Shown here in pieces: positions 1-64,000 of a stretch of DNA of 64,000 nt. Position 1 is the stretch's first letter, and the number at the start of each line of letters is the position of its first letter. The stretch is from Halogeometricum limi (lineage in GTDB: Archaea; Halobacteriota; Halobacteria; Halobacteriales; Haloferacaceae). Position numbers and translations under genes: made by a program. The stretch is taken from contig NZ_FOYS01000001.1 in NCBI RefSeq assembly GCF_900115785.1, positions 875,582 to 939,581 on the forward strand. Reading direction: 5' to 3'. Below the pieces are notes generated by a model that did not search any database, was not told the DNA's origin, and was given only the letters and a program-made list of their open reading frames with translations.

Positions 1-28
1 CGTCGCGCACGGCCTCTCCGCGGACGCG

Positions 29-1306
29 ATGGCGACGCTGGCGGCGGCGCACGACTGCCTCGCCCGCGGCGTCGTTCGCGGCGGCGAACGCGCCGCCGGA
101 CGGGCCGTTCGCCACGTCGCGAGCGAGGACGACCCGGTGGAGACGCTCTCGGCCGTTCTCGACCGCCACACGCGCGGTAACGGCGTCCTCGACGACTTGT
201 TCTCGGACCCGCGGGTGACGGACGTCGTCGCCTCGGCACCGGTCGAATCGAACCCGGTTCGCGTCACGGTCGACGGCGACCGGGTCGAGACGAACGTCCG
301 ACTCACGCCCGACGGGGCCGCCGCCCTCGCCTCGCGCTTCCGGCACGCCAGCGGTCGCGGCTTCTCGCGCGCGTCCCCGGCGCTGGACGCCGCCATCGAC
401 GCTCCCGACGGGTCTCGAATCCGCGTCGCGGGCATCACCGCGCCGGCGAGCGAGGGTATCGGCTTCGCGTTCCGCGCGCACGACGACCGCACGTGGACGC
501 TCCCGGCCCTCGTCGGGGCGGGGACGCTCTCCGCGGAGGCGGCGGCGTTCCTCTCGCTCGCGACCGACCGCGGCGCGACCGGTCTCGTCGCCGGGACGCG
601 CGGCGCGGGGAAGACGACGCTTCTCGGCGCACTGCTGTGGGAACTGCCGCGAGACACCCGACTGGTCTCCATCGAAGACACGCCCGAACTCCCGGTCGAC
701 GCGCTCAGAGACGGCGGCCGCGACGTGCAACCGCTCCACACCGACCTCGGGGCGGACGGCTCGTTCTCGCCGACCGAAGCGCTCAGAACCGCGCTCCGAC
801 TGGGGGACGGCGCACTCGTCGTCGGCGAGGTTCGCGGCGACGAGGCGAGCGCGCTCTACGAGGCGATGCGCGTCGGCGCGCACGGTCACGCCGTCCTCGG
901 GACCATCCACGGCGACTCCCCCGAAGCGGTCCGAGAGCGCGTCGTCTCCGACCTCGGCGTCCCGGAGTCGTCGTTCGCGGCGACCGACCTCGTCGTCACC
1001 TGCGCCCGCGACGGTGCGGACCGGCGCGTCGAGACGGTCGCCGAACTCCGGCGCCGCGGCGGCGAGGTCCACTTCGAGACGCTGTACGACCGAGGTCGAA
1101 ACGGCCTCGAATCGACGGGCGTCGTCTCCCGCGGCGACAGTTCGCTTCTCGCCCGCCTCGCCCGACACGACGAATCGTACGCCGACGTCCTCGCCGAACT
1201 CGACCGGCGCGAATCGACGCTCGCGCACCTCGCCGAAACCGACCAGACGCGGCCCTCCGACCGGCCCGCGTCTCCTCTCGAAGTCGAATCGGAGGGGACC
1301 CGATGA
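29..1306 (+). CDS. TadA/FlaI/VirB11-family secretion NTPase of a type IV pilus-like system. The ORF is open to the window edge, so the N-terminus may lie upstream.
   Basis: Walker A GTRGAGKTTLLGAL followed by the VSIEDTPEL and GEVRGDEA motifs typical of TadA/FlaI ATPases. The stop overlaps the next start (ATGA). Confidence 0.8.
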   Translation: MATLAAAHDCLARGVVRGGERAAGRAVRHVASEDDPVETLSAVLDRHTRGNGVLDDLFSDPRVTDVVASAPVESNPVRVTVDGDRVETNVRLTPDGAAALASRFRHASGRGFSRASPALDAAIDAPDGSRIRVAGITAPASEGIGFAFRAHDDRTWTLPALVGAGTLSAEAAAFLSLATDRGATGLVAGTRGAGKTTLLGALLWELPRDTRLVSIEDTPELPVDALRDGGRDVQPLHTDLGADGSFSPTEALRTALRLGDGALVVGEVRGDEASALYEAMRVGAHGHAVLGTIHGDSPEAVRERVVSDLGVPESSFAATDLVVTCARDGADRRVETVAELRRRGGEVHFETLYDRGRNGLESTGVVSRGDSSLLARLARHDESYADVLAELDRRESTLAHLAETDQTRPSDRPASPLEVESEGTR

Positions 1307-3021
1307 CCGACGCCGCCCGCGTCGCTCGGTCGCTCTCTCGTCTCTACCCGTGGTCGGTCGCCCCGACCGAGGACCTCCGACCCGCGCTCTCGTACCTCGG
1401 CAGCGACGCCGACGCGGAGACGGTCACCCGCGCGGGCTACGCGCTGATTCTCCCCGTCGCGACCCTCGCGTTCATCGCCGCGACACTGGTGCTTCCCGAC
1501 GTCGGGCCTGTCGTCCGACTGTCGTCCGCACTCGCGGTCGGACTCGGCGCGGCGCTCGCCGCGCTCCGACTCCCGGTGGTCGCCGTCCGTCTCCGTCGGA
1601 CGCGCGCGCTGGGAGAGACGGCGGCGCTCGTCGGTCGCGCGACGCTCCGAATGCGACTCCACCCGGCCCCCGAACGCGCGGCGTCGTTCGCCGCACACAC
1701 CGCCGACGGACCGCTGGCCGAGAGTCTGGCGGCCCACGTCAGGCGCGCCCGCGGGACGCCCGACTCGGGGTTCGAATCGTTCGCCCGCGAGTGGCGCGCC
1801 GAGTTCCCGGCGCTCGACCGCGCCGTCTCGCTGCTTCTCGCCAGCGCCGACGACCGCGCCGACGACCGCGACCGGACGCTGGACCGCGCACTCGACGCCG
1901 TCCTCGACGGGACACGCGACGAACTCGCGTCGTTCGCGGCCGACGTCCGCGGACCGACCACCGCCGTCTACGCGTTCGGCGTGCTGCTTCCGCTCGCACT
2001 CGTCGGCGTCCTTCCCGCCGCCCGCGCCGGGGGCGTCGTCGTCCCGACCGCCGCGTTCGTCGCCGTCTACGACGTACTCCTCCCGTGCGGACTCGCGGGT
2101 GCGTGCGTCTGGATTCTGGTCCGCCGACCGGTCGCACTCGCTCCCCCGCGCGTCGACGCGAGTCACCCGGACGTCCCCGACTCGCCGACGACTGCCCTCG
2201 TCGTCGCCGCGTGCGCCGCCGTCGTCGGTTGGGTCGTCGGCGGACTCGTCGCACCGTGGGCGGACGGACTCACCGCCGTCGGGGCCGGCGTCGGGTCGGG
2301 ACTCGTCGCGCGCTACCGTCCGATGGCACGGGTCAGAGCGCGCGTCCGCGGCGTCGAAGCGGGATTGGACGACGTGCTCTCGCTCGTCGGCCGCCGGGTC
2401 GGTTCGGGTGACTCCGTCGAAGTCGCCGTCGACTCCGCCGCAGACGACGTTTCGAGTCCGGCGGGCGAGGTGTTCGTCGAGGCGGCCGGGGTCCGTCGCC
2501 GCCTCCGCGTCGGCGTTCGCGAGGCGTTCCTCGGCCGCTACGGGGCACTCGCAGACGTCCCGAGTCCGCGTGCGCGAGGGGCCGCAGCGCTCCTCTCCGT
2601 CGCGGCCGTCGAAGGCCGACCGGCGGGACGCGCCGTCGTCGCGACGGCGGACCACCTGCGTGACCTCCGTCGCGTGGAGAGCGAGGCGCGCCGCGAACTC
2701 GCGTCGGTGACGGGGACGCTGTCGAACACCGCGGCGCTGTTCGCGCCGTTGGTCGGCGGGGCCACCGTCGCGATGGCCGCCCGGATGGGTGCTGCGGAGT
2801 CGACGCTCGTCGAACGCGGGGCACAGACGCTCGGGCCGGACCTCCTCGGCGTCGCCGTCGGCGCGTACGTCCTCGTCTTGGCCGTCCTCTTGACGACGCT
2901 CTCGACGGGCTTGGAACGCGGCCTCGACCGAACGCTCGTCGGCTACCGCGTCGGATTGGCACTGCTCTCTGCGACGGCGGCCTACCTCGCGGCGTTCCGC
3001 GGGGCGGCGCTCGTGTTCTGA
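1303..3021 (+). CDS. TadC/FlaJ-family polytopic membrane platform protein
   Basis: 572 aa with multiple hydrophobic segments, located immediately downstream of and translationally coupled to the ATPase. This is the canonical archaeal pilus operon architecture. Confidence 0.7.
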   Translation: MTDAARVARSLSRLYPWSVAPTEDLRPALSYLGSDADAETVTRAGYALILPVATLAFIAATLVLPDVGPVVRLSSALAVGLGAALAALRLPVVAVRLRRTRALGETAALVGRATLRMRLHPAPERAASFAAHTADGPLAESLAAHVRRARGTPDSGFESFAREWRAEFPALDRAVSLLLASADDRADDRDRTLDRALDAVLDGTRDELASFAADVRGPTTAVYAFGVLLPLALVGVLPAARAGGVVVPTAAFVAVYDVLLPCGLAGACVWILVRRPVALAPPRVDASHPDVPDSPTTALVVAACAAVVGWVVGGLVAPWADGLTAVGAGVGSGLVARYRPMARVRARVRGVEAGLDDVLSLVGRRVGSGDSVEVAVDSAADDVSSPAGEVFVEAAGVRRRLRVGVREAFLGRYGALADVPSPRARGAAALLSVAAVEGRPAGRAVVATADHLRDLRRVESEARRELASVTGTLSNTAALFAPLVGGATVAMAARMGAAESTLVERGAQTLGPDLLGVAVGAYVLVLAVLLTTLSTGLERGLDRTLVGYRVGLALLSATAAYLAAFRGAALVF

Positions 3022-3075
3022 ACCCGTCGACGGCGACGGCGAGGGTTTATATACTGAACCGCGGCCAGACGGCCC

Positions 3076-3555
3076 ATGCTCGACTTACCGCTGGACTCGT
3101 GGTACGCGTGGTTGGGGCTCTCGCTCGCGGGCGTCGCCCTCGTCGGCGCCGCCTCCGGCCTCCCGACCCTCCCGCCGCCGAACGCCGACGCGGCGGCCGC
3201 CACCGTCGACCGCGTGGCCGCGACGGAGTTCGAATCGACGGCGGAACATCCGCTGGACGCGACTGCGGTCCGCATCGGAACGCGTCGCCTCGCGGTCAGG
3301 AACGACGCCGGAACCGCGCACGCGACGTTCGCCTTCGGCCCGGTCACGCCCGTCCCGGCGAACGACTCGCGTCTCCGCGACGTGATTCACGGCGCGCATC
3401 CCTCGTCTGTCTTCGACTCGCCGACGGCGTTCCAGCAGGCCGTCGTCGACGCGCGGGCCCGCGGGAGCGACGCCCCGTGGCGCGAGGTGGACCGCACGCT
3501 TCTCGTTCGCCGCACGACTTGGGAGGGAGTCGATGTCGTCCTCGTGGACGCGTGA
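3076..3555 (+). CDS. Hypothetical membrane-anchored protein of the pilus-like operon
   Basis: 159 aa with an N-terminal hydrophobic segment (WLGLSLAGVALVGAASG). It overlaps the next gene by 23 nt, indicating a tight operon. Confidence 0.5.
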   Translation: MLDLPLDSWYAWLGLSLAGVALVGAASGLPTLPPPNADAAAATVDRVAATEFESTAEHPLDATAVRIGTRRLAVRNDAGTAHATFAFGPVTPVPANDSRLRDVIHGAHPSSVFDSPTAFQQAVVDARARGSDAPWREVDRTLLVRRTTWEGVDVVLVDA

Positions 3556-3979
3556 GTCGCGCGTCTCGGGTCCGCCCCGACACCGCGGACAGGCGTCGCC
3601 CGTCGCGGCGCTCGTCGCCCTGTTCGCCGTCTGCGCGGGATTGAGTCTCTACGCGACGGTTCTCGGCGGGTCGATTCCCGTCGTCGCGGAGCAGACTGTC
3701 GCCGCGCCGACGCTGGACCGCGCCGTCGACGACGTGAGCGACGGCGGCGTCGTCTCACTCGACCGGCTGGCATCCGCGGACGCGGGACGCTACGCTCCCG
3801 ACGGGCGCTCGGTCAACGTCTCGCTCACCTTCGACACCGCGAGCGGTCACGACTACGACTGGGCCGTCGGTCCGCGTGCCCCCGCACGGGCGACCGACCG
3901 CGCGAGTCGACCCGTGAGCGTCCGTCTCGGACCGGGCCGCGTCGACGCCGGCCGTCTCGCGGTGGTGGTGTGGTCGTGA
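3533..3979 (+). CDS. Putative pilin-like protein with a class III (prepilin-type) signal peptide
   Basis: N-terminal ...PRHRG|QASPVAALVALFAVCAGL matches the archaeal prepilin peptidase motif (K/R)G followed by Q/A then a hydrophobic stretch. Operon context supports this. Confidence 0.5.
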   Translation: MSSSWTRESRVSGPPRHRGQASPVAALVALFAVCAGLSLYATVLGGSIPVVAEQTVAAPTLDRAVDDVSDGGVVSLDRLASADAGRYAPDGRSVNVSLTFDTASGHDYDWAVGPRAPARATDRASRPVSVRLGPGRVDAGRLAVVVWS

Positions 3980-4848
3980 ACGCGACCGTCGACGCCGCGG
4001 TGTTCTTCCTCCTCCTCGGTGCCGCCGTCGTCGGTCTCACCACCGCCGACGTGGGCGCGCAGACGGGCGTCGTCGACGACGGTCGGGCGGACGCCGTCGC
4101 CACCGTTCTCGCGACGAGTACGGCGACGGTGAACTACTCGCTCGCACCCGGCGCGCGCGCGGCGAACCAGCGCGGTGCCGCGTTCGAACGAACGGACGGC
4201 CCGGAGTTCGAGCGGACGGTGCACGGCTCTCTCGCCGGGCATCTCTCTCGTGTGACCCTCGGGACGGCGGCCTTCGACGACAGACCGGTCACGCACGCCC
4301 GCGACGGCTTGCGGAACGCGACTCGTCGGGCGCTCACCGCCGAACTCTCGACCGTCGGCCTCCGAATCGACGCCGTCTGGCGTCCCTACCCCGACGCTTC
4401 CGTCGAATCCCGCGTCTCCGTCGGTGAACGCCCCCCGGCGTCGGCCGCGACCGACGCCGCGACGGTGTCGATTCCGGTCGGCGTCGAACCCCTCTCACCG
4501 AACGAGACGGACGACTTCGAGACGCTCTCGGAGGCCGTCGCCGCGCGAACCGTCGAGGCGCTGGCGCCCGCCGGACGGATGCGAGTCGCCCTCCGCGACG
4601 ACGCGCCCGTCTCGACGCTCGCGGCGTACCGATACGACCGACTCGGCGAGGAACTCGGCGTCTCGGTGTCCGAGTCGGTCGAGGACGCGGACACGACGAC
4701 CGCGAACCGTCGCCTCGCGGCGGCGCTCTCCCCGCGGGTCGAATCCGACCTCAGAACGCAGTACGACTCGTCCGAGGACGCCGCGGCCGCCGTCTCGGTC
4801 GCCGAGGTCAGAATCGTCGTCCGGACGTGGGCGACGGAGGGTCGCTGA
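3970..4848 (+). CDS. Hypothetical membrane-anchored protein of the pilus-like operon
   Basis: GTG start overlapping the upstream stop. N-terminal hydrophobic segment AVFFLLLGAAVVGL. 292 aa. Confidence 0.5.
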   Translation: MVVNATVDAAVFFLLLGAAVVGLTTADVGAQTGVVDDGRADAVATVLATSTATVNYSLAPGARAANQRGAAFERTDGPEFERTVHGSLAGHLSRVTLGTAAFDDRPVTHARDGLRNATRRALTAELSTVGLRIDAVWRPYPDASVESRVSVGERPPASAATDAATVSIPVGVEPLSPNETDDFETLSEAVAARTVEALAPAGRMRVALRDDAPVSTLAAYRYDRLGEELGVSVSESVEDADTTTANRRLAAALSPRVESDLRTQYDSSEDAAAAVSVAEVRIVVRTWATEGR

Positions 4849-7800
4849 TGCGACTGGCAGACGACGACCGCGCGCGCGTCCCGTTCGCTCTCGTCGGCGT
4901 CCTCCTCCTCGTCGGCAGTTCGACGTTCGCCGCCTCTCTCGCCGCGCCCGACGTGGGAACCGTGGACCGGTCGACGGACGTGGCGATGGACCGCGTCGAC
5001 GCCGAGACGACCGCCGCACTCCGCGTGGCCGTCCGCGAAGCGGCCCGCGCGGCCGCGAGAGACCCGGTGACGACGGCCGGAAACACGTCCGCCGGTCGCG
5101 CACTCGGGACGAACCGGACGTTCGAGAACTACCTCCGACTCCGGGTCGCGGTGTCGGCCAGAGACGCGCTCTCGTCGGTCGAGCACCGGCGGAGTACGAC
5201 GACGGCGAACGCGTCGCTCGCACCGCTCTCCGCCGTCGGTGCCGCCGGTGCGATGCGGAACGTCTCGCTGTCTGCCGTCGACGGCGGACGCTCGCTCTCC
5301 GTCACCGTCCGCAACGTCTCGCTCGTCGCCTCCAGAGACGGACGCGTGGTCGCAGAGCGGACCGTCTCGCGCCGCGTCACCGTCGCGGTGCCGGTGCTCG
5401 CACTCCACGCGCGGACGACCGACTACCAGCGACGGCTGAACCGGTCGCCGGTGTACGCTCCCGGACTGGCCCGCCGGACGACGGCCGGCCTCCTCGCGGT
5501 CACCGAAGCGCGGGCACTGGCCCAACACGCGAACGCACCTATCGAGAACGTCCTCGGGAACCGCCACGTCGCACTGTCGACGAACGCGGGCGTCCTCGCC
5601 GCACAGCGCGCTTCCTTCGGCCGAGCGGACCCGGACGCGGCCCGCGGCGTCCGCGCGGCGACGCTCCGAACCGGCGCGGAGGACCTCTTCTCCGCGTCCG
5701 GCGCTAGCGGCCCGGCGACAGAGCGACTCCTCGCGGCGGCACCGACGGCGAACCCGTCGCCGCCGCCCGAGACGATGCCGACGAAGACGCTCACCGTCGG
5801 CGTGAACGAGACGGCCGACGACGCGTTTCTCGCCCTCCTGCGCGAACACCGCGACTCGCCCTCGCTGCGGAGTCTCTTCCGCATCGCGTACACGCCGAAC
5901 GTCACCGTCGCCGCCGACGTGACCGACTCCGCGACGGGGCGCAAACCTGCGCCCGACGCGCCCGGTCCCTCGTGGTCGCTCGTCCGCGAACGCGCCGACC
6001 GCGAGGTGTCCGCGGAAGCGACTTCGGGGGTCGAAAGTTCGCCCGCCGTCGCCGAGGGGTCGCGCGTCTTGGAGACGGCGACGCGACGGGTCGTCGTCGA
6101 ACACACCGTCACGCGGACGTGGCGCGGGGCCAACCGGTCGCAGCGAACGACGACGGCGACGTGGACGGACCGCCACCGCGTCCGCGTCGACGTGGTCGGG
6201 TCGCTTCGCTCGCTCCCCGGGCCGAGTCGCTCCGTGACGCCGTTGTTCGAGCGAGGTGGTGCGCTCTCGGGGCCGAACTTGGCGGGAGTCGACCGCCGCG
6301 CGAGCGACGAACTCGCCGCTCGCGGCGGTGCGGACGCCGTCGCTCGGCGCGCGGTCGAGGGGCGCGTGGACGGACGGCCCGAACGACGCCTCGGCGAGCG
6401 TCCGGACGGACTCTATCCGTGGGTGTACGAGGACGTGAAGACGCTCCGCGAGGAGGTTCGAAACCTCTCCGTCGAGGTGACGGCACGGGACACCGCCACC
6501 GGAAACGCCAACGCCGCGGCGGCACTCGCGGCCGTCGTCCGCGACCGGCGGCGCGACCTGATCGACGCACCCGCGAGGTACGACGGCGTCTCGGACCGCG
6601 TGCGCGTCGCCGCCCGGTCGGCGTACCTCGACGCGGTCCTCGCCCGTCTCGACGAACGCGCCGGGGAGACCGCGGGTCAGAACCGCAGACTCGAAACTGC
6701 GCTGGACTCCCGTGGGGTGAACGCGACGGCGACCAGAGAGCGACTTTCGACACCGCTCGTCCGGGCGGAGACCGGGCGGCGAAACGCGAGCGACGACGCC
6801 GGCTTCGTCCCCGACGGCGACCCGGCGTATCTCTCGCTGTCAAGCGTCGACGGTCGGGCCGTGGACGGCGTCAGCGACGACGCCTCTTACACGCCGCTCG
6901 CGGCGCGAAACACGAACCTGTTCACCCTCCCGTACGGTGACCTCGCTGACTCCGTCGTCGACGGCGTCCTCGGTTCGGGAGGCGTCCCGCTCAGGACCGC
7001 CGGCCGTGCACTCATGGCGGCGAACCGAACGCTCGCCGTCCGGAACGACTCGACGCTCCGCGACCGACGAGATGGTCTGACGCCGGCGGTCGCGAACTCG
7101 TTGCGAACGGTCGAACTGACGGCCGTCGACGTCGTCGAGTCGGAGGCGGGGCGCTCCGACACCGCCGCCGAGGCCGCCGTCGACGCCGGACTCGCCCGCT
7201 GGGACTCGCACGGAGAACGCGCCGTCGCGACGGCGAACGGGTCGCTCGCGGCCGCCGTCGCCGCCGAGGCGGCACCGAACGACGCGACGACGCACGACCG
7301 CCTGGAGACGACGCTCCGGGTCGAACTCCGCGAGGAGGCGGCCACCGACAGCGTTCGGGTCCCGAGAGCGGCCGTGAACGAGACGGCGAGTCGAACGCGG
7401 ACGCTCGCGACCGAACTCGCCGACGAGGCGGCGTCGCGCGGGGCCGACCGGGTCACCGGTCGCGTGTTGAACGGGACGCTCGGGTCGGTCCCCGCGGGTC
7501 TCCCCTTGTCGCCGACGCTGAACCCCTGGGTAGCGACGACGAACCTCTGGGTCGTCGAAGCGCACGGCGCGTACGCCCGATTCGCCGTCTCGACCGGTGA
7601 CGACGCGGTGCCGACGACGTACGTTCGCGACGGGTCCGTCGTCAGACTCGACGTGGACGGCGACGGCGAACGCGAACTCGTCGGGTCGAACGAGCGAGTC
7701 GGATTCGAGTTGCGAACCGTCGTCGTCGCCGTCGTCCCGCCGGGCGGAAACGGCGTCGGCGACGTGGACGGCGACGCCATCGAGACGTCGTCCGCGTGGT

Positions 7801-7859
7801 CGGGTCCCGCGCCGGGGCCGCGGTGCGACACGCCGACGGGGCGGTGTCCGGGCGAGTGA
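4848..7859 (+). CDS. Large (about 1000 aa) uncharacterised secreted or membrane-anchored protein of the pilus-like operon. The alternative start at 4827 is less likely than the TGATG-coupled start at 4848.
   Basis: Long ORF with a strong coding-frame signal and an N-terminal hydrophobic anchor (RVPFALVGVLLLVGSSTFAA). It is Ala/Arg/Asp-rich with no recognisable catalytic motif. Confidence 0.55.
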   Translation: MRLADDDRARVPFALVGVLLLVGSSTFAASLAAPDVGTVDRSTDVAMDRVDAETTAALRVAVREAARAAARDPVTTAGNTSAGRALGTNRTFENYLRLRVAVSARDALSSVEHRRSTTTANASLAPLSAVGAAGAMRNVSLSAVDGGRSLSVTVRNVSLVASRDGRVVAERTVSRRVTVAVPVLALHARTTDYQRRLNRSPVYAPGLARRTTAGLLAVTEARALAQHANAPIENVLGNRHVALSTNAGVLAAQRASFGRADPDAARGVRAATLRTGAEDLFSASGASGPATERLLAAAPTANPSPPPETMPTKTLTVGVNETADDAFLALLREHRDSPSLRSLFRIAYTPNVTVAADVTDSATGRKPAPDAPGPSWSLVRERADREVSAEATSGVESSPAVAEGSRVLETATRRVVVEHTVTRTWRGANRSQRTTTATWTDRHRVRVDVVGSLRSLPGPSRSVTPLFERGGALSGPNLAGVDRRASDELAARGGADAVARRAVEGRVDGRPERRLGERPDGLYPWVYEDVKTLREEVRNLSVEVTARDTATGNANAAAALAAVVRDRRRDLIDAPARYDGVSDRVRVAARSAYLDAVLARLDERAGETAGQNRRLETALDSRGVNATATRERLSTPLVRAETGRRNASDDAGFVPDGDPAYLSLSSVDGRAVDGVSDDASYTPLAARNTNLFTLPYGDLADSVVDGVLGSGGVPLRTAGRALMAANRTLAVRNDSTLRDRRDGLTPAVANSLRTVELTAVDVVESEAGRSDTAAEAAVDAGLARWDSHGERAVATANGSLAAAVAAEAAPNDATTHDRLETTLRVELREEAATDSVRVPRAAVNETASRTRTLATELADEAASRGADRVTGRVLNGTLGSVPAGLPLSPTLNPWVATTNLWVVEAHGAYARFAVSTGDDAVPTTYVRDGSVVRLDVDGDGERELVGSNERVGFELRTVVVAVVPPGGNGVGDVDGDAIETSSAWSGPAPGPRCDTPTGRCPGE

Positions 7860-7909
7860 CCGTCGACGAGACGAGAAACCGTTTTGGCCGCGGCGCGGTG
7901 AGTGGGGGT

Positions 7910-8341
7910 ATGCTCTACGACGCGGCCGACGACCCGGCGACGCTGTCGACGACCGAGTTGCGAACGGCGTACGAGACGCAGATTCGAACCGTCGTCGACG
8001 AGGTGGGCGTCCAGACGGCGGCGGCGGACGCCGGTGTGGACGAAGCCGTCGTCTCCACCGTCGCCGACGGCGACGCACCCGAGATGAACGTCGAGGACGC
8101 CGCCGCCCTCCTCGCACTCTCCGACGACTACCCCGACCGAGAGGCCATCGTCCTCGAACTCCGCGACCACCTGCTGATGGGGATGACCACCGGCGTCTTG
8201 GACGTCGACACCATCGCCTCGAACGTCGAGTTGGACCTCTCCGGGCAGGAGATTCAGCAGGTGCTCGAAGGCCGGTCACCGATGACGCTCGCGCAACTGG
8301 CGGCCATCCACCGCTACATCGCCGAGCGAAACGACCGATAG
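7910..8341 (+). CDS. Conserved acidic hypothetical protein
   Basis: 144-aa ORF in haloarchaeal acidic style (pI clearly low). The ATG lies 50 nt after the preceding stop. Confidence 0.5.
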   Translation: MLYDAADDPATLSTTELRTAYETQIRTVVDEVGVQTAAADAGVDEAVVSTVADGDAPEMNVEDAAALLALSDDYPDREAIVLELRDHLLMGMTTGVLDVDTIASNVELDLSGQEIQQVLEGRSPMTLAQLAAIHRYIAERNDR

Positions 8342-8347
8342 CGACCG

Positions 8348-9250
8348 ATGACGCGCGCTCTCGTCATCGGTTGTGGCTACGTCGGCCTCGAACTCGGGCG
8401 ACAACTGCTCGAAGACGGACACGACGTGACCGGCGTTCGGCGGTCCGACGACGGCCTCTCGGCGGTCGAAGCGGCGGGTCTCACCCCCGCCCGGGCCGAC
8501 GCGACCGACCCAGACTCGCTCTCGTCGCTCCCCGACGCCGACTGGGTCGTCTTCGCGGCGAGTTCGGGCGGCCGCGGGGCCGACGCCGCCCGCCGCGTCT
8601 ACGTCGACGGGTTACGGACCGTCGTCGAGGAGTTCGGCGGACGCGACTCGCCGCCCGAGCGACTCGTCTACACCTCCTCGACGGGCGTCTACGGCGACCA
8701 CGGCGGCGACTGGGTGGACGAGGAGACGCCGCTCGACCCGACGACGGAGAAGACGCGCGTCCTCGCCGAAGCCGAACGCGTCGCCGTCGAGGAGGCCGCC
8801 GACGCGGGCATCGACGGGTCGGTCGCTCGGTTCGCGGGGCTGTACGGTCCGAACCGGTATCGGCTCGACCGCTATCTCTCGGGTCCCGTCACCGAGGGCT
8901 ACCTCAACATGGTCCACCGCGACGACGCCGCGGGGGCGGTTCGGTTCCTCCTCACCGACGACGCCGCGCGCGACGAGGACGTCCTCCTCGCCGTCGACGA
9001 CGAACCCGCCGACAAGTGGGCGTTCGCGGACTGGTTGGCCGCGGAGTGCGGCGTCGACAGTCCACCCAAGCGGACGAAATCGGAACGACTGTCCGACGGC
9101 GACCTGTCGGAAGCGGCGCGACGACGCATCCTGACGAGCAAACGGTGCTCGAACGGCCGACTCCGCGAGTTGGGGTACGAGTTCGCCTACCCGACGTACC
9201 GCGAGGGCTACCGCGCCGCGATAGCGGCGTACCGAGGCGAGAGCGCGTAG
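8348..9250 (+). CDS. NAD-dependent epimerase/dehydratase (SDR family)
   Basis: N-terminal Rossmann motif LVIGCGYVGLEL and length and pattern typical of extended SDRs. Confidence 0.75.
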   Translation: MTRALVIGCGYVGLELGRQLLEDGHDVTGVRRSDDGLSAVEAAGLTPARADATDPDSLSSLPDADWVVFAASSGGRGADAARRVYVDGLRTVVEEFGGRDSPPERLVYTSSTGVYGDHGGDWVDEETPLDPTTEKTRVLAEAERVAVEEAADAGIDGSVARFAGLYGPNRYRLDRYLSGPVTEGYLNMVHRDDAAGAVRFLLTDDAARDEDVLLAVDDEPADKWAFADWLAAECGVDSPPKRTKSERLSDGDLSEAARRRILTSKRCSNGRLRELGYEFAYPTYREGYRAAIAAYRGESA

Positions 9251-9332
9251 AGACGCTCTCGGACGGGAAACTGTCGACCGAGTAGGGTCGAAACGAGGGA
9301 ATCTTCATACGTTTGGCTCTTGAGTTCGTGAT

Positions 9333-10526
9333 ATGGATTCGAGGGGCGCTACCGGCGCGGTCGACGCGGCCGCACAGGTAGTGGGCGGCGCCGAGTCTCT
9401 CTTCGGGTCGCACCCGGAGTTAGTCGCGGCACTCATCGTCGGGATGCTGGCGCTGGTCGGCGGCCTGTACGCGATTCTTCGGTTCAAGCGCCCGATGGGG
9501 ACGCGGTTTCTCGAACGACTCTCCGAGTTGGACGAGGTCGCGGTGCTGATGCATCCGAACCCCGACCCCGACGCGATGGCGACGGCAATCGGCGTCGCCT
9601 GCCTCGCCGAACAGGTCGGAACGACCGCGAAGATACAGTACTCCGGGCAGATACGCCACCAGGAGAACCGCGCGTTCGAGACGGTGTTGGACCTCGATTT
9701 GGAGGCCATCGACCACGTCACCGACCTCGGCGCGGAACACGTCGTCCTCGTCGACCACAACAGACCCCGGGGGTTCGCGGGCGCCGACGGCGTCCTCCCG
9801 TTCGCCGTCGTCGACCACCACCCCGGTGAGGGGACGGGCGAACAGTTCACCGACGTGCGAACGGACTACGGGGCGTGTTCGAGCATCGTCGCCGAGTACT
9901 TCCGGGACATCGGCGCGAAACCGGTCCCCCCGGACCGCCACGCGAGTGAAGTCGGCTCGGAGTACACGATACCGTCGACCGTTGCGACGGGCCTGCTCTA
10001 CGGCATCCTCACCGACACGAAGCGACTGACCGCCGGGTGTTCGGAGGCCGACTTCACGGCCGCCGGCTACCTCTACCCCGGCGTCGACGAGGACATCCTC
10101 GACAGAGTCGCCAACCCGGAGGTGTCCAAGGAGGTGCTGGAACTGAAGGCGCGCGCCATCGCGGGACGCGACGTCCGCGGCCCGTTCGCCGTCAGCGACA
10201 TCGGGACGCTCTCGAACGTGGACGCCATCCCGCAGGCCGCGGACGAACTCATCCAGTTGGAGGGCGTCACCGCCGTCGTCGTCTGCGGCGAACGCGACGG
10301 AACGCTGTTTCTCTCGGGGCGGTCACGCGACGACAGAGTCCACATGGGACGGACGCTCGAACACGCCCTCGACAACGTTCCCGGGGCCTCGGCGGGTGGA
10401 CACGCCCGGATGGGCGGCGGCCAGATTCCCCAACGAGAGGGCCGCATCCTCACCGACGGCGGCGACGCCCTCACCCGGACGACGCTCTGTGAACGACTGT
10501 TCGACGCGATGTCGGGCGACGTCTGA
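9333..10526 (+). CDS. DHH/DHHA1-family phosphoesterase (NrnA-like) with an N-terminal TM helix
   Basis: DHH motifs (LVDHNRP, VVDHHP) and a C-terminal GGGH-type DHHA1 motif (GGHARMGGGQ). Confidence 0.75.
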   Translation: MDSRGATGAVDAAAQVVGGAESLFGSHPELVAALIVGMLALVGGLYAILRFKRPMGTRFLERLSELDEVAVLMHPNPDPDAMATAIGVACLAEQVGTTAKIQYSGQIRHQENRAFETVLDLDLEAIDHVTDLGAEHVVLVDHNRPRGFAGADGVLPFAVVDHHPGEGTGEQFTDVRTDYGACSSIVAEYFRDIGAKPVPPDRHASEVGSEYTIPSTVATGLLYGILTDTKRLTAGCSEADFTAAGYLYPGVDEDILDRVANPEVSKEVLELKARAIAGRDVRGPFAVSDIGTLSNVDAIPQAADELIQLEGVTAVVVCGERDGTLFLSGRSRDDRVHMGRTLEHALDNVPGASAGGHARMGGGQIPQREGRILTDGGDALTRTTLCERLFDAMSGDV

Positions 10527-10604
10527 GTTCCCTCCGCACTCCGTTTTTCCGAACTCTCCTCGCGAGTCGGTGCCCGTTTACCCGCACGCCGCGTAGCCCC
10601 CTCC

Positions 10605-11699
10605 ATGGCGACGACAGCGGGCACGTGGAGCTATCGTGACCGATTCGGCGACGCGTTCGCTCGGACCTTCTTTCGGCGGTTCGGGCCGGGCGTCGTCTCC
10701 AGCATCGGGGTCGGAACGTACCTCGGCGACGCGACGGACGACGCGGACGCCGACTACCGCGAGGCGGTGCGGACGGCGCTCGACTCGGGAATCAACCTCG
10801 TCGACACGGCCGTCAACTACCGCTGCCAGCGGAGCGAACGCGCCGTCGGCGACGCACTCCGCGAGAGCGACGCCGACCGGTCGGAAGTCGTCCTCGCGAC
10901 GAAAGGCGGATTCGTCCCCTTCGACGGGTCGCGCCCCGACGACCCCGGCGCGTACGTCCGCGACGAGTTCGTGCGGACGGGTCTGGTCGGCACCGACGAC
11001 TTGGCGCACGGCAGTCACTCGCTCGCGCCGGGATTCCTCGCCGAACTGTTCGACAGGTCGCTGGAGAACCTCGGCGTCGACGCCGTCGACTGCTACTACG
11101 TCCACAACCCGGAGACGCAGTTGGCCGTCCGGTCCCGCGAGGACGTGTACGACCAGTTGGAGGCGGCGTTCGAACTACTGGAGGAGAAGCGACTCGCCGG
11201 CGAACTGGGCGTCTACGGCGTCGCCACGTGGGAGGCGTTCCGCGTCCCGCGCGGCCACGACTCGTATCTCTCGCTCCCCGAGGTAGTCGCCCGCGCCGAA
11301 CGCGCCGCCGAGTCGGCGGGCGCGGACGACTGCGGTTTCTCGGCCGTCCAACTGCCGTTCAACGTGCAGATGGCGGACGCGTTCACCGTCGAGGCGCACG
11401 CGCACCCGGACGGCGACGGCGACGTGAGCGCCCTCTGGTACGCACAGGAGGCCGGACTCGACGTGTTCGCGAGCGCGAGTCTCGGACAGGGTTCGCTCGC
11501 GGCGTCGATTCCGGAGACGGTGGACGCGCAACTGTCGGGCGACACGGCGGCGCAACGGGCCATCAACTTCGCGCGGAGTGCGCCGGGGGTCACGGGCGCA
11601 CTCGTCGGCACCGGGTCGCCGGAACACGTCGCGGAGAACGTCGCCGCCGGGACGTTCGAACCGCTCGGCGCCCGCGCCTTCGACGCCGTGTTCGAGTAG
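10605..11699 (+). CDS. Aldo/keto reductase
   Basis: AKR signature elements (GINLVDTAVNYR, LATKGG) and length of 364 aa. Confidence 0.75.
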   Translation: MATTAGTWSYRDRFGDAFARTFFRRFGPGVVSSIGVGTYLGDATDDADADYREAVRTALDSGINLVDTAVNYRCQRSERAVGDALRESDADRSEVVLATKGGFVPFDGSRPDDPGAYVRDEFVRTGLVGTDDLAHGSHSLAPGFLAELFDRSLENLGVDAVDCYYVHNPETQLAVRSREDVYDQLEAAFELLEEKRLAGELGVYGVATWEAFRVPRGHDSYLSLPEVVARAERAAESAGADDCGFSAVQLPFNVQMADAFTVEAHAHPDGDGDVSALWYAQEAGLDVFASASLGQGSLAASIPETVDAQLSGDTAAQRAINFARSAPGVTGALVGTGSPEHVAENVAAGTFEPLGARAFDAVFE

Positions 11700-11751
11700 A
11701 CGGTGAGGTCGCCGGACGAGTGTCTGTCCGGTCGGGTCCGCGACGACGCGG

Positions 11752-11922
11752 TCAGCCGAGTTCCTTCCACTCCGTCGCGCACTCCGGACAGGTCCGAAGC
11801 GAGAACACCTCGTCGGGGTCGTTCGTCTTCTTGAGCGCTTCCCCGCAGTCGGTACAGGAGAGTCGACCGTACGTGTCTTTCTCCAACTCGCCGTCGCGAA
11901 GCCCCTTCCTCGTCGTTTTCAT
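11752..11922 (-). CDS. Small zinc-ribbon protein (56 aa)
   Basis: CTDCG...CPEC forms two CxxC pairs. Typical haloarchaeal zinc-finger micro-protein. Confidence 0.55.
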   Translation of the reverse strand: MKTTRKGLRDGELEKDTYGRLSCTDCGEALKKTNDPDEVFSLRTCPECATEWKELG

Positions 11923-12076
11923 CCCGCTTCGCCAATCGGGAGGGGGGCGTAAATAGGCGCGGGGGCGGGGGAGAGAGGCCGCACGCGCCGGACCGAGCGC
12001 GCGGGACGACCCGCGGCAAGACCCGCCGGGACGACGTTCCGCAACGCTTGAAGCCCCGCGGGCGGTAGCGACGTTC

Positions 12077-13309
12077 GTGTCACGAGGCCGGCTGTTCGGA
12101 ACGCTGTGTTCGATGGTGCTACTCGTCAACCTCGCACGGGTCGTGTTCGCACCACTGCTGGAGGAACTCATCACCGTCTTCTCCATCGGCGAGGGGACGG
12201 CCGGTCTCATCGCGACGCTCGTCTGGGTCGGAAGCGCGCTTCCGCGAATCCCGACCGGATGGGTGCTGACGCGCGTCCCGCGCCACCGCGTCGTCCTCGG
12301 GACGGGCGTCGTCCTGACGGGCGCGTCCGTGTTCACCGCCGCCGCCGACTCCGTCGTCATGGTCGGCGCGGGTGCGCTGTTGATGGGGCTCTCTTCCGGC
12401 GTCTACTTCGTCTCGGCGAACCCGCTCGTGAGCGAACTCTACCCCGAACGCGTCGGGCGGGCGATGGGTATCCACGGGACCGCGAGCCAACTGGCCGCCG
12501 TCGTCGCCGCGCCGTTCGCGACGCTCGTCCTCTCCCTGTTCGTCGACTGGCGCGTCGTCTTCGTCTGTATCGGCGTCGCCGCGTTCCTCGCGACCATGGC
12601 GTTCTACCGGACTGCGAAGGCGACGGACCTCCCGGACGCCGGGTCGTCCGACAGAGACCTGTTGGGCGCGGCGCGGACGCAGTGGAAGATAATCCTCCTC
12701 GGCGTCGTCATCCTCGGCTTCACCGGCTTCGTCTGGCAGGGCCTCTTCAACTTCTACGAACTGTACATGGAGACGAAGGGTCTCGCGGACGCGACGGCCA
12801 AGAACATGCTGACGCTCATCTTCGCCGCGGGCGTCCCCGCCTTCTTCTTCTCGGGGAAACTCGTCGACCGCCTGCCCCGCATCCCGTACCTGCTCTCCAT
12901 CGTCGTCGTGTTCGTCGTCAGCGTCCTCGTCCTGACGCGGACGACCGGACTCGTCCCCCTCCTCGTCGTCACCGCGGTCATCGGCTACACCATCCACAGT
13001 CTGTTTCCCGCGCTCGACACCTACCTCCTCGACACGCTCCCCGACGAGAACCGCGCGAGCGCGTACGCCGTCTACTCCGCGGGCATGATGGTCGTGCAAG
13101 CGTCGGGGTCGTCCGCCGTCGGCCTCCTGCGCGAGGGTGGCGACGCCTACGAACTCGTCCGCGGTCTGTTCGAGGCCCTCCCGATGCTCGGGAGTCTTCC
13201 GGCGGGTGGCCTCTCCTACGACGCCATCTTCACCGGCCTCTCTATCGGTCTCGGCGTCGTCGTCGTCGCCCTCGTCACCCTCCAGCGTCGGGGCCGACTC
13301 CCGAACTGA
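12077..13309 (+). CDS. MFS transporter. GTG start at 12077; an ATG at 12113 is an alternative.
   Basis: About 12 hydrophobic segments and an MFS-like loop motif after TM2. Confidence 0.75.
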   Translation: MSRGRLFGTLCSMVLLVNLARVVFAPLLEELITVFSIGEGTAGLIATLVWVGSALPRIPTGWVLTRVPRHRVVLGTGVVLTGASVFTAAADSVVMVGAGALLMGLSSGVYFVSANPLVSELYPERVGRAMGIHGTASQLAAVVAAPFATLVLSLFVDWRVVFVCIGVAAFLATMAFYRTAKATDLPDAGSSDRDLLGAARTQWKIILLGVVILGFTGFVWQGLFNFYELYMETKGLADATAKNMLTLIFAAGVPAFFFSGKLVDRLPRIPYLLSIVVVFVVSVLVLTRTTGLVPLLVVTAVIGYTIHSLFPALDTYLLDTLPDENRASAYAVYSAGMMVVQASGSSAVGLLREGGDAYELVRGLFEALPMLGSLPAGGLSYDAIFTGLSIGLGVVVVALVTLQRRGRLPN

Positions 13310-13365
13310 CGTCTCCCGCGTCGCGACCCGCGCGCTTTTCTTCGGTCAGTCCTCACCTGCGACTG

Positions 13366-14463
13366 ATGGAGTACGTACAGGAGCGGGTGACGACGCTCCA
13401 CGACTTGGCCGACCCGGTTCCGGACGCCCCGACGGACCGGACGGCGGTTGTCGTCCCGATGACCGAACGCGAGTACGCGGGGCTGGCGGCCGACAGCGTC
13501 CTCTCGGAACTGGAGCGAATCGACCCCGCTCGGGTGGTCGTTCCGCTCCGCGCCCCCGCCGAACGGGTCGGCCCGTTTCGCGAGTGGCTCTCGGAGTACG
13601 ACCTCTCGCTCGACGTGCTGTGGTGCGACGGCCCGCGCGTCGCCGACGTGCTCGACGCCGAGGGACTGAACGGTGCGAGCGGGAAGGGCCGCGACGTGTG
13701 GTTGGCGCTCGGGTGCGCCGCGAGAGAGGAGTTCGTCGTCGTCCACGACGCCGACACGAAGACGTACGACCGGTCGTACGTCTCCCGTCTGCTCTTTCCG
13801 CTCGCGAACGGCTACCAGTTCTCGAAGGGCTACTACGCACGCGTCGAGGACAGACGGCTGTACGGCCGCCTGTTCCGCCTGTTCTACACGCCGTTGGTCC
13901 GGGCGCTCGCGGACGAGACGCCCGCCCCGATTCTGCAGTATCTCTCGGCGTTCCGCTACGCGCTGGCGGGCGAGTTCGCCGCGACGAGCGAGTTGGCGCG
14001 GTCGATTCGCGCGCCGCGGTCGTGGGGCCTCGAAGTCGGCGTCCTCGGCGACGCCTTCGACTTCGCGGGATTCGACGGGGCCGCACAGGTCGACCTGGGT
14101 GCGTACGAACACGACCACCGCGCCGTCTCCGGGCCGACCGGACTCTCGGACATGAGCGAGTCGGTCGGCGAGACGCTCTTGCGGACCGTCACCGACCACG
14201 GCGTTGCGCCCGACTTCGAGACGTTACCCGCCCGCTACCGCGACACCGCGCTCCGACTGGTCGACCAGTACGCCGCCGACGCGGCGTTCAACGGCTTCGA
14301 GTTCGACCGGGCGGGCGAACGCGAGCAAGTCGACGCCTATCTCGACGCCGTCGTCGAACCGACGGGCGCGGACGACAGACTCCCGGCGTGGTCCGACGCG
14401 CCCGTCTCGGCCGAGGAAGTCTGCGAGGCGGCCACCGCCGACGCCGAGGAGGTGTCGTCGTGA
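13366..14463 (+). CDS. Glycosyltransferase, glucosyl/mannosyl-3-phosphoglycerate synthase-like (GT2/GT81-like)
   Basis: VVVHDADT DxD-type motif; 365 aa. The reading frame was verified against the ORF track. Confidence 0.6.
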   Translation: MEYVQERVTTLHDLADPVPDAPTDRTAVVVPMTEREYAGLAADSVLSELERIDPARVVVPLRAPAERVGPFREWLSEYDLSLDVLWCDGPRVADVLDAEGLNGASGKGRDVWLALGCAAREEFVVVHDADTKTYDRSYVSRLLFPLANGYQFSKGYYARVEDRRLYGRLFRLFYTPLVRALADETPAPILQYLSAFRYALAGEFAATSELARSIRAPRSWGLEVGVLGDAFDFAGFDGAAQVDLGAYEHDHRAVSGPTGLSDMSESVGETLLRTVTDHGVAPDFETLPARYRDTALRLVDQYAADAAFNGFEFDRAGEREQVDAYLDAVVEPTGADDRLPAWSDAPVSAEEVCEAATADAEEVSS

Positions 14464-14954
14464 CCGCCGACGAAGCGCTGTACGACGACTTGGCGGGCGT
14501 CGTCGACCTGTTCGACGGCCTCTCGACGCGGGAGTTAGAACGCGCGCTCGAGGAACTCGCGTTCAAACAGGGTCGCGACGCCGACGCCGACGCGTTGGCG
14601 GCGGCCGTCGACGGTGCCGTCTCGGACTACTACCTCGCGACGGCGACGCACGAGGACGGCGAAGACGACGTCGAACTGGTCGTCCCGGGCCCCGTCGCGT
14701 TCCCGTCGCTGCCGGAGAACGCCGAGGACCTACCGCACATCTTGGACGTGGACGACCGGACGGTGGACGAGAGCGCGGTCACCGAGGCGACGCTCTCTCG
14801 ACTCCGCGAGGACGCCGACGCGGCCGTCGAGACCGGCGACGAGGGACGTCTCCGGCACCTCCTCGACGTGACGTACGACGTGGAACTGTGGGCGTCCGCC
14901 GACGTGGACGTGAGCAGCGTCCGGTCGCGTCTGGAGAGCGAACTCGACGAGTAG
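14460..14954 (+). CDS. Acidic hypothetical protein, translationally coupled to the glycosyltransferase
   Basis: GTG start overlapping the upstream TGA (GTGA). Sustained acidic coding frame of 164 aa. Confidence 0.45.
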   Translation: MTADEALYDDLAGVVDLFDGLSTRELERALEELAFKQGRDADADALAAAVDGAVSDYYLATATHEDGEDDVELVVPGPVAFPSLPENAEDLPHILDVDDRTVDESAVTEATLSRLREDADAAVETGDEGRLRHLLDVTYDVELWASADVDVSSVRSRLESELDE

Positions 14955-15042
14955 CACCGGTTCGGTTCGAGAGCGACTCTGCGGCACCCTCGGAGTTCGA
15001 CAGACGTGGCGTACTGACCACAGGAAACGCCGTCGGATTCAT

Positions 15043-15078
15043 CCCCGCGCTAAAGCACGGGGCTTTCTCCTTGATTTT
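15043..15078 (+). terminator. Candidate terminator: stem-loop CCCCG...CGGGG followed by a pyrimidine/T-rich tract (CTTTCTCCTTGATTTTCC)
   Basis: Lies about 90 nt downstream of the 14460-14954 gene. Archaeal terminators are oligo-T tracts, often after hairpins. Confidence 0.3.
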
Positions 15079-15310
15079 CCGGTAACCCCCGCTCGTTCGT
15101 TCCGGCTTCGAGTCGCTGAGTAGGTCGATAGACCGATGTGCCTGTGGCTCGCGGGCAGCGCTCGACGCGACGACTGATTCTCTCCTGTACCGCAGTCGGG
15201 GTCACGCTTCTGGATACGGTTCTCAAAGGCGCTTCGTGGCCCACAGTCATCGTCGCCCCCGATAGTGCACACGGAGTGATTTCGACGGGAGAAACGACGA
15301 ACCCGAGTAA

Positions 15311-15374
15311 TTAGACTAGTCTAAACATTATATTTGATAGAAGCTATTATATATTTCATCTAGTCATTGACTAG
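15311..15374 (+). promoter_or_regulatory. AT-rich promoter region. A perfect palindrome TTAGACTAGTCTAA (15311-15324) sits upstream of a TATA-like ATTATATAT, and a second palindrome CTAGTCAtTGACTAG (15360-15374) sits between the TATA and the ATG at 15381.
   Basis: Both palindromes share a GACTAG/CTAGTC core. Their positions correspond to activator (upstream of BRE/TATA) and repressor (TATA-to-TSS) operator locations in archaeal promoters. Confidence 0.45.
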
Positions 15375-15380
15375 CCGACG

Positions 15381-15632
15381 ATGGACGATACGACGCAGTC
15401 GAACTCGGAGCATCGATTCTCACGCAGAAGAGCGACTACTGCCGGTACAGAACTTGCCGTTTCTGGCATCGCCGGATGTACGGACAGCAGCGGCAGCACC
15501 GAAGTCGAACTCACGAGTGGCTCGACCAACGGGCGCACAACTGGAGACGGGCTTGTCGAGCGATTGTTCGGCGTGACGCAGGTCGAGGACCGTGCGCTCG
15601 GTCGCATCGGGGTGGTCGCCCATGGGGAGTGA
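15381..15632 (+). CDS. Small ORF (83 aa) with a Tat-like RRR motif and lipobox-like AGC. Possibly a secreted micro-protein or a remnant.
   Basis: Leaderless ATG about 27 nt after the TATA. It has lower GC3 than neighbouring genes and overlaps the DoxX start in another frame. Confidence 0.3.
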   Translation: MDDTTQSNSEHRFSRRRATTAGTELAVSGIAGCTDSSGSTEVELTSGSTNGRTTGDGLVERLFGVTQVEDRALGRIGVVAHGE

Positions 15633-16143
15633 AAAACCGAGCGTGTCTCGTCTGGTCGACGAGTCGGGAGCCGGACCCGGGAGACTAGCCACCGTTGCGC
15701 TGGTGGTTCTCCGTATTGGCCTCGGGTGGATTTTCTTCTATTCTGGGCTGACGAAAGTGCTCGACCCCGACTGGACCGCCTCGGGCTATCTGACCAACGC
15801 GGTGCCCGACGGAAACCCCTTCGCAGCCCTGTGGCCAGTGCTGGCGAACGTACCGCTCGTCGACGTGTTGGTTCAGTGGGGAATGGTGTTGACGGGTGTC
15901 GGGCTCATCGTCGGTGCGCTGGTTCGCTGGAACGCGTTCTGGGCTTCGTTCATGATGCTCACCTTCTGGGCGAGTAGCCTCCCGTTAGAGAACGGATTAC
16001 TCGTCGACAGCCACGTCATCTACATCATCGCTCTCACTGGTGTGGCGTCACTCGGCGTCGGTCGCGTCGCAGGCTTCGACGGGGTTATCGAATCGACGAG
16101 TCTCGTCAAACGCCACCCGCGACTACGCTATCTCCTCGGCTGA
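15622..16143 (+). CDS. DoxX-family membrane protein
   Basis: Four hydrophobic segments of DoxX-like topology (LRIGLGWIFFYSGLTK). Confidence 0.65.
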   Translation: MGSEKPSVSRLVDESGAGPGRLATVALVVLRIGLGWIFFYSGLTKVLDPDWTASGYLTNAVPDGNPFAALWPVLANVPLVDVLVQWGMVLTGVGLIVGALVRWNAFWASFMMLTFWASSLPLENGLLVDSHVIYIIALTGVASLGVGRVAGFDGVIESTSLVKRHPRLRYLLG

Positions 16144-16437
16144 CGTCTCTGAAAGCGAAACGCCGAACTTCACGAGAGAACCGCGCACCGTCTCGGTCCG
16201 AGTCGCCCCCAATACCGACCGGCCAGTGGCCGATACGCGACCTGTATTCGGCGCAGTCCGGACGAGCGATGGCGCACTGTGGACTCTCGAAAGAGCTGTT
16301 CGGTTCGGGTTACGTACTAGTCTCGACGGGGAATCGCGTCTGACTGGACCGGAGCCACCTGGGTCCCGTCCGCGGGCGGCGAGGTTCGCGGACGCCGCGA
16401 GAGCTAAGCCTAAGCCCCTCCGACAGTTCGAACCAGT

Positions 16438-17037
16438 ATGGACCTCTCGCGGGTGTCGTCGCACGACGCCGAGACGCTGACGGGTGCGGACCGGCAGGCG
16501 GCCGTCGTCGCCCCCATCCTCGTCCGCGACGGCGAGGACCACGTCCTGTTCACGAAGCGCGCGGACCACCTCGGCGAACACCCCGGGCAGATGAGTTTCC
16601 CCGGGGGGACGCGCGAACCGAGCGACGCGGACCTGCAAGCGACCGCACTCCGCGAGGCCGACGAAGAGATCGGACTGAAAGCGGACGAGGTCGAGTTCTA
16701 CGGCCGACTGGACGACATCGGCACGGTGACCGACTACTCGGTGACCCCGTTCGTCGCCCGCGTGCCCGACCGGACGTACGACCCCGACGAACGCGAAGTC
16801 GCCGAAATCGCCGTTCTCGCGGAGTCGGACCTCACGGACCTCTCGAACTACGAGTCCGAAGAGCGGATGCACCCGAAGTACGGCCAACACCGCCTGCACT
16901 TCTTCCACGTCGACGGCTACACCGTCTGGGGGGCGACCGGACGGATGCTCGTGCAACTCCTCGAACTCACGACCGACTGGGAGGCCCCGCCCGAACCCGA
17001 CAGGGTGGTCGACCCCGACGCGGACCTGCCTCTGTAG
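16438..17037 (+). CDS. NUDIX hydrolase (CoA pyrophosphatase-like)
   Basis: Nudix box GGTREPSDADLQATALREADEEIGL (Gx5Ex7REuxEExGu). Confidence 0.8.
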   Translation: MDLSRVSSHDAETLTGADRQAAVVAPILVRDGEDHVLFTKRADHLGEHPGQMSFPGGTREPSDADLQATALREADEEIGLKADEVEFYGRLDDIGTVTDYSVTPFVARVPDRTYDPDEREVAEIAVLAESDLTDLSNYESEERMHPKYGQHRLHFFHVDGYTVWGATGRMLVQLLELTTDWEAPPEPDRVVDPDADLPL

Positions 17038-17251
17038 CGCCGCCGTCGACGCGCCGTCCCGACCGCACGCCGCCCGGCCGGACGCCACCCCGAGCGCATG
17101 CCCACCGACCGCACGCTACCCGAGCGCAATACCTGCCGCCCCCCGACGAGTTTATCCCGCCCGCTGGGCAACAGGAGGCTACATGGTCGCACAGACGATT
17201 GATCGCGTTCCGCGACGACGATAGCCTCCCTCTCGTGAGTAGTGATATCCG

Positions 17252-18034
17252 ATGTTGACCGGTGAGCGCAGCGTCTCGCAGACGGGCCTCGACGCGGTGG
17301 CCCTGAAGCCGAAAGAGTGCGACGTGCGGGCGGCCCTCGACACGCCGTTCGGCACCGTCGCCATCGACTACGAGGGCCGAGAACACCTCCCCGACGCCGA
17401 CGTCCTCCGCGAACTGAGCGAGGCGAAGGAGGTCCGTCTCACGACGCCCGTCCGCGCCGACGGCTTCGACCCGACGGGCGACGACGAGTTGTGGGAGTGG
17501 GTGCCCGAGGGCGTCCGTCGCGTCCTCGTCGCCGGCCACGCCGCCTACCTCACCGAGACCGAGCGTCGCCGCGCCGTCTCGCCGCGTCTCGCCGCCGCCA
17601 TCGAACGCGCGCCGGACGCGTGGGTCGGCACCGAGGGTATCGAACGCGTCGCCCTCGCCGTCGGCGGGACGCAGTACGAACTGCTCTCGCGTTCGACGGC
17701 GCGTGACCTCCGCGCCCTCCGGGCGACGGGGTACGACGGCGAGATAGCGATATACGCGCCGACGGTGCTCTCCGACGACGAGGACGAGATTCTGGACGGC
17801 GTCGGCGCGTACGCCGCCCGTCGGCGTCCCGTCGCCAAGGCGCTCCCCGAGGACGCCGCCACCGACGCCCGCGCGACGGGTCGCGCCCGCGAGGTGCTGG
17901 GGAAAGCCGTCCGCGACTACGCTCTCGTCGGCAGCGTCGCGGACGTGCGCGAACAGGTCGCGTCGCTGAAAGAGGCGGGCGCCGACGTGGTCGTCGGCTA
18001 CCCCGCTCGCGGCGTCGACGAGTTCGCGGAGTAG
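17252..18034 (+). CDS. Conserved hypothetical protein (possible TIM-barrel, LLM-like)
   Basis: 260-aa coding frame. The C-terminal SLKEAGADVVVGYPARG resembles the tail of LLM-class oxidoreductases. The assignment is weak. Confidence 0.45.
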   Translation: MLTGERSVSQTGLDAVALKPKECDVRAALDTPFGTVAIDYEGREHLPDADVLRELSEAKEVRLTTPVRADGFDPTGDDELWEWVPEGVRRVLVAGHAAYLTETERRRAVSPRLAAAIERAPDAWVGTEGIERVALAVGGTQYELLSRSTARDLRALRATGYDGEIAIYAPTVLSDDEDEILDGVGAYAARRRPVAKALPEDAATDARATGRAREVLGKAVRDYALVGSVADVREQVASLKEAGADVVVGYPARGVDEFAE

Positions 18035-18131
18035 CCGCTTCTCGTCCTGTTCGCCGCTCGCTCTCGCCGCTCTCACCTCTCCCCCTTTCCGCGGCACCGA
18101 CTGCTAAGTACCGCCCCGACGACCGACGGGT

Positions 18132-18911
18132 ATGCCGACACGCGACACACCTCACCTACACGAACACACGACGACGACGGCGAGAGACCGACTGGAAGAC
18201 GCGTCGGTCGCGCTCCTCCCGACCGGCGCGATAGAACAGCACGGCCCCGCGCTCCCCCTCGGAACGGACTACCTCGCCGCGCGCGCCGTCGCCGACGCCG
18301 TCGACCGACCCGACGTGGTGACGCTTCCGCCGGTTCCGGTCGGCGTCAGCGCGCACCACCGGCAGTTCCACGGGACGCTCTCCGTATCGCCGGAGACGTT
18401 CACGGCGTACGTCGAGGAGACGGTGGAGAGCCTCGCCGCCCACGGCGTCCGGAAGGTGGTGTTCGTCAACGGTCACGGCGGGAACGGCGACGCTCTGACC
18501 CGTACCGCCAGACGCCTCCGCGCGAAGGAAGTCGCTTTCGCCGTCCCGTGGAACTGGTGGTCGAACCTCGCGGAGACGACCGAGGACCTGTTCGGAATCG
18601 ACGGTATCGGACACGCCGACGAGGTGGAGTCGAGTCTGGTGTACGCCGTCGCCGCGGAACTGGTCCGAGAGGACGCGCTCGAACGAGCGGAGGACGAGGG
18701 TGCTGATTCGTGGGGCGTCGACGTGGCGGGCGCGTCGCTCCCGTACGACACCGCCGACTTCACCGACAGCGGTGCCGTGGGTCACCCGACGCGGGCGTCG
18801 AAGGAGGCCGGACAGCGCCTGTTCGCGGAGGCGACGGCGGACCTCGAAACGCTCGTCGACTGGCTCGCGGAGCGGTCGTTCGCGTCGCTCTTCCCGCCGG
18901 AGCACCGATGA
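18132..18911 (+). CDS. Creatininase-family amidohydrolase (ArfB-like)
   Basis: Motifs LPTGAIEQHGPALPLGTD and VNGHGGN are characteristic of the creatininase/ArfB family. Confidence 0.8.
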   Translation: MPTRDTPHLHEHTTTTARDRLEDASVALLPTGAIEQHGPALPLGTDYLAARAVADAVDRPDVVTLPPVPVGVSAHHRQFHGTLSVSPETFTAYVEETVESLAAHGVRKVVFVNGHGGNGDALTRTARRLRAKEVAFAVPWNWWSNLAETTEDLFGIDGIGHADEVESSLVYAVAAELVREDALERAEDEGADSWGVDVAGASLPYDTADFTDSGAVGHPTRASKEAGQRLFAEATADLETLVDWLAERSFASLFPPEHR

Positions 18912-20104
18912 CGGGGAAGCGCGACGGCGCGGGTGAGAGCGGCGAGACGGACGACTTCGCTCGGCCGTTCGAGATTCCCGACGGGGCGGGCACCCGAGTC
19001 GCCGTCGTCGGCGCGGGCGCGGTGGGTCTCACGGCCGCGTACGACCTCGCGACGGCGGACGCGTCGGTGACCGTGTACGAACGCGGCGACGTCGGTGCTG
19101 GCTCGTCGGGCCGCGCGGCGGGCATCCTCTACGACGCCTACGCCGAGGACGTCGACGCGCGGATGGCCGCGCGCGCACTCGCCCGATTTCGGGCGTTCGA
19201 CGGCGCGCGCGAGTTCTCGGTGACGTCTTGTCCGTACGTCTTCCTCGCGCACGAGTCCGACGACAGGACGGGCGAGGCAATCGCCGAGACGGCCGCACGG
19301 ATGCGCGTCCACGGCCGCGACGTGACGACGACGGACGGAAGCGGCCTCCGAGAGCGGTTCTGCGACTCGCTCCGAACCGACGACGTGGGCACGGCCGCCG
19401 TCGCCGCCGGGGCACTGTGGACCGACCCCGCCTCCTACGTCGACGCGTTGGCGGGACTCGCGCGCGACGCGGGCGCGGAGATACGCACCGGAGACGCAGT
19501 CGGCGTCCGGACTGACCCGCCGGGCGTCGTCCGCGACGAGGTGGTGACGGAACGCTACGACGCCGTCCTCGTCGCCGCGGGCGCGCACACGAAGCAGATT
19601 CTGGCCGGCGCGGGCGTCCCGATAGCGATGAAGCCGTATCGAGTGCAGGCGCTCGTCAGCGACCGACCGTACGACGGTCCTATCTGTTACGACGCCACGG
19701 AGGGCGCGTACTTCCGGCCGCACCCCGAGGGGTTGCTGGCGGGCGACGGCACCGAACCGGTGGAGGCCGACCCCGACGACTGGCGACGCGAGGGCGACGA
19801 GTGGTTCGTGGACGACGTGACGGACGTCCTCTCGCGGCGGGCGAACTACGACGCCGACGTGTCGCGTGCGTGGGCGGGCCTCTGTACGGCGACGCCGGAC
19901 AGAAATCCGCTCCTCGGACCGGTCGCAGACGGCGTCTACGCGGCGACGGGGTGGCACGGTCACGGCTTCATGTGGTCGCCCGCGTCGGGAGAAGCGGTCG
20001 CGGCCGCGATGCTCGGCGGTGACGTGAATCTGGACCCGTACGACCCCCGACGGTTCGACGGGTCCGAGGAGTTCGAGGTGGTCGAGGGGATGGCCGTCGA
20101 GTGA
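18908..20104 (+). CDS. FAD-dependent oxidoreductase (DAO family)
   Basis: Dinucleotide-binding motif VAVVGAGAVGLTAAYDL. ATGA-coupled to the creatininase-family gene. Confidence 0.75.
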   Translation: MTGKRDGAGESGETDDFARPFEIPDGAGTRVAVVGAGAVGLTAAYDLATADASVTVYERGDVGAGSSGRAAGILYDAYAEDVDARMAARALARFRAFDGAREFSVTSCPYVFLAHESDDRTGEAIAETAARMRVHGRDVTTTDGSGLRERFCDSLRTDDVGTAAVAAGALWTDPASYVDALAGLARDAGAEIRTGDAVGVRTDPPGVVRDEVVTERYDAVLVAAGAHTKQILAGAGVPIAMKPYRVQALVSDRPYDGPICYDATEGAYFRPHPEGLLAGDGTEPVEADPDDWRREGDEWFVDDVTDVLSRRANYDADVSRAWAGLCTATPDRNPLLGPVADGVYAATGWHGHGFMWSPASGEAVAAAMLGGDVNLDPYDPRRFDGSEEFEVVEGMAVE

Positions 20105-20105
20105 C

Positions 20106-20693
20106 CTACTGTCGTTCTTCGGGGTCGTCCGGCGGGGACTCGCCGTCGTCGAGGCCGGCGGAGTGGTCGGCGTCGGCCCCGTCTTCGTCGGCGTCGTTCC
20201 CGTCGCCGGAGTCCGCGTCGACGTCTCCCGCGTCCATCGCGTCTATCTCCGTCGCGGAACTCGTCGCCTCGACGCCGTCGTCTTCCTCGTCGGTGACGGC
20301 GACGTTCTGGGCGCGTTCGTCTTTCGGAATCTCGACGCGGAGCGTCCCGTTCGCGGCGAGCGTCGCCGACGCCTCGGTGGCGTCGACGGCGGCGTCGTCG
20401 GGGAGTTTCGCGCTCCCGTCGAGCGAGAGTCCGCGCCCGGGGAAGCGCATCTCGAACCCCTCGTGGAAGTCGCGGAAGCGGTCGATTCGGACCTGTACTT
20501 CGCCGTCCAAGAAGCGAACCTGCACGTCGCTTCGCTGGACGCCGGGTGCGTCGAAGACGACGAGATAGGCGTCGTCGCTCTCTAAGAGGTCGGACGGGAG
20601 GGGCTTTCGCTCTTGGACGCGACTCACGCCGCGGCCGATGCGTTCGAGGACGTTTCGGGCGGCGGATTCGCCGAACTCTTTGAGTCCGCTCAT
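20106..20693 (-). CDS. Hsp20/alpha-crystallin small heat-shock protein with an acidic C-terminal tail
   Basis: ACD-domain pattern (LVVFDAPGV...VQVRFLDGEVQVRI...GTLRVEIPK). Confidence 0.8.
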   Translation of the reverse strand: MSGLKEFGESAARNVLERIGRGVSRVQERKPLPSDLLESDDAYLVVFDAPGVQRSDVQVRFLDGEVQVRIDRFRDFHEGFEMRFPGRGLSLDGSAKLPDDAAVDATEASATLAANGTLRVEIPKDERAQNVAVTDEEDDGVEATSSATEIDAMDAGDVDADSGDGNDADEDGADADHSAGLDDGESPPDDPEERQ

Positions 20694-20848
20694 AGTTCGA
20701 TGGCTTCGAGGCAGTCGGTCCCTCGGCAGTACGGACAGACGAAGTCCGCCACGCCCACGTCGTCGGGCATGTCGTACGTGTAGTGCATCTCGAACATGTC
20801 CATCTCGCAGTCCGAATCAGTACACTTGACTTCGAGGGTCGCAGGCAT
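20690..20848 (-). CDS. Small CxxC zinc-finger protein (52 aa), co-transcribed with the hsp20 gene
   Basis: CTDSDC...CPYC. ATG at 20848 with a TATA-like GATAAA about 27 nt upstream, suggesting a leaderless transcript. The ORF track extends to a GTG at 20881. Confidence 0.5.
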   Translation of the reverse strand: MPATLEVKCTDSDCEMDMFEMHYTYDMPDDVGVADFVCPYCRGTDCLEAIEL

Positions 20849-20929
20849 GCATAGACGTTGATTCGCCACGCTGATAAACACGCGGGCTTCGGCCCACCTC
20901 GCCGCGGTCGCACGGTCCGGACGGCCGGT

Positions 20930-21520
20930 TCACTCCCGAGCAGACGCCGACGCGAACGCGGCGTCGGCGGCCGAGACGGGCCGCGGTGACTCGGGGGCGT
21001 TCGGCGGGTCGCGGAGTCGCTTTCGGTACCACTCGATGTCGTGCCACGCGCCGAGTTTGAACCCCGCGTCGGGGAACGTGCCGACGTGTTCGAAGCCCAT
21101 CGCCTCGTGGAACGTCGCGCTGTCGGGATTCGGCATCGCGAGGGCGGCGTAGGCGGCGACGTAGCCCTGTTCACGGAGCGTGTCGAACAGACGGTCGTAC
21201 AGTGTGCCGCCGATACCGCCGCGTTGCGCCGACGGGTCGACGTAGACGGAGACCTCGACGGCCCACTGGTAGGCGTCGCGTTCGCGGAGCGTCCCGGCGT
21301 AGGCGTAGCCGACGACCCGACCCTCCGACTCCGCGACGTACCACGGGTACCGGTCCGACGCCAGTTTGCGTCGAACCTTCTCTCGCATCTTCTCGGCCGA
21401 TGGCACTTCCGTGCTGAACGTGACGGGCGTCTCGCGGACGAACGGCGCGTAGATGTCGCGGACGGGGTCTGCGTCGCCCGGTTCGATGGGGCGAACGTCG
21501 ACGGAGTCGTCGTCGCTCAT
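20930..21520 (-). CDS. GNAT-family N-acetyltransferase
   Basis: Acetyl-CoA-binding motif region QRGGIGGTLYDRL. Confidence 0.75.
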   Translation of the reverse strand: MSDDDSVDVRPIEPGDADPVRDIYAPFVRETPVTFSTEVPSAEKMREKVRRKLASDRYPWYVAESEGRVVGYAYAGTLRERDAYQWAVEVSVYVDPSAQRGGIGGTLYDRLFDTLREQGYVAAYAALAMPNPDSATFHEAMGFEHVGTFPDAGFKLGAWHDIEWYRKRLRDPPNAPESPRPVSAADAAFASASARE

Positions 21521-21686
21521 ACGTTCGAGAGGCGGGTGCGCCTACAAACCTCCCTCGGTGACGGCGGTATTGGCTGTGGCGGGGCAGTCGGGGCGAGAGG
21601 TTGAGCGGTCAAGAGACCGAGAGGCTGGGAGACTGTGAGACTGAGAGACCGGGAGGCCTATCTCGCTCGCATCCCGACCCACGACG

Positions 21687-22535
21687 ATGACCGAGTTCGT
21701 CGCTCCCGAGACGGTGTACGGCGTCGACTTCAGCGGCGCGCGCCGCGCCGGCGACTCGATATACGTCGCAGAGGGAGTCGCCGGCGGCCGCCTCTCGATA
21801 CGGTCGTGCGTCGCCGCGCCGGACCTCCTGAACGCGTCCGCCGCCCGCGACGACGTTCTCCCGACGCTCGCTTCGTTCGTCGCGGACGCGGGTCCGCGAA
21901 CGGCGTTCGGCTTCGACTTCTCCTTCGGTCTCCCCTCGTTTCTCCTCGACGCGGCGGGCGTCGAAGCGTGGGAGGCGTTCGTGCGGTGGTTTTCGGACGC
22001 GTTCGACGGGCCGAGCGAGTTCTCCGACTGGGCGCGGGCGGTGGCCGACGGGGAGAACGGAGACCGGACGTACTACGCGAGGGAGACGGACGCCGCCGTC
22101 GGCGCGACGTCGCCCTACCACTTCTTCGTGAAAGCGCAGACGTTCTACGGTATTCGAGACGTCCTCCGCCCCCTCGTCGCCGCCGACGCGACGCGCGTCC
22201 TCCCGATGCAGTCTGCGACGCCCGAGAAACCGTGGGCGCTCGAAGCCTACCCCGCGGCGACGCTGGACCGACTGGGCGCGCACCGAGAGCGGTACAAGAC
22301 GGACGACGAGACGGGGCGGAGACGACGCCGAGCGAACCTCGACGCACTGGCGTCGCTGGACGGCGTCTCGCTCGACTCCGCCGTCCGCGAGACGGCGCTG
22401 GCAGACGCCGACGGCGACGCACTCGACGCCGTCGTCGCCGCGGTGGCGACGTGGCGACACACGAGAGACGGGGCGGGACTGCGACCGGACACCGGCGGGT
22501 CGACGTGGCGGCGCGAGGGACACATCTACGCGTAG
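21687..22535 (+). CDS. Conserved hypothetical protein (DUF429-like)
   Basis: 282-aa ORF. The N-terminal VYGVDFSGA resembles the DUF429 start. The assignment is weak. Confidence 0.5.
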   Translation: MTEFVAPETVYGVDFSGARRAGDSIYVAEGVAGGRLSIRSCVAAPDLLNASAARDDVLPTLASFVADAGPRTAFGFDFSFGLPSFLLDAAGVEAWEAFVRWFSDAFDGPSEFSDWARAVADGENGDRTYYARETDAAVGATSPYHFFVKAQTFYGIRDVLRPLVAADATRVLPMQSATPEKPWALEAYPAATLDRLGAHRERYKTDDETGRRRRRANLDALASLDGVSLDSAVRETALADADGDALDAVVAAVATWRHTRDGAGLRPDTGGSTWRREGHIYA

Positions 22536-22608
22536 GCGGCGGAGTGTCGACGCCGCGGCGCGGTCCGAGGTAGTCACCGTTTTACCCGTCCGTCGTCTCG
22601 TCTCTGCC

Positions 22609-24336
22609 ATGACCGACCCGGCCGACCTCACCGTGACGCTCGTGGACGGCTACGTCGACGAACCGGCGCACTTCGGCGTGCCGCCGTACATCTCGACGTA
22701 CCCGCGCTTTACGGCCGGTGCCATCGTCGACGCCGGCGTCCCCGAGGAGAACGTCACCTACCACACCATCGACGAACTCCGCGACGACAGACAGAAGTGG
22801 GCCGACGTGGCCGACGCGGACCTGATGGTGTACATCGGCGGGATGACCGTCCCCGGCAAGTACGTCGGCGGGACGCCCGCCGAACCCGACGAGGTGCGCG
22901 AACTCGCGTGGACCGCCGACGGCGTCTCCGTCATGGGCGGTCCCATCCGCTTCGGCGTCGGCGAGGAGAACGCCGGCGCACAGGAGATGAAGCGGCAGAA
23001 CCTCGACTACGACTTCCTCGCGATGGCCGACGTAGAGGCGGCCGCGTACGACCTCGTACAGAACGGACTGGAAGGGTTCGACAACCGCTACCGCGACAAC
23101 GACGAGTTGGACCGCTGGGCCGCCAAGGGGGCGTTCGTCGTCGAACAGCACCCCAACCACCCCGACTACCTCATCTGCGAGATGGAGACGTCTCGCGGGT
23201 GTGCGTACCGATGCTCGTTCTGCACCGAACCGATGTACGGCAACCCGGCGTTCCGGACGCCCGAATCCGTCGTCCGCGAAGTCGGCAACCTCGCCGACAG
23301 AGGTGCCAAGCACTTCCGTCTCGGCCGACAGGCGGACATCCTCGCGTTCGGCGGCGACGGCGAGGCGCCGAACCCCGACGCCCTCCGGAAACTCTACGGC
23401 GGCATCCGCGAGGTGGCTCCGGAGTTGGAAACGCTTCACCTCGACAACATGAACCCCATCACGGTGGTGAACTGGCCGGAGAAATCCCGCGAGTGCATCC
23501 GCATCATCGCCGAACACAACACGCCGGGCGACACCGCCGCGTTCGGCCTCGAATCCGCCGACCCCGTCGTACAGGAGGCGAACACGCTCAACGTTACCGC
23601 GGACGAGTGTTTCGAGGCGGTCAAGATAGTGAACGAGGAGGCCGGATGGCGTCCCGGCGAGTCGCCCGCCGACGCGCCGACGCACGGCCCCGACGCGGCG
23701 AATCGGCTCCCGAAACTCCTGCCCGGAATCAACCTCCTACACGGCCTGAAAGGGGAACGCGAGGAGACGTTCGCGCACAACAAGCGCTTCCTCCAACGCG
23801 TCTACGACGCCGGTCTGATGGTCCGCCGAATCAACATCCGGCAGGTGATGGCGTTCGAGGGGACGGAGATGGCCGACGAGGGCGCGAACATCGCGAAGGA
23901 CCACAAGAAACTGTTCCAGCAGTACAAGAAGGAAGTCAGAGAGGAGATAGACCGGCCGATGCTCCGCCGCGTCGCCCCCGCCGGAACCGTCCTCCCGAAC
24001 GTCCATCTGGAGTACCACCAGGACGGCAGGACGTTCGGACGGCAGTTGGGGACGTATCCGCTCCTCGTCGGTATCCCCGGCGAACGCGAACTCGGCCGGA
24101 CCATCGACGTGGCAATCGTCGACCACGGCTATCGCTCCGTCACCGGCGTCCCGCACCCACTCGACCCGAACGAGGCGAGTATGGACGAACTCACTTCGAT
24201 TCCGGGCATCGGCAAGCGCACCGCGGGCGACATCGTCGTCAACCGCCCGTACGCCTCCGCCGACGAGGTGTCCGTCGCGGACGTGGACCTCTCGAAGTTC
24301 ACCGGAAGCTACCCCGTGGAACCGCGGGCGGAGTGA
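22609..24336 (+). CDS. Radical SAM protein with an N-terminal Rossmann-like domain and a C-terminal helix-hairpin-helix
   Basis: CAYRCSFC (CxxxCxxC) radical SAM motif and an HhH motif LTSIPGIGKRTAGDIV. Confidence 0.8.
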   Translation: MTDPADLTVTLVDGYVDEPAHFGVPPYISTYPRFTAGAIVDAGVPEENVTYHTIDELRDDRQKWADVADADLMVYIGGMTVPGKYVGGTPAEPDEVRELAWTADGVSVMGGPIRFGVGEENAGAQEMKRQNLDYDFLAMADVEAAAYDLVQNGLEGFDNRYRDNDELDRWAAKGAFVVEQHPNHPDYLICEMETSRGCAYRCSFCTEPMYGNPAFRTPESVVREVGNLADRGAKHFRLGRQADILAFGGDGEAPNPDALRKLYGGIREVAPELETLHLDNMNPITVVNWPEKSRECIRIIAEHNTPGDTAAFGLESADPVVQEANTLNVTADECFEAVKIVNEEAGWRPGESPADAPTHGPDAANRLPKLLPGINLLHGLKGEREETFAHNKRFLQRVYDAGLMVRRINIRQVMAFEGTEMADEGANIAKDHKKLFQQYKKEVREEIDRPMLRRVAPAGTVLPNVHLEYHQDGRTFGRQLGTYPLLVGIPGERELGRTIDVAIVDHGYRSVTGVPHPLDPNEASMDELTSIPGIGKRTAGDIVVNRPYASADEVSVADVDLSKFTGSYPVEPRAE

Positions 24337-24351
24337 ACAGGTCGCGCGAAC

Positions 24352-24654
24352 TCAGCGACGGGCCGACTCGTCCGAGCGGTGGTCGCCTCCCTCCGCGTCA
24401 GTCTTTCCCGATTCGGGGGCGAGGAGGACGGCGACGCCGACGGTCGGGACGAGAAGCGCGAGCACGGCGAGAAGCAGTATCACCGCCGTCGCCGTCGGTC
24501 CCGAGGCCACGCTGGAGACGACTGCGAGAACCGCGTACAGCGCCACCGGCGCGCCGACAACCGCGAGTGCGACGACGCGCAGTCGCCAGCGGCGACTCTT
24601 CGGGGCGTATCTGCCGAGAAGCGTCGTATCGGGTGCGTCGTGAGACCAGCTCAT
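24352..24654 (-). CDS. Small membrane protein (100 aa, two TM helices)
   Basis: ATG at 24654 and two hydrophobic segments. The ORF track extends further upstream in the same frame. Confidence 0.5.
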   Translation of the reverse strand: MSWSHDAPDTTLLGRYAPKSRRWRLRVVALAVVGAPVALYAVLAVVSSVASGPTATAVILLLAVLALLVPTVGVAVLLAPESGKTDAEGGDHRSDESARR

Positions 24655-24784
24655 TCCATCACAATTAGTAACGAGTGGCAAACAGTTTTCGGTGGTGCGC
24701 GCGGTCGGACCGTTCGGACGGCAGTGATTCCGAGTCGTACCGTGCCGAGCGAACACAGTGAGCGAGGCACGGCCTCTTTTTGGT

Positions 24785-24897
24785 CGAGCTTTTTGCAACG
24801 TTCGCGTGACGCAACGCGTCACGTGAGCCAGCGAGAACGCACTGCGTTCTCGCGAGAGAGGTGCGCCGAAGGCGCACCCGAGTCCGCAAAAAGCTCG
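24785..24897 (-). ncRNA. Candidate structured RNA or DNA element. A 12-bp closing stem (24785-24796 with 24886-24897) encloses three perfect hairpins (24803-24825, 24831-24853, 24859-24879), each with a 3-nt loop.
   Basis: All pairings are read directly from the sequence. The element starts immediately after the TRAM gene stop codon (TAA at 24898-24900 on the minus strand). Confidence 0.4.
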
Positions 24898-25326
24898 TTA
24901 GAAGTCCTCTTCGATGACTTCGCCGACGGCGAAGTTCGACTTGACTTCCGTGACCTCTATCTTCACCCGGTCGCCGACTTCCGCGCCGGGGACGATGATG
25001 ACGTAACCGCGTTCGACGCGGGCGATACCGTCTCCTTGCTTTCCGATGTCTTCTATCTCCACGTACCGGAGTTCACCCACTTCGACGGGGGGTTGCGGTT
25101 CTGACGACGGCGTCGTCTGGGTAGTCGTCTCGCCGGACGACGACTCGTCGATTGCTTCACGAGAGATGAGAGCGACGCGGTACGTCTCGCCGGGTTCGAC
25201 GGTGCCGGCCTCGACTTCGCGCTTCGGAACTTCGACCACGTAGCGGTCGTCCTCCGCGCGCACGTCGGTGTTGAACAGACACAGGAGTTTATCTGAGATT
25301 TCCACCGTATAGACCTCCAGACGCAC
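24898..25326 (-). CDS. TRAM-domain protein (RNA-binding, cold-shock-like)
   Basis: C-terminal GELRYVEIEDIGKQGDGIARVERGYVIIVPGAEVGDRVKIEVTEV matches the TRAM domain. GTG start. Confidence 0.7.
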   Translation of the reverse strand: MRLEVYTVEISDKLLCLFNTDVRAEDDRYVVEVPKREVEAGTVEPGETYRVALISREAIDESSSGETTTQTTPSSEPQPPVEVGELRYVEIEDIGKQGDGIARVERGYVIIVPGAEVGDRVKIEVTEVKSNFAVGEVIEEDF

Positions 25327-25444
25327 GTCTCACGGGAGTGTTAAATGTGTACCGCCGATGTCGGGCGGTTCTGTGACGGGTTCGGGTGGTTCTGCGGTCG
25401 GTCCGCCGGTTCGGCCGTCGCCGCGTCGCGCACCTCGACCGGAC

Positions 25445-26131
25445 TCAGTCCTCGACGGGAGTTCCGTCGGGCCGTTTCGCGCCCTCGGAGTCGTGAACGA
25501 CCACTTCGCCCGGTCCGGTCTCGACCGGAGCGAACTCGTCTCTGACGCCGATGGCCTCCTCTAGTTCCCGGACTGCGCGTTCTTTCAGCGCCGCCGCCAG
25601 TTCCTCGGCGTCCTCGCGCGAGATGTCGCGGCCGAGGCCCTCGCACTCGTGCGCGCGGACCATCCCTTCTTCGTCCACCGCCTCGCCCATCGGCTGACTC
25701 GTCCCGCCGAGAGCGACGCTGAACGGGTACGTCTCGCAGATGAGCGGTCGGTCGGGGTGGACCGAACAGGCCCCCTGCCCGTCGGACTCCTCGTAGAAGA
25801 CGCAGTCGCCGCAGGCGTCGGTCTGAAGCGCCCACTCGAACGTCTCGCCTTCTGGGCCGTCGTCGCCCTCGACGAGGCCGAACGGCATCGGTCGGGCCAC
25901 GTCGCGCCAGTCGAGCGGCGTCTCGGCGGCGTCCTGCACCTCGCGTACCTCGTCGGGAAACACCGTCGCGGTGTGGGGCTCCGTCTCGTCGCCGGCGTCG
26001 TGGCCCGTACAGCAGGCCCCGCAGCGAGTGCACTCGAAGCCGAGAGATTCGATGGCGTCTGCGAGGTCCGAGACCGAGAGGTCGCGGGCGCGTTCGAGTT
26101 CGTCTTCCAACGTGGGACCGGCGTGGCTCAC
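25445..26131 (-). CDS. YkgJ-family cysteine-cluster protein (UPF0153)
   Basis: CTRCGACC signature (CxxCGxCC). Confidence 0.7.
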   Translation of the reverse strand: MSHAGPTLEDELERARDLSVSDLADAIESLGFECTRCGACCTGHDAGDETEPHTATVFPDEVREVQDAAETPLDWRDVARPMPFGLVEGDDGPEGETFEWALQTDACGDCVFYEESDGQGACSVHPDRPLICETYPFSVALGGTSQPMGEAVDEEGMVRAHECEGLGRDISREDAEELAAALKERAVRELEEAIGVRDEFAPVETGPGEVVVHDSEGAKRPDGTPVED

Positions 26132-26168
26132 ACCGGCAGTCGGTGCGTGACCGGCAAAACCCCCTCGA

Positions 26169-26981
26169 TTACGCGAGTTCGACGCGGTGGGTGTTCGACT
26201 GGTATCGGAGGCGTCCCTCGGCGGCGAGTTTCTGAACGTGCGCGATGACCGTCGCGCGGGCCAGGTCGCGGACGCCCGAGAGGTCCTTCTCGTAGGCGAC
26301 GTCCAGTATCTCCTCGACGTCGCGCGCGCCGGCGGTCACGGCGTCGAAGACACGTTTCTCGCGGTCGATTCGGTGCCGAATCAGCCGTTCGCAGGTCGCT
26401 TTCGAGTCGTGGACGACGGGGCCGTGGCCCGGATACAGCGCCGGGGGGTCTCTGGCGAACAGGCGGCGGAGGGCGACGAGGTACGCGCGGACGTTCCCCT
26501 CGGGTGCGCCGACGACGACGCTCCCGTCGGCGACGACGACGTCGCCGCAGAGGACGCCGAAGTCGCCCTCGAACGCGACGTGGTCGGGCGCGTGGCCCGG
26601 CACGTCGAGGACGGTGACGCTCGTCTCGCCGAGCGGAATCGTCTCGCCTTCGGCGAACGTGCGGTCCGGTTCGACGCCCGTGACGTCGGAAAAGCGGAGT
26701 TCGCGGCCGCGACGGCACCACACCGCCGCGCCCGTCTCCTCGGCGTACGCCTTGACGGCCCCGGTGTGGTCGGGGTGCGTGTGCGTCACTGCGATGTGCT
26801 CGACGGTCGTCTCGGAGACGAGTTCGTCGAGTTCGTCGGTTCGGCCCGCCGGGTCGACGAGGAGTGCCTCGTCGGACCCGACGAGATACGCGTTCGTCGC
26901 TCCCGCGGGCGCACGGGTGACGATCGGAACCGATGCGCGGATGAGTGGAGTCACGACTCGCGGTATGGGGGGGTGTCGCAA
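26169..26981 (-). CDS. MBL-fold metallo-hydrolase
   Basis: HTHPDH (HxHxDH) motif. Confidence 0.8.
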   Translation of the reverse strand: MRHPPIPRVVTPLIRASVPIVTRAPAGATNAYLVGSDEALLVDPAGRTDELDELVSETTVEHIAVTHTHPDHTGAVKAYAEETGAAVWCRRGRELRFSDVTGVEPDRTFAEGETIPLGETSVTVLDVPGHAPDHVAFEGDFGVLCGDVVVADGSVVVGAPEGNVRAYLVALRRLFARDPPALYPGHGPVVHDSKATCERLIRHRIDREKRVFDAVTAGARDVEEILDVAYEKDLSGVRDLARATVIAHVQKLAAEGRLRYQSNTHRVELA

Positions 26982-27060
26982 AACGATACTGATGTGAGCG
27001 AACGCGGGATGGCTTGGTCAGTCGCGTCTTCGGCCGCCGTCGCTCACACCGTCTCGCTGT

Positions 27061-27357
27061 CTACGTGTTGAGGAAGTAGACTTGCTTCCGAGCGTCTTTG
27101 AAACTGTAGCGCGACCCGACGAGGTCCGCCTCTTCGAGTCGGTTGAGCGCGTAGCGTACGGTCCGGTCGGGAAGCAGCGAGTCCTCGGCGAGTTGTCCCT
27201 GTGACAACGGTGCGTCGCCCTCTAACACTTTGGCGACGAGTTTCGCACTGGGAGGGAGTTCGCGGAGTCGCTCGCGGAACTCGGTCTCCGAGAGGGGGTC
27301 CTCACGGTTCATCTCTGCGGTAGTGGTGCTCATACTCCACGAGAACGCGTAGTCCAT
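27061..27357 (-). CDS. Winged helix-turn-helix transcriptional regulator
   Basis: wHTH pattern SQGQLAEDSLLPDRTVRYALNRLEEADLV. The start may be the internal ATG at 27333. Confidence 0.6.
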   Translation of the reverse strand: MDYAFSWSMSTTTAEMNREDPLSETEFRERLRELPPSAKLVAKVLEGDAPLSQGQLAEDSLLPDRTVRYALNRLEEADLVGSRYSFKDARKQVYFLNT

Positions 27358-27422
27358 GGTAAAGCTTGGCTACAAGTGTGTCAAAACAATCCAGACACAT
27401 AATACACAAATAAGGCCGTATA

Positions 27423-27863
27423 ATGTCTTCGCGGCGAACGGTTTTGTCGTCGCCGCGCGAGAGGGCGGTCGTGATTCCCGAATCGCACCGCGACATCTTC
27501 GAGAAGCAGTCGTTCGCACACCTGGCGACGGTCATGCCGGACGGGACGCCGCAGGTCACGCCCGTGTGGGTCGACCACGACGACGGCGAGTACGTCCTCC
27601 TCAACAGCGCACGCGGCCGACGAAAGGTGACGAACATCGAGCACGACCCGAAAGTGGGCGTCTCCGTCCTCGACCCCGACGACCCGTATCGCTACGTCTC
27701 CGTCCGAGGGGAGGCGGAGTTGGTCGACGACGGAGCGGTGGAGCACATCGACGCACTCGCAAAGCGGTACATGGGCGTCGACGAGTACCCCCACCACGGC
27801 GAGGAGTCCGGCGCGCGGGTCATCATCCGCGTTCCCACGGAGCACATCGTCACCAGCGGGTAG
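27423..27863 (+). CDS. PPOX-class (pyridoxamine 5'-phosphate oxidase-like) F420/FMN-binding protein
   Basis: Split-barrel family pattern (FAHLATVMPDGTPQVTPVW...VSVRGEAELV). Confidence 0.7.
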   Translation: MSSRRTVLSSPRERAVVIPESHRDIFEKQSFAHLATVMPDGTPQVTPVWVDHDDGEYVLLNSARGRRKVTNIEHDPKVGVSVLDPDDPYRYVSVRGEAELVDDGAVEHIDALAKRYMGVDEYPHHGEESGARVIIRVPTEHIVTSG

Positions 27864-28067
27864 TCCGGGCTACTGACGAGTCGTCCGAGTCACCGACGGG
27901 TCGGCCGGTCGGTTACCGGGCGCGCCGTCGGGGAAAAGACCCGTTCCGCCCCTCTCGCACGCGTTCCACCCGTGCGTACGCTGTCGAGCGATTACTTCCC
28001 GCGTGTCGGCGACGACTAAACGGTATCCAGTACGGTTTTAGTCCGTCGGTGTGCAGTACGACGTAGT

Positions 28068-28784
28068 GTGAAAGGAAAGGAGTGGTACCAGGCGGACGAC
28101 GTCGCCGACGAGTACGACTCGAAGCGATTCTCTCGCGGCGGGCGACACATCGACCACCGAGAGAAACAGGCCGTCCTCGACGCCGTCGGACCCGTCGAAG
28201 ACAAGAACATCCTGGAGATAGCCTGCGGTACGGGTCGCTTCACGGTCATGCTCGCCGAACGCGGCGCGAACATCGTCGGCCTCGACATCTCGCGGGCCAT
28301 GATGACGAAGGGTCGCGAGAAGGCACGACGCGCGGACGTCGCGGACCGAATCGAGTTCCTCCGCGGCGACGCGGCGCGACTGCCGTTCCCGGACGACCAC
28401 TTCGACGCGGTGTTCGCGATGCGGTTTTTCCACCTCGCGGACACGCCGGCGAAGTTCCTCGCGGAGATGGCCCGCGTCTCGAAGGACGTCGTGTTCTTCG
28501 ACACGTTCAACGACACCAGCGCTCGCGTCGCGTACAACTGGCTCTTGCCGATGGGGTCGCGCCTCTACGCCGAGGACGAAGTCGACGGGTTGCTCCACGA
28601 CGCCGGACTTCGACTCACGCAGGCCACCCACGACTTCGTCGTCCCGTACGGACTGTATCGAAAGCTCCCGAACGGCATCGCGGGCGAACTCCGCGGACTC
28701 GACACCTCGCTCGGCGGCACGTCGCTCGGCGAACGACTCGCCTCCGTCTCCTACTGGACGGCGTCCGTCGAATCGAGCGACTGA
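28068..28784 (+). CDS. Class I SAM-dependent methyltransferase
   Basis: Motif I LEIACGTGRFT and motif post-I VGLDIS. Confidence 0.8.
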   Translation: MKGKEWYQADDVADEYDSKRFSRGGRHIDHREKQAVLDAVGPVEDKNILEIACGTGRFTVMLAERGANIVGLDISRAMMTKGREKARRADVADRIEFLRGDAARLPFPDDHFDAVFAMRFFHLADTPAKFLAEMARVSKDVVFFDTFNDTSARVAYNWLLPMGSRLYAEDEVDGLLHDAGLRLTQATHDFVVPYGLYRKLPNGIAGELRGLDTSLGGTSLGERLASVSYWTASVESSD

Positions 28785-28849
28785 CCCCGCGAACGCTTCC
28801 GTCGGTGTCGAGCGGCGACATTTAAGTTTCTCCGTAGATACGAACGCGT

Positions 28850-29752
28850 ATGGACCTCTCGGTCGTGGTTCCGACGCTCAACGGTCGGGACCGCCTCGCC
28901 GCCAGCCTCGACGCGTTAGCCGAGGCCGCACCCGACGCCGAAGTCGTCGTCGTCAACGGCCCGTCGGCGGACGGAACGACCGGAATGGTGCGGGACCGAG
29001 ACGACGTCGACGTTCTCGTCGAGATATCGGACCGGACGCTGAACGTCGCACGAAACGCCGGAATTCGCGCCTCGTCCGGCGACGCCGTCGCCTTCGTCCG
29101 GTACGACGTCGCCGTCGAAGACCAGTGGCTCGACGGCGTCACCGACGGCTTAGCGGAGGCCCCGGTCGTCACCGGGCCGTCCCACCGGACGCTCCGCGCG
29201 GGCATGACCACCGAGACGCTGGAACGCCGGACCATCTGCGGGCGAGACGTGGTGTACTTCAACGGCGGGAACGTCGCCTTCCGCCGGGCCGCCCTCGACA
29301 AACTGGACGGCTTCGACGAGTACCTCCACACGGGCGGCGCGCGCGACGCGGCGCACCGACTCGCGGCGACCGGATTCGGCGTGACGTGGCGACCCGAGAT
29401 GAGCGTCCGAACCGAGTACGAGGCGGACGGCGGCGTGAAGGAACGCGACTGGGGGTGGAAGTACCGCGCGTTGGGCTATCGACTCGCGAAGAACTACGGG
29501 TTCCGACCGACCGTCGCCCGACGGACGCTCAAGCACGCCCGGACGGACGCCGTCTCCGCCGCACGCGACGTGATTCGCGGTGACGCCACGCCGACGGGAT
29601 GGTTCGGGACGGGTCGAGACGTCGTCTCCGGGATGGCGACGGGGCTCTCGGACGGACTCGTCGCCCGCGCCCGCGACCGGTCGACGACGCGGAACCCGCA
29701 CGGCTGTTCGAAGCGGGCCGACCGCGCCGTGGCGACGTACGACTGGCGCTGA
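28850..29752 (+). CDS. Glycosyltransferase family 2
   Basis: N-terminal LSVVVPTLNG and DxD region. Confidence 0.75.
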   Translation: MDLSVVVPTLNGRDRLAASLDALAEAAPDAEVVVVNGPSADGTTGMVRDRDDVDVLVEISDRTLNVARNAGIRASSGDAVAFVRYDVAVEDQWLDGVTDGLAEAPVVTGPSHRTLRAGMTTETLERRTICGRDVVYFNGGNVAFRRAALDKLDGFDEYLHTGGARDAAHRLAATGFGVTWRPEMSVRTEYEADGGVKERDWGWKYRALGYRLAKNYGFRPTVARRTLKHARTDAVSAARDVIRGDATPTGWFGTGRDVVSGMATGLSDGLVARARDRSTTRNPHGCSKRADRAVATYDWR

Positions 29753-29770
29753 GAGACCGCGACTCGTGCG

Positions 29771-30673
29771 CTACGACTGCTCGCCCGGTGCGAGTTGCGG
29801 AATCACGCGGGCGGCGTTCTTCGAGAACGCCCGCCGCATCGCGTCCTCGGAGACGTCGAGCGTCAGTATCTCCATCACGCCGACGTTCGGGTGTGCCTCG
29901 GGGACGCCGCTTCCGAACATGACTCTGTCCGGATGCTCCAACAGCGCACGCTCTACGACGCCGCGGAAGCGAACGAAACTCGTCTCCAAGTAGAGGTCGT
30001 CGTAGCGGTCCAACAGGTCGATACTCCGGTTCATCAGGTCGCGGTCGAGCGGATAGCCGCCGAACGCCGCGAAGACGACGGGAAATCCGCGGTCGAGAAG
30101 CGTCTCGGCGGCGTCCTCGGGGGTGAACTCGCGGCCGACGTGGACCAGGGCCGGAAGCCCGACGTCCGCCAGTTGGTCCAACGTCTCCTCGTCCGGGAGG
30201 CCGTCGACGGCCGGTGCCAACGTGAACCCGTGGAACCGGTCGTCGTAGGCGTACTGTTCGATGTCCTCGGGGTCTGCGTGACTCTCGTCGCGCGAGGCGG
30301 TGAGGTTGCGGAGGCGGGCGGTCGCACGCCCACTCGGGTCGCGCGGACCGTTCACCCGGGCGAACGCGAGGAACGGTCGGTCGACGCTCATCCGCGCGAC
30401 GGCGTTGTTCGCGCGCAGGTAGCCCTCCCCCTCGGCGCGTCGTCCGGGCGAGACGACGGCGCGGACGACGCCCGCTTGGTGGAGTTCTCGCTCCAACCGT
30501 TCGGGGCTTATCTCGCGTCCCCGCGTGGCCACCGACTCCTCGCTGTCGGGGTCCAACCGAGCGTGGACGTCGACCACCCGAAACCCGTGGTTCAGTTCCA
30601 GCATCGTTCGACGCTTCGCCCACGGGTTCAAATAGTTTGTAGAAGTGACTGCTCCGAGAACCGAGTCGACCAT
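29771..30673 (-). CDS. Amidohydrolase-family (TIM-barrel metal-dependent hydrolase)
   Basis: An N-terminal HxH-type motif (VVDVHARL) and C-terminal Asp motifs of amidohydrolase_2. The likely start is the internal ATG (MLELNHG). Confidence 0.6.
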   Translation of the reverse strand: MVDSVLGAVTSTNYLNPWAKRRTMLELNHGFRVVDVHARLDPDSEESVATRGREISPERLERELHQAGVVRAVVSPGRRAEGEGYLRANNAVARMSVDRPFLAFARVNGPRDPSGRATARLRNLTASRDESHADPEDIEQYAYDDRFHGFTLAPAVDGLPDEETLDQLADVGLPALVHVGREFTPEDAAETLLDRGFPVVFAAFGGYPLDRDLMNRSIDLLDRYDDLYLETSFVRFRGVVERALLEHPDRVMFGSGVPEAHPNVGVMEILTLDVSEDAMRRAFSKNAARVIPQLAPGEQS

Positions 30674-30789
30674 TCGGCCAGTGGATTTTTATATTAATAG
30701 ACGTTCGACCATCGTCGACAGAGAGACACGATAGCACGGTAATTCGGTTGCTGTCGTGCGATTTCACAGCACAGACTCAGCGATACATA

Positions 30790-30795
30790 TTTATA
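30790..30795 (+). promoter_or_regulatory. TATA box (TTTATA) about 38 nt upstream of the thermosome ATG
   Basis: AT-rich hexamer in an otherwise GC-rich context at the appropriate distance for an archaeal promoter. Confidence 0.35.
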
Positions 30796-30832
30796 GAACC
30801 GCAAGCGTCTACTGCGGTGAGGTTTCACAATC

Positions 30833-32407
30833 ATGTCGTCACGAATGCAGCAGCCCCTGTACATCCTCGCCGGTGGAAGTTCCCGAACGCACGGCCAGGC
30901 CGCCCAAGACTCGAACATCCGCGCCGGAAAGGCCGTCGCGAGTGCGGTCCGCACGACGCTCGGACCCCGCGGCATGGACAAGATGCTCGTCGACTCCTCG
31001 GGCGAAGTCGTCATCACGAACGACGGCGCGACCATCCTCCAGAAGATGGACATCGAACACCCCGCCGCGCAGATGATCGTCGAAGTCGCGGAGACCCAAG
31101 AGGAGGAAGTCGGCGACGGCACCACCACCGCCGCCGTCCTCACGGGTGAACTCCTCGCGCACGCCGAGGACCTCCTCGAACAGGACCTCCACCCGACGGT
31201 CATCGTCGAGGGCTACACCGAAGCGGCGAAACTCGCACAGGAGGCCATCGACGCGCAGGTACTCGACCTCGACCTCGACGACAGACTCTTAGAGAAGGTC
31301 GCCGAGTCGAGCATGACCGGCAAGGGAACCGGCGACGTGACCGCCGACATCCTCGCGAAACACGTCGTGAAGGCCGTCCGCATGGTCCACGCCGAAAACG
31401 ACGGCCGCTTCGACCGCGACGACGTCCGCGTGATGACCCGCACGGGCGCGTCCTCCTCGGCGACCGAACTCGTCGAAGGCGTCGTCATCGACAAGGACCG
31501 CGCCAACGAGAACATGCCCAAGACGGTCGAAGACGCCACCGTCGCCGTCCTCGACGTGAAACTCGACGTGCGAAAGGGTGAGGTCGACACCGAGTACAAC
31601 ATCACCTCGGTCGACCAGTTGGACGCCGCCCTCAAGGCCGAAGACGACGAACTTCGGGGCTACGCGAAGGTGTTCACAGACGCCGGCGTGGACGTCGTGT
31701 TCTGCACGAAGTCCATCTCGGACCGCGTCGCGGGCTACCTCGCCGACGCCGGTATCCTCGCGTTCAAGAGCGTGAAGAAGTCCGACGCGCGCGCCATCGC
31801 CCACGCGACGGGCGCGAAGCGTCTCGGCACCACGAAGGACCTCGACGCGTCCGACTTCGGACACGCCGACAGCGTCTCGCTGAAGAAGTACGCCGACGAC
31901 GAACTCACGTTCGTCGAGGGCGGGTCGGCCGCGAAGGCGGTCACCCTGTTCCTCCGCGGCGGCACCGAACACGTCGTCGACGAACTCGAACGCGCCATCG
32001 AAGACGCCATCGACGTGGTCGCCGCCGCCATCGACAAGGGCGGCGTCGTCCCCGGCGCGGGCGCGACGGAAGTCGCCATCGCCGACCACATCCGCGCCGA
32101 GGCGGCCGGTATCGAGGGCCGCAAGCAGCTCGCCGTCGAGGCGTTCGCGGACGCCGTCGAGGCGCTCCCGCGCACCCTCGCGGAGAACACCGGCATGGAC
32201 CCCATCGACGCGCTCGTCGACCTGCGCGCGCGCTACGAGAGCGACGGCGTGGCGGGCATCATCTCGTCCGGTCGCTCCGGTGAGATCGGTGACCCCGTCG
32301 ACGCCGGCATCCTCGACCCCGCCGCGGTCAAGCGCGAAGCGGTCGAGTCCGCCACCGAGGCCGCGACGATGATCGTCCGCATCGACGACGTCATCGCCGC
32401 CGAGTAA
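30833..32407 (+). CDS. cct3: Thermosome (group II chaperonin) subunit, short 524-aa paralog
   Basis: GDGTTTA motif and overall group II chaperonin signature. The 524-aa length matches the short third thermosome paralog of Haloferax. The symbol is tentative. Confidence 0.85.
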
Positions 32408-32493
32408 TCCGACCCGGCTCGCTGCCACGAGCCGTCTCCTTTCTATCGACGTCGTCCCACCGAGCGACGGCGCCGTCTCTCCGCCCGTCGGCG

Positions 32494-33141
32494 TCACTCA
32501 CTCGCCCGACCGTCGATGCGTATCCTCGGCAGGTGCCAGTCGTAGCGAAGCGCCAACAGGCGCGTCGAGAAGACGAGGACGGCGCAGACGGCCGAGGGGA
32601 CGCCGGACGGCGCGCCGAGAGCGGCGACGACCCAGAAGGCCGCGCCGCCGAGAACCGCGGGCGTCGCGTAGAAGTCCTCGCGCAAGACGACGGGCACCCG
32701 CCCGATGAGGAGGTCGGCGAGAGAGCCACCGCCGACGGCGGTGACCGTCGCGAGAACGACGACGCCGTACGGCGTCAGTCCGGTCTCGGTCGCCACGAGT
32801 GCGCCCGTCGCGGCGAAGGCGGCGAGGCCGACGGCGTCGCTGGCGAGAAACGCGGGCGTGTCGCGGATGCGGACGTGTTCGGGGGTTCTGCGGACGAGTA
32901 CGATGGCGAGGCCGACGCCGAGGAGGGCGGCGGAGGCGTCCCACGTCGTCGCCAGCGAGGCGGGGAGGCGGTTCACGAGAACGTCGCGCGTCGTCCCGCC
33001 GCCGAGGGCGGTGACCACGCCGAGAACGGCCACGCCGAACGCGTCGAGTCCGGCGTCAGCGGCCTTCAGCGACCCCGCGACGGCGAACGCGAGGAGGCCG
33101 ACGACGTTCATCAGGGCGAACGGGTCGAGGCTGTCGAACAC
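32494..33141 (-). CDS. TRIC-like / UPF0126 glycine-rich membrane protein
   Basis: Two internal repeats containing a GGG(T/S) motif; seven TM helices. Confidence 0.65.
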   Translation of the reverse strand: MFDSLDPFALMNVVGLLAFAVAGSLKAADAGLDAFGVAVLGVVTALGGGTTRDVLVNRLPASLATTWDASAALLGVGLAIVLVRRTPEHVRIRDTPAFLASDAVGLAAFAATGALVATETGLTPYGVVVLATVTAVGGGSLADLLIGRVPVVLREDFYATPAVLGGAAFWVVAALGAPSGVPSAVCAVLVFSTRLLALRYDWHLPRIRIDGRASE

Positions 33142-33144
33142 GCG

Positions 33145-33684
33145 TCAGGAGGGGACGGGGTCGTCGTCGATGCCGCCGTTCGAGTCGGTATCGCTGACGC
33201 GTTGGATGCGTTCGATGCCGTCTATCTCGTCGACGACGCCCTCGACCGGGTCCGGGACGAGGTCACGCCAGTTCTCGTCGTGGACCATCCGGTCGCGGAG
33301 TTCGGTGCCCTCCAACACGTCGCGGTTGAACATCGGCGACTGGCGGACTTCGACGCCCGCCTCCGAGAACAGTTGGATGACGAGGGGGTTGTTCGAGTAG
33401 GCCACGTCGAACGCCGGCGACATGCTCTGGACGTGACTCACCCAAACGGAGTTTCGGTCCAAGTCCTCGATGGGGACGGCGTACGTGGTGATGTCGAAGT
33501 CGACGACCGACTTCGTCACCATCATGATTCGCTCGCCCGCGGTGAACGGGTTCCGCGGCGAGTGCGAGTCGCCGGCGGACCCGATTCCGAGGACGAGTTC
33601 GTCGACCTCGTCGGCTATCTCTTCGACCATCCGGTGGTGGCCGTTGTGGTAGGGCTGAAAACGACCGATGTAGAACCCCCGCAT
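33145..33684 (-). CDS. nadM: Nicotinamide-nucleotide adenylyltransferase (archaeal NadM)
   Basis: MRGFYIGRFQPYHNGH, the (H/T)xGH nucleotidyltransferase motif. Only the last 179 codons of the long ORF-track frame are used. Confidence 0.8.
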   Translation of the reverse strand: MRGFYIGRFQPYHNGHHRMVEEIADEVDELVLGIGSAGDSHSPRNPFTAGERIMMVTKSVVDFDITTYAVPIEDLDRNSVWVSHVQSMSPAFDVAYSNNPLVIQLFSEAGVEVRQSPMFNRDVLEGTELRDRMVHDENWRDLVPDPVEGVVDEIDGIERIQRVSDTDSNGGIDDDPVPS

Positions 33685-33852
33685 GCACCTCGTTTCTCGT
33701 GGCTGGTTTATAAAGGCGACGAGTTGGGTGAACGTACGATATCGTCGTGTATGGCGGCTGAATCTGCCGAATGTCGCCGTGGCGATGGGTGTGCATTTGG
33801 GGAGAAAGTATATCAGTCGTGCAGCCTTCATTTGAAGTAGCGAAACAGTTCT

Positions 33853-35952
33853 ATGAGTAACGACATGGATACCGACGACAACACCTCCGAAGAGGGGGTC
33901 GACGTCCCCGAGGAGACTCCTCGCCCCCCGTCCGATGTGGACGACGAGGCCTTCTCGGAGTCCGGCCCCGACGACGGGGAGGACGAAGTCGATAAGCGGA
34001 CCATCGACGACCTCGGTAGCGACGTCGAAGTCGAAGCCGACGTTGCCGACGACGTAGACGAAGACGACCTCCTCGGTGGGCTTCAGATCGACTCGACGAG
34101 CGAGATATCGGTTCCCGACCGACTCGTCGACCAAGTTATCGGGCAGGAACACGCCCGAGACGTGGTGATGAAGGCGGCAAAGCAGCGTCGCCACGTGATG
34201 ATGATCGGGTCGCCCGGGACGGGCAAGTCGATGCTCGCGAAGGCGATGGCCGAACTCCTGCCGAAAGAGGAACTGCAGGACGTCCTCGTCTATCACAACC
34301 CCGACGACGGGAACAACCCGAAGGTCCGAACGGTCCCCGCGGGCAAGGGCGAGCAGATAGTCGAGGCCCACAAAGAGGAGGCTCGCAAGCGCAACCAGAT
34401 GCGCTCGTTCCTCATGTGGATCATCATCGCCATCGTCCTCGGCTACTCGCTCATCATCGCCGGGCAGATTCTGCTCGGCATCCTCGCGGCGGGTGTCATC
34501 TACCTCGCGTTCCGCTACGGGTCTCGCGGCAGCGACGCGATGATTCCGAACCTCATCGTGAACAACGCCGATCAGACGGCCGCGCCGTTCCAGGACGCGA
34601 CCGGCGCGCACGCCGGTGCACTGCTCGGCGACGTTCGGCACGACCCGTTCCAGTCCGGCGGGATGGAGACGCCGAGTCACGACCGGGTCGAACCCGGAGC
34701 CATCCACAAAGCGAACAAGGGCGTGCTGTTCATCGACGAGATAAACACGCTCGACATCCGCTCCCAGCAGCACCTGATGACGGCCATCCAGGAGGGCGAG
34801 TTCTCCATCACGGGCCAGTCCGAGCGTTCCTCGGGCGCGATGGTCCAGACCGAACCCGTCCCGACGGACTTCATCATGATCGCCGCGGGGAACCTCGACG
34901 CGATGGAGAACATGCACCCCGCGCTTCGTTCGCGTATCAAGGGGTACGGGTACGAGGTGTACATGGACGACACCATCGAGGACACCCCCGAGATGCGGCG
35001 CAAGTACGCGCGCTTCGTCGCTCAGGAGGTCAGCAAGGACGGCCGCCTGCCCGAGTTCAGCGCCGAGGCCATCGAGGAAGTCATCCTCGAAGCCCGTCGC
35101 CGCGCGGGTCGGAAAGGTCACCTCACGCTCGAACTGCGTAACCTCGGCGGTCTGGTCCGCGTCTCCGGCGACATCGCTCGCGCGGAGAGCGCGGACGCGG
35201 TCACCCGCGACCACGTGTTGCAGGCGAAGGGGCGCAGTCGCTCCATCGAACAGCAACTCGCGGACGACTACATCGAACGCCGCAAGGACTACGAACTGCA
35301 GGTGGCCGACGGCTACCAGGTCGGCCGCGTGAACGGTCTCGCGGTCATGGGCGAGGACTCCGGTATCATGCTCCCCGTCATGGCCGAGGTGACGCCGTCG
35401 CAGGGGCCGGGCGAGGTCATCGCCACCGGTCAACTGAAGGAGATGGCACAGGAGGCAGTCGACAACGTCTCCGCCATCATCAAGAAGTTCTCCGACGAGA
35501 ACATCTCGGAGAAGGACATCCACATCCAGTTCGTCCAGGCCGGACAGGGCGGCGTCGACGGCGACTCCGCCTCCATCACCGTCGCGGCGGCGGTCATCTC
35601 CGCCCTCGAAGAGGTCGGCGTCGACCAGTCGCTCGCGATGACCGGCAGTCTCTCCGTCCGCGGTGACGTCCTCCCCGTCGGCGGCGTCACGCACAAGATA
35701 GAGGCCGCCGCGAAGTCCGGGTGCACGAAGGTCATCATCCCGCAGGCGAACATGCAGGACGTGATGATCGAAGACGAGTACAAGGACATGGTCGAGATCA
35801 TCCCGGTCTCGCACATCAGCGAAGTTCTCGACATCGCCCTCGAAGGCGAACCCGAGAAGGACTCGCTCGTGGACCGCCTCAAGAGCATCACCGGCTCTGC
35901 GTTCACCGAAGGCAGCAACGTCACCGGGCCGTCCAGCCCGAGTCCGCAGTAA
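33853..35952 (+). CDS. lonB: Archaeal membrane-bound Lon protease (LonB)
   Basis: Walker A GSPGTGKSM, an inserted TM region within the AAA+ domain, and a C-terminal Ser-Lys protease domain. Confidence 0.9.
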   Translation: MSNDMDTDDNTSEEGVDVPEETPRPPSDVDDEAFSESGPDDGEDEVDKRTIDDLGSDVEVEADVADDVDEDDLLGGLQIDSTSEISVPDRLVDQVIGQEHARDVVMKAAKQRRHVMMIGSPGTGKSMLAKAMAELLPKEELQDVLVYHNPDDGNNPKVRTVPAGKGEQIVEAHKEEARKRNQMRSFLMWIIIAIVLGYSLIIAGQILLGILAAGVIYLAFRYGSRGSDAMIPNLIVNNADQTAAPFQDATGAHAGALLGDVRHDPFQSGGMETPSHDRVEPGAIHKANKGVLFIDEINTLDIRSQQHLMTAIQEGEFSITGQSERSSGAMVQTEPVPTDFIMIAAGNLDAMENMHPALRSRIKGYGYEVYMDDTIEDTPEMRRKYARFVAQEVSKDGRLPEFSAEAIEEVILEARRRAGRKGHLTLELRNLGGLVRVSGDIARAESADAVTRDHVLQAKGRSRSIEQQLADDYIERRKDYELQVADGYQVGRVNGLAVMGEDSGIMLPVMAEVTPSQGPGEVIATGQLKEMAQEAVDNVSAIIKKFSDENISEKDIHIQFVQAGQGGVDGDSASITVAAAVISALEEVGVDQSLAMTGSLSVRGDVLPVGGVTHKIEAAAKSGCTKVIIPQANMQDVMIEDEYKDMVEIIPVSHISEVLDIALEGEPEKDSLVDRLKSITGSAFTEGSNVTGPSSPSPQ

Positions 35953-35958
35953 CGTCGG

Positions 35959-36993
35959 ATGCCCGACTGGGCGACGTTCGCCGCGTTCGCGGCCGTCGTC
36001 ACGACGGGCCTCTTGGCGCTCTCCTACGCCTCTCGAGGCGTGATTTCTCACGACGACGAGCCACCGCAACGGACGGGGACTCGGCTCCGTTCGCTCTCGG
36101 AGGACGAGTCGGCCTCCGAAGCGGAGGCGGACGGGACGGACGCGGCCGACGAGACGGCGACCGCAGAATCGGACGCGCCGACCGACTTCGCCGGACCGAC
36201 CGGAACGGGCGAGAGGCCTGCGGACACGACCGCCGAACCTACAGAGACGACCGCCGAACCCGCGGACACGGCCGCCGAACCCACACCCACGCGTGCGGAG
36301 GACGTGAGTCGCGAGTTCGTCCTCCCCAAGTCCGGCGTTCGGTATCGCTCGGCACCGTCGGAGGAGACAGCAGAGCTATCGACGGCGGCCCTCCTCGCGA
36401 ACGTCGCCTTCTCGCAGGGAGTCTTCGCCGTCGCACTCCTCGCCGGCGCGTGGTACGCACAGATACCGGCGTCGGCGTTCGGCGCGCACGTCGAGACGCT
36501 CTCGCTCTCGGGACTCCTCCTCGGCGTCGGCCTCGGCGTCGCGCTCTACGCCGCGAACGAAGTCGGCGCGGCCGTCGGCGCGGCGTACGGTCTCGGGAGT
36601 TCCGAAGAACTGCGAGGCGCGCTCGCACCGGACTCGAAGGGCGGATGGGCCGTCCTCCTCTTGGTCGTCCTCCCCCTCATCGCGGGGTTCGAAGAACTCC
36701 TCTTCCGAGGCGCACTCGTCGGCGTCTTCGCGGCGGGATTTTCGGTCTCGCCGTGGCTCCTCGCACTCCTCTCCTCGGTCGCGTTCGCCCTCGGCCACGG
36801 CGCGCAGGGCCGACTCGGCGTTCTCGTCACGGGGACGCTCGGCTTCGTCCTCGCCGCCGCGTTCGTCGTCACCGGGAGTCTGTTCGTCGTCGTCGTCGCG
36901 CACTATCTGGTGAACGCGCTGGAGTTCGTCGTCCACGAGGGCCTCGGATTCGAGTGGACGAACCGGCCCGGATTCGGAGACGACGCCGACTGA
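35959..36993 (+). CDS. CPBP-family (CAAX) intramembrane metalloprotease
   Basis: EELLFRG and FALGH motifs. An acidic low-complexity linker follows the N-terminal TM segment. Confidence 0.75.
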   Translation: MPDWATFAAFAAVVTTGLLALSYASRGVISHDDEPPQRTGTRLRSLSEDESASEAEADGTDAADETATAESDAPTDFAGPTGTGERPADTTAEPTETTAEPADTAAEPTPTRAEDVSREFVLPKSGVRYRSAPSEETAELSTAALLANVAFSQGVFAVALLAGAWYAQIPASAFGAHVETLSLSGLLLGVGLGVALYAANEVGAAVGAAYGLGSSEELRGALAPDSKGGWAVLLLVVLPLIAGFEELLFRGALVGVFAAGFSVSPWLLALLSSVAFALGHGAQGRLGVLVTGTLGFVLAAAFVVTGSLFVVVVAHYLVNALEFVVHEGLGFEWTNRPGFGDDAD

Positions 36994-37037
36994 CGGCGGT
37001 CCCGAACGACTTTATCCGTCCCCGCTCTCGTTCGGGT

Positions 37038-37370
37038 ATGTCGTCTTCGATGTCGAATCAACGGCTGGGACAGGTGCTCCTCGCCGGATTTCTCGTACTC
37101 GTCGTCGCCTCGATACTGACCGGAAACGCCGCTATCGACACGCTCGTCGAAGTCGGGTTCGGGTTCGTCGCTCTCTACTTCGGCTACACGACGTACGCGA
37201 ACCCCCGCTACCCCGACGGCACGGCGAAGACGGCGACGACGGCGGCGTTCGTCCTCGCCGGTCTCGGACAGTTCGTCGTCGTCGTCACCGGCCTCACGGT
37301 CGTCGACCTCGTGACGACGGTGTTGTTCGTCGGCGGGTTCGTCGGCTACGTTCTGTTGAACCGCCAGTGA
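37038..37370 (+). CDS. Small membrane protein (three TM helices)
   Basis: 110-aa hydrophobic ORF. Confidence 0.5.
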   Translation: MSSSMSNQRLGQVLLAGFLVLVVASILTGNAAIDTLVEVGFGFVALYFGYTTYANPRYPDGTAKTATTAAFVLAGLGQFVVVVTGLTVVDLVTTVLFVGGFVGYVLLNRQ

Positions 37371-37449
37371 GTGCTCGCGGCCGGTCGTCGGCCGAGGCGC
37401 GGGTCGTCGCCTGTGCGTCGCTGACACCAGACCGACGCGTGACTATGCC

Positions 37450-37962
37450 GTGAGGCGACGACGGAAGCGTATGCAACGGCGCACGTTCCTCGGTGGTATC
37501 GTCGGTGTCGCCGCCGCGGGCGTCGGTGCCGTCGCGGTGGCGGAGTTGTTCCTCCCGGAGCAGTCGACCATGGTCGGCGAAGCGGACGCGTCGACGGGGA
37601 CGGTACTCCGGCGCGGGACGTTCGAGGGGCAGACGGGCCACGACGTCGCCGGAACGGTCGAACTCCGCCGGGACGACGACAGCCACGCCCTCAGGTTCGT
37701 CGACTACGAACAGACGCAGGGGCCGGACGTGTTCGTCTACCTGACGCCGTCACCGACGCCGGAGACGGCCGCGGACGTGGCCGCCGGGACGAAAGTCCTC
37801 GTCGACGGCGGGGCCGACGGCGGCGAGAGCACGAAAGAGGGGACGTTCACCCAGCGACTCCCGGCGGCCCTCGACGTGAGCGAGTTCCGCGGGGTGAGCA
37901 TCTGGTGCGACCGGTTCTCGACGCCGTTCGGGCGGGCGGCGCTCGAAGCGGTCGAGTCGTGA
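37450..37962 (+). CDS. DM13-domain protein with a Tat signal
   Basis: RRTFLGG twin-arginine motif. The DM13-like portion is GTVELRRD...VFVYL...VSIWC. Confidence 0.6.
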   Translation: MRRRRKRMQRRTFLGGIVGVAAAGVGAVAVAELFLPEQSTMVGEADASTGTVLRRGTFEGQTGHDVAGTVELRRDDDSHALRFVDYEQTQGPDVFVYLTPSPTPETAADVAAGTKVLVDGGADGGESTKEGTFTQRLPAALDVSEFRGVSIWCDRFSTPFGRAALEAVES

Positions 37963-37985
37963 GCGAACGCGACTCGGACGCGCCG

Positions 37986-38438
37986 CTACGCCGACTCCAG
38001 TCGCCGTAACTGCCGAGCGACCGCGTCGGGCGTCGCCCCCGACGCGTCCGAGACGCGGTGGTCGGGGACGAACAGCGGAACCGGGTTCTCGCGGAGTGCC
38101 GCCCGCGCCGTCGCCACGTCGTCCTCGTCGTCGGGGTCCAGGTCAGCCATCCGCATCACGCGGCGGAGTTCGAGCGTCTCGCCGTAGGGGAGTTTCCGCA
38201 CGGCGTCCAGCACTCGGCGGTGGTCCGTCGGGACGGTCAACGCCACGGGCACGTCGTCGAAGTGGTCCTCCGAACCGGCGAGGTAGTCGTCGACGCGGTC
38301 CAAGAGCGGATGGTCGGGTTCGGCGTCGGACGGGAGCGACGCGGGAAAGGAGACGCTGATGACGCTCCCACTCGCGACACCGAGTTGCACCGCCCGGTCG
38401 AGTCCGTCGAACTCGCGGGCAAACACGCCAGCGTTCAT
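37986..38438 (-). CDS. MGMT-family (alkyltransferase-like) protein with active-site Cys replaced by Asp
   Basis: LPYGETLEL...ENPVPLFVPDHRV matches the Ogt DNA-binding domain, except that PCHRV is PDHRV here. Confidence 0.55.
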   Translation of the reverse strand: MNAGVFAREFDGLDRAVQLGVASGSVISVSFPASLPSDAEPDHPLLDRVDDYLAGSEDHFDDVPVALTVPTDHRRVLDAVRKLPYGETLELRRVMRMADLDPDDEDDVATARAALRENPVPLFVPDHRVSDASGATPDAVARQLRRLESA

Positions 38439-38519
38439 GAACGTCGGTTGGCCGCGACCACCCTTGAACCTTGACGACGACGCGCAAGCCTTATGTGCAG
38501 ATGAGTGCGTTATTGTACA

Positions 38520-39305
38520 ATGATGAACGCTAGTGAGGATTCACTCGCGCCCGAGGTCCGGTCTATCCTCGACGCCGCGAGAGACCGACCCGGCGGCGAC
38601 GAACGGGTCTCGGTGACGGCGCGGTCGTTCCCCGACGCCGTCGCCGCGACGGAGGCGGCGGGTCGCGTGCCCGTCGTCGCGGAGGTCAAACCCACCAGTC
38701 CGACAACCGACGGCGAACGCACCGATGACCCCGTCGAACTCGCCCGCGAGATGGTCGCGGGCGGCGCGACTGCGCTGTCGGTGCTGACCGAACCGGACCA
38801 CTTCGGCGGGTCCGTGGAGAACCTCCGACGCATCCGCGAGGCCGTCGACGTCCCCGTCCTCCGCAAGGACTTCGTCGTGAAGGAGTCGCAACTGGACGCC
38901 GTCGAGTCCGACCTGGTCCTCCTCATCGCGCGGTTCGTTCCGGACGACCTCTCTGACCTCGTCGCTGCCGCGCGCGAACGCGGGTTCCAACCCCTCGTCG
39001 AGGTTCACAGTCGCGCGGAACTCGAACGCGCACTCGACGCGGGTGCGGACATCGTCGGCGTCAACAACCGGGACCTGGGGAAGTTGGACGTCGACCTCGA
39101 AACGTTCGAGTCCGTCGCGCCCCACGTTCCGGACGACGTGACGCTCCTCGCGGAGAGCGGTATCCTGACGGCCGAGGACGCTCGCCGCATGCGGGCGGCG
39201 GGCGCGGACGCCCTCCTCATCGGCACCGCCATCATGGACGGCGACGTCCGAGAGAACACAGAACGGTTCGCGACTGCGACACCGGAGACGGAGAAATTAG
39301 AATGA
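38520..39305 (+). CDS. trpC: Indole-3-glycerol-phosphate synthase
   Basis: Motifs [20 protein letters not shown] and the [11 protein letters not shown] barrel. Confidence 0.9.
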
Positions 39306-40549
39306 GCAAGACACGCTTCGACGGGAAGTTCGGCGACTACGGAGGACAGTACGTTCCCGAGGCACTCATGCCGGCCATCGAGGAACTCGAAGACGCGTAC
39401 GAGCGGTACGTGTTGGCGAACGAGGACGGCTTCATGGACGAGTTCCGCGAACGCCTCGCGGACTTCGGCGGGCGACCGACGCCCACGCAGTACGCCGAAC
39501 GCCTCTCGGAACGGTACGACCGCGACGTGTACCTGAAGCGCGAGGACCTCCTCCACGGGGGCGCGCACAAACTCAACAACGCGCTGGGACAGGTACTCCT
39601 CGCGAAGTACATGGGCAAAGAGCGCATCGTCGCCGAGACGGGCGCGGGACAGCACGGGACGGCGACGGCGATGGCCGCCGCGCACCTCGACATGCCCTGT
39701 GAGGTGTACATGGGCGAACGCGACATCAACCGCCAGCGACCCAACGTGTTCCGGATGAAACTCAACGGGTCGGAGGTCAACCCGGTGACCGTCGGTCGCG
39801 GGACGCTGAAGGAGGCCATCTCCGAGACGATGCGCGACTGGGCGACGAACGTCGAAGACACCCACTACGTCATCGGCAGCGTCGTCGGTCCGCACCCGTT
39901 CCCGGCGATGGTTCGGGACTTCCAGTCGGTCATCTCCGAGGAGGCGCGCGAACAGATGCGCGAGAAGGCCGGAACGCTCCCCGACTCGGTCCTCGCCTGC
40001 GCGGGCGGCGGGTCGAACACGATGGGCGCGTTCGCCGAGTTCGTCGACGACGACGGGGTCGAACTGTACGCCGTCGAAGCCGGTGGTTCGACGCTCGACG
40101 TGGACGAGGAGGCGGGCGTCGCGCCCAACTCCGCGTCGCTCTCCACCGGTTCCGAGGGCGTCCTCCACGGCGCGCGAACGAAACTCTTGCAGGACCGAGA
40201 CGGCCAGATAATGGAGAGTCACAGCGTCTCGTCCGGCCTCGACTACGCCGGTGTCGGCCCCGAACTCGCCTACCTCGTCGACGAGGGGCGCGTGCGGGCC
40301 GTCAACGTCGACGACGACGCCGCACTCACCGCGTTCCACCGCCTCTCGCAGTTGGAGGGGGTGATTCCCGCACTGGAGACGGCGCACGCCTTCGCTTACC
40401 TCGAAGCGAACGACGAGGAACTCGGCGACACCGTGCTGGTGAACGTCTCCGGTCGCGGCGACAAGGACCTCGAATCCGTCATCGAGGAGACGGCACAGCG
40501 AGACATCGACATCGCACCCGACATGGACGCGTTCGCGGGGGGGTTCTGA
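39302..40549 (+). CDS. trpB: Tryptophan synthase beta subunit
   Basis: PLP-enzyme motifs ([16 protein letters not shown]). ATGA-coupled to trpC. Confidence 0.9.
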
Positions 40550-40550
40550 G

Positions 40551-41393
40551 ATGAGCAACCCCGAACTGGACGCCGCTTTCGCCGACGGCGCGGCGTTCGT
40601 CCCCTACCTCGCGGCGGGCGACCCGGACTTCGAGTCGTCAATCGAGTACGTCGAAGCGCTCGAACGCGGCGGAGCCGACGTCATCGAACTCGGCCTGCCG
40701 TTCTCCGAACCCATCGCGGAGGGGCCGACGATTCAAGAGGCCGTCGTGCGGTCGCTCGAAGGCGGGATGACGCCCGCGCGGTTCTTCGAGTTCGTGGAGG
40801 CACTCGACGTGGACGTGCCACTCGTCTGCATGACGTACTACAACCTCATCTACCAGTACGGGGATGAATCCGGCCCCCGACCGTTCGTCGAGAAGGCCGC
40901 CGAACTCGGCCTCTCCGGGTTCGTGGTTCCGGACCTCCCCGCCGAGGAGGCGGACCCCCTCCGCGAGGCGTGCGACGAGTTCGGTCTCGACCTCGTGTTC
41001 ATCGTCGCGCCGACGACGCGCGGGGACCGACTCGAACGCATCATGGAACAGGTCTCGGGGTACGTCTACGTGCAGGCGCGTCTCGGCGTGACGGGCGCAC
41101 AGGACGACGTCTCCGGGCAGACGGCCGCGAGTCTCGACCGCCTCTCGGCGTACGACGTACCCAAAGCGGTCGGGTTCGGAATCAAGACCGGCGACCACGC
41201 CGAACGCATCGTCGAAGGCGGTGCGGACGGCATCATCGTCGGGAGCGCCCTCGTCGACATCGTGGCGGAGGGCCACGAGAACGGTGACGACGCGGCGACG
41301 GTGGCGGCGCGACTCGAAGAGAAAGCGCGCGAACTGAAAGACGGCGCAGAGCGCGGATTGGCGCAACGTGCGCCCCAAGCAGAACGCACATAA
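40551..41393 (+). CDS. trpA: Tryptophan synthase alpha subunit
   Basis: Motifs ELGLPFSEP and GFGI. Confidence 0.9.
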
Positions 41394-41434
41394 CGACGCA
41401 TTTGCTACACACTCCCATACCTAACTCACATACC

Positions 41435-42229
41435 ATGGACGTAGGAATCTCAGCACGACTCGAACGTATCTCGACAGGCGGACGATATCTCGTCGTCCCG
41501 ATGGACCACGGAATCACACTCGGCCCGGTGAAGGGCCTCGTCGATTTGGAGACGACCGTCGACGCCATCACGCGCGGCGGCGCGGACGCCGTCCTCACGC
41601 AGAAGGGTGTCGCCCGGCGCGTCCACCCGAAGAAGAACGGCAAAGGCTACATCGTCCACCTCAACGGGTCGACGGTCATCGGCCCGGACTCGAACGACAA
41701 ACGACTCACCGGGTCGGTCGAAGAAGCCCTCCGCGCCGGCGCGGACGCCGTCTCGTTCCACATGAACGTCGGGAGCGAACACGAACCCGAACAGATGACG
41801 CAACTCGGCGAACTCACCGAGAAAGCCCACCGATACGGCGTTCCGGTCCTCGCGATGAACTACGCTCGCGGAGACGACATCGACCCCCACGACCCGGAGA
41901 ACCTCGCGCACGCCGTCCGCCTCGCGGAGGAACTCGGAGCCGACGTGGTGAAGACGGCGTACAGCGGCGACCCCGACTCCTTCGAACGCGTCTGCGAGGC
42001 GACGCGTCTCCCCGTCGTCATCGCCGGCGGCAGTCGCGGGACGGACCGACAGACTATCGAGATGGTTCGCGGCGCGATGGACGGTGGTGCCGCGGGCGTG
42101 TCGATGGGGCGGTCCATCTTCCAACACGACGACCCTGAATCCATCACCCGCGCGGTCAGTGCGGTCATTCACGACGACGCCGACGCCGAAACCGCCCTCC
42201 GCGAGGCCGGACTGGGTATCGAGGCCTAA
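41435..42229 (+). CDS. aroA': 2-amino-3,7-dideoxy-D-threo-hept-6-ulosonate synthase (archaeal aroA', DhnA-type class I aldolase)
   Basis: DhnA-family motifs including the Schiff-base Lys (DVVKTAY) and LVVPMDHG. Confidence 0.8.
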
Positions 42230-42297
42230 CCTAACCCGCCCCGCGTCCCCAACTCTTCTCGCGCCCGTCCTCGACGCGCCCCGATAGCGGCGCGCCC

Positions 42298-43131
42298 CTA
42301 CGGCGCTTCGTCAGCCGGGTTCGACCCGTACACCGCCGGAATCCAGTTCTGCTCGTCGATGGGTGGTCGTTCGTAGTCCGACTCGGACTGCCGAGGCGGC
42401 AGGTCGATGGGGTCCGGCGTCAGGTCCCCGTAGTCGATGAGACTCAGGAGGTGCGTGATGCAGTTCAGTCGGGCGTGTCGCTTCACGTCGGCGTGGACGA
42501 CGTGCCACGGCGCTTCTTCGATGTCGGTGTGCTCGAACATCGCGTCTTTCGCCTCGGAGTACTCCGCCCACCGCGAACGCGCCGTCAGGTCCATCGGGCT
42601 GAGTTTCCACCGGCGCTTCGGGTCCTCGATTCGCTTTCGGAACCGACGCTCCTGTTCCTCGTGGCTGATGGAGAACCAGTACTTCACGAGGACGATACCC
42701 GACCGGACCAGCATCCGCTCGAACTCGGGACACGACCGGAGAAACTCCTCGTACTCCTCGTCGGTGCAAAAGCCCATCACTCGTTCGACGCCCGCGCGGT
42801 TGTACCAACTGCGGTCGAACAAGACCATCTCGCCCGCCGTCGGGAGATGTTCGACGTACCGTTGGAAGTACCACTGCCCGCGTTCTCGGTCCGTGGGGGT
42901 TCCGAGAGCGACGACGCGGGCGACGCGAGGATTGAGTCGTCGCGTGATTCGCTTGATGACGCCGCCTTTCCCGGCGGCGTCGCGCCCCTCGAAGACGACG
43001 CAGACGCGTAGTCCCTCCTCTTTCACCCAGTACTGGAGTTTGACCAACTCCTCTTGGAGACGGGCCAACTCGCGCTCGTAATGCTTCTTCTTCAGTACGC
43101 CCCGCTTGTTGTACCGCTCCTCTGTCGACAC
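42298..43131 (-). CDS. Polyphosphate kinase 2 (PPK2)
   Basis: Walker A FEGRDAAGKGG and PPK2 lid motifs (LFDRSWYNR). Confidence 0.85.
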   Translation of the reverse strand: MSTEERYNKRGVLKKKHYERELARLQEELVKLQYWVKEEGLRVCVVFEGRDAAGKGGVIKRITRRLNPRVARVVALGTPTDRERGQWYFQRYVEHLPTAGEMVLFDRSWYNRAGVERVMGFCTDEEYEEFLRSCPEFERMLVRSGIVLVKYWFSISHEEQERRFRKRIEDPKRRWKLSPMDLTARSRWAEYSEAKDAMFEHTDIEEAPWHVVHADVKRHARLNCITHLLSLIDYGDLTPDPIDLPPRQSESDYERPPIDEQNWIPAVYGSNPADEAP

Positions 43132-43341
43132 ACTCGCTCACGTTCTCTCGACAGCCAGCGGACATATAGTGTATTGCTCGCCGCTGTGACTGTCACGGAG
43201 GGTGACTCGGCTCTCCCGGAGTCCGCAGAGACGCCTCGAACGGACAGCATCGGTGGATATCTCGGTTTGATATCGCGGCATTCGATACATCAACTGCAGA
43301 ACGGCGCGACAGTTCGGCCGTGGAGCGGTGGTCGGTTCGAC

Positions 43342-44454
43342 TCACGCCCCGACGACGAGTTCCGGTTCGATGTCGAGAAATCGCCCGACATCTCGGACTT
43401 CCGATTCGAGCGCGGTCTCGTCGGGAAGGACCTCGAACGGGTTGACGCGAACGGTCGGGGTCTTCGCCGACCGGTCGAGCCGCCACGTTCCGACGACGGC
43501 ACCGTCCGCGACGATGGTCGGCCGGACGACACCGGCACCGGGCCAGACCTGCGACCGGAACTCGGGTGGGACGGGTCGGTTCTCCGTCGCGTAGCCGAGG
43601 AGAGACGTGTCGTACGCGGGCAGCAGCCTCAGTACTGGTTCGCGCTCCTCTACCCCGTCGAGAGCGTCGGCGTCGAGCAGTCGTGCCGGCGAGCCTTCGA
43701 CGTCGACCCCCGTCGTCGTCTCGCGGAGAGACTCCCAGGCGGGCTTCGCGTCGCGCGTGAGGAGACCGGACCACGCGACGAAGTCGTGGAGCGTCGCGGG
43801 TTGAAACGCCGCGAGGTACCGTCTCGCCAGTCGTTCGCACGCGGCCTCTCTAGTGCGGTCCTCGGCCGGACGTTCCGACACCTCCAAGAGGGCGTACGCG
43901 TTCGCGCCGTCCTTCGGTGCGGTCTCACGGAGGACGCCACGGAGCGCGGCCTGCCGGACGAGGAAGTTCGGCGCCTGACTCCGAGGGTCGACGTCGATAC
44001 CGTCCGCTCGCAGTCGGTCTGCCAGTTCGACGAGCGTCAGCGGTCCGTCGTCGCCGAGAGACGTTCGGATGCGAGCGACCGCCCGTTCTACCGTCGGTTC
44101 GTCGAGTCCCATCTCCGCGAGTCGTTTCGATTCCGGACCGCGCGCGGTGAACCGTGGGCCGAGAAGCGAGAGTAGCCACGGCACGTCCTCGGCCGCGAAC
44201 AGGTGAAGCGTCCCCCGCATGCACCACGTTCGGACGACGTTCTCGTCCTCGTACAGCGCTCGGTCGACGTCGGCGGCGACCGAACCGGGGAGTCGGGGAC
44301 GGACGGAGAGCGCCATCGCGGTTTTGTCCTGCGCTTGGAGACCACAGACGCGGCGTGCGACGGACGCCACCGTCTCACCGGCCGGCGGTGACGACAGCCC
44401 TTGCGACGCGAACCGGACGCGGTCCGCGACCGCACGGGAGAGTGACCGAGTCAT
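43342..44454 (-). CDS. Winged-helix DNA glycosylase-like protein (AlkZ/YcaQ, DUF1006 family)
   Basis: Family-typical QxQD motif region (CGLQAQD) and length of 371 aa. The start was chosen at the ATG at 44454. Confidence 0.65.
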   Translation of the reverse strand: MTRSLSRAVADRVRFASQGLSSPPAGETVASVARRVCGLQAQDKTAMALSVRPRLPGSVAADVDRALYEDENVVRTWCMRGTLHLFAAEDVPWLLSLLGPRFTARGPESKRLAEMGLDEPTVERAVARIRTSLGDDGPLTLVELADRLRADGIDVDPRSQAPNFLVRQAALRGVLRETAPKDGANAYALLEVSERPAEDRTREAACERLARRYLAAFQPATLHDFVAWSGLLTRDAKPAWESLRETTTGVDVEGSPARLLDADALDGVEEREPVLRLLPAYDTSLLGYATENRPVPPEFRSQVWPGAGVVRPTIVADGAVVGTWRLDRSAKTPTVRVNPFEVLPDETALESEVRDVGRFLDIEPELVVGA

Positions 44455-44478
44455 ACGACTGAGAGACGACCCGGATTC

Positions 44479-44490
44479 GTATATAAATAG
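44479..44490 (-). promoter_or_regulatory. TATA box (GTATATAAATAG) 25-36 nt upstream of the AlkZ-like gene start; likely a leaderless transcript
   Basis: AT-rich element at the archaeal promoter distance from the ATG at 44454. Confidence 0.35.
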
Positions 44491-44633
44491 GGCCACGATA
44501 CACCGCGTGTTGCGATACGGAATCGGCTCTCGCGGTCGAACGGCGACCCGGTTCCGCGGCGACGGACGGCCGCCGTCCGGCAAACCTCCGGAGAGTCGCC
44601 ACGCTTTAGCCCCGTCACCGAGTCTCTCCGACG

Positions 44634-45818
44634 ATGACACGGAGCGTCTGGCTGAAGGCCGACGACAGCGTCGGCGACTGGGAGACCCGGAAACGACGGA
44701 TAACCGCGGGTCTCGAAGCGGGAGTCGACTGGGTGCTGGTAGACGAATCCGACGTCGAACGCGTTCGGTCGTTAGGCGACGTGAACGTCGCCGCCTTCCG
44801 CACGGACGCGGACGCGAGCCTCATCGACAACGTCGAAGAGGCCGAAGAACCGGACGACGCCGCTCTCGCCGACACCTACGTCGTCGGCAAGGACGGCGAG
44901 GGTGACGGCACCGTCGACTTACCCGGTGACCTCTCCGGTTCCGCGGACCTGACCACGCTCCGCCGCGGCGACAACCGCGCGAACGCCGCCTACGTCCGCA
45001 TCCTCGCGAAAGAGTACGAGACGTTCGCGGAGACGGCCGCCCAAGACGCCGACTACACCATCGTCGTCGGCGAGGACTGGACCATCATCCCGCTCGAGAA
45101 CCTCATCGCCCGAATCGGCGAGGAGACGGACCTCATCGCGGGCGTCACCTCCGCCGACGAAGCGCGCGCCGCGTTCGAGACGCTCGAAATCGGTGCCGAC
45201 GGCGTCCTGTTGGACAGCGACGACCCCGACGAGATTCGTCGGACCGTCGAGGTCCGCGAGGCCGCAGAACGCGAGTCGCTCGACCTGAAGTGGGCCGAGG
45301 TGACGAGCGTCGAACGGACGGGGATGGCAGACCGCGTCTGCGTCGACACGGGTAGCCTGATGGAACACGACGAGGGGATGCTCGTCGGGAGCATGGGCCG
45401 CGGTCTGTTCTTCGTCCACGCGGAGACGGCCGAGTCGCCGTACGTCGCGTCCCGACCGTTCCGCGTCAACGCCGGTGCGGTCCACGCCTACGTGCGGACG
45501 CCCGGGGGCGGGACGAAGTATCTCTCCGAACTGAAGAGCGGCGACGAGGTCCAAGTCGTCGACACCGAGGGCCGGACGCGCGAGGCCATCGTCGGGCGCG
45601 TCAAGATAGAGAAGCGACCGATGTTCCGCGTCGAGGCGACGGTCGAAGACGACCGCATCGAGACGCTCTTGCAGAACGCCGAGACCATCAAAGTCCAGAC
45701 GCGCGAGGGTCGCAAGGCGGTCACGGACCTCGAACCGGGCGACGAAGTCCTCCTCTACTACGAGGACACCGCCCGACACTTCGGCGAAGCGGTCGAAGAG
45801 AGCATCATCGAGAAGTAA
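44634..45818 (+). CDS. aroB': 3-dehydroquinate synthase II (archaeal aroB')
   Basis: Archaeal DHQS-II family pattern of about 390 aa, adjacent to aroA' and aroD. Confidence 0.8.
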   Translation: MTRSVWLKADDSVGDWETRKRRITAGLEAGVDWVLVDESDVERVRSLGDVNVAAFRTDADASLIDNVEEAEEPDDAALADTYVVGKDGEGDGTVDLPGDLSGSADLTTLRRGDNRANAAYVRILAKEYETFAETAAQDADYTIVVGEDWTIIPLENLIARIGEETDLIAGVTSADEARAAFETLEIGADGVLLDSDDPDEIRRTVEVREAAERESLDLKWAEVTSVERTGMADRVCVDTGSLMEHDEGMLVGSMGRGLFFVHAETAESPYVASRPFRVNAGAVHAYVRTPGGGTKYLSELKSGDEVQVVDTEGRTREAIVGRVKIEKRPMFRVEATVEDDRIETLLQNAETIKVQTREGRKAVTDLEPGDEVLLYYEDTARHFGEAVEESIIEK

Positions 45819-45861
45819 CGGCCTGTCGCCTCCGTTCTCACGTCGTCCTCTCGCGCGACGC

Positions 45862-46299
45862 TCACTCCGTCTCCGAGCGCACGCTCTCGGCGTCGAACGT
45901 TTCGGGGCCGCGCGGTGGGGTCTCGAACTCGGTGGCGCACCACGGACAGAACGTCACCTCGGGGTCGAGTTCGCCGCGACAGACGGGACACTGGAGGCCG
46001 TCGGACCGAGGGTGGCCCCGCGCGGCGAGGTAGTACGCGTCGAACGCACTCAAGAACAGGAGGACGAAAATCGGTGCCGTCACCTCGGACGGGAGGTCGG
46101 TGAGAGACGCCATCGTCAGCGTCGTCGGGTCCACGGACACCGACACGAGGACGAGACCGACGCCGAGGACGAACGTGAACCACGCGAACCCGCGACGCCA
46201 CTCGCGGAGGTAGACGTGACCGGCACCGGCGACGCCGACGCTCGCACCCAGTACGCCGACGAGGGCGGCTATCAGTGCGCGACGACGTGTGTCCGTCAT
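45862..46299 (-). CDS. Membrane protein with a C-terminal zinc ribbon
   Basis: Three TM segments, then CPVCRGE...CPWC. Confidence 0.55.
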   Translation of the reverse strand: MTDTRRRALIAALVGVLGASVGVAGAGHVYLREWRRGFAWFTFVLGVGLVLVSVSVDPTTLTMASLTDLPSEVTAPIFVLLFLSAFDAYYLAARGHPRSDGLQCPVCRGELDPEVTFCPWCATEFETPPRGPETFDAESVRSETE

Positions 46300-46327
46300 C
46301 GTGCGTCTCCCGATGATTCCCCCGTGC

Positions 46328-47023
46328 TTAAGTTTCGGGTTTCTTTTTGAGACTGTCAGTTAGACGTGAAAGTGACGCGAGGTCGTACTGGCCGGGAGCC
46401 GTCGCCTCGGCGGCGCGAACGGGGGCGTAGCCGATTTTCGACCCGTAGACGGGTGCGACCGCCCGGGTGTGCCGTCCCGCCTCGCCCATCCCCATCGTCG
46501 CCACGGTGTCGCCCCAGGTCGTCGCGGCGTGCGTCGCCGACAGGAGTCTGAGCGCGTCGTCGCGACTGGTCGCGGTGACGGCCACTTTCCCGACGTCGCC
46601 GACTCGCGCGGCCTCGTGCAGCAGTCGACGGAGTTCCGAGGTGGCGGGCGTCCCCTCGAAGTCGTGGACCGAGGCGACGACGGCGGCGTCCGCGTCGCGG
46701 ACGCGTCCGGCGGTCGACGCCCCGCGCTTGGTCCGAAGCGCGTCGAGTTCGACGTCGACGGCGGCGACGGCGTCGTACCGCGCGGCGCGTTCGAGCGAGG
46801 CGAGTCGTCCGTCTTCGTCCGCCTCCGACGCGCCGCCCTCCCAGGACGCTCGGTTCGTCACCAACAGCGGAAGTTCGCCGTCGTACCCGTCGAGTTCGGT
46901 CAGGGGGTCCTCGGCGAGGTCCATCCGGAACTCGACCGCGTCGGCGTGTTCGCGCGCCGCGGGTTCGTCTTCGAGCGTCGCGGTACTCGCCGCCAAGACG
47001 AACGAGTCGAACGAGAGGTGCAT
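46328..47023 (-). CDS. aroD: Type I 3-dehydroquinate dehydratase
   Basis: AroD-family pattern (AVEFRMDL, catalytic region VASVHDFEGTP). Confidence 0.8.
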   Translation of the reverse strand: MHLSFDSFVLAASTATLEDEPAAREHADAVEFRMDLAEDPLTELDGYDGELPLLVTNRASWEGGASEADEDGRLASLERAARYDAVAAVDVELDALRTKRGASTAGRVRDADAAVVASVHDFEGTPATSELRRLLHEAARVGDVGKVAVTATSRDDALRLLSATHAATTWGDTVATMGMGEAGRHTRAVAPVYGSKIGYAPVRAAEATAPGQYDLASLSRLTDSLKKKPET

Positions 47024-47173
47024 ACGGTCACCTCGCGTGCGCCGTGACTAAATCCTTTCTCGGGCGGCGACGCTCGCGGTGCGGTCGCTCGGCGGTGTGA
47101 TAAACGGAGACAGCGGACGGTCGTGAACGTGCAGAACGCGCAGAACGCGAGTCGTCGCGGTTCGGCCGCGGAC

Positions 47174-48217
47174 TCAGGCGAGGCCGAGACTCTCCTCGGC
47201 TTCGAGGAGTTCGTGGTAGCGGTTGCGGATGGTGACTTCCGAGATGTCAGCGACTTCGCTGACGGCGGCCTGCGTCGTCTTCTCGTTCGTGAGGAGGGCG
47301 GCGGCGTAGACGGCGGCGGCCGCGAGGCCGACCGGCGACTTGCCCGAGTGGACGCCCTTCTCCTTCGCGTTCTTCAGCAGTTGACGCGCGCGCATCTTCG
47401 ACTCGTCGGAGAGACCGAGTTCCGAGCCGAACCGCGGGACGTACTGTTCGGGGTCGGCGGGCTTGACCTCCAAGGAGAGTTCGCGAGCGATGTAGCGGTA
47501 GGTGCGGGCGACTTCGCTCTTCTCGACGCGGGAGACCTCCGAAATCTCGTCGAGCGACCGCGGCACGCCGGCCATGCGGGCGGCGGCGTAGACGCACGAC
47601 GTGGCGACGCCCTCGATGGAGCGTCCGGGGAGCAGGTCGTCTTCGAGCGCACGACGGTAGATGACGGAGGCCGTCTCGCGGACGTTCTCGGGGAGGCCGA
47701 GGGCGGAGGCCATCCGGTCTATCTCGCCGAGCGCCTGCTTCAGGTTGCGCTCTTTGGAGTCGCGCGTGCGGAACCGCTCGTTCCACTTGCGCAGACGCTG
47801 CATCTTCTGTCGCTGGTTCGACGACAGCGAGTTCCCGTACGCGTCTCGGTCGCGCCAGTCGATGTTCGTCGACAGACCCTTGTCGTGCATCGTGTTCGTC
47901 GTCGGCGCGCCGACGCGGGACTTCTGGTCCTTCTCGGCGGCGTCGAACGCGCGCCACTCGGGGCCGCGGTCGACGGAGTCCTCGGTGACGACGAGGCCGC
48001 AGTCGTCACACACCGTCTCTCCGTGTTCGTCGTCGACGACGACGTTACCGCCGCACTCCGGGCAGACGAGGTCCTCGGAGGTACTCTCCGATTCGGTCTC
48101 CTCTTCGTCCGACTGTCGGCCCCACTTCTGGCCCATGGACCGCCGCTGGGTGTTGGTCTCGCTTTCTTCCTCTTTCGTTCTCGCGTTCCGGCGAGTGAAG
48201 GTGCTCTTCTCGCTCAT
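47174..48217 (-). CDS. tfb: Transcription initiation factor IIB (TFB) paralog
   Basis: N-terminal Zn ribbon CPECGG...CDDCG, B-linker and two cyclin-fold repeats. The ATG at 48217 was chosen. Confidence 0.85.
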   Translation of the reverse strand: MSEKSTFTRRNARTKEEESETNTQRRSMGQKWGRQSDEEETESESTSEDLVCPECGGNVVVDDEHGETVCDDCGLVVTEDSVDRGPEWRAFDAAEKDQKSRVGAPTTNTMHDKGLSTNIDWRDRDAYGNSLSSNQRQKMQRLRKWNERFRTRDSKERNLKQALGEIDRMASALGLPENVRETASVIYRRALEDDLLPGRSIEGVATSCVYAAARMAGVPRSLDEISEVSRVEKSEVARTYRYIARELSLEVKPADPEQYVPRFGSELGLSDESKMRARQLLKNAKEKGVHSGKSPVGLAAAAVYAAALLTNEKTTQAAVSEVADISEVTIRNRYHELLEAEESLGLA

Positions 48218-48439
48218 GGATGTAGGCGACGAATGCTCCAGAGCACAGATACGACTGGGAAAACGGCCCGGAGCGTTCCGTACGACATAGAGCGATGATT
48301 CATACATAAGACGTTCGGAATCGCTCTCGCAGACGGGGCGCACAGGCCTTCGTATAGCTGTTTGTGAACGTGTATCGTGCACCTTATATACTATCGCCGA
48401 GTCGGAGTCTACATCCCGCGGGCGCTCCGAGGGCCGGGT

Positions 48440-49228
48440 ATGCGAGAGACGACTTCCGACTCCGGTCCCGGTTCGCCTCGCGTCGTCTCACTCGCGCCGA
48501 GTACGACGGCGACGCTCGACGCGATGGGTGCGGGCGACTGTCTCGTCGGCGTGACCGCTCACAGCGGGTTCGACGCGCCCACCGTCGGCGGGTGGTTGAA
48601 CCCGAACTACGACCGCATCGCCGAGTTGGACCCCGACCTCGTCTGCACGAGCGACGGCCTCCAGTCGGACGTGCGCGACGAACTCCTCGACAGGGGGTAC
48701 GACGTGTGCCACGTCGAACCCGGGCGACTCGCGGACGTCGTCGCGTCGTTCGAGACGGTGGGCGAAGCCGTCGGCCGTCCCGAGGCGGGCCACAGACTCG
48801 CCGAGGAGAGTCGGGCGCGACTCGCCGCCGTCGACGCGCGGACGCCCGAGGACGCCGCCCCCGTCGTCTACTGCGAGGAGTGGTCGGACCCGCCGATGGC
48901 CGCCGGGAACTGGGTCCCCGACGCCATCGAGGCGGCCGGCGGACGCTGCCCGTTCGTCCCCGCCGGCGAACGCTCCCGAGAGGTCGCTCGCGAAACGGTC
49001 GAAGCGGCCGCCCCCGACCACGTCGTCCTCCACCTGTGCGGTCACGGTGACCGGGTCTCAGCCGAGTCGTTTCGAGAACGCGGGTGGGATGTCGACGCCG
49101 CGGTACACGTCCTCGACGACTCGCTTTTGAACCAGCCGAGTCCGCACCTCCTCACGGGTATCGAGACGCTCGCGGACCTGATTCACGGCACGGACGACGC
49201 GAACGACGCGGCGTCGGCGGACGAATAA
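48440..49228 (+). CDS. Periplasmic-binding-protein (BtuF/FecB-like) ABC substrate-binding protein
   Basis: Class III PBP pattern (VVSLAPSTTATLDAMGAGDCLVGVT; LDPDLVC). 263 aa. Confidence 0.65.
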   Translation: MRETTSDSGPGSPRVVSLAPSTTATLDAMGAGDCLVGVTAHSGFDAPTVGGWLNPNYDRIAELDPDLVCTSDGLQSDVRDELLDRGYDVCHVEPGRLADVVASFETVGEAVGRPEAGHRLAEESRARLAAVDARTPEDAAPVVYCEEWSDPPMAAGNWVPDAIEAAGGRCPFVPAGERSREVARETVEAAAPDHVVLHLCGHGDRVSAESFRERGWDVDAAVHVLDDSLLNQPSPHLLTGIETLADLIHGTDDANDAASADE

Positions 49229-49264
49229 CGACACGCCCAAACCGGTTCCCGGTGAGGTCGACCC

Positions 49265-49774
49265 ATGCGAATCGCAGTCGGTAGCGGAAATCCGGTCAAA
49301 CGGGACGCGACGGAACGGGTGTTCGACTCGGCGGCCGTCGTCGCCGAACCCGTCTCCTCTGGCGTCTCGGAACAGCCGACCGGTCACGACGAGACGCGGA
49401 CCGGCGCGGAGAACCGAGCGCTCGCCTGTCTCGACGCGGATGCCTACGACCTCGGCGTCGGCATCGAGGGCGGCGTCGCACGGTTCGCGGGCCGAGACGA
49501 CCTGTTTCTCGTCATGTGGGCGGCGGTCACCGACGGTACTCGCTGGGGGCGCGGGACGGGTCCGAGCCTCCGTCTCCCCGAGACCATCGCCGACAGAGTC
49601 GACGCCGGGGAGGAACTCGGCCCCGTGATGGACGACGTGCTCGGAACGAACGACGTCGCGAAGAAGCAGGGCGCGGCGGGCGCGTTCACGGCGGGGCGAC
49701 TCTCGCGAACCGACGCGCTCGAATCGGCCGTCGTCTCCGCCGCCGCGCCGTTTCTCTGCGACCTGTACGACTGA
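49265..49774 (+). CDS. Non-canonical purine NTP phosphatase (YjjX/DUF84 family)
   Basis: N-terminal MRIAVGSGNPVK and family length of about 170 aa. Confidence 0.7.
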   Translation: MRIAVGSGNPVKRDATERVFDSAAVVAEPVSSGVSEQPTGHDETRTGAENRALACLDADAYDLGVGIEGGVARFAGRDDLFLVMWAAVTDGTRWGRGTGPSLRLPETIADRVDAGEELGPVMDDVLGTNDVAKKQGAAGAFTAGRLSRTDALESAVVSAAAPFLCDLYD

Positions 49775-49783
49775 CCGATACGA

Positions 49784-51619
49784 CTAGTCCAGTTCGGCGG
49801 TCTCACCGTCTCTGGACTCTCTCACGTCCCTGCTCTCTTCGACGGCCGTCGTGAGCGAGACGTTCAGGCCGAGCATCGAGGCGTACCCGCCGACGACGGT
49901 GATGACGTTCTTTACCGCGTGGTCCAACACGGCCGCGCCGATGGCGACGGGGTAGCCGACGGGCGTGAGGCCGATGACGAGAAGCGTGAACGCGCCCTCG
50001 TAGAGTCCGACGCCGCCGGGCGAGAGGGGGAGCACCTTCGCGAGGTTGCCGACGCTGACGGCGAAGAAACTCACCGAGACGAGTTCCACCGTCGCGAGGC
50101 CGGGGTCGAACGCCTGCAGGACGAGCATCGCCGTCACCACGTCGAGCGTCCAGATGACGAGGCTGGAGAGGCCGACGCGTGCGAACCCGCGTCTCGTCCC
50201 GGCGACGGACTGCAGGTCGTCGACGAAGCGTTCGACGATGCCCGCGACGAACTCGGCGTAGGAGTCGGAACTCGCCCGGCGAACGAGCGACCCCGCGAGG
50301 TTGCGGTCGGACTGCGCGGAGGCGACGATGGCCGTCACGGCGACGAGGGCGGCGACGGCGACGAAGACGGCGACGCCGACGGCGACCTGTCCGGCGCCCT
50401 CCGCGCCGACGACCGTCTCCGCCAACTCGGCGGTCTGACCCGTCACCGTGTACCCCACGAGGACGATTCCCGCCAGTAAGGTGATGGTCAGGAGGTCGAA
50501 CACGCGTTCGGCCGCGAGCGACGCGAACCCGGAGGGGTACGGGATTCCGCGTCTGGCTTTCACCACGTACGCGCGGATGAAGTCACCCATCCGCGCGGGG
50601 AACACGAGGTTCCCGGTCTGACTGATGAACACCGCGCCGGTGAGGAACGTCCACCGCTCTTCGAACCCCAACTCTTCGAGGATGTCGCGGTAGCGGACGC
50701 CCCTGAGAGGCCACGAGAGCACGTAGACGAGGGCGGCGACGCCGACGAGGACGGGGTCGGCTTGCTGCATCTCCGTCAGGACGGCACCGAAGTCGAGATA
50801 CTGCGTCATCAGGAGGACGGCGAGGACGGTGAGCACCGCGCCGGCGACGAGTGCGACGCGTTGGGTGATGCGCGGGCGAACGGCGAGTTGCCACCACGTC
50901 CTGACGATTTGGCTCCCCATCCCGAACACGTCGCGGACGAGGTCCACTTTCGTGTCGCCCTTCGGCGTCCACGACACGGGGAACTCGTCGATGCGGTAGC
51001 CCGCACGCTGTGCGCGGACGAGCATCTCCGTGTCCCAGAACCAGTGTTCGTCCTCGACGTCGTCGCGTAACTCCTCGAACACCTCGCGACTGAACGCCTT
51101 GAACCCGCACTGGTGGTCGCGGATGCTCGACCCCAAGAGCAGGCGGACGAACAGGTTGAATCCGCGACTCGGGACGCCGCGCTTCGTCGGCCGGTCGGCG
51201 ATTCGGCCGGGCATCCACCGCGACCCGGTGGCGACGTCGTACCGGCCCGAGCGGACCCGTTCGACCAACTCTTCGAGGTGCTTCATGTCCGTCGCGAGGT
51301 CGGTGTCGAAGTAGACGAGAACGTCACCCTCGGCGGCCGCGAAGGCGTGTTCGAGTGCGCCGCCGCGACCCAGTCGTCGGTCGCTGTGGAAGTGTCGAAC
51401 TCTGTCGTCCGCGGCGGCCATCGCCTCGGCCAACTCCGGCGTTCGGTCGTCACAGCCGTCTTCGGCGACGATGACTTCGTACGTGCCCGACGGCAGGAAC
51501 CGAGAGAGCGTCCGGAGCGTCGTCTCCACCGTCGACTCGATGGTCTCCGCCTCGTTGTACGCGGGGAGGACGACGCTCACTTCGACCCCTGCGGACTGGT
51601 CGGTGGTCGGGCGACCCAT
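49784..51619 (-). CDS. GT2 glycosyltransferase fused to a flippase-like (LPG-synthase-TM-like) domain
   Basis: N-terminal VSVVLPAYNE...DGCDD...DTD GT-A motifs, followed by about 8 TM helices. Confidence 0.75.
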   Translation of the reverse strand: MGRPTTDQSAGVEVSVVLPAYNEAETIESTVETTLRTLSRFLPSGTYEVIVAEDGCDDRTPELAEAMAAADDRVRHFHSDRRLGRGGALEHAFAAAEGDVLVYFDTDLATDMKHLEELVERVRSGRYDVATGSRWMPGRIADRPTKRGVPSRGFNLFVRLLLGSSIRDHQCGFKAFSREVFEELRDDVEDEHWFWDTEMLVRAQRAGYRIDEFPVSWTPKGDTKVDLVRDVFGMGSQIVRTWWQLAVRPRITQRVALVAGAVLTVLAVLLMTQYLDFGAVLTEMQQADPVLVGVAALVYVLSWPLRGVRYRDILEELGFEERWTFLTGAVFISQTGNLVFPARMGDFIRAYVVKARRGIPYPSGFASLAAERVFDLLTITLLAGIVLVGYTVTGQTAELAETVVGAEGAGQVAVGVAVFVAVAALVAVTAIVASAQSDRNLAGSLVRRASSDSYAEFVAGIVERFVDDLQSVAGTRRGFARVGLSSLVIWTLDVVTAMLVLQAFDPGLATVELVSVSFFAVSVGNLAKVLPLSPGGVGLYEGAFTLLVIGLTPVGYPVAIGAAVLDHAVKNVITVVGGYASMLGLNVSLTTAVEESRDVRESRDGETAELD

Positions 51620-51732
51620 TTACCGTCTATCGCCAGCCACCGCGTATGAATTTTCTGCCTTCCGCCGCTCTTCGGGTGTGACACTGTACCGAGACGGCCG
51701 TATTCTCCGGAAGACACTCTGGATTAGCTGAC

Positions 51733-51752
51733 TGTTAGCCGACTGTACCGTG
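51733..51752 (+). repeat. Direct repeat copy A (TGTTAGCCGACTGTACCGTG), preceded by a tandem TTAGCTGACTG/TTAGCCGACTG
   Basis: Matches copy B at 52120-52139 at 18 of 20 positions. Confidence 0.6.
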
Positions 51753-51865
51753 AGAACGACACCCGAGGAGCGAACGACGGACCAGAGCCGAACGAATCGG
51801 TAGACAGCGGCGTGTTAACCACTCGTACCAAACCCCTCATACCCGTTCCTTTCCTCCGAACTGGT

Positions 51866-52114
51866 ATGAGCGCCACCGCACCCACCGCCCACCCGACCGC
51901 AGACCTCTCCGAGAAACAACGGCGTATCCTCCAGCACCTCCGCTCGCGCGCCGCAGAGCAGACGTACTTCAAGTCCCGCCTCATCGCCGAGGAACTCGGC
52001 CTCTCGGCCAAGGAAGTCGGCGCGAACATGCGAGCCATCATCGACGGCGACTTCGACGTGACCGTCGAGAAGTGGGGGTACTCGTCGGGAACGACGTGGA
52101 AGGTCACCGTCTGA
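51866..52114 (+). CDS. Small wHTH-like protein (83 aa)
   Basis: LSEKQRRILQHLRSRAAEQTYFKSRLIAEELGLSAKEV is HTH-like. It is flanked by the direct repeats. Confidence 0.5.
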   Translation: MSATAPTAHPTADLSEKQRRILQHLRSRAAEQTYFKSRLIAEELGLSAKEVGANMRAIIDGDFDVTVEKWGYSSGTTWKVTV

Positions 52115-52119
52115 GTCGG

Positions 52120-52139
52120 TGTTAGCCGACCGTACCACG
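52120..52139 (+). repeat. Direct repeat copy B (TGTTAGCCGACCGTACCACG)
   Basis: See copy A. Located 5 nt after the stop of the small gene. Confidence 0.6.
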
Positions 52140-52185
52140 GCGCTCTCCTCTTTCGACGTCCGTTCTCCGTCTTCGACGTTCCGTC

Positions 52186-52842
52186 TCAGGGGTCGTAGCG
52201 AATGAGGCTCGCGGCGTCGTCCGCGAGAGCGACGGCGTCCGGGCCGAACGAGTCGGCGTAGCGCACGAGGAGGGTGATGACCGTCTCGGGTCGCGTGATG
52301 GCGTAGCCGTCTTCGCGCGAGAGGAGGCCCGCGTCGTCGAGTTCCCGCGCGTAGTTGCTCACCGTCGCCCGAGAGACGTCCAACTGCGCGGCGACGTCGG
52401 TGCCGGTGGCGTCGGGGTCACGGAGGAGGGCGACGAGCATCCCGCGCGGCGTCCCTCGACGGAGATAGCCCAGCGTCGTCTGCTCGAAGGAGGTGAACCG
52501 CTTCGCCGGGAAGAAGCGCTTGTAGTCGCCGTCGCGGCGGAACTCGACGACGCCGTCGTCGACGAGGCGGCGCAGGTGGTACTGCGTCTCGCCGGTTCCG
52601 AGTCGTAAGTCGTCGCGCACCTTCGAGAAATGTGCGCCCGGCGTCGAGGCGACGTAGCCGACGATGGCGTCTCGTGCGTCGCTTCCGGACGTCTCCTCCG
52701 CGTCGGCCTCGGACGACCCGAGTCCGACGAGGGGCGTCGCCGCCCCGAGGGCCGCGAATCGCCGGAGCGTCGCACGCTTCTCTTCGTCCACGCCTCGGTC
52801 GGTCATCTGTGCTCGTCCCGGAGTAGGCTCGTTCTGCGACAA
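52186..52842 (-). CDS. Winged-helix transcriptional regulator with an N-terminal Tat-like or disordered region
   Basis: RRFAALGAA motif and a C-terminal HTH (VSRATVSNYARELDDAGLL). Confidence 0.6.
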   Translation of the reverse strand: MSQNEPTPGRAQMTDRGVDEEKRATLRRFAALGAATPLVGLGSSEADAEETSGSDARDAIVGYVASTPGAHFSKVRDDLRLGTGETQYHLRRLVDDGVVEFRRDGDYKRFFPAKRFTSFEQTTLGYLRRGTPRGMLVALLRDPDATGTDVAAQLDVSRATVSNYARELDDAGLLSREDGYAITRPETVITLLVRYADSFGPDAVALADDAASLIRYDP

Positions 52843-52894
52843 AAGCTCTTCGCTCCGACGGACGCGGGCCGCGAACCGTCGGCTATCGTGAGCG

Positions 52895-54118
52895 TCACTC
52901 GACTTCTTTCTCTGTCTCGCGCTGACCGTTCGTCTCGCCGCCCGCCCCGGACTCCGTCTGTCCGTCGGATTCGGCGACGACTTCGTCCGGGCTCTTGATG
53001 TCGGATTTGTCCTGCGCGTCCGCCTCGGCGACGACTTCGTCCGGGCTCTTGATGTCGGGGTCTGCTCCCTCTTTGATGGCTTGTGCCTCCTGTTCGAGTT
53101 CTTCGACGTCCATCTCGGCGGCCTGGTCTATCTGGCCGAGAATCTCTTCGATGTCGTCCAGTCCGATGAGTTCGCGCGTCTCCGCGTCGAAGTCGAGGCT
53201 GTCGAGTCCGGCCTGTTCCTGCACGTCGGAGTTCGAGAGCTGCCGGCCGTACCGACCGAGGAGGCTCGTGAGTTCCTGCGGGAGGACGAACGTCGTCGAC
53301 TCGCCCTGTCCGATGTGTTCGAGCGTCTCCATCCCCTTCTCGATGATTGCGCGTTCGCCCATCGACTCGGCGGACTTCGCGCGGAGGACGGTGGAGATGG
53401 CGTCACCCTGCGCTTCGAGGATCTGACTCTGCTTTTCACCTTGCGCGCGGATGATGTTCGACTGTTTTTCACCTTCCGCCGTCTCGACCGCAGAGCGCCG
53501 CTCACCCTGCGCCTCCAGAATCATCGCACGGCGGCGACGTTCCGCGGACGTCTGCTGTTCCATCGCCTGCTGGACGTCCTGGGAGGGGTTCACTTCGCGG
53601 ACTTCGACGGACTCCACGCGGACACCCCACTCGTCGGTCGGTTCGTCCAGTTCCTTGCGGATTCGCGCGTTTATCTCCTGTCGCTTGTTCAGCGTGTCGT
53701 CCAGTTCCATGTCGCCGAGGACGGCCCGGAGCGTCGTCTGCGCGAGGTTCGAGACGGCCTTCTTGTAGTCGTCGACCTCCAAGAACGCCTTTCGCGCGTC
53801 CATCACCTTGATGTAGACGACGGCGTCGGCGGTCACCGGCGAGTTGTCGCGGGTGATGGCTTCCTGTCTCGGGACGTCCAACGTCTGCGTCCGCATGTCG
53901 AACGCGTACGTCCGCGAGACGAACGGCGGGATGAAGTTGATACCCGGTTCCAGTAGTTTGCGGTACTCACCGAAGACGGTGAGCGCCTTCTTCTCGTACG
54001 CGTCGACGATTTCGACCATCTGGTAGACGGTCACGACGGCGAGGAGGAGAACTAACAACCCGACGAGGTACGCGCCGAGCGTGAGTCCCACCTGTAACAG
54101 CACGGGGTCCAGTACCAT
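52895..54118 (-). CDS. SPFH/band-7 (stomatin/prohibitin-like) protein
   Basis: N-terminal TM helix, SPFH domain and coiled-coil AQGE repeats. The C-terminal tail contains an in-frame duplication. Confidence 0.85.
   Translation of the reverse strand: MVLDPVLLQVGLTLGAYLVGLLVLLLAVVTVYQMVEIVDAYEKKALTVFGEYRKLLEPGINFIPPFVSRTYAFDMRTQTLDVPRQEAITRDNSPVTADAVVYIKVMDARKAFLEVDDYKKAVSNLAQTTLRAVLGDMELDDTLNKRQEINARIRKELDEPTDEWGVRVESVEVREVNPSQDVQQAMEQQTSAERRRRAMILEAQGERRSAVETAEGEKQSNIIRAQGEKQSQILEAQGDAISTVLRAKSAESMGERAIIEKGMETLEHIGQGESTTFVLPQELTSLLGRYGRQLSNSDVQEQAGLDSLDFDAETRELIGLDDIEEILGQIDQAAEMDVEELEQEAQAIKEGADPDIKSPDEVVAEADAQDKSDIKSPDEVVAESDGQTESGAGGETNGQRETEKEVE
52971..53058 (-). repeat. 34-nt perfect tandem direct repeat (period 54 nt) within the SPFH gene tail, encoding DIKSPDEVVAE twice
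   Basis: TCGGCGACGACTTCGTCCGGGCTCTTGATGTCGG at 52971-53004 and again at 53025-53058. Confidence 0.8.
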
Positions 54119-54208
54119 GTCCTGAGCTTAGCGTGTTAGTTAAATAAGAGTTCGCCCGTGACAACCGCGGACGGCGCTCTCGACGCGTCTCGCCCGCCTC
54201 GGGTCCGG

Positions 54209-54844
54209 TCAGGCCCGTTCGCTTTCGGTCTCCGTCTCGGTCGCACCGCTCTCTGCGCCGTTGTCGCTCTCTCCCCCGTCGCCGTCGTCGCCGTCGCCGC
54301 GCTCACGACGCCCGCGAGCGAGTTCCCTGTCGATGTCGTCCAGCGCAGAGTCGACCGATTCGACGGTGACGACGTTGCCGCCGCCGGGGTCGACGACGAT
54401 GACTTCGCTCCCCTCGGCTATCTCGCCGCCGACGGACCGGGCCGCGTAGTAGGGGTTGAAGCCGCCGCCCTCGTCCAGTTTCACCTCACCCTGCGTCGGC
54501 GTGACGCGTTCCGTGACCCGTGCGCTCCGCCCGCGGAGGGCTTTCGAGTCGCTGGTCTGACCGGTACCCTTCCCGCCGTACAGGTCGAACTCGCGGTAGC
54601 CGTACAGCGCGAGTGCGCCGAACAGGAAGACGAGCACGCCGAGGACGAGGGGGCTGGCGAGTGGTCCGAGGACGAGTCCGACCAGTCCCGCGGCTAAGAG
54701 CGCGATACCGAGGACGATGAAGTGCGCACCCGGTGCCAACGCCTCCGCGACCGAGAGGCCGAGTCCCGAGACGACGAGGAGGTACGGAAGCATCTCGGGG
54801 GGCAGAGACAGTTGGAGGAACGCCGGTGGCGGCGACCTGAGCAT
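54209..54844 (-). CDS. NfeD-family membrane protein (stomatin operon partner)
   Basis: N-terminal TM helices plus a C-terminal OB-fold-like domain and an acidic tail. Located upstream of the SPFH gene. Confidence 0.75.
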   Translation of the reverse strand: MLRSPPPAFLQLSLPPEMLPYLLVVSGLGLSVAEALAPGAHFIVLGIALLAAGLVGLVLGPLASPLVLGVLVFLFGALALYGYREFDLYGGKGTGQTSDSKALRGRSARVTERVTPTQGEVKLDEGGGFNPYYAARSVGGEIAEGSEVIVVDPGGGNVVTVESVDSALDDIDRELARGRRERGDGDDGDGGESDNGAESGATETETESERA

Positions 54845-54891
54845 AGCGAGACTTAGCGTGCGTGTCGATTAAGCGTTGTCACGTGAACGGG

Positions 54892-56073
54892 TCACGTCTC
54901 GGGTTCGGTCGCTTCCGGGACGATTCCCTCGTCGCGGACGAACCGAACCGTCAGTTCGTCGTCGCGGACGACGAGCGTCCCACTCGTCGCGTCTTCCGGG
55001 ACGCTGAACGCCACCCACACCTCACGCGGGTCGTTCGGGGCGAACAGTCCGGCCTGCGCGAATCCCGTCGTCCCGTTCAGGGGTTGGTGTCCGTACCGGT
55101 CACCGGCGACTTCCAGCGCCAGCGAGTCCTGGTCGAGCGACAGGTGCGAGGAGTCCTCGTTGCTCACGTTCATCCTGACGAGGACGAACGTCTCGTTCGC
55201 CGGCGCGGCGTACGTCGTCCCGTTCACCGTCAGCGTGTCCGTCGCCCGCGCGTTCCAGCGGACTTCGGCCGTCGCGTTCGCCCCGGCAGTCGAGAGCGCC
55301 GAGACGGACACGTCGCCGGAACCGCCCGACGCCGCACCGATGGCCGGCAGCCCGAGCGCGGGTCCGACGGCCGACCCGACCAGGAACACCACGAGGACGA
55401 GAAGCGCCACCGGCAGGACGACGTCCGGTCTCGGGAGACTCGTCAGCGGTCCCGGGAGCGTCGGTCCGTCTCCCTTTCCGTCCGCGTTCGACGTCTCCGC
55501 GCTCGCCGACCGACCGCCGTCGCCTCCCTCGCCGCCGACGGCACCCCCACCGTCGCCTCCCTCGCCCGACTCGCTCCCGCCGACCGGCAGTCGGTCGAGG
55601 AGCGCCTGAAAGTCGAACGGGAGCGCTTCGGGGACGGGCACGCCGTACGACCGAAGCGTCGCGAGCAACCGGTCGAGCGGACTGCCGCCGCCGGTGTACT
55701 CGCGGAGGACGTGTTCGAAGCCGCCCTCGTCGACCGTCTTCGCCAGCGTCTCGCGGTCCAAGAGGTGGATTCCCTTCGACTTCGCTATCTTCCGCACCGG
55801 GTCGGCGTACGCGCCCTGCGTCGCGACGACGCCCACGTCGATGCCCTTCTTGCGGCAGAACCCGACGAACTTCTTCAGGTGTTGCTTTTTCACGTGCGAG
55901 TCGACCGTCGGGAAGACGTACAGCGCACCGCGCTTGCCGTCGCCGCGTTTGCCGACGATGAAGTACGTCTCGTCGGGTCGCTGTTTCACGGACGTCTCCC
56001 ACCCGCGTTCGTTCCAGAGGTCTTCGAGGAACGAGACGAACGACTCGGGTTCGAGTTCGGGCAGTTTCTCCAT
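54892..56073 (-). CDS. Fusion protein: an N-terminal Mrr-type restriction-endonuclease-fold domain, a single TM helix, and an extracellular domain with N-glycosylation sequons
   Basis: FLEDLWNERGW...IVGKRGDGKRGALYV...KKGIDVGVVATQG...IHLLDRE resembles Mrr_cat. TM segment VVLPVALLVLVVFLV. Sequons NATA, NGTT, NETF, NVSN, NGTT. Confidence 0.6.
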   Translation of the reverse strand: MEKLPELEPESFVSFLEDLWNERGWETSVKQRPDETYFIVGKRGDGKRGALYVFPTVDSHVKKQHLKKFVGFCRKKGIDVGVVATQGAYADPVRKIAKSKGIHLLDRETLAKTVDEGGFEHVLREYTGGGSPLDRLLATLRSYGVPVPEALPFDFQALLDRLPVGGSESGEGGDGGGAVGGEGGDGGRSASAETSNADGKGDGPTLPGPLTSLPRPDVVLPVALLVLVVFLVGSAVGPALGLPAIGAASGGSGDVSVSALSTAGANATAEVRWNARATDTLTVNGTTYAAPANETFVLVRMNVSNEDSSHLSLDQDSLALEVAGDRYGHQPLNGTTGFAQAGLFAPNDPREVWVAFSVPEDATSGTLVVRDDELTVRFVRDEGIVPEATEPET

Positions 56074-56107
56074 CAGTGCGTCACCTCTCTCGGGTCGGTG
56101 TGGTCTC

Positions 56108-57901
56108 TCACGTGTCTCCCCCCTGTCTGCGAGCGACGAGTCCCGCGGCCGCGAGTATCGCGACGACCGCGACGGCGGGCGACAGCGAGACGCCCGTGCT
56201 CGTCGCGTCGGACGGGTCTAGCGGCGTCTCCGAGCGAACGGGGTACGGCGTCGTCGTCGCCGTCGGCGTGGCGGTGGGCGTCGCCGTCGCCGTGGGTGTC
56301 GGCGTCGGCGTCGCCGTCTCCGTCGGCGGCGCGCCGAACGAGACGCGCGCCGTGTCGTTGACGACCCACCCCGAGCGCTCGTAGGCGGTGTCGTTCCGCG
56401 AGTACGCCTCGTCACCGTCGTCGGTAACCAGTTCCGCGCGCAACGTCTGCTCGTCGTACAACGGAAGCGACAACTCCGCGCTCACGTTTCGGTGTCTCCC
56501 CGGCGCGAGGTAGTCGGACCGTCCCACGCCGTCGCCGTTTGCGTCGTGGATGCGGACGAACCCGCCTTCGGGAACCTCGACGCGAGAGAGCGTCACCGTC
56601 GCGCCGTCGGGCGACTGGTCGTCGAACCGGACGCTCGCGTTCGGCGCGACGAGGGTCACCTGCTGTGCGGTCTGCAAGAAGAACTCGTCGCCCGAGTTGA
56701 CGTCGTCGGTCCACAGCGTCGCGTTCACGCCGCGCGTCACGTCGCCCACGTCGAACGTCGTTCGGTACCGTCGCTGACTGTCCACCGTCGCCTCGCTGAT
56801 GAGGAGGAACGCGTTCGGTTTCGGCGACCGGAGGCGGACTTCGAGCGTCGTGTTCGGCGCGTACGTCGTCGTTCCCTCGACGGCGAACGACTCGTTCTCC
56901 CACGGGTAGTGGACGGAGTCGTTCGACGGCGACAGGGTCGCCACGGGGTCGACGAGGGTGAACGACCGTGTCGCCGCCGTCGTCTCCGACTCGACGAGGC
57001 CGTTCTCCTCGGTGAGGGTCAGGCGCATCTCGTACTCGTTCCGGGCGGCCTGTTTCCGAACGTCGAGGGCCGACGTGTCCAGTACGAAGTAAATCGTATC
57101 CGCCTCGAACGACGGGTAGACGGAGACGTTCGCCTCCGGGTCCGCCGTCGCCACGTACTCGTCGGGCTGGCGGTTCGGACCGGGCGCGGTCTGTGAGACG
57201 TTCAGTTTGATGCCGTTCGCGGCGGCGTCGCCCGCCAGTCGGTCGGGTTCGAGCGCCGTTTCGAGACCCGTCTCGTGAACTTTCATCACGACGTAGTCGC
57301 CGCGGGCGACGGTGGTTCCCGGCGACATCGTCCCGACGAGTTCGCCCGTGTCGGCGTTCCCGTCCGCGTCGGTGTTCGTCGACGCGCCGAACGACCCGGG
57401 CGTGACGAACGACTCCGCGCTCATCTCGCCGCGCGGTTCGACGGTGAGCGTCGACAGGTCGCGTTCGTCGCCCTCGACGGTGACGTTCATCAGGTAGTCC
57501 GCGGGCTCTATCGGCGCGTCCGGTGCGGGCGACAGGAGCGTCGCGTCGCCCCCGTCGACGTACTCGTCGGGGTCCGCGGCCGTCGTCGCGTACGTGTCGA
57601 TGACTATCTCGTCGGTTCCGCTCCCGCCGAGCGCGATGCGGAGGTGGTAGCCGTAGTCGGGGCCGCCGATAGTGACGTTCGCCGGACCGGAGTGGCTCAC
57701 GGTGAAACGCACCTCGTCGCCTCGGGTGACGTTCACGTTGTCGCTTCCGAACGAGCCGCTCGCTTCCGTCTGGAGGGTGCGTGCGGACTCGTAGCCGCTG
57801 GGTGCCCCGTGCTCGTTGGCGAGGGCGAGCGCGGGGGTGGGGCCGGCGGCGACGAGCAGTAACACCGCGGCCAGCACCGTGAGGGTGTGTGTCGATTGCA
57901 T
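56108..57901 (-). CDS. Secreted cell-surface glycoprotein with a Thr/Pro-rich linker and a C-terminal TM anchor (PGF-CTERM-like but lacking PGF)
   Basis: Signal peptide LTVLAAVLLLVAAG. Many N-x-S/T sequons. TPTPTPTATATPTATPTATTT linker followed by a C-terminal hydrophobic segment plus RRQ. Confidence 0.75.
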   Translation of the reverse strand: MQSTHTLTVLAAVLLLVAAGPTPALALANEHGAPSGYESARTLQTEASGSFGSDNVNVTRGDEVRFTVSHSGPANVTIGGPDYGYHLRIALGGSGTDEIVIDTYATTAADPDEYVDGGDATLLSPAPDAPIEPADYLMNVTVEGDERDLSTLTVEPRGEMSAESFVTPGSFGASTNTDADGNADTGELVGTMSPGTTVARGDYVVMKVHETGLETALEPDRLAGDAAANGIKLNVSQTAPGPNRQPDEYVATADPEANVSVYPSFEADTIYFVLDTSALDVRKQAARNEYEMRLTLTEENGLVESETTAATRSFTLVDPVATLSPSNDSVHYPWENESFAVEGTTTYAPNTTLEVRLRSPKPNAFLLISEATVDSQRRYRTTFDVGDVTRGVNATLWTDDVNSGDEFFLQTAQQVTLVAPNASVRFDDQSPDGATVTLSRVEVPEGGFVRIHDANGDGVGRSDYLAPGRHRNVSAELSLPLYDEQTLRAELVTDDGDEAYSRNDTAYERSGWVVNDTARVSFGAPPTETATPTPTPTATATPTATPTATTTPYPVRSETPLDPSDATSTGVSLSPAVAVVAILAAAGLVARRQGGDT

Positions 57902-58031
57902 CGGGGAGACGGCAGTTACTGCTCACTAACCGGTATCCCACATAAAACACTGCGGTCGAGTATTCAGAACTGATAATCTCGTCCGCGAGAACGCCCGATT
58001 TCGCGGGGGAGACGGAGTGTGCGGCGGTGAC

Positions 58032-58259
58032 TCACAGCGCGGTGACGAACAGGAGGACGGTGCCGACGGCACCGATGACGACGAACAGCGCGTTCTCGGC
58101 CGTCGGTCGACCGGGTTCGAGCGGTTCGAGCGTCCGCGGGTCCTCGAAGACGTCGTCCGTCTCCTCCTCCTCGTCCGCGTCGGCGGACGTGGGTGTCGTC
58201 TCCGGCGCAACAGTCGGGTCCGCTTCGGTGTCGTCGACGCCGTCGTCGCGTCTATCCAT
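58032..58259 (-). CDS. Small acidic protein with a C-terminal TM helix
   Basis: 75-aa ORF with a hydrophobic C-terminus LFVVIGAVGTVLLFVTAL. Confidence 0.4.
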   Translation of the reverse strand: MDRRDDGVDDTEADPTVAPETTPTSADADEEEETDDVFEDPRTLEPLEPGRPTAENALFVVIGAVGTVLLFVTAL

Positions 58260-58327
58260 TACCGGCGGTACGAGACGAGTCGCAAAAGGGCTACCGCCAC
58301 GCCGTCGGCGCGCGCCGGGCGGTCGGA

Positions 58328-60088
58328 CTACCGGTCTCTATCGGACTCGTGTCGGATGACGTTCCCCTCGTAGACGACGCCGCGTTCGGCGTGGAGGGTG
58401 ACCTCCGTCCCGGACTCGACGCTCTCGGGGAGCGGTGCGCCCGATATCATCGGGATGTCGAGTTCGCGGGCGACGAGCGCCGGATAGCCGGTCATCCCGG
58501 CGCGGGCGTCGATGATGCCGCCGAGTTTCTTCGCGTCGCCGTCGAACTCGCCGTCGAAGTCCGCGGGCAGCGCGAGCAGTGCGCCCTCGGGGACGTCGGT
58601 CAGGTCGCCGTCGGCGGAGATAGCCAGCGGACCGGCGACGCGGCCGCCGACGACTTTCCGCCCGGTGGCGACGGCTTCGGCGGCGACGTGGACTTTGAGC
58701 ATGTTCGTCGTGTTCGTGCCCTCCAACTCGGTCATCATCCCCGAGAGGACGACCAGCGTGTCGCCGGACTCGGCCGCCTCGGCGTCGAGGGCGGCCTCGA
58801 CGGCGTCGTCCATCATCTCGTCGACGCCCTCGCGGTAGTCGGCGTACTTCGGGATGACGCCCCACGAGAGCGTGAGTTGTCGGCGGACGCGGTCGTTCGG
58901 CGTCGTCGCGACGACGGGCACCGCGGGGCGGAACTTCGCCGTCTTCCGCGCGGTGTACCCGGATTCGGAGGCGGCGACGATGGCGCTCGCGCTCACGTCC
59001 CGAGCGAGGTATCGGGCCGACCGGGCCAGCGCTTCGGTCCGCGAGTCGTCCTCGGCGACGGGGACGTGCTGTTCTTGGTTCTCGTCGTACTCGTCGCAGG
59101 ATTCGACCTGTTGGACGATGCGGTCCATCGTCTCGACGACGCGGACGGGGTTGTCGCCGATGGCCGTCTCACCCGACAGCATCACGGCGTCGGTGCCGTC
59201 CAGGACGGCGTTCGCCACGTCGGACGCCTCCGCGCGCGTCGGCCGTCGCGAGTGAATCATCGAGTCGAGCATCTCCGTCGCCGTGATGACGGGCGTCCCC
59301 GTCGCGTGACACCGGCGGATGATGCGTTTCTGGATGATGGGTACCTCTTCGAGGGGCATCTCCACGCCGAGGTCACCGCGGGCGACCATCACGCCGTAAG
59401 AGGCTTCGACTATCTCTTCGAGGTTCTCGACGGCGCCCGCGCGCTCTATCTTCGCGACGACGGGGATGTCCGCGCCGAGGTTCTCCAGCGCATCGCTGAT
59501 GGTGTAGACGTCCTCCGCGGACCGGACGAACGAGGCGGCGACGAAGTCGGCGTTCTTCTCGGCGGCGACTTCGAGTTCGCGCTGGTCGCCCTCCGTGATG
59601 AGGTCGATGTCGAGTTTGACGCCCGGGAGGTTCACTCCCTTCCGACTGCCGAGTTCGCCGCCGGAGTCGACGTGAGCGACGACGACCCCGTCCTCGACGC
59701 GGGTGACGGTGGCTTCGATGCGGCCGTCGTCTAAGAGGACCGTGTCGCCCCGTTCGGCGGCGTCGATGGGGTACGAGAGACCGATTTCCTCCGGCGTCGC
59801 GTCGTCTCCCTCGACGAAGCGAACCTCGCTATCCGTCTCGAGTCGGATGGGGTCGTCGATGGGTGCGGTGCGCACCTCGGGGCCCTGCAGGTCAACCATC
59901 GCCGCGAGGGGTTCTTCGGTGCCCTCGTCGACGGTTCGGATTCGCTCGATGACCTCCGCTCTGTGCTCCGGCGTGCCGTGACTGGCGTTCAGTCGGGCCA
60001 CACTCATCCCGGCGTCGGAGAGTGCCCGAATCGTCGCCTGGTCGTCGGACGCGGGTCCGAGCGTACAGACGATTTTCGCGTTTCTCAT
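58328..60088 (-). CDS. pyk: Pyruvate kinase with a C-terminal PEP-utilising (mobile) domain
   Basis: N-terminal KIVCTLGPA and the MVARGDLG motif. 586 aa including the C-terminal swivel domain. Confidence 0.9.
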   Translation of the reverse strand: MRNAKIVCTLGPASDDQATIRALSDAGMSVARLNASHGTPEHRAEVIERIRTVDEGTEEPLAAMVDLQGPEVRTAPIDDPIRLETDSEVRFVEGDDATPEEIGLSYPIDAAERGDTVLLDDGRIEATVTRVEDGVVVAHVDSGGELGSRKGVNLPGVKLDIDLITEGDQRELEVAAEKNADFVAASFVRSAEDVYTISDALENLGADIPVVAKIERAGAVENLEEIVEASYGVMVARGDLGVEMPLEEVPIIQKRIIRRCHATGTPVITATEMLDSMIHSRRPTRAEASDVANAVLDGTDAVMLSGETAIGDNPVRVVETMDRIVQQVESCDEYDENQEQHVPVAEDDSRTEALARSARYLARDVSASAIVAASESGYTARKTAKFRPAVPVVATTPNDRVRRQLTLSWGVIPKYADYREGVDEMMDDAVEAALDAEAAESGDTLVVLSGMMTELEGTNTTNMLKVHVAAEAVATGRKVVGGRVAGPLAISADGDLTDVPEGALLALPADFDGEFDGDAKKLGGIIDARAGMTGYPALVARELDIPMISGAPLPESVESGTEVTLHAERGVVYEGNVIRHESDRDR

Positions 60089-60231
60089 AGCACGGAATAG
60101 CAGTCACCTCCTAAAAAAGCCCGACGATAGCACTACTCTCGTGGTAAAAATTCATGTACTACTAACGTGTCGATACGAAACAATTTGCGTCGGAGGACGA
60201 CCGTTATCTCCGCTCGGGACCAGATGGACGT

Positions 60232-61059
60232 ATGGACACAGGAGAGCGGCGTCGCCGTCCCGACGGGGGTGAGACGGGGAGCGACGACCGGCGGACGACG
60301 ACTGTCGGCGAATCGACGAACGCGTCCGCGATTCGCGGCGACGGCGGTATCGTCCCGGCGGACCGGACGCCGACGTGGCGCGACCGGAAGGCGCGGACGA
60401 CGGGCCTCGCGCGACTCACCTACGAGTACTTCGAGCGCTCGCGGTACGAAGACCAAGTACTCAGAGCGCAGTCGGCGTACGTCGAACGCGACGTGCTCGC
60501 GTTTCCGACGTGGCCCCACGAGACGGTCAGAAACATGTCTATCGCGAGTTTCTTCGTCGGGATGATTCTGTTTCTCTCGGCGATGCTCCCTCCGCATATC
60601 GGCGCGCCCGCGAACCCGAGTTCCACCCCGGCCATCATTTTGCCCGACTGGTATCTCTACTGGTCGTTCGGCCTGCTCAAACTCGACCCCATCAACCCCG
60701 AGTTGGCCGTCCTCGGCGGGCAGAAACTGATGGCCGACCGGACGTTCGGCGTCCTCGCGAACGTCGTCGTCGTGGGCTTTCTCGCGATGGTGCCGTTCCT
60801 CAACAAGGGGTCGGCGCGCAGACCGGTCGAGCAGCCGTTCTGGGCCGCTCTCGGCGTCGGCGGCGTCGTCTTCGCGTTCACCATCAGCGTGCTGTCGGTG
60901 AAGAACCTCGTCCCCATGGACCCGAACGTCCTGTTCGACCTGACGTTCCTCGCGCCCGTCGTCGCCGGCATCGTCACCTACGCGGTGCTGAAGACGATGC
61001 GCGAGGGGTACATGTACGACCTGAACCGGCGGTACTACAGACTCCGGCCGCCTCGGTGA
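60232..61059 (+). CDS. Cytochrome b C-terminal domain protein (PetD/subunit IV-like) of a cytochrome bc complex
   Basis: TPAIILPDWYLYWSFGLLKL corresponds to the PEWY-type motif of cytochrome b/PetD. Three TM helices. The N-terminal 80 aa are basic and disordered, so the start is uncertain. Confidence 0.6.
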   Translation: MDTGERRRRPDGGETGSDDRRTTTVGESTNASAIRGDGGIVPADRTPTWRDRKARTTGLARLTYEYFERSRYEDQVLRAQSAYVERDVLAFPTWPHETVRNMSIASFFVGMILFLSAMLPPHIGAPANPSSTPAIILPDWYLYWSFGLLKLDPINPELAVLGGQKLMADRTFGVLANVVVVGFLAMVPFLNKGSARRPVEQPFWAALGVGGVVFAFTISVLSVKNLVPMDPNVLFDLTFLAPVVAGIVTYAVLKTMREGYMYDLNRRYYRLRPPR

Positions 61060-61394
61060 GTCTCCTGTCTCGGCATCTCGTCGGGCACCCACTCGGGGCG
61101 CGCCCCGCCGTACTCGACGCGCCACTCGCCGTACTCTTTCTCGTCGGCCAGCGACCACACGATGTCTTCGAGGACGGGTGCGTCCACGACGTACGCGCCG
61201 TCGGTACGGCCGGTGAAGCGCACGTCGAACGACCCGTCGCCCTGGTCGTGGACGGCGACGCGGTGGACGCCGTCGCGAATCTCCTTCGGGACCGACGCGA
61301 CGAATCGGAAACTCGCCGCGGCGAGGCCGGGAGAGAGGCGGATGGGAGGGCCGCGTTCGAGGGATACGTCGACACTCGTGAGACCGAAGTACAT
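61035..61394 (-). CDS. Hypothetical acidic protein
   Basis: 119-aa ORF. It overlaps the convergent upstream gene by 25 nt. Confidence 0.4.
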   Translation of the reverse strand: MYFGLTSVDVSLERGPPIRLSPGLAAASFRFVASVPKEIRDGVHRVAVHDQGDGSFDVRFTGRTDGAYVVDAPVLEDIVWSLADEKEYGEWRVEYGGARPEWVPDEMPRQETHRGGRSL

Positions 61395-61501
61395 GGATAC
61401 TCACTATCTATTCACGAATGAAAACTGTTCGGGGTCGGACGGGGGTTCCCGAACGGAAGACTGCCATCACGTTTTAGCACGAGACGCTTCACCTCCGACC
61501 T

Positions 61502-61738
61502 ATGCAACACGTCACAGACGACGTCGTCGGCAAGCACGTAGTCGGCCCGAACGGCGAACGAATCGGCAAAGTCACCGGCGTTCAGGACGGCAAGGCGATG
61601 CTGAAGGGCGAGACGGGCGTCTCCGCCGACATGGAGGACGCCTTCCGAAACGACGACGACGAAGCGCTCTCGGTCACCGCCGACCAGATCGTCGAAGTGA
61701 CCGACGACGAGGTTCGCGTCGACGTCGACTCGCGGTAG
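61502..61738 (+). CDS. PRC-barrel domain protein
   Basis: VVGKHVVGPNGERIGKVTGV is typical of the PRC barrel. 78 aa. Confidence 0.65.
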   Translation: MQHVTDDVVGKHVVGPNGERIGKVTGVQDGKAMLKGETGVSADMEDAFRNDDDEALSVTADQIVEVTDDEVRVDVDSR

Positions 61739-61794
61739 TCGGACGCGACCGAAGCGGAGAGAAGAGACGGAAGAGACGAGACGGGCGGCGTCGG

Positions 61795-63867
61795 TTACCG
61801 GACGCGCGTCCCGGGTTCGGCGTCGCCGTGCGTCGTCAACAGGTCGGCCTGTTCGCCGGCGGCCAGCACCATGCCGTTGGACTCGACGCCGAACAGTTCG
61901 GCCTTCTCCAGGTTGGCGACGACGACCACCTTCTTACCGGGCAGTTCGTCGAGGTCGTGGAGTTGCTTGATGCCCGCGACGATCTGTCGTTCTTCGACGC
62001 CGATGTCGACGGTCAGTTTCGCGAGTTTGTCCGCGCCGTCGATACCCTCGGCGTCGAGAATCTCGGCGACGCGCAGGTCGAGTTCTTGGAACTCCTCGAA
62101 GCCGATTCGGCCTTCGAGCAGGGGTTCGTGTTCGTCGCTCACGTCTTCACTCGAACCGTCGGCGGCCTCGTCAGTTTCGGTTTCGTCCGCGGCCGTCGCC
62201 GCCGCGACGCGCGATTCGAGTTTCTCGTTCAGTTCCTCGACGCGTTCTTCTTCTATCTTCTCGAACAGTTCGGACGGTTCGCCGAACGATGCGGCGGGCG
62301 CGTCGAGTGCCGCCTCCACGCCGGCGGCGTGCACGTCGTCGTCCTCGTTCAGGTCGTTCCAGAGTTGCTCGGCCTTGCCGGGCGCGAGGGGTTCGAGGAG
62401 GACGGCGACGGCTTTCGCCACCTGCACGCAGTCGCGGATGACCTGTGCTTTCTCCGCGCCGTCGTCGAGTTTCCACGGTTCGTTCCGCTGGATGTACTCG
62501 TTGCCGAACTGGGCGAGTCGGACCACGCTGTTTCCGACTTCGCGGACGGAGTAGTCGTTCACGCCCGCTTCGAACTCCTCGATGGCCGTTTCGATTCGCT
62601 CGCGAACCTCGTCGGAGAGGTCAGCCTCGGGGGTGCCCTCGTACTCGCGGTAGGCGAACAGCATCGACCGGTAGAGGAAGTTGCCGACGGTGCCGACGAG
62701 TTCGTTGTTCACTCTGTCGCGGAACTTCTCCCACGAGAAGTCCACGTCCTGCTGGAACCCGCCGTTCGTGGCGAGGTAGTAGCGGATGAGCGCGGGGTCG
62801 AAGCCCTCCTCCAGATACTCGTCGGCCCAGACGGCGCGGTTGCGAGAGGTGGAGAAGCCCTTCCCGTTGAGCGTGATGAACCCGGAGGCCATGACGGCGC
62901 GCGGTTCGACGTGGCCCGTCGCGTGCAGCATCGCCGGCCAGAAGACGGTGTGGTGCTGGATGATGTCGCGGCCGATGATGTGGACGATGTCGCCCGACTC
63001 CTTCCACGCCTCCTCCCAGTCGAAGACGTCGGCACCGACGCGGTCCGTGTACTGCTTCGTCGAGGCGATGTACTCGATGGGGGCGTCCACCCAGACGTAG
63101 AGGACGAGGTCCGATTCGGACTCTCCGGGGTAGTCGATACCCCAGTCCATGTCGCGGGTGATACACCAGTCCTGCAGTTCGCCTTCTATCCACTCGCGGG
63201 GTTGGTTCTGCGCGTTCGACGTTCCTTCGAGACGGTCGATGAACTCGCCGAGGTAGTCCTGCAGTTCGGACACCTCGAAGAAGCGGTGGCTCCGTTCGCG
63301 GTACTCGGCGGCGTTGCCCGTGAGCGTCGAGACGGGGTCTTCTATCTCGCCGGGTTCGAGGTGACGACCACAGCCCTCGTCGCACTCGTCGCCGCGGGCG
63401 TGTTCGCCGCAGTACGGACAGGTTCCCTCGACGTAGCGGTCCGGAAGCCACTGGTCGGCCTCGGGGTCGTACGCGACGGGAATCTCCTTCTCGTAGACGT
63501 AGCCCGCCTCCTCGAGGTCACGGACCAACTGCTTCGTCAGTTCCGTGTTCGTCTCGTCGTGGGTGTGGCCGTAGTTGTCGAACTCGACTTCGAACTTCGG
63601 GAACGTCTCCTCGTACTTCTCGTGGTGTCGCAGGGCGAACTCCTCGGGGGTGACGCCCTCCTTCGCGGCGTTGACGGCGACGGGCGTGCCGTGCATGTCC
63701 GACCCGCTGACGAACGCCGTCTCTTGGCCGAGTCGTTTCAGCGCGCGACTGTAGATGTCGCCGCCGACGTACGTCCGGAGGTGGCCGATGTGCAGGTCAC
63801 CGTTCGCGTACGGCAACCCGCAGGTCACCACCGCCGGATTCTCCGTGGGGAAGTCTTCGTGGCTCAT
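61795..63867 (-). CDS. metG: Methionine--tRNA ligase with a C-terminal tRNA-binding (EMAP-like) domain
   Basis: HIGH motif (ANGDLHIGH), KMSKS-equivalent region and Zn knuckles (CPYCGEH...CDEGCG). The ATG at 63867 was chosen. Confidence 0.9.
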   Translation of the reverse strand: MSHEDFPTENPAVVTCGLPYANGDLHIGHLRTYVGGDIYSRALKRLGQETAFVSGSDMHGTPVAVNAAKEGVTPEEFALRHHEKYEETFPKFEVEFDNYGHTHDETNTELTKQLVRDLEEAGYVYEKEIPVAYDPEADQWLPDRYVEGTCPYCGEHARGDECDEGCGRHLEPGEIEDPVSTLTGNAAEYRERSHRFFEVSELQDYLGEFIDRLEGTSNAQNQPREWIEGELQDWCITRDMDWGIDYPGESESDLVLYVWVDAPIEYIASTKQYTDRVGADVFDWEEAWKESGDIVHIIGRDIIQHHTVFWPAMLHATGHVEPRAVMASGFITLNGKGFSTSRNRAVWADEYLEEGFDPALIRYYLATNGGFQQDVDFSWEKFRDRVNNELVGTVGNFLYRSMLFAYREYEGTPEADLSDEVRERIETAIEEFEAGVNDYSVREVGNSVVRLAQFGNEYIQRNEPWKLDDGAEKAQVIRDCVQVAKAVAVLLEPLAPGKAEQLWNDLNEDDDVHAAGVEAALDAPAASFGEPSELFEKIEEERVEELNEKLESRVAAATAADETETDEAADGSSEDVSDEHEPLLEGRIGFEEFQELDLRVAEILDAEGIDGADKLAKLTVDIGVEERQIVAGIKQLHDLDELPGKKVVVVANLEKAELFGVESNGMVLAAGEQADLLTTHGDAEPGTRVR

Positions 63868-63905
63868 GGTGGTTCGTGTCTGGTGATTCGTGGTGGCGGG
63901 ACCAA

Positions 63906-64000
63906 AACGCCGTCGGGTTCGCTCGGACTCGCTACGCTCGTCCTCGCTCCCCGACGAGTTCTCGCTCACTTCGCTCGCGAGAACGCCGTCGGGTTCGCTC
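63906..64000. repeat. 19-nt perfect direct repeat AACGCCGTCGGGTTCGCTC (63906-63924 and 63982-64000) upstream of metG, truncated by the window edge
   Basis: Read directly from the sequence; period 76 nt. The intervening sequence is rich in CTCGCT. Confidence 0.6.

Follow-up and report, generated by a model that had tools for sequence, protein, structure and literature searches.

The four-stem element that follows the TRAM gene in the window (the whole 64,000-nt stretch of Halogeometricum limi DNA analyzed here) most probably represents two nested members of small palindromic repeats dispersed among the Halobacteria, namely, a basic unit placed behind a stop codon and a module of about 57 nt inserted into it. 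We assign this conclusion a probability of roughly 0.8. The best reading of the element is that of a small mobile palindromic repeat, resembling REP/BIME or SMR elements, which lies in a terminator-like module.

A stable four-stem structure at the end of the TRAM gene

The preliminary description had reported a nested four-stem structure abutting the TAA of the TRAM gene and preceding a small membrane-protein gene on the same strand, and both the structure and its context were confirmed (Table 1). A perfect outer stem of 12 bp, formed by CGAGCTTTTTGC (24785-24796) and GCAAAAAGCTCG (24886-24897) in the + strand reading, encloses three near-perfect hairpins, each with a loop of 3 nt. The 12-mer of the outer stem had only two matches in the 64-kb window when up to one mismatch was allowed, and the T-run/A-run stem module occurs there a single time. 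RNA folding gave -68.9 kcal/mol (z = -6.9) for the TRAM-sense (minus) strand and -72.6 kcal/mol (z = -8.3) for the + strand, a stability matched by none of 200 shuffles, while DNA parameters gave z = -7.2 and -8.8; an equal fold on the opposite strand is expected of DNA palindromes. When the whole window was scanned in sliding segments of 120 nt, this element was the only one among the most stable segments with a GC content of about 61%, the others having 73 to 81%. The Rfam check proposed earlier, a covariance-model search of the window region with E values up to 10, returned nothing relevant, tRNA-like models included.

Table 1. Features at the 3' end of the TRAM gene in the window
Feature	Position	Strand	Description
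TRAM gene	24898-25326	-	Pfam TRAM, 4.6e-16
TRAM stop codon TAA	24898-24900	-	
Outer stem, 5' arm of TRAM-sense strand	24886-24897	-	CGAGCUUUUUGC; includes T5 24888-24892
Inner GC hairpin	24860-24878		8-9 bp; + strand GGTGCGCC-GAA-GGCGCACC; ancestral hairpin of basic unit
Hairpin A'	24831-24853		10 bp
Hairpin X	24805-24823		8 bp perfect, extended by G-U pairs
Inserted two-hairpin module, ~57 nt	24797-24853 (ends +/-2 nt)		A' + linker TGGCTCA (minus strand) + X
Outer stem, 3' arm of TRAM-sense strand	24785-24796		GCAAAAAGCUCG; + strand CGAGCTTTTTGC, T5 at 24790-24794; part of conserved 3' box AAAANCTSGAYCA
ACCA + A-run linker	24773-24784		minus strand ACCAAAAAGAGG; + strand second T5, 24777-24781
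Terminal GC stem CCGTGCC / GGCACGG, 19-nt loop	24740-24772		T5 next on + strand
Promoter-like box AAACTGTTTG	24679-24688	-	25-34 nt upstream of ATG of small membrane ORF; outside repeat; read from sequence
Small membrane ORF, 100 aa, two helices	24352-24654	-	neighbor, outside element

The basic unit in orthologous TRAM spacers

Comparison of the TRAM spacers revealed a basic unit with the order stop codon, N2-8, T5-6, GC hairpin with a 3-nt loop, A5-6, CTSGACCA, A-run, and second GC hairpin, in which the outer stem results from pairing of the T-run with the A-run. The window conforms to this layout, since its T5 lies 5 nt past the TAA and pairs in the 12-bp stem, and the 3' box AAAAAGCTCGACCA is followed by the A-run AAAAGAGG and by the GC hairpin CCGTGCC...GGCACGG. 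The basic unit alone is present in the TRAM spacers of H. rufum, H. luteum, Halopelagius fulvigenes and the loci L081, L082, and L083. H. pallidum and Halopelagius inordinatus carry four and two additional hairpins, respectively, at a site other than that of the window, the ACCA/A-run linker. No unit at all, and no visible replacement, was found in the spacers of L003, L080, and Haloferax. The number of helices thus varies among orthologous spacers (1, 1+2, 1+4, 3, or none).

The preliminary description had asked whether the pairings persist in orthologous spacers, and the answer differed between the stems. The outer, inner, and terminal stems are kept with compensatory changes: the inner hairpin position is paired, with a different sequence, in eight orthologous TRAM spacers and also in non-orthologous units, and the terminal GC stem is retained with a compensatory T:A to C:G change. 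The two hairpins of the ~57-nt module, however, are missing from all eight other orthologous units, making the module lineage-specific in the window. Judged from these sequences, the window element is a composite of an ancestral hairpin within the T-run/A-run stem and a two-hairpin insertion. This composite make-up does not support the four-helix junction as a designed structure, the four-way fold being best read as a by-product.

The basic unit follows unrelated genes

At least six other genera also have the basic unit behind unrelated genes. Its 3' box, AAAANCTSGAYCA, gave 16 matches in 447 kb, compared to 0.04 expected, and half of these (8/16) lie at non-TRAM genes, one of them at a second gene in H. 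pallidum. In total, 21 units with the common layout were collected; the unit has a fixed polarity and starts 2 to 8 nt after stop codons. Without its insert, the window unit shows the same identity, 86%, to non-orthologous Halobium units as to orthologous ones, and the H. rufum TRAM unit shares 95% identity with a non-TRAM unit of H. pallidum. Across 12 family units, 86.6% of the outer stem cells are paired, with three compensatory pairs, versus 36 to 49% when the partner is slid. For the unit, we relied on box counts and stem-pair counts and not on a covariance model, MAFFT losing the register of the variable inner hairpin. The preliminary description had itself named membership in a multi-copy repeat family as the outcome that would speak against its proposals, and the parts of the element do recur at many loci and in many genera.

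These observations bear on the proposal that the element is a dedicated structured RNA, either a stable small RNA (sRNA) or a TRAM-specific 3' UTR or processing element, in which the four-helix junction would be functional. The very stable sense-strand fold is what such an RNA would show, as is the retention of pairing by compensatory changes in three stems (outer, inner, and terminal). Yet this genome alone carries two of the four helices, helix number and position vary among orthologues, the basic unit also follows unrelated genes, the opposite strand folds equally well, the T5 terminator signal precedes the structure, and there is no Rfam match. We therefore regard a dedicated RNA as very unlikely, and the sRNA and TRAM-specific 3' UTR candidates raised initially found no support, the helix count differing among orthologous spacers.

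A family of 23-nt hairpins in Halobacteria

The inserted module resembles a family of short hairpins whose prototype, GCCAGAACGC-N3-GCGTTCTGGC, consists of a 10-bp stem and a 3-nt loop (23 nt). Exact matches to the prototype numbered 67 in the entire 596-Gb collection, where about 2 were expected, and 42 of them are Halobacteria loci from about 19 genera. The copies almost always lie in arrays with other perfect hairpins of 10 bp and 3-nt loops. All 20 stem positions are identical over the ~19 genera, an invariance that is partly built in because the copies were found by exact-match search, while the loops vary freely (25 different triplets among 46 copies). In 40 of 43 copies, the flanks are conserved and asymmetric, with YRTC bordering one side of the hairpin and TG the opposite side. 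In B-type hairpins, the inner stem positions covary perfectly (ATC/GAT, ACC/GGT, GTC/GAC, GCC/GGC). Doublets or arrays are delimited by GTC...GAC, with the termini GTCGCCAGAA...TTCTGGCGAC, and their linkers of 5 to 7 nt start with TG.

The minus strand of the window shows the same layout, with GCGAGAACGC-AGT-GCGTTCTCGC, the linker TGGCTCA, and CGTGACGC-GTT-GCGTCACG. Hairpin A' (GCGAGAACGC/GCGTTCTCGC) differs from the prototype by one compensated change, C:G to G:C, hairpin X is one compensated pair apart from GCGAGACGC-GTT-GCGTCTCGC of L030, and the linker fits the family linkers TGGCTNA. The exact window variants GCGAGAACGC and CGTGACGC had no match at any other haloarchaeal locus, and a search for hairpin X across the collected loci likewise gave no match. 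We thus assign the window hairpins to the family on the basis of one-pair compensated differences, the shared linker, and the shared architecture. A metagenome scan for the A' variant yielded eight matches, none of them at TRAM or at a clearly haloarchaeal locus. Four of these eight, from an archaeon with non-acidic proteins, are doublets of hairpins that follow gatD.

Many copies lie 50 to 350 nt from gene 3' ends, several of them between convergent genes, as judged by a stop-codon/GC3 test of gene context. Up to seven exact copies of one hairpin type were counted in one genome, that of Halolamina salifodinae, and one copy in the 64-kb window. Viral contigs scanned for the prototype hairpin gave no match, nor did 12 related loci compared to Rfam at the gathering threshold, and neither Rfam nor the searchable literature yielded a description of the family.

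The perfection of the stems could also be explained if the hairpins were local palindromes, generated by template-switch or snap-back replication errors and unrelated to other copies. Loop triplets are, moreover, often reverse-complemented from one copy to another, such as GGA/TCC and AAC/GTT, consistent with inversion mediated by the hairpin. However, dozens of unrelated loci and genera share the same stem sequences, linkers, and flanks, and independent insertions agree in module length and layout. This family-wide identity largely refutes a purely local origin, to which we attach hardly any weight, although loop flipping and stem perfection could still stem from such errors.

Hairpin modules behave as insertions

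Two-hairpin modules were encountered as clean insertions in three settings, namely, the TRAM spacer, an element of the IS200 type, and, in frame, enzyme genes. In addition to the presence or absence of the 57-nt module, independent pairs of filled and empty sites were found, such as L006/L081, in which H. pallidum is filled and L081 is empty. A 56-nt doublet is present in one IS200 copy of the ISH34 family (pHM300), immediately 5' of the ISH34 palindrome, and absent from four other ISH34 copies; we thus rejected the idea that the hairpins are native IS200-type ends, and the IS200-type tnpA adjoining one doublet is an insertion target and not a partner. In coding regions, comparison with solved homologues identified in-frame insertions of 17 to 19 amino acids in an aldo-keto reductase and a NIF3 protein, and all five coding copies that passed a strict coding-frame filter are read in the SQNAxRSG frame. 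Together, the filled and empty sites and the in-frame insertions in enzymes show, at the level of sequence comparison, that the modules are mobile.

Repeats at the insertion flanks do not exceed 2 nt, and no longer duplication was seen at the three filled/empty sites. No transposase could be linked to the modules: TnpB-like ORFs accounted for 2 of 144 neighbors and lay 0.5 to 2.4 kb away, not adjacent, and Y1_Tnp was absent among the 25 Pfam families listed, of 212, for these 144 ORFs. In L015 and L057, the ORFs beside arrays that had been suspected to encode TnpB code for aminotransferases, and the one between two repeat pieces in L077 encodes a 2-hydroxyacid dehydrogenase. The suggestion of a DNA-level, MITE-like element accordingly survives in the form of dispersed insertion modules but not as a canonical MITE, a duplication of more than 2 nt being absent at the three filled/empty sites and a related transposon not having been identified.

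With respect to mechanism, the A'-linker-X module was inserted into the loop of the basic unit in the lineage of the window, and family hairpins appear to insert beside or inside other palindromes. By analogy with REP/BIME or the SMR of Haloquadratum, the modules may spread as selfish, non-autonomous elements, possibly via single-stranded hairpin intermediates and with the help of a putative mobilizing enzyme.

Probable termination signals and the neighboring gene

T-runs are present on both strands of the element (Table 1). The archaeal oligo-T signal, at least five T residues on the coding strand soon after the stop codon, is found behind TRAM. A T5C terminator has an efficiency of 95% in Haloferax volcanii (PMC7237163); since the efficiency is known from that species, we infer by analogy that the T5 at 24888-24892 is likely the TRAM terminator signal. 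If TRAM transcription mostly ends at this T5, 5 nt past the stop, the full four-way RNA fold would form on read-through transcripts only. The terminal GC stem looks like a terminator for transcripts arriving from the radical-SAM side, because a T5 comes next on the + strand, and the T-runs and hairpins of the opposite strand may block antisense transcription. The initial idea of a terminator structure hence holds in a modified form, with T5 tracts on both strands, the first of them 5 nt past the stop, and not as a TRAM-specific 3' UTR structure.

The small membrane ORF is homologous to the N-terminal part of a SHOCT-domain protein encoded at the equivalent position in H. rufum. The AAACTGTTTG box may serve as its promoter, and a box resembling it, GGAAACTGTTTTG, precedes the homologous gene in L008 and L083. 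Lying upstream of the small gene and on the same strand, the element had been put forward as a cis-regulatory leader. Its end is, however, 130 nt upstream of the ATG, and the promoter-like box (-34 to -25) lies about 100 nt beyond the element; the element is therefore probably outside the small-gene transcript. Furthermore, besides following many unrelated genes, the basic unit is kept even when the small gene is not called and the radical-SAM gene is the next one called, as in H. luteum, Halopelagius inordinatus, and H. pallidum. A leader function is thus scarcely credible.

Possible host function or dedicated machinery

Recent selfish spread would hardly by itself produce 20-nt stems that are identical throughout the class next to loops that are nearly random, a pattern that points to selection or to a conserved factor recognizing the stems. 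The hairpins and the unit might be host-domesticated, that is, kept for recognition by a conserved haloarchaeal factor. In that case, the window copy would serve to end or stabilize the TRAM transcript or would act on DNA topology locally. The factor could be a nucleoid protein or gyrase, both of which are considered for bacterial REP/BIME, or a termination factor; alternatively, the element could be a 3' structure that blocks RNases. Domestication is compatible with the repeat-family identity and adds a function to it. It would account for the invariant stems with free loops, the perfect covariation of the B-type inner positions, the fixed polarity and post-stop placement of the unit, and the T-runs on both strands. 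On the other hand, stem invariance is in part a product of the search, the insertions in enzymes and in the insertion sequence look selfish, and the unit is missing from the L003, L080, and Haloferax spacers. We consider domestication possible but doubtful.

More speculative, and in our opinion improbable, is the proposal that the 23-nt hairpins belong to a novel type of mobile element in archaea, served by a dedicated, class-wide machinery for recognition and mobilization. Such a machinery would read the stem, as DNA or RNA, leave the 3-nt loop unconstrained or regenerate it, choose other palindromes as targets (T-run terminators and the ends of insertion sequences, for example), and insert in frame into proteins; the post-stop unit would be a bidirectional terminator in the form of a mobile, ready-made cassette.

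Comparison with known elements

REP/BIME elements are GC-rich palindromes of 20 to 40 nt, clustered in arrays with short linkers, located mostly downstream of genes, and present in high copy number, typically more than 100 per genome (PMC3733652, PMC3333891, PMC2817692). The haloarchaeal hairpins share with them extragenic clustering downstream of genes with separating linkers, a location between unidirectional or convergent genes with occasional copies inside genes, a short, conserved, unpaired end tag (YRTC in the haloarchaeal hairpins, CGTC in the CGTC-tagged REPs), and the proposed roles in termination, mRNA stability, and supercoiling. They differ in being archaeal, in their perfect stems, and in loops that are fixed at 3 nt yet hypervariable. 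In addition, one hairpin sequence extends over the whole class instead of being confined to one species or genus, single arrays combine many different hairpin sequences, and no RAYT-like gene was found near the hairpins among the 25 Pfam families listed for the neighboring ORFs.

The SMR-A elements of Haloquadratum walsbyi (HqIRS42/43/55) are transposase-free and about 80 to 120 bp long, with prominent inverted terminal repeats (PMC3119063). Compared by length, termini, and insertion sites, the modules described here are likewise haloarchaeal and transposase-free, have inverted terminal repeats, lack target duplication, and insert into near-terminal palindromes of IS605-type elements (the pHM300 copy). 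Unlike SMR-A, the doublet measures about 56 nt and four-hairpin arrays about 105 nt, both are built of 23-nt perfect hairpins, and the hairpins occur mostly with a terminator-like unit at gene ends and in many genera.

As in Rickettsia palindromic elements (RPEs), copies lie in frame in conserved enzymes and are translated, here into the short hydrophilic peptide (E)SxSDSxxSQNAxRSGD. In contrast, the window copy lies between genes, the haloarchaeal modules are shorter than RPEs, and RPEs do not consist of 23-nt hairpins in arrays. The basic unit also resembles archaeal oligo-T terminators and bacterial bidirectional intrinsic terminators in having T5-6 on both strands, with a GC hairpin between them, at gene ends. 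It departs from bacterial terminators in that the order on each strand (U-tract, hairpin, A-tract) is reversed and from gene-specific terminators in being a dispersed homologous repeat.

Significance

At the level of this locus, a false lead is removed: the cloverleaf-like fold is a by-product of nested repeats and not a TRAM-specific riboregulator. Recognizing these repeats should help annotators to avoid calling them sRNAs. The family, small hairpin repeats located at gene ends and sometimes inside genes across haloarchaea, is apparently undescribed. It combines T-runs on both strands at gene ends, clean insertion polymorphisms, and, in some genera, translation within enzymes. If confirmed genome-wide, it would be an archaeal counterpart of bacterial REP/BIME and Rickettsia RPEs, and the spread of the hairpins, their effects on termination, and the class-wide conservation of a 20-nt stem would be tractable in the Haloferax and Halobacterium genetic models.

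A predicted four-way junction at the end of the TRAM gene

The element adjoins the stop codon of a TRAM-domain gene and is followed on the same strand by a small membrane gene, as the preliminary description had it. The perfect 12-bp outer stem enclosing three hairpins with 3-nt loops was likewise recovered, both in the sequence, where the outer-stem 12-mer matches the window only at the two arms, and in the predicted fold, a four-way junction. RNA folding gave -68.9 kcal/mol (z = -6.9) for the TRAM-sense (minus) strand and -72.6 kcal/mol (z = -8.3) for the plus strand, DNA-parameter folds gave z = -7.2 and -8.8, and a sliding-window fold scan of the window detected no second segment as stable at the element's GC content. 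The structure is far beyond chance. The element folded equally well on both strands, as expected of DNA palindromes. No further T-run/A-run stem module was found in the 64 kb.

Features of the element and other structured sites in the window
Feature	Positions	Strand	Remarks
Radical-SAM gene	22609-24336	+	convergent
Membrane ORF	24352-24654	-	100 aa
Element	24785-24897		
Outer stem arm CGAGCTTTTTGC	24785-24796	+	pairs perfectly with 24886-24897
Inserted two-hairpin module	24797-24853		~57 nt; boundaries ±2 nt
Hairpin	24805-24823		8 bp perfect, stem lengthened by wobble pairs; 3-nt loop
Hairpin	24831-24853		10 bp; 3-nt loop
Hairpin	24860-24878		8-9 bp; 3-nt loop
Outer stem arm GCAAAAAGCTCG	24886-24897	+	perfect partner of 24785-24796
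TRAM-domain gene	24898-25326	-	TAA at 24898-24900
Perfect palindrome AGACGTACGACCGGTCGTACGTCT	13760-13783		24 nt; outside the hairpin family
Stem-loops	8344-8371, 50570-50597		10-bp stems, 8-nt loops; outside the hairpin family
Most stable 120-nt folds	~56160-56390		78% GC; ~-77 kcal/mol on +; marked strand asymmetry

Read in the TRAM sense, the stop codon is followed after 5 nt by a T5 tract. In Haloferax volcanii, T-stretches are an intergenic termination motif, T5C terminating with 95% efficiency (PMC7237163), and most TRAM transcripts would thus end at T5, ahead of the structure, the full four-way RNA fold forming on read-through transcripts only. On the plus strand, a GC stem is followed by one T5 (24777-24781) and then another (24790-24794), which looks like a candidate terminator for transcripts from the radical-SAM side. 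The membrane gene would have a promoter of its own in a promoter-like box at -34 to -25, roughly 100 nt past the repeat. Its product is a homologue of the N-terminal region of the SHOCT-domain protein that H. rufum encodes at the corresponding place (51% identity over 55 aa) and lacks the C-terminal part (100 versus 152 aa); a Pfam search of the ORF gave no match, and it could be that protein in truncated or diverged form.

A lineage-specific insertion supplies two of the four helices

The window TRAM protein shares 87 to 91% identity with its Halogeometricum and Halopelagius counterparts, and synteny is kept (Lactamase_B, CxxCxxCC, TRAM, and then the convergent radical-SAM gene). A basic unit was common to the window and 8 of 10 orthologous spacers of this clade: stop codon, N2-8, CTTTTT(G/A)C, nnnTCGGG and one GC hairpin with a 3-nt loop, followed by CTCnnCG(C/T)AAAAA, CTSG-ACCA, AAAAG and a second GC stem (CCGYGCC...GGCRCGG). 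It was absent from the TRAM spacers of two other loci compared (L003 and L080) and of Haloferax. H. rufum, H. luteum, Halopelagius fulvigenes and three metagenome contigs (L081, L082 and L083) have the single inner hairpin without extras. Between ACCA and AAAAAG, Halopelagius inordinatus carries two additional perfect hairpins (10 bp, 3-nt loop) and H. pallidum four, for which its close relative L081 provides the empty site. Only the window has about 57 nt, comprising two hairpins, within the outer stem, between ...CTCTCGC and AAAAAGCTCG. Helix content thus differs among orthologous spacers, showing that two of the four arose by lineage-specific insertion and that helix number is not conserved among TRAM orthologues; a dedicated four-helix RNA is not supported. 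The element combines two nested family members, a unit and, inserted in it, a doublet.

The basic unit is dispersed among unrelated genes

The 3' box of the unit, AAAANCTSGAYCA, had 16 matches in 447 kb of haloarchaeal loci versus 0.04 expected, half of them (8/16) at non-TRAM genes (Halobium, Haloferax, Salinigranum and a second H. pallidum gene), and the T-run and inner hairpin lay upstream in at least 14 of the 16, as judged within the sequence stretch displayed. We gathered 21 units from Halogeometricum, Halopelagius, Salarchaeum, Halobium, Halalkalicoccus, Haloferax, Salinigranum and Halorubrum, in most of which a gene with coding-like GC3 has its stop codon 2 to 8 nt ahead of the T-run. 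Once its insert is taken out, the window unit shares 86% identity with non-orthologous Halobium units, the same value as for the orthologous units of H. rufum and Halopelagius inordinatus; identity is 95% between a non-TRAM unit of H. pallidum and the TRAM unit of H. rufum, and the two units of Halopelagius fulvigenes have species-specific changes in common. In a 12-unit alignment, pairing in the outer stem held in 86.6% of cells, versus 36 to 49% for slid-partner controls, and three of its pairs showed compensatory changes. With copies at unrelated genes and in many genera, the proposal of a unique regulatory RNA was not sustained.

A hairpin family spans the Halobacteria

Scanning 185,579 species genomes (596 Gb) for GCSAGAACGC-N3-GCGTTCTSGC yielded 67 stretches versus about 2 expected (our calculation for 596 Gb of uniform composition), 42 of which were in Halobacteria, from about 19 genera, with several copies in some genomes (Halolamina salifodinae, 7; Halobium salinum, 4). 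Nearly all haloarchaeal matches lay in arrays with further perfect 8- to 12-bp, 3-nt-loop hairpins joined by 5- to 7-nt linkers, many of them placed between the ACCA and GAC-AAAAAG of the basic unit. Hairpins of at least 9 bp with a 3-nt loop numbered 67 more in 374 kb of loci versus 1 in the 64-kb window. The loops are hypervariable (25 triplets in 46 copies), often being reverse complements between copies (GGA/TCC, AAC/GTT and TCT/AGA). Asymmetric flanks (5' YRTC, 3' TG...) were kept in 40 of 43 copies, indicating that this hairpin normally leads the doublet. In some tension with a selfish reading, stems stay invariant while loops vary freely and the unit keeps a fixed polarity, which would allow for recognition of the hairpins or the unit by a conserved host factor.

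The inserted pair of the window reads, on the minus strand, ...TC-(GCGAGAACGC-AGT-GCGTTCTCGC)-TGGCTCA-(CGTGACGC-GTT-GCGTCACG), a layout that fits the family, each hairpin being one compensated base pair away from a recurrent type. The exact variants were found at no other haloarchaeal locus in genome, loci and metagenome searches, so their membership rests on architecture and near-identity.

Related designs were also observed. Four JGI metagenome contigs (L085, 4990-5250; L086; L088; L091) hold the window stem variant GCGAGAACGC-N3-GCGTTCTCGC in doublets with 10- to 11-bp, 3-nt-loop partners, directly downstream of gatD in L085, the adjacent gene end being common to the other three. Visual inspection suggests that the L085 GatD protein is not acidic, so repeats of similar design may occur beyond Halobacteria. 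The 23-nt palindrome also occurs about 25 times, above simple chance, in unrelated bacteria (Pseudomonas, Enterobacteriaceae, Patescibacteria and others; loci include L016, L017, L019, L025, L031, L041, L051, L061 and L062), probably as independent terminator or REP hairpins. A second composite type, without the T-run/A-run unit and often away from gene ends, consists of 23-nt hairpin arrays framed by inverted (G)TTCGAGAGAGC...GCTCTCTCGAAC copies, with TGATG/CATCA linkers (L021, 1290-1500; L027, ~700-900; L079, ~6060-6200; L053, L056, L057 and L067). Loci of Halegenticoccus (L075) and Halarchaeum (L077) share two non-coding blocks, one of ~300 nt (6518-6823 and 165-468; 89% identity) and one of ~200 nt holding a hairpin array (6871-7067 and 1940-2143; 85%), which lie 47 nt apart in L075 and on either side of a 2-hydroxyacid dehydrogenase gene in L077; an Rfam search of L075 gave no match, and the blocks are possibly another repeat or ncRNA.

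The hairpin modules are mobile and enter coding sequences

Three filled/empty comparisons showed clean insertions with flank repeats of at most 2 nt: the window against eight orthologues, H. pallidum against L081, and a 56-nt doublet in an ISH34-family IS200 element of Haloferax mediterranei pHM300 against four copies without it. The hairpin modules are mobile. The pHM300 doublet sits just 5' of the near-terminal palindrome of the element, whose unannotated IS200-type tnpA (L092, 1094-1610) has two frameshifts, while its four relatives are intact.

Doublets also lie inside genes of Halolamina (L070, ~3470-3545; L023, ~5960-6025; L018, L028 and L044), Halomarina (L022) and Halorientalis (L069, within a histidine kinase, in its N-box region). 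A strict coding-frame filter retained five copies (L022, L023, L044, L069 and L070), all read in one frame, (E)SxSDSxxSQNAxRSGD. Compared with solved homologues, one aldo-keto reductase and one NIF3 protein contain this peptide as a 17- to 19-aa insertion, residues 101 and 102 of 3d3f being contiguous where it sits and 1nmo showing an 18-residue gap. The genes around hairpin loci are ordinary housekeeping genes, and TnpB-like ORFs were 2 of 144 neighbouring ORFs, neither adjacent.

These modules would act as selfish, non-autonomous repeats aimed at palindromes, whether in the loop of the unit, at the ACCA/A-run junction or at insertion-sequence ends. Closest by behaviour are bacterial REP/BIME sequences (PMC3733652) and, within haloarchaea, likened by described features, the Haloquadratum small mobile repeats SMR-A, of ~110 bp with inverted terminal repeats, no target duplication and "enigmatic" mobilisation, which insert into near-terminal palindromes of IS605-type elements (PMC3119063); Rickettsia RPEs offer an analogue of the in-frame coding copies. 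A canonical MITE did not fit, no related transposon having been identified and the filled/empty sites showing no target duplication above 2 nt. The Rfam search suggested in the preliminary description, extended from the window region to related loci, returned no family match. We found no description of the hairpin family in the literature, a recent REP survey that includes archaea covering no haloarchaea, and the family appears undescribed.

The possibility, raised at the outset, of a multi-copy repeat family has proved true for both the dispersed unit and the class-wide hairpins. The element represents one instance of a palindromic repeat system, present in multiple copies and genera, that has here settled at the end of a gene, and the locus itself is ordinary once that system is recognised; what is unusual is the family, with its class-wide stem identity, hypervariable loops, terminator-like carrier unit and in-frame protein insertions.

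What the first reader, a model, noticed from the sequence alone, without database searches (positions are those of the whole stretch)
54892..57901. Mrr-type nuclease-fold domain fused to a TM helix and a glycosylated extracellular domain, in tandem with a Thr/Pro-linker surface glycoprotein
The N-terminal 130 aa look like the catalytic (PD-(D/E)xK) domain of Mrr-like restriction enzymes, yet the protein continues through a Gly/Ser linker and one TM helix into an extracellular domain with five N-glycosylation sequons. A cytoplasmic nuclease-fold module tethered to the membrane with an external sensor-like domain is an unusual architecture. It could be a membrane-anchored DNA- or virus-defence sensor or effector, or an anchor for the co-oriented surface glycoprotein encoded 35 nt upstream. 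That glycoprotein ends in a PGF-CTERM-like TM anchor but lacks the PGF tripeptide.
Basis: partly seen in the sequence, partly recalled or inferred. Interest (0 to 1): 0.6.

Follow-up and report, generated by a model that had tools for sequence, protein, structure and literature searches.

The report
Dead-nuclease membrane protein with surface glycoprotein
A salt-loving archaeon encodes a membrane protein whose restriction-enzyme-like inner domain has lost every catalytic residue; its gene almost always sits directly after that of an S-layer-like surface glycoprotein, so the two form a conserved cell-envelope pair of unknown role, not the "restriction endonuclease" of the databases.

Summary
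The described architecture is real. Gene A (54892-56073, minus strand, 393 aa) has four parts:
- an Mrr_cat / PD-(D/E)xK-fold domain in the cytoplasm
- a disordered acidic Gly-rich tether
- one transmembrane helix
- an N-glycosylated DUF4352-type beta-sandwich outside the cell

Gene B (56108-57901, 597 aa) lies 34 nt upstream. It is a Sec-secreted, multi-beta-sandwich, DUF7282/BGTF surface glycoprotein with a Thr/Pro stalk and a degenerate PGF-CTERM-like anchor.

The nuclease reading fails. All five residues that are invariant in the closest canonical Mrr_cat relatives are replaced or deleted in all 26 family members examined. Even so, this domain is the best-conserved part of A.

B directly precedes A in 24 of 25 distinct loci, in Haloferacaceae and in Halobacterium/Halodesulfurarchaeum. 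These loci fall into two unrelated genomic contexts. In two loci the genes overlap by 4 nt.

Part of the B family matches the Halobacterium-type S-layer glycoprotein.

I found no sign of a virus, plasmid or defence-island setting.

Best reading: a vertically inherited two-gene envelope module. A would be a membrane-spanning adaptor with a non-catalytic cytoplasmic binding domain. The function is inferred, not shown.

The parts
54892..56073 (-). Gene A: single-pass membrane protein, N terminus inside and C terminus outside, 393 aa. Annotated 'restriction endonuclease' in Halogeometricum limi.
   Evidence: ORF. 100% identical database protein P0001. Domain hits. AF2 model.
55693..56073 (-). A residues 1-127: cytoplasmic Mrr_cat / PD-(D/E)xK-fold domain that has lost its catalytic residues.
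55432..55692 (-). A residues 128-214: short helical extension with a semi-conserved G-[VL]-P-x-P motif, then a disordered acidic Gly-rich tether.
   Evidence: pLDDT below 50 for residues 162-219. Mean pairwise identity 0.27-0.36 and variable length.
55366..55428 (-). A residues 216-236: the single transmembrane helix.
   Evidence: AF2 helix 216-235. Hydropathy peak at 218-236. One TM helix in each of 28 family members. Lys+Arg 54 on the N side and 2 on the C side.
54919..55317 (-). A residues 253-385: extracellular DUF4352-type beta-sandwich with five N-glycosylation sequons.
56074..56107 (-). The 34-nt B-A spacer, with a Shine-Dalgarno-like GAGAGGTGA (56081-56089) ending 7 nt before A's ATG. 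Too short to hold a separate promoter.
   Evidence: Sequence. The same two genes overlap by 4 nt in Halobellus limi (L001) and in L031. Reading the motif as a Shine-Dalgarno site is inference.
56108..57901 (-). Gene B: secreted, heavily N-glycosylated, multi-beta-sandwich surface glycoprotein (DUF7282 plus BGTF domain). A distant relative of the Halobacterium-type S-layer glycoprotein.
   Evidence: AF2 model of about five beta-sandwich domains, pLDDT 80, with only generic multi-Ig matches. Of 28 family members, 10 hit NF041335 (best E 2.5e-23, far below the model's cutoff) and 28 hit BGTF.
56126..56257 (-). B residues 549-592: conserved membrane-proximal motif (Y-P-V-x-[ST]-x-T-P-L-x-P ... [LV]-[PS]-L-S-P), then a TM helix and an ARR tail. 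A degenerate PGF-CTERM.
   Evidence: C-termini of 55 homologues. PGF_CTERM 15.9 bits, below the 24.5 cutoff. The B-like partner in the distant locus L025 keeps a true PGFG-CTERM.
57926..57980 (-). Conserved promoter-like block upstream of B: ATTATCAGTTCTGA, 6 nt, GACCGCAGTGTTTTATG, about 10 nt, GGTTAG. It ends 24 nt before B's ATG.
   Evidence: Found with at most 3 mismatches in 17 loci of four genera plus the window. Sequence. Promoter function is inferred from the TTTATG TATA-like element and its position.

Best explanation
A and B form a vertically inherited two-gene operon that encodes a haloarchaeal cell-envelope module.

B is exported by Sec and N-glycosylated. It stands on a Thr/Pro stalk above its own C-terminal anchor, which is a degenerate PGF-CTERM. 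It is a paralogue-like relative of S-layer glycoproteins.

A spans the membrane once, N terminus inside. Its glycosylated DUF4352 beta-sandwich sits at the membrane surface. There it most likely contacts B, or B's conserved membrane-proximal segment.

Inside the cell, a flexible acidic tether of 50-100 residues carries an Mrr-type nuclease fold that can no longer cut DNA. That domain is kept under strong selection as a non-catalytic binding or oligomerisation module. Hydrophobic and aromatic residues now fill the former active-site positions. A would thus act as a transmembrane adaptor that couples a surface glycoprotein to a cytoplasmic partner. It is not a restriction enzyme.

Shown here:
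- the domain anatomy and topology
- the loss of the catalytic residues
- the conserved gene pairing

Inferred:
- co-transcription
- physical A-B contact
- the binding role of the dead domain
For: Fold and family of the N-domain.

Loss of catalysis: all five residues invariant in canonical relatives are lost in 26 of 26 family members.

Selection: the N-domain is the most conserved part of A (0.67 mean identity, against 0.27 for the tether).

Topology: N terminus inside, C terminus outside.

Gene pairing: B lies immediately upstream of A in 24 of 25 distinct loci, in two unrelated contexts.
- PK - DUF7312 - B - A - NfeD - Band7 in Haloferacaceae.
- B - A - L15e in three loci: Halobacterium and Halodesulfurarchaeum (Rio2 lies upstream of B in Halobacterium only), plus an unassigned metagenome contig where two small ORFs separate A from L15e.
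-. A very distant subgroup shows the pairing by hhalign at 99.4%.

Coupling of the two genes: 4-nt overlaps; a 34-nt spacer with a Shine-Dalgarno-like motif; a conserved promoter block only upstream of B.

The exception: in Halobellus rarus, B moved next to an IS element, and both genes are still kept.

B as an S-layer relative.

No mobile or defence setting: no phage or IMG/VR relatives, only one weak partial plasmid match (21% identity, 35% coverage), and no significant PADLOC hit.

Against: - No direct evidence of A-B contact. Multimer modelling was not available.
- B has its own membrane anchor, so it does not need A for attachment.
- No ligand for the dead domain is identified.
- The basic pI of the N-domain in H. 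limi (8.6) is not shared by relatives (4.0-6.8), so charge gives no support for DNA binding.
- Much of the synteny evidence comes from related genera, where adjacency may be inherited. The argument rests on the two distinct contexts and the distant subgroup.
- No expression data or literature on any orthologue was found.
Confidence: 0.5

Rival explanations
1. A is a transmembrane signalling receptor. The ectodomain, alone or with B as co-receptor, senses an envelope or environmental cue. The cytoplasmic dead-nuclease domain then binds DNA or a regulator after clustering, or after proteolytic release from the membrane, and changes gene expression.
For: - Architecture: an extracellular beta-sandwich, one TM helix, and a conserved cytoplasmic domain of a DNA-binding fold class.
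- Non-catalytic REase folds act as sensors elsewhere: the YqgP N-terminal domain (PMC7231995) and inactive REase domains described in conflict-system gene neighbourhoods (PMC10853773).
- The long flexible tether would suit signalling by release or clustering.
Against: - A disordered tether cannot pass on a conformational signal.
- No protease, kinase or transcription-factor gene is consistently linked to the pair; neighbours differ between contexts.
- The N-domain is acidic in most relatives.
- No conserved basic surface is evident across the wider family.
Confidence: 0.17
2. A is an antiviral or anti-DNA device at the membrane, comparable to mycobacterial Mpr (nuclease region + TM + DUF4352). 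The ectodomain and B would meet the virus. The cytoplasmic REase-fold domain would bind, or with migrated catalytic residues cut, incoming DNA.
For: - Mpr combines a nuclease region, a TM helix and DUF4352 in phage defence (PMC12596739).
- Haloarchaeal relatives with an intact active site and the same Mrr_cat-TM-DUF4352 layout exist. One of them sits beside an integrase gene (P0132).
- There is a weak ZorD Mrr-like hit (E 0.015).
Against: - The catalytic residues are gone in every family member, and no alternative conserved set of acidic residues plus Lys exists.
- The locus is syntenic, single and chromosomal, between housekeeping genes.
- GC content there (0.68) lies within the window's typical 0.64-0.70 range.
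- No viral relatives and only one weak partial plasmid match.
- No significant PADLOC match.
Confidence: 0.12
3. There is no specific A-B partnership. The adjacency is inherited gene order. A is a stand-alone DUF4352 envelope protein, and its N-domain is a decaying remnant of a former membrane-tethered restriction enzyme.
For: - Most sampled loci belong to one family, Haloferacaceae, where order is conserved for more than 10 kb around the pair.
- In H. rarus YC21, A sits without B next to it.
Against: - The pair persists while all flanking genes change, and also in a very distant subgroup.
- Overlapping stop and start codons.
- The N-domain is the most conserved region, not a decaying one.
- H. 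rarus keeps B elsewhere on the same contig.
Confidence: 0.1

Closest known systems
Mrr-type (type IV) restriction endonuclease catalytic domain, Pfam Mrr_cat PF04471; closest solved structure AF1548 (PDB 1y88)
   Same: - Significant HMM match above the gathering score.
- The same alpha-beta-beta-beta-alpha-beta core in the model.
- The nearest sequence relatives are haloarchaeal Mrr_cat proteins that share the F-x-x-F-x-A-x-L-W-x-x-R-G-W-x-T motif.
   Different: - All catalytic and metal-binding residues are lost.
- Pfam found no Mrr N-terminal DNA-binding domain.
- The domain is tethered to the membrane and followed by an extracellular domain.
- The gene is paired with a surface glycoprotein gene, not placed in a restriction or defence setting.
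Haloarchaeal Mrr_cat-TM-DUF4352 proteins with an intact active site (for example P0132 and P0134 from metagenomes)
   Same: The same three-part architecture and a clearly homologous N-domain.
   Different: - They keep D...QxK.
- P0132 lies next to a phage-type integrase gene with no B-like gene visible on its 3-kb contig, so it looks mobile or defence-like.
- The family studied here would be an inactivated, domesticated offshoot. That direction of evolution is inference.
Mpr, multicopy phage resistance protein of Mycobacterium smegmatis (PMC12596739)
   Same: A small single-pass membrane protein with an N-terminal nuclease-associated region, one TM helix and a C-terminal DUF4352 domain. DUF4352 is reported to drive oligomerisation.
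   Different: - It is bacterial.
- Its N-terminal region is reported as an active exonuclease with no similarity to known nucleases.
- It has a defence role.
- It has no glycoprotein partner.
- Here the nuclease fold is Mrr-type and catalytically dead.
Non-catalytic restriction-endonuclease-fold domains: the YqgP rhomboid N-terminal cytosolic domain (PDB 6r0j; PMC7231995), the RPB5 N-terminal domain, and inactive REase ('iREase') domains of conflict systems (PMC10853773)
   Same: An REase fold kept without nuclease chemistry and used as a sensing or binding module. In YqgP it is likewise the cytosolic N-terminal domain of a membrane protein.
   Different: - There is no detectable sequence relationship.
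- YqgP still uses acidic residues to bind Mn2+, whereas the acidic residues are lost here.
- The partner proteins and membrane parts differ.
ArtA-dependent, PGF-CTERM haloarchaeal S-layer glycoproteins (NF041335 Halobacterium type; TIGR04216 HVO_2072 type). This comparison is for gene B.
   Same: - Signal peptide, many sequons, beta-sandwich domains, BGTF domain, Thr-rich stalk, and a C-terminal TM helix with a basic tail.
- 10 of 28 family members hit NF041335 at up to E 2.5e-23.
- A distant B-like partner has a true PGFG-CTERM.
   Different: - Scores lie far below the equivalog cutoffs: at most about 100 bits in the hits whose scores were shown, against 1100.
- B is about 600 aa, not about 830-860.
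- The PGF tripeptide is replaced by [PS]-[LF]-S-P in the main group.
- The H. limi protein itself hits only the C-terminal tail.

Membership tests
Pfam Mrr_cat (PF04471) | HMM score above the gathering threshold | tested here: met
   37 bits against a cutoff of 21, E 4e-9, residues 6-112.
Pfam Mrr_cat (PF04471) | PD-(D/E)xK restriction-endonuclease fold | tested here: met
Functional Mrr-type / type IV restriction endonuclease | Catalytic D ... (E/Q)xK motif plus the helix-1 Glu | tested here: not met
   In 26 of 26 family members the catalytic D is L/F/V/M, Q is Y/L/W, K is deleted and the helix-1 E is V/A/P/G. All 11 canonical relatives keep these residues.
Functional Mrr-type / type IV restriction endonuclease | N-terminal DNA-recognition domain (Mrr_N winged helix) | tested here: not met
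   No Pfam hit other than Mrr_cat and DUF4352. The nuclease-fold domain starts at residue 6.
Functional Mrr-type / type IV restriction endonuclease | DNA cleavage activity | not testable with these tools
   This needs a biochemical assay in high salt.
Pfam DUF4352 (PF11611) | HMM score above the gathering threshold | tested here: inconclusive
   22.2 bits against a cutoff of 25.9 for the H. limi protein. The family is recorded for several homologues. Fold matches DUF4352-type structures YjhA (3cfu), YcdA and YxkC.
PGF-CTERM / archaeosortase A substrate (gene B) | PGF tripeptide before the C-terminal TM helix, and an HMM score above cutoff | tested here: not met
   15.9 bits against 24.5, covering model positions 10-28 only. 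SLSP or PLSP stands in place of PGF in the main group. A true PGFG is seen only in the distant L025 partner.
PGF-CTERM / archaeosortase A substrate (gene B) | ArtA-dependent C-terminal cleavage and lipid attachment | not testable with these tools
   This needs mass spectrometry or an artA mutant. ArtA lies directly after A in one lineage only (L005; TIGR04125, 346 bits) and is absent from the window and the other loci.
Pfam DUF7282 / NCBIfam BGTF surface domain (gene B) | HMM scores | tested here: met
   DUF7282 scores 74.5 bits against a cutoff of 27. BGTF scores 37.8 against 40 in H. limi, slightly below cutoff, but all 28 family members match it.
Halobacterium-type S-layer glycoprotein (NF041335 equivalog) | Equivalog cutoff of 1100 bits | tested here: not met
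   Best hits are E 2.5e-23 and about 100 bits in the L025 partner, and only 10 of 28 members match. B is a distant relative, not the S-layer protein itself.
Known anti-phage defence systems (PADLOC-DB) | Significant match to a defence protein model, and a defence-island or mobile context | tested here: not met
   Only ZorD at E 0.015 and 11 bits. No phage or IMG/VR relatives and one weak partial plasmid match. The chromosomal context is conserved.

The most novel reading that the evidence does not exclude
The pair is a so far unrecognised transmembrane coupling device of haloarchaea. An S-layer-like surface glycoprotein (B) would be linked through A to the cell interior, where a domesticated, catalytically dead restriction-nuclease domain on a long tether captures DNA or a specific cytoplasmic partner. 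This could tether or sense DNA at the envelope during virus entry, DNA uptake or cell-cell mating. Alternatively it could report the state of the surface layer to the cytoplasm.
Probability: 0.12. Interest if true: 0.75.

Novelty: new variant of a known kind. Interest (0 to 1): 0.42.

Why it matters
- **Annotation.** The family is labelled "restriction endonuclease" or "homolog to restriction system mrr" across Halobacteria, including the model organism Halobacterium salinarum (VNG0178H). That label is almost certainly wrong, and it inflates counts of restriction and defence genes.
- **Domain reuse.** The family is a clear case of a nuclease fold being recruited for a non-catalytic job in a membrane protein. 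Active relatives with the same architecture still exist for comparison.
- **Envelope biology.** The strict pairing with an S-layer-like glycoprotein defines a small, experimentally tractable envelope module. Beyond the main S-layer protein and ArtA, archaeal surface organisation is poorly understood, and this module sits in organisms that have genetic tools.

Tried and rejected
- **PDB sequence searches.** A alone gave only low-complexity linker hits. The B profile gave nothing.
- **PADLOC.** No significant hit.
- **Mobile-element searches with A.** tblastn against phages found nothing. Against plasmids it found one weak, unrelated Haloquadratum hit. The IMG/VR scan found nothing.
- **afdb50 fold search.** The library was unavailable.
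- **Literature.** No paper mentions DUF7282. Searching VNG0178H and its neighbours returned only a paper on rpl15e, VNG_0177G.
- **DNA binding inferred from charge.** The N-domain pI is 8.6 in H. limi but 4.0-6.8 in most relatives, so I dropped this idea.
- **Migrated active-site residues.** No other conserved set of acidic residues plus Lys exists. Only D79, the residue-91 D/E and D106 are conserved as acidic. D79 and D106 are also conserved in the active relatives, in addition to the classical catalytic residues.
- **DUF7312, NfeD, SPFH and the HTH gene as parts of the module.** Rejected, because they are absent from the Halobacterium-type context.
- **Archaeosortase linkage.** ArtA follows A in one metagenomic lineage only, so I treat it as a lead, not a feature.
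- **B fold search.** Only generic multi-Ig matches such as macroglobulins and adhesins, which say nothing about function.
Full report
**1. Source and observation**

The window is chromosomal DNA of Halogeometricum limi: both proteins are 100% identical to database entries from that species. GC content around the locus is 0.68, within the window's usual 0.64-0.70 range.

On the minus strand, the ORF at 54892-56073 (A, 393 aa) follows the ORF at 56108-57901 (B, 597 aa) after a 34-nt spacer. The long plus-strand ORFs over the same DNA are the usual high-GC shadows. Only the minus-strand products have homologues and domain hits.

**2. Anatomy of A**

- **Tether.** Residues 162-219 are disordered, rich in Gly, Asp, Glu and Ser, and poorly conserved (0.27 mean identity).
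- **Membrane helix.** There is one hydrophobic helix, at 216-236.
- **Ectodomain.** Residues 253-385 form a beta-sandwich (pLDDT about 93). It scores just below the DUF4352 cutoff. It matches the DUF4352-type structures YcdA, YjhA, YxkC, Lmo1068 and MPT63.
- **Sequons.** The five predicted sequons are present. N266, T286 (the third position of the N284 sequon) and N302 are invariant.
- **Topology.** In 28 family members the 15-residue flanks of the helix hold 54 Lys+Arg on the N side and 2 on the C side. Sequons are almost all on the C side.

**3. The nuclease domain is dead**

A profile search of 1.84 billion representative proteins found 27 clusters with E below 1e-30. Most of the complete ones show the full architecture. 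Beyond them lie ordinary Mrr_cat proteins and separate DUF4352 proteins.

I aligned 26 family N-domains with the 11 nearest canonical relatives. Those relatives are haloarchaeal-looking Mrr_cat proteins, several of which also carry TM segments. The flanks of the alignment are unambiguous (the LW-x-x-RGW-x-T motif and the region around VQQY).

The canonical proteins all keep the helix-1 Glu, D-x-G-[IV]-D and Q-x-K. In the family these positions read as follows:

| Canonical residue | In the family |
|---|---|
| helix-1 E | V/A/P/G |
| first D | D/G/E/P/N (variable) |
| catalytic D | L/F/V/M |
| Q | Y/L/W |
| K | deleted |

No substitute set of acidic residues plus Lys is conserved. Yet this domain is the best-conserved part of the protein (0.67 mean pairwise identity). 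So it is selected for something other than catalysis.

**4. Anatomy of B**

- **N terminus.** A hydrophobic leader with no twin arginine, read by eye as a Sec-type signal peptide.
- **Glycosylation.** B has 13 sequons.
- **Fold.** The model shows about five beta-sandwich domains (pLDDT 80). Structure matches are only generic multi-Ig proteins.
- **Domains.** DUF7282 (E 1e-20) and the BGTF haloarchaeal surface domain.
- **Stalk and anchor.** A Thr/Pro stalk is followed by a strongly conserved membrane-proximal motif (TPYPV-x-T-x-TPL-x-P ... [LV]-P-L-S-P), a TM helix and ARR.
- **PGF-CTERM.** The model is matched only over its helix and tail part and below cutoff. The B-like partner of a distant A subgroup ends in a genuine PGFG-CTERM. 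The anchor in the main group therefore looks like a degenerate descendant of PGF-CTERM.
- **S-layer relationship.** Ten of 28 family members match the Halobacterium-type ArtA-dependent S-layer glycoprotein model, at up to E 2.5e-23 but far below its equivalog cutoff. B is an S-layer-glycoprotein-like paralogue, not the S-layer protein.

**5. The pair is the conserved unit**

Among 25 distinct loci, B lies directly upstream of A in 24.

- **Haloferacaceae** (Halogeometricum, Halopelagius, Halobellus, Haloquadratum, two Haloferax-labelled genomes, and metagenomes). The context is pyruvate kinase - DUF7312 - B - A - (NfeD) - SPFH - HTH.
- **Halobacterium, Halodesulfurarchaeum and an unassigned metagenome contig.** The context is entirely different: B - A - ribosomal protein L15e, with Rio2 upstream of B in Halobacterium only, and two small ORFs between A and L15e on the metagenome contig.
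- **A very distant subgroup.** The upstream gene is still a B homologue (hhalign 99.4%).

Several features point to one transcript, though this is inference:

- Stop and start codons overlap by 4 nt in Halobellus limi and in L031.
- In H. limi the 34-nt spacer carries GAGAGGTGA ending 7 nt before the ATG.
- A conserved promoter-like block (ATTATCA..TCTGA-N6-GACCGCAGTGTTTTATG-N-GGTAG) lies only upstream of B, in 17 loci plus the window.

The one exception is Halobellus rarus YC21. There the promoter block and the first B codons remain in front of A. A full B copy lies about 140 kb away on the same contig, beside a DDE transposase. So both genes are retained.

**6. What it is not**

- No significant PADLOC hit.
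- No relatives in phage genomes or IMG/VR, and only one weak partial plasmid match.
- No variable-island context.

By contrast, a relative with the same architecture and an intact active site (P0132) sits beside an integrase gene, with no B-like gene on its short contig. The simplest history is that a mobile, membrane-tethered Mrr-type nuclease was domesticated and inactivated. That history is inference.

**7. Most likely mechanism**

A and B form an envelope module. B is displayed on its stalk above its own anchor. A's glycosylated beta-sandwich sits at the membrane surface, where it could contact B's conserved juxtamembrane segment. A's cytoplasmic dead-nuclease domain swings on an acidic tether of 50-100 residues and serves as a binding or oligomerisation module. 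Aromatic and hydrophobic residues now occupy the former active-site positions.

There are precedents for such reuse:

- The RPB5 N-terminal domain.
- Inactive REase domains occur in conflict-system gene neighbourhoods (PMC10853773).
- Mycobacterial Mpr shows that a nuclease region + TM + DUF4352 layout can work in phage defence, with DUF4352 driving oligomerisation (PMC12596739).

My confidence is as follows:

| Claim | Confidence |
|---|---|
| A is not a nuclease | about 0.9 |
| A and B are functionally linked | about 0.8 |
| the adaptor mechanism as stated | about 0.5 |

The rivals are a signalling receptor (0.17), a non-catalytic antiviral DNA sensor or Mpr-like device (0.12), and no real partnership (0.10).

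**8. Novelty and verdict**

The proteins are already in databases, but under a misleading name. No paper in the searchable library deals with DUF7282 or VNG0178H. The individual ingredients are known kinds: inactive REase folds, single-pass DUF4352 proteins, and PGF-CTERM-like glycoproteins. The strict B-A pairing and the family-wide inactivation appear to be undescribed. I rate it a new variant of a known kind, of moderate interest.

Noticed in passing
window 57926-57980 (minus strand); also L001, L003, L007, L009-L017, L019-L021 about 60-120 nt upstream of B: A strongly conserved upstream block, [GA]TTATCA..TCTGA-N6-GACCG[CT]AG.G.TTTATG-N12-GGTAG, is shared by Halogeometricum, Halopelagius, Halobellus and Haloquadratum. 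It looks like a TATA-box promoter plus a possible regulator site.
   Followed up: partly
L005 9427-10377 (metagenome ERZ508515) and L006: In one distant lineage, archaeosortase A (TIGR04125, 346 bits) is encoded directly after the B-A pair. There B ends in APLSP + TM + RRL. ArtA is not in the window or in the other loci.
   Followed up: partly
L010 7680-8001 and L030 3710-6782 (Halobellus rarus YC21, contig JANHDI010000008.1): B is deleted from its usual place, leaving the promoter and the first codons in front of A. A full-length copy sits about 140 kb away next to a DDE transposase.
   Followed up: yes
L003 6024-7903 (Halopelagius fulvigenes): B is split into a 548-aa ORF and a 78-aa ORF. 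The short ORF encodes the Thr/Pro stalk and anchor. This is a frameshift or a sequencing error.
   Followed up: partly
L028 509-1633 and 2254-2850 (P0132): A relative with the same Mrr_cat-TM-DUF4352 layout and intact D...QxK residues lies next to a phage-integrase-family gene. Other near relatives (P0122, P0127, P0138) appear by eye to join an active Mrr_cat domain to several TM helices. Membrane-tethered Mrr nucleases may form a class in haloarchaea.
   Followed up: partly
L025 56-1318: The B-like partner of a distant A subgroup has a canonical PGFG-CTERM and matches the Halobacterium S-layer glycoprotein model at E 1e-28. The ORF may be truncated at its 5' end.
   Followed up: partly
window 52186-54844 (minus strand): Downstream of A lie an NfeD-like membrane protein (my reading of the sequence; no family match was found), an SPFH/Band-7 protein and an HTH_HVO_0163-type regulator. 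The order is conserved in Haloferacaceae, although in several Halobellus loci one to four extra genes separate A from them. They are absent from the Halobacterium-type context.
   Followed up: partly
window 58032-58259 (minus strand): A small acidic protein of 75 aa with a C-terminal hydrophobic helix. Its homologues in related loci carry Pfam DUF7312. It always lies between pyruvate kinase and B in Haloferacaceae and is missing in Halobacterium-type loci.
   Followed up: partly
Haloquadratum walsbyi plasmid NC_008213.1 39355-39771: A's N-domain has a weak match (21% identity, E 3e-4) to a protein annotated 'CFI-box-CTERM domain-containing protein'. This may be another Mrr-like domain joined to a C-terminal sorting signal.
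   Followed up: no
window 1-8000: GC content is 0.73-0.74 here, against 0.64-0.70 in most of the rest of the window (0.715 at 18001-20000).
   Followed up: no
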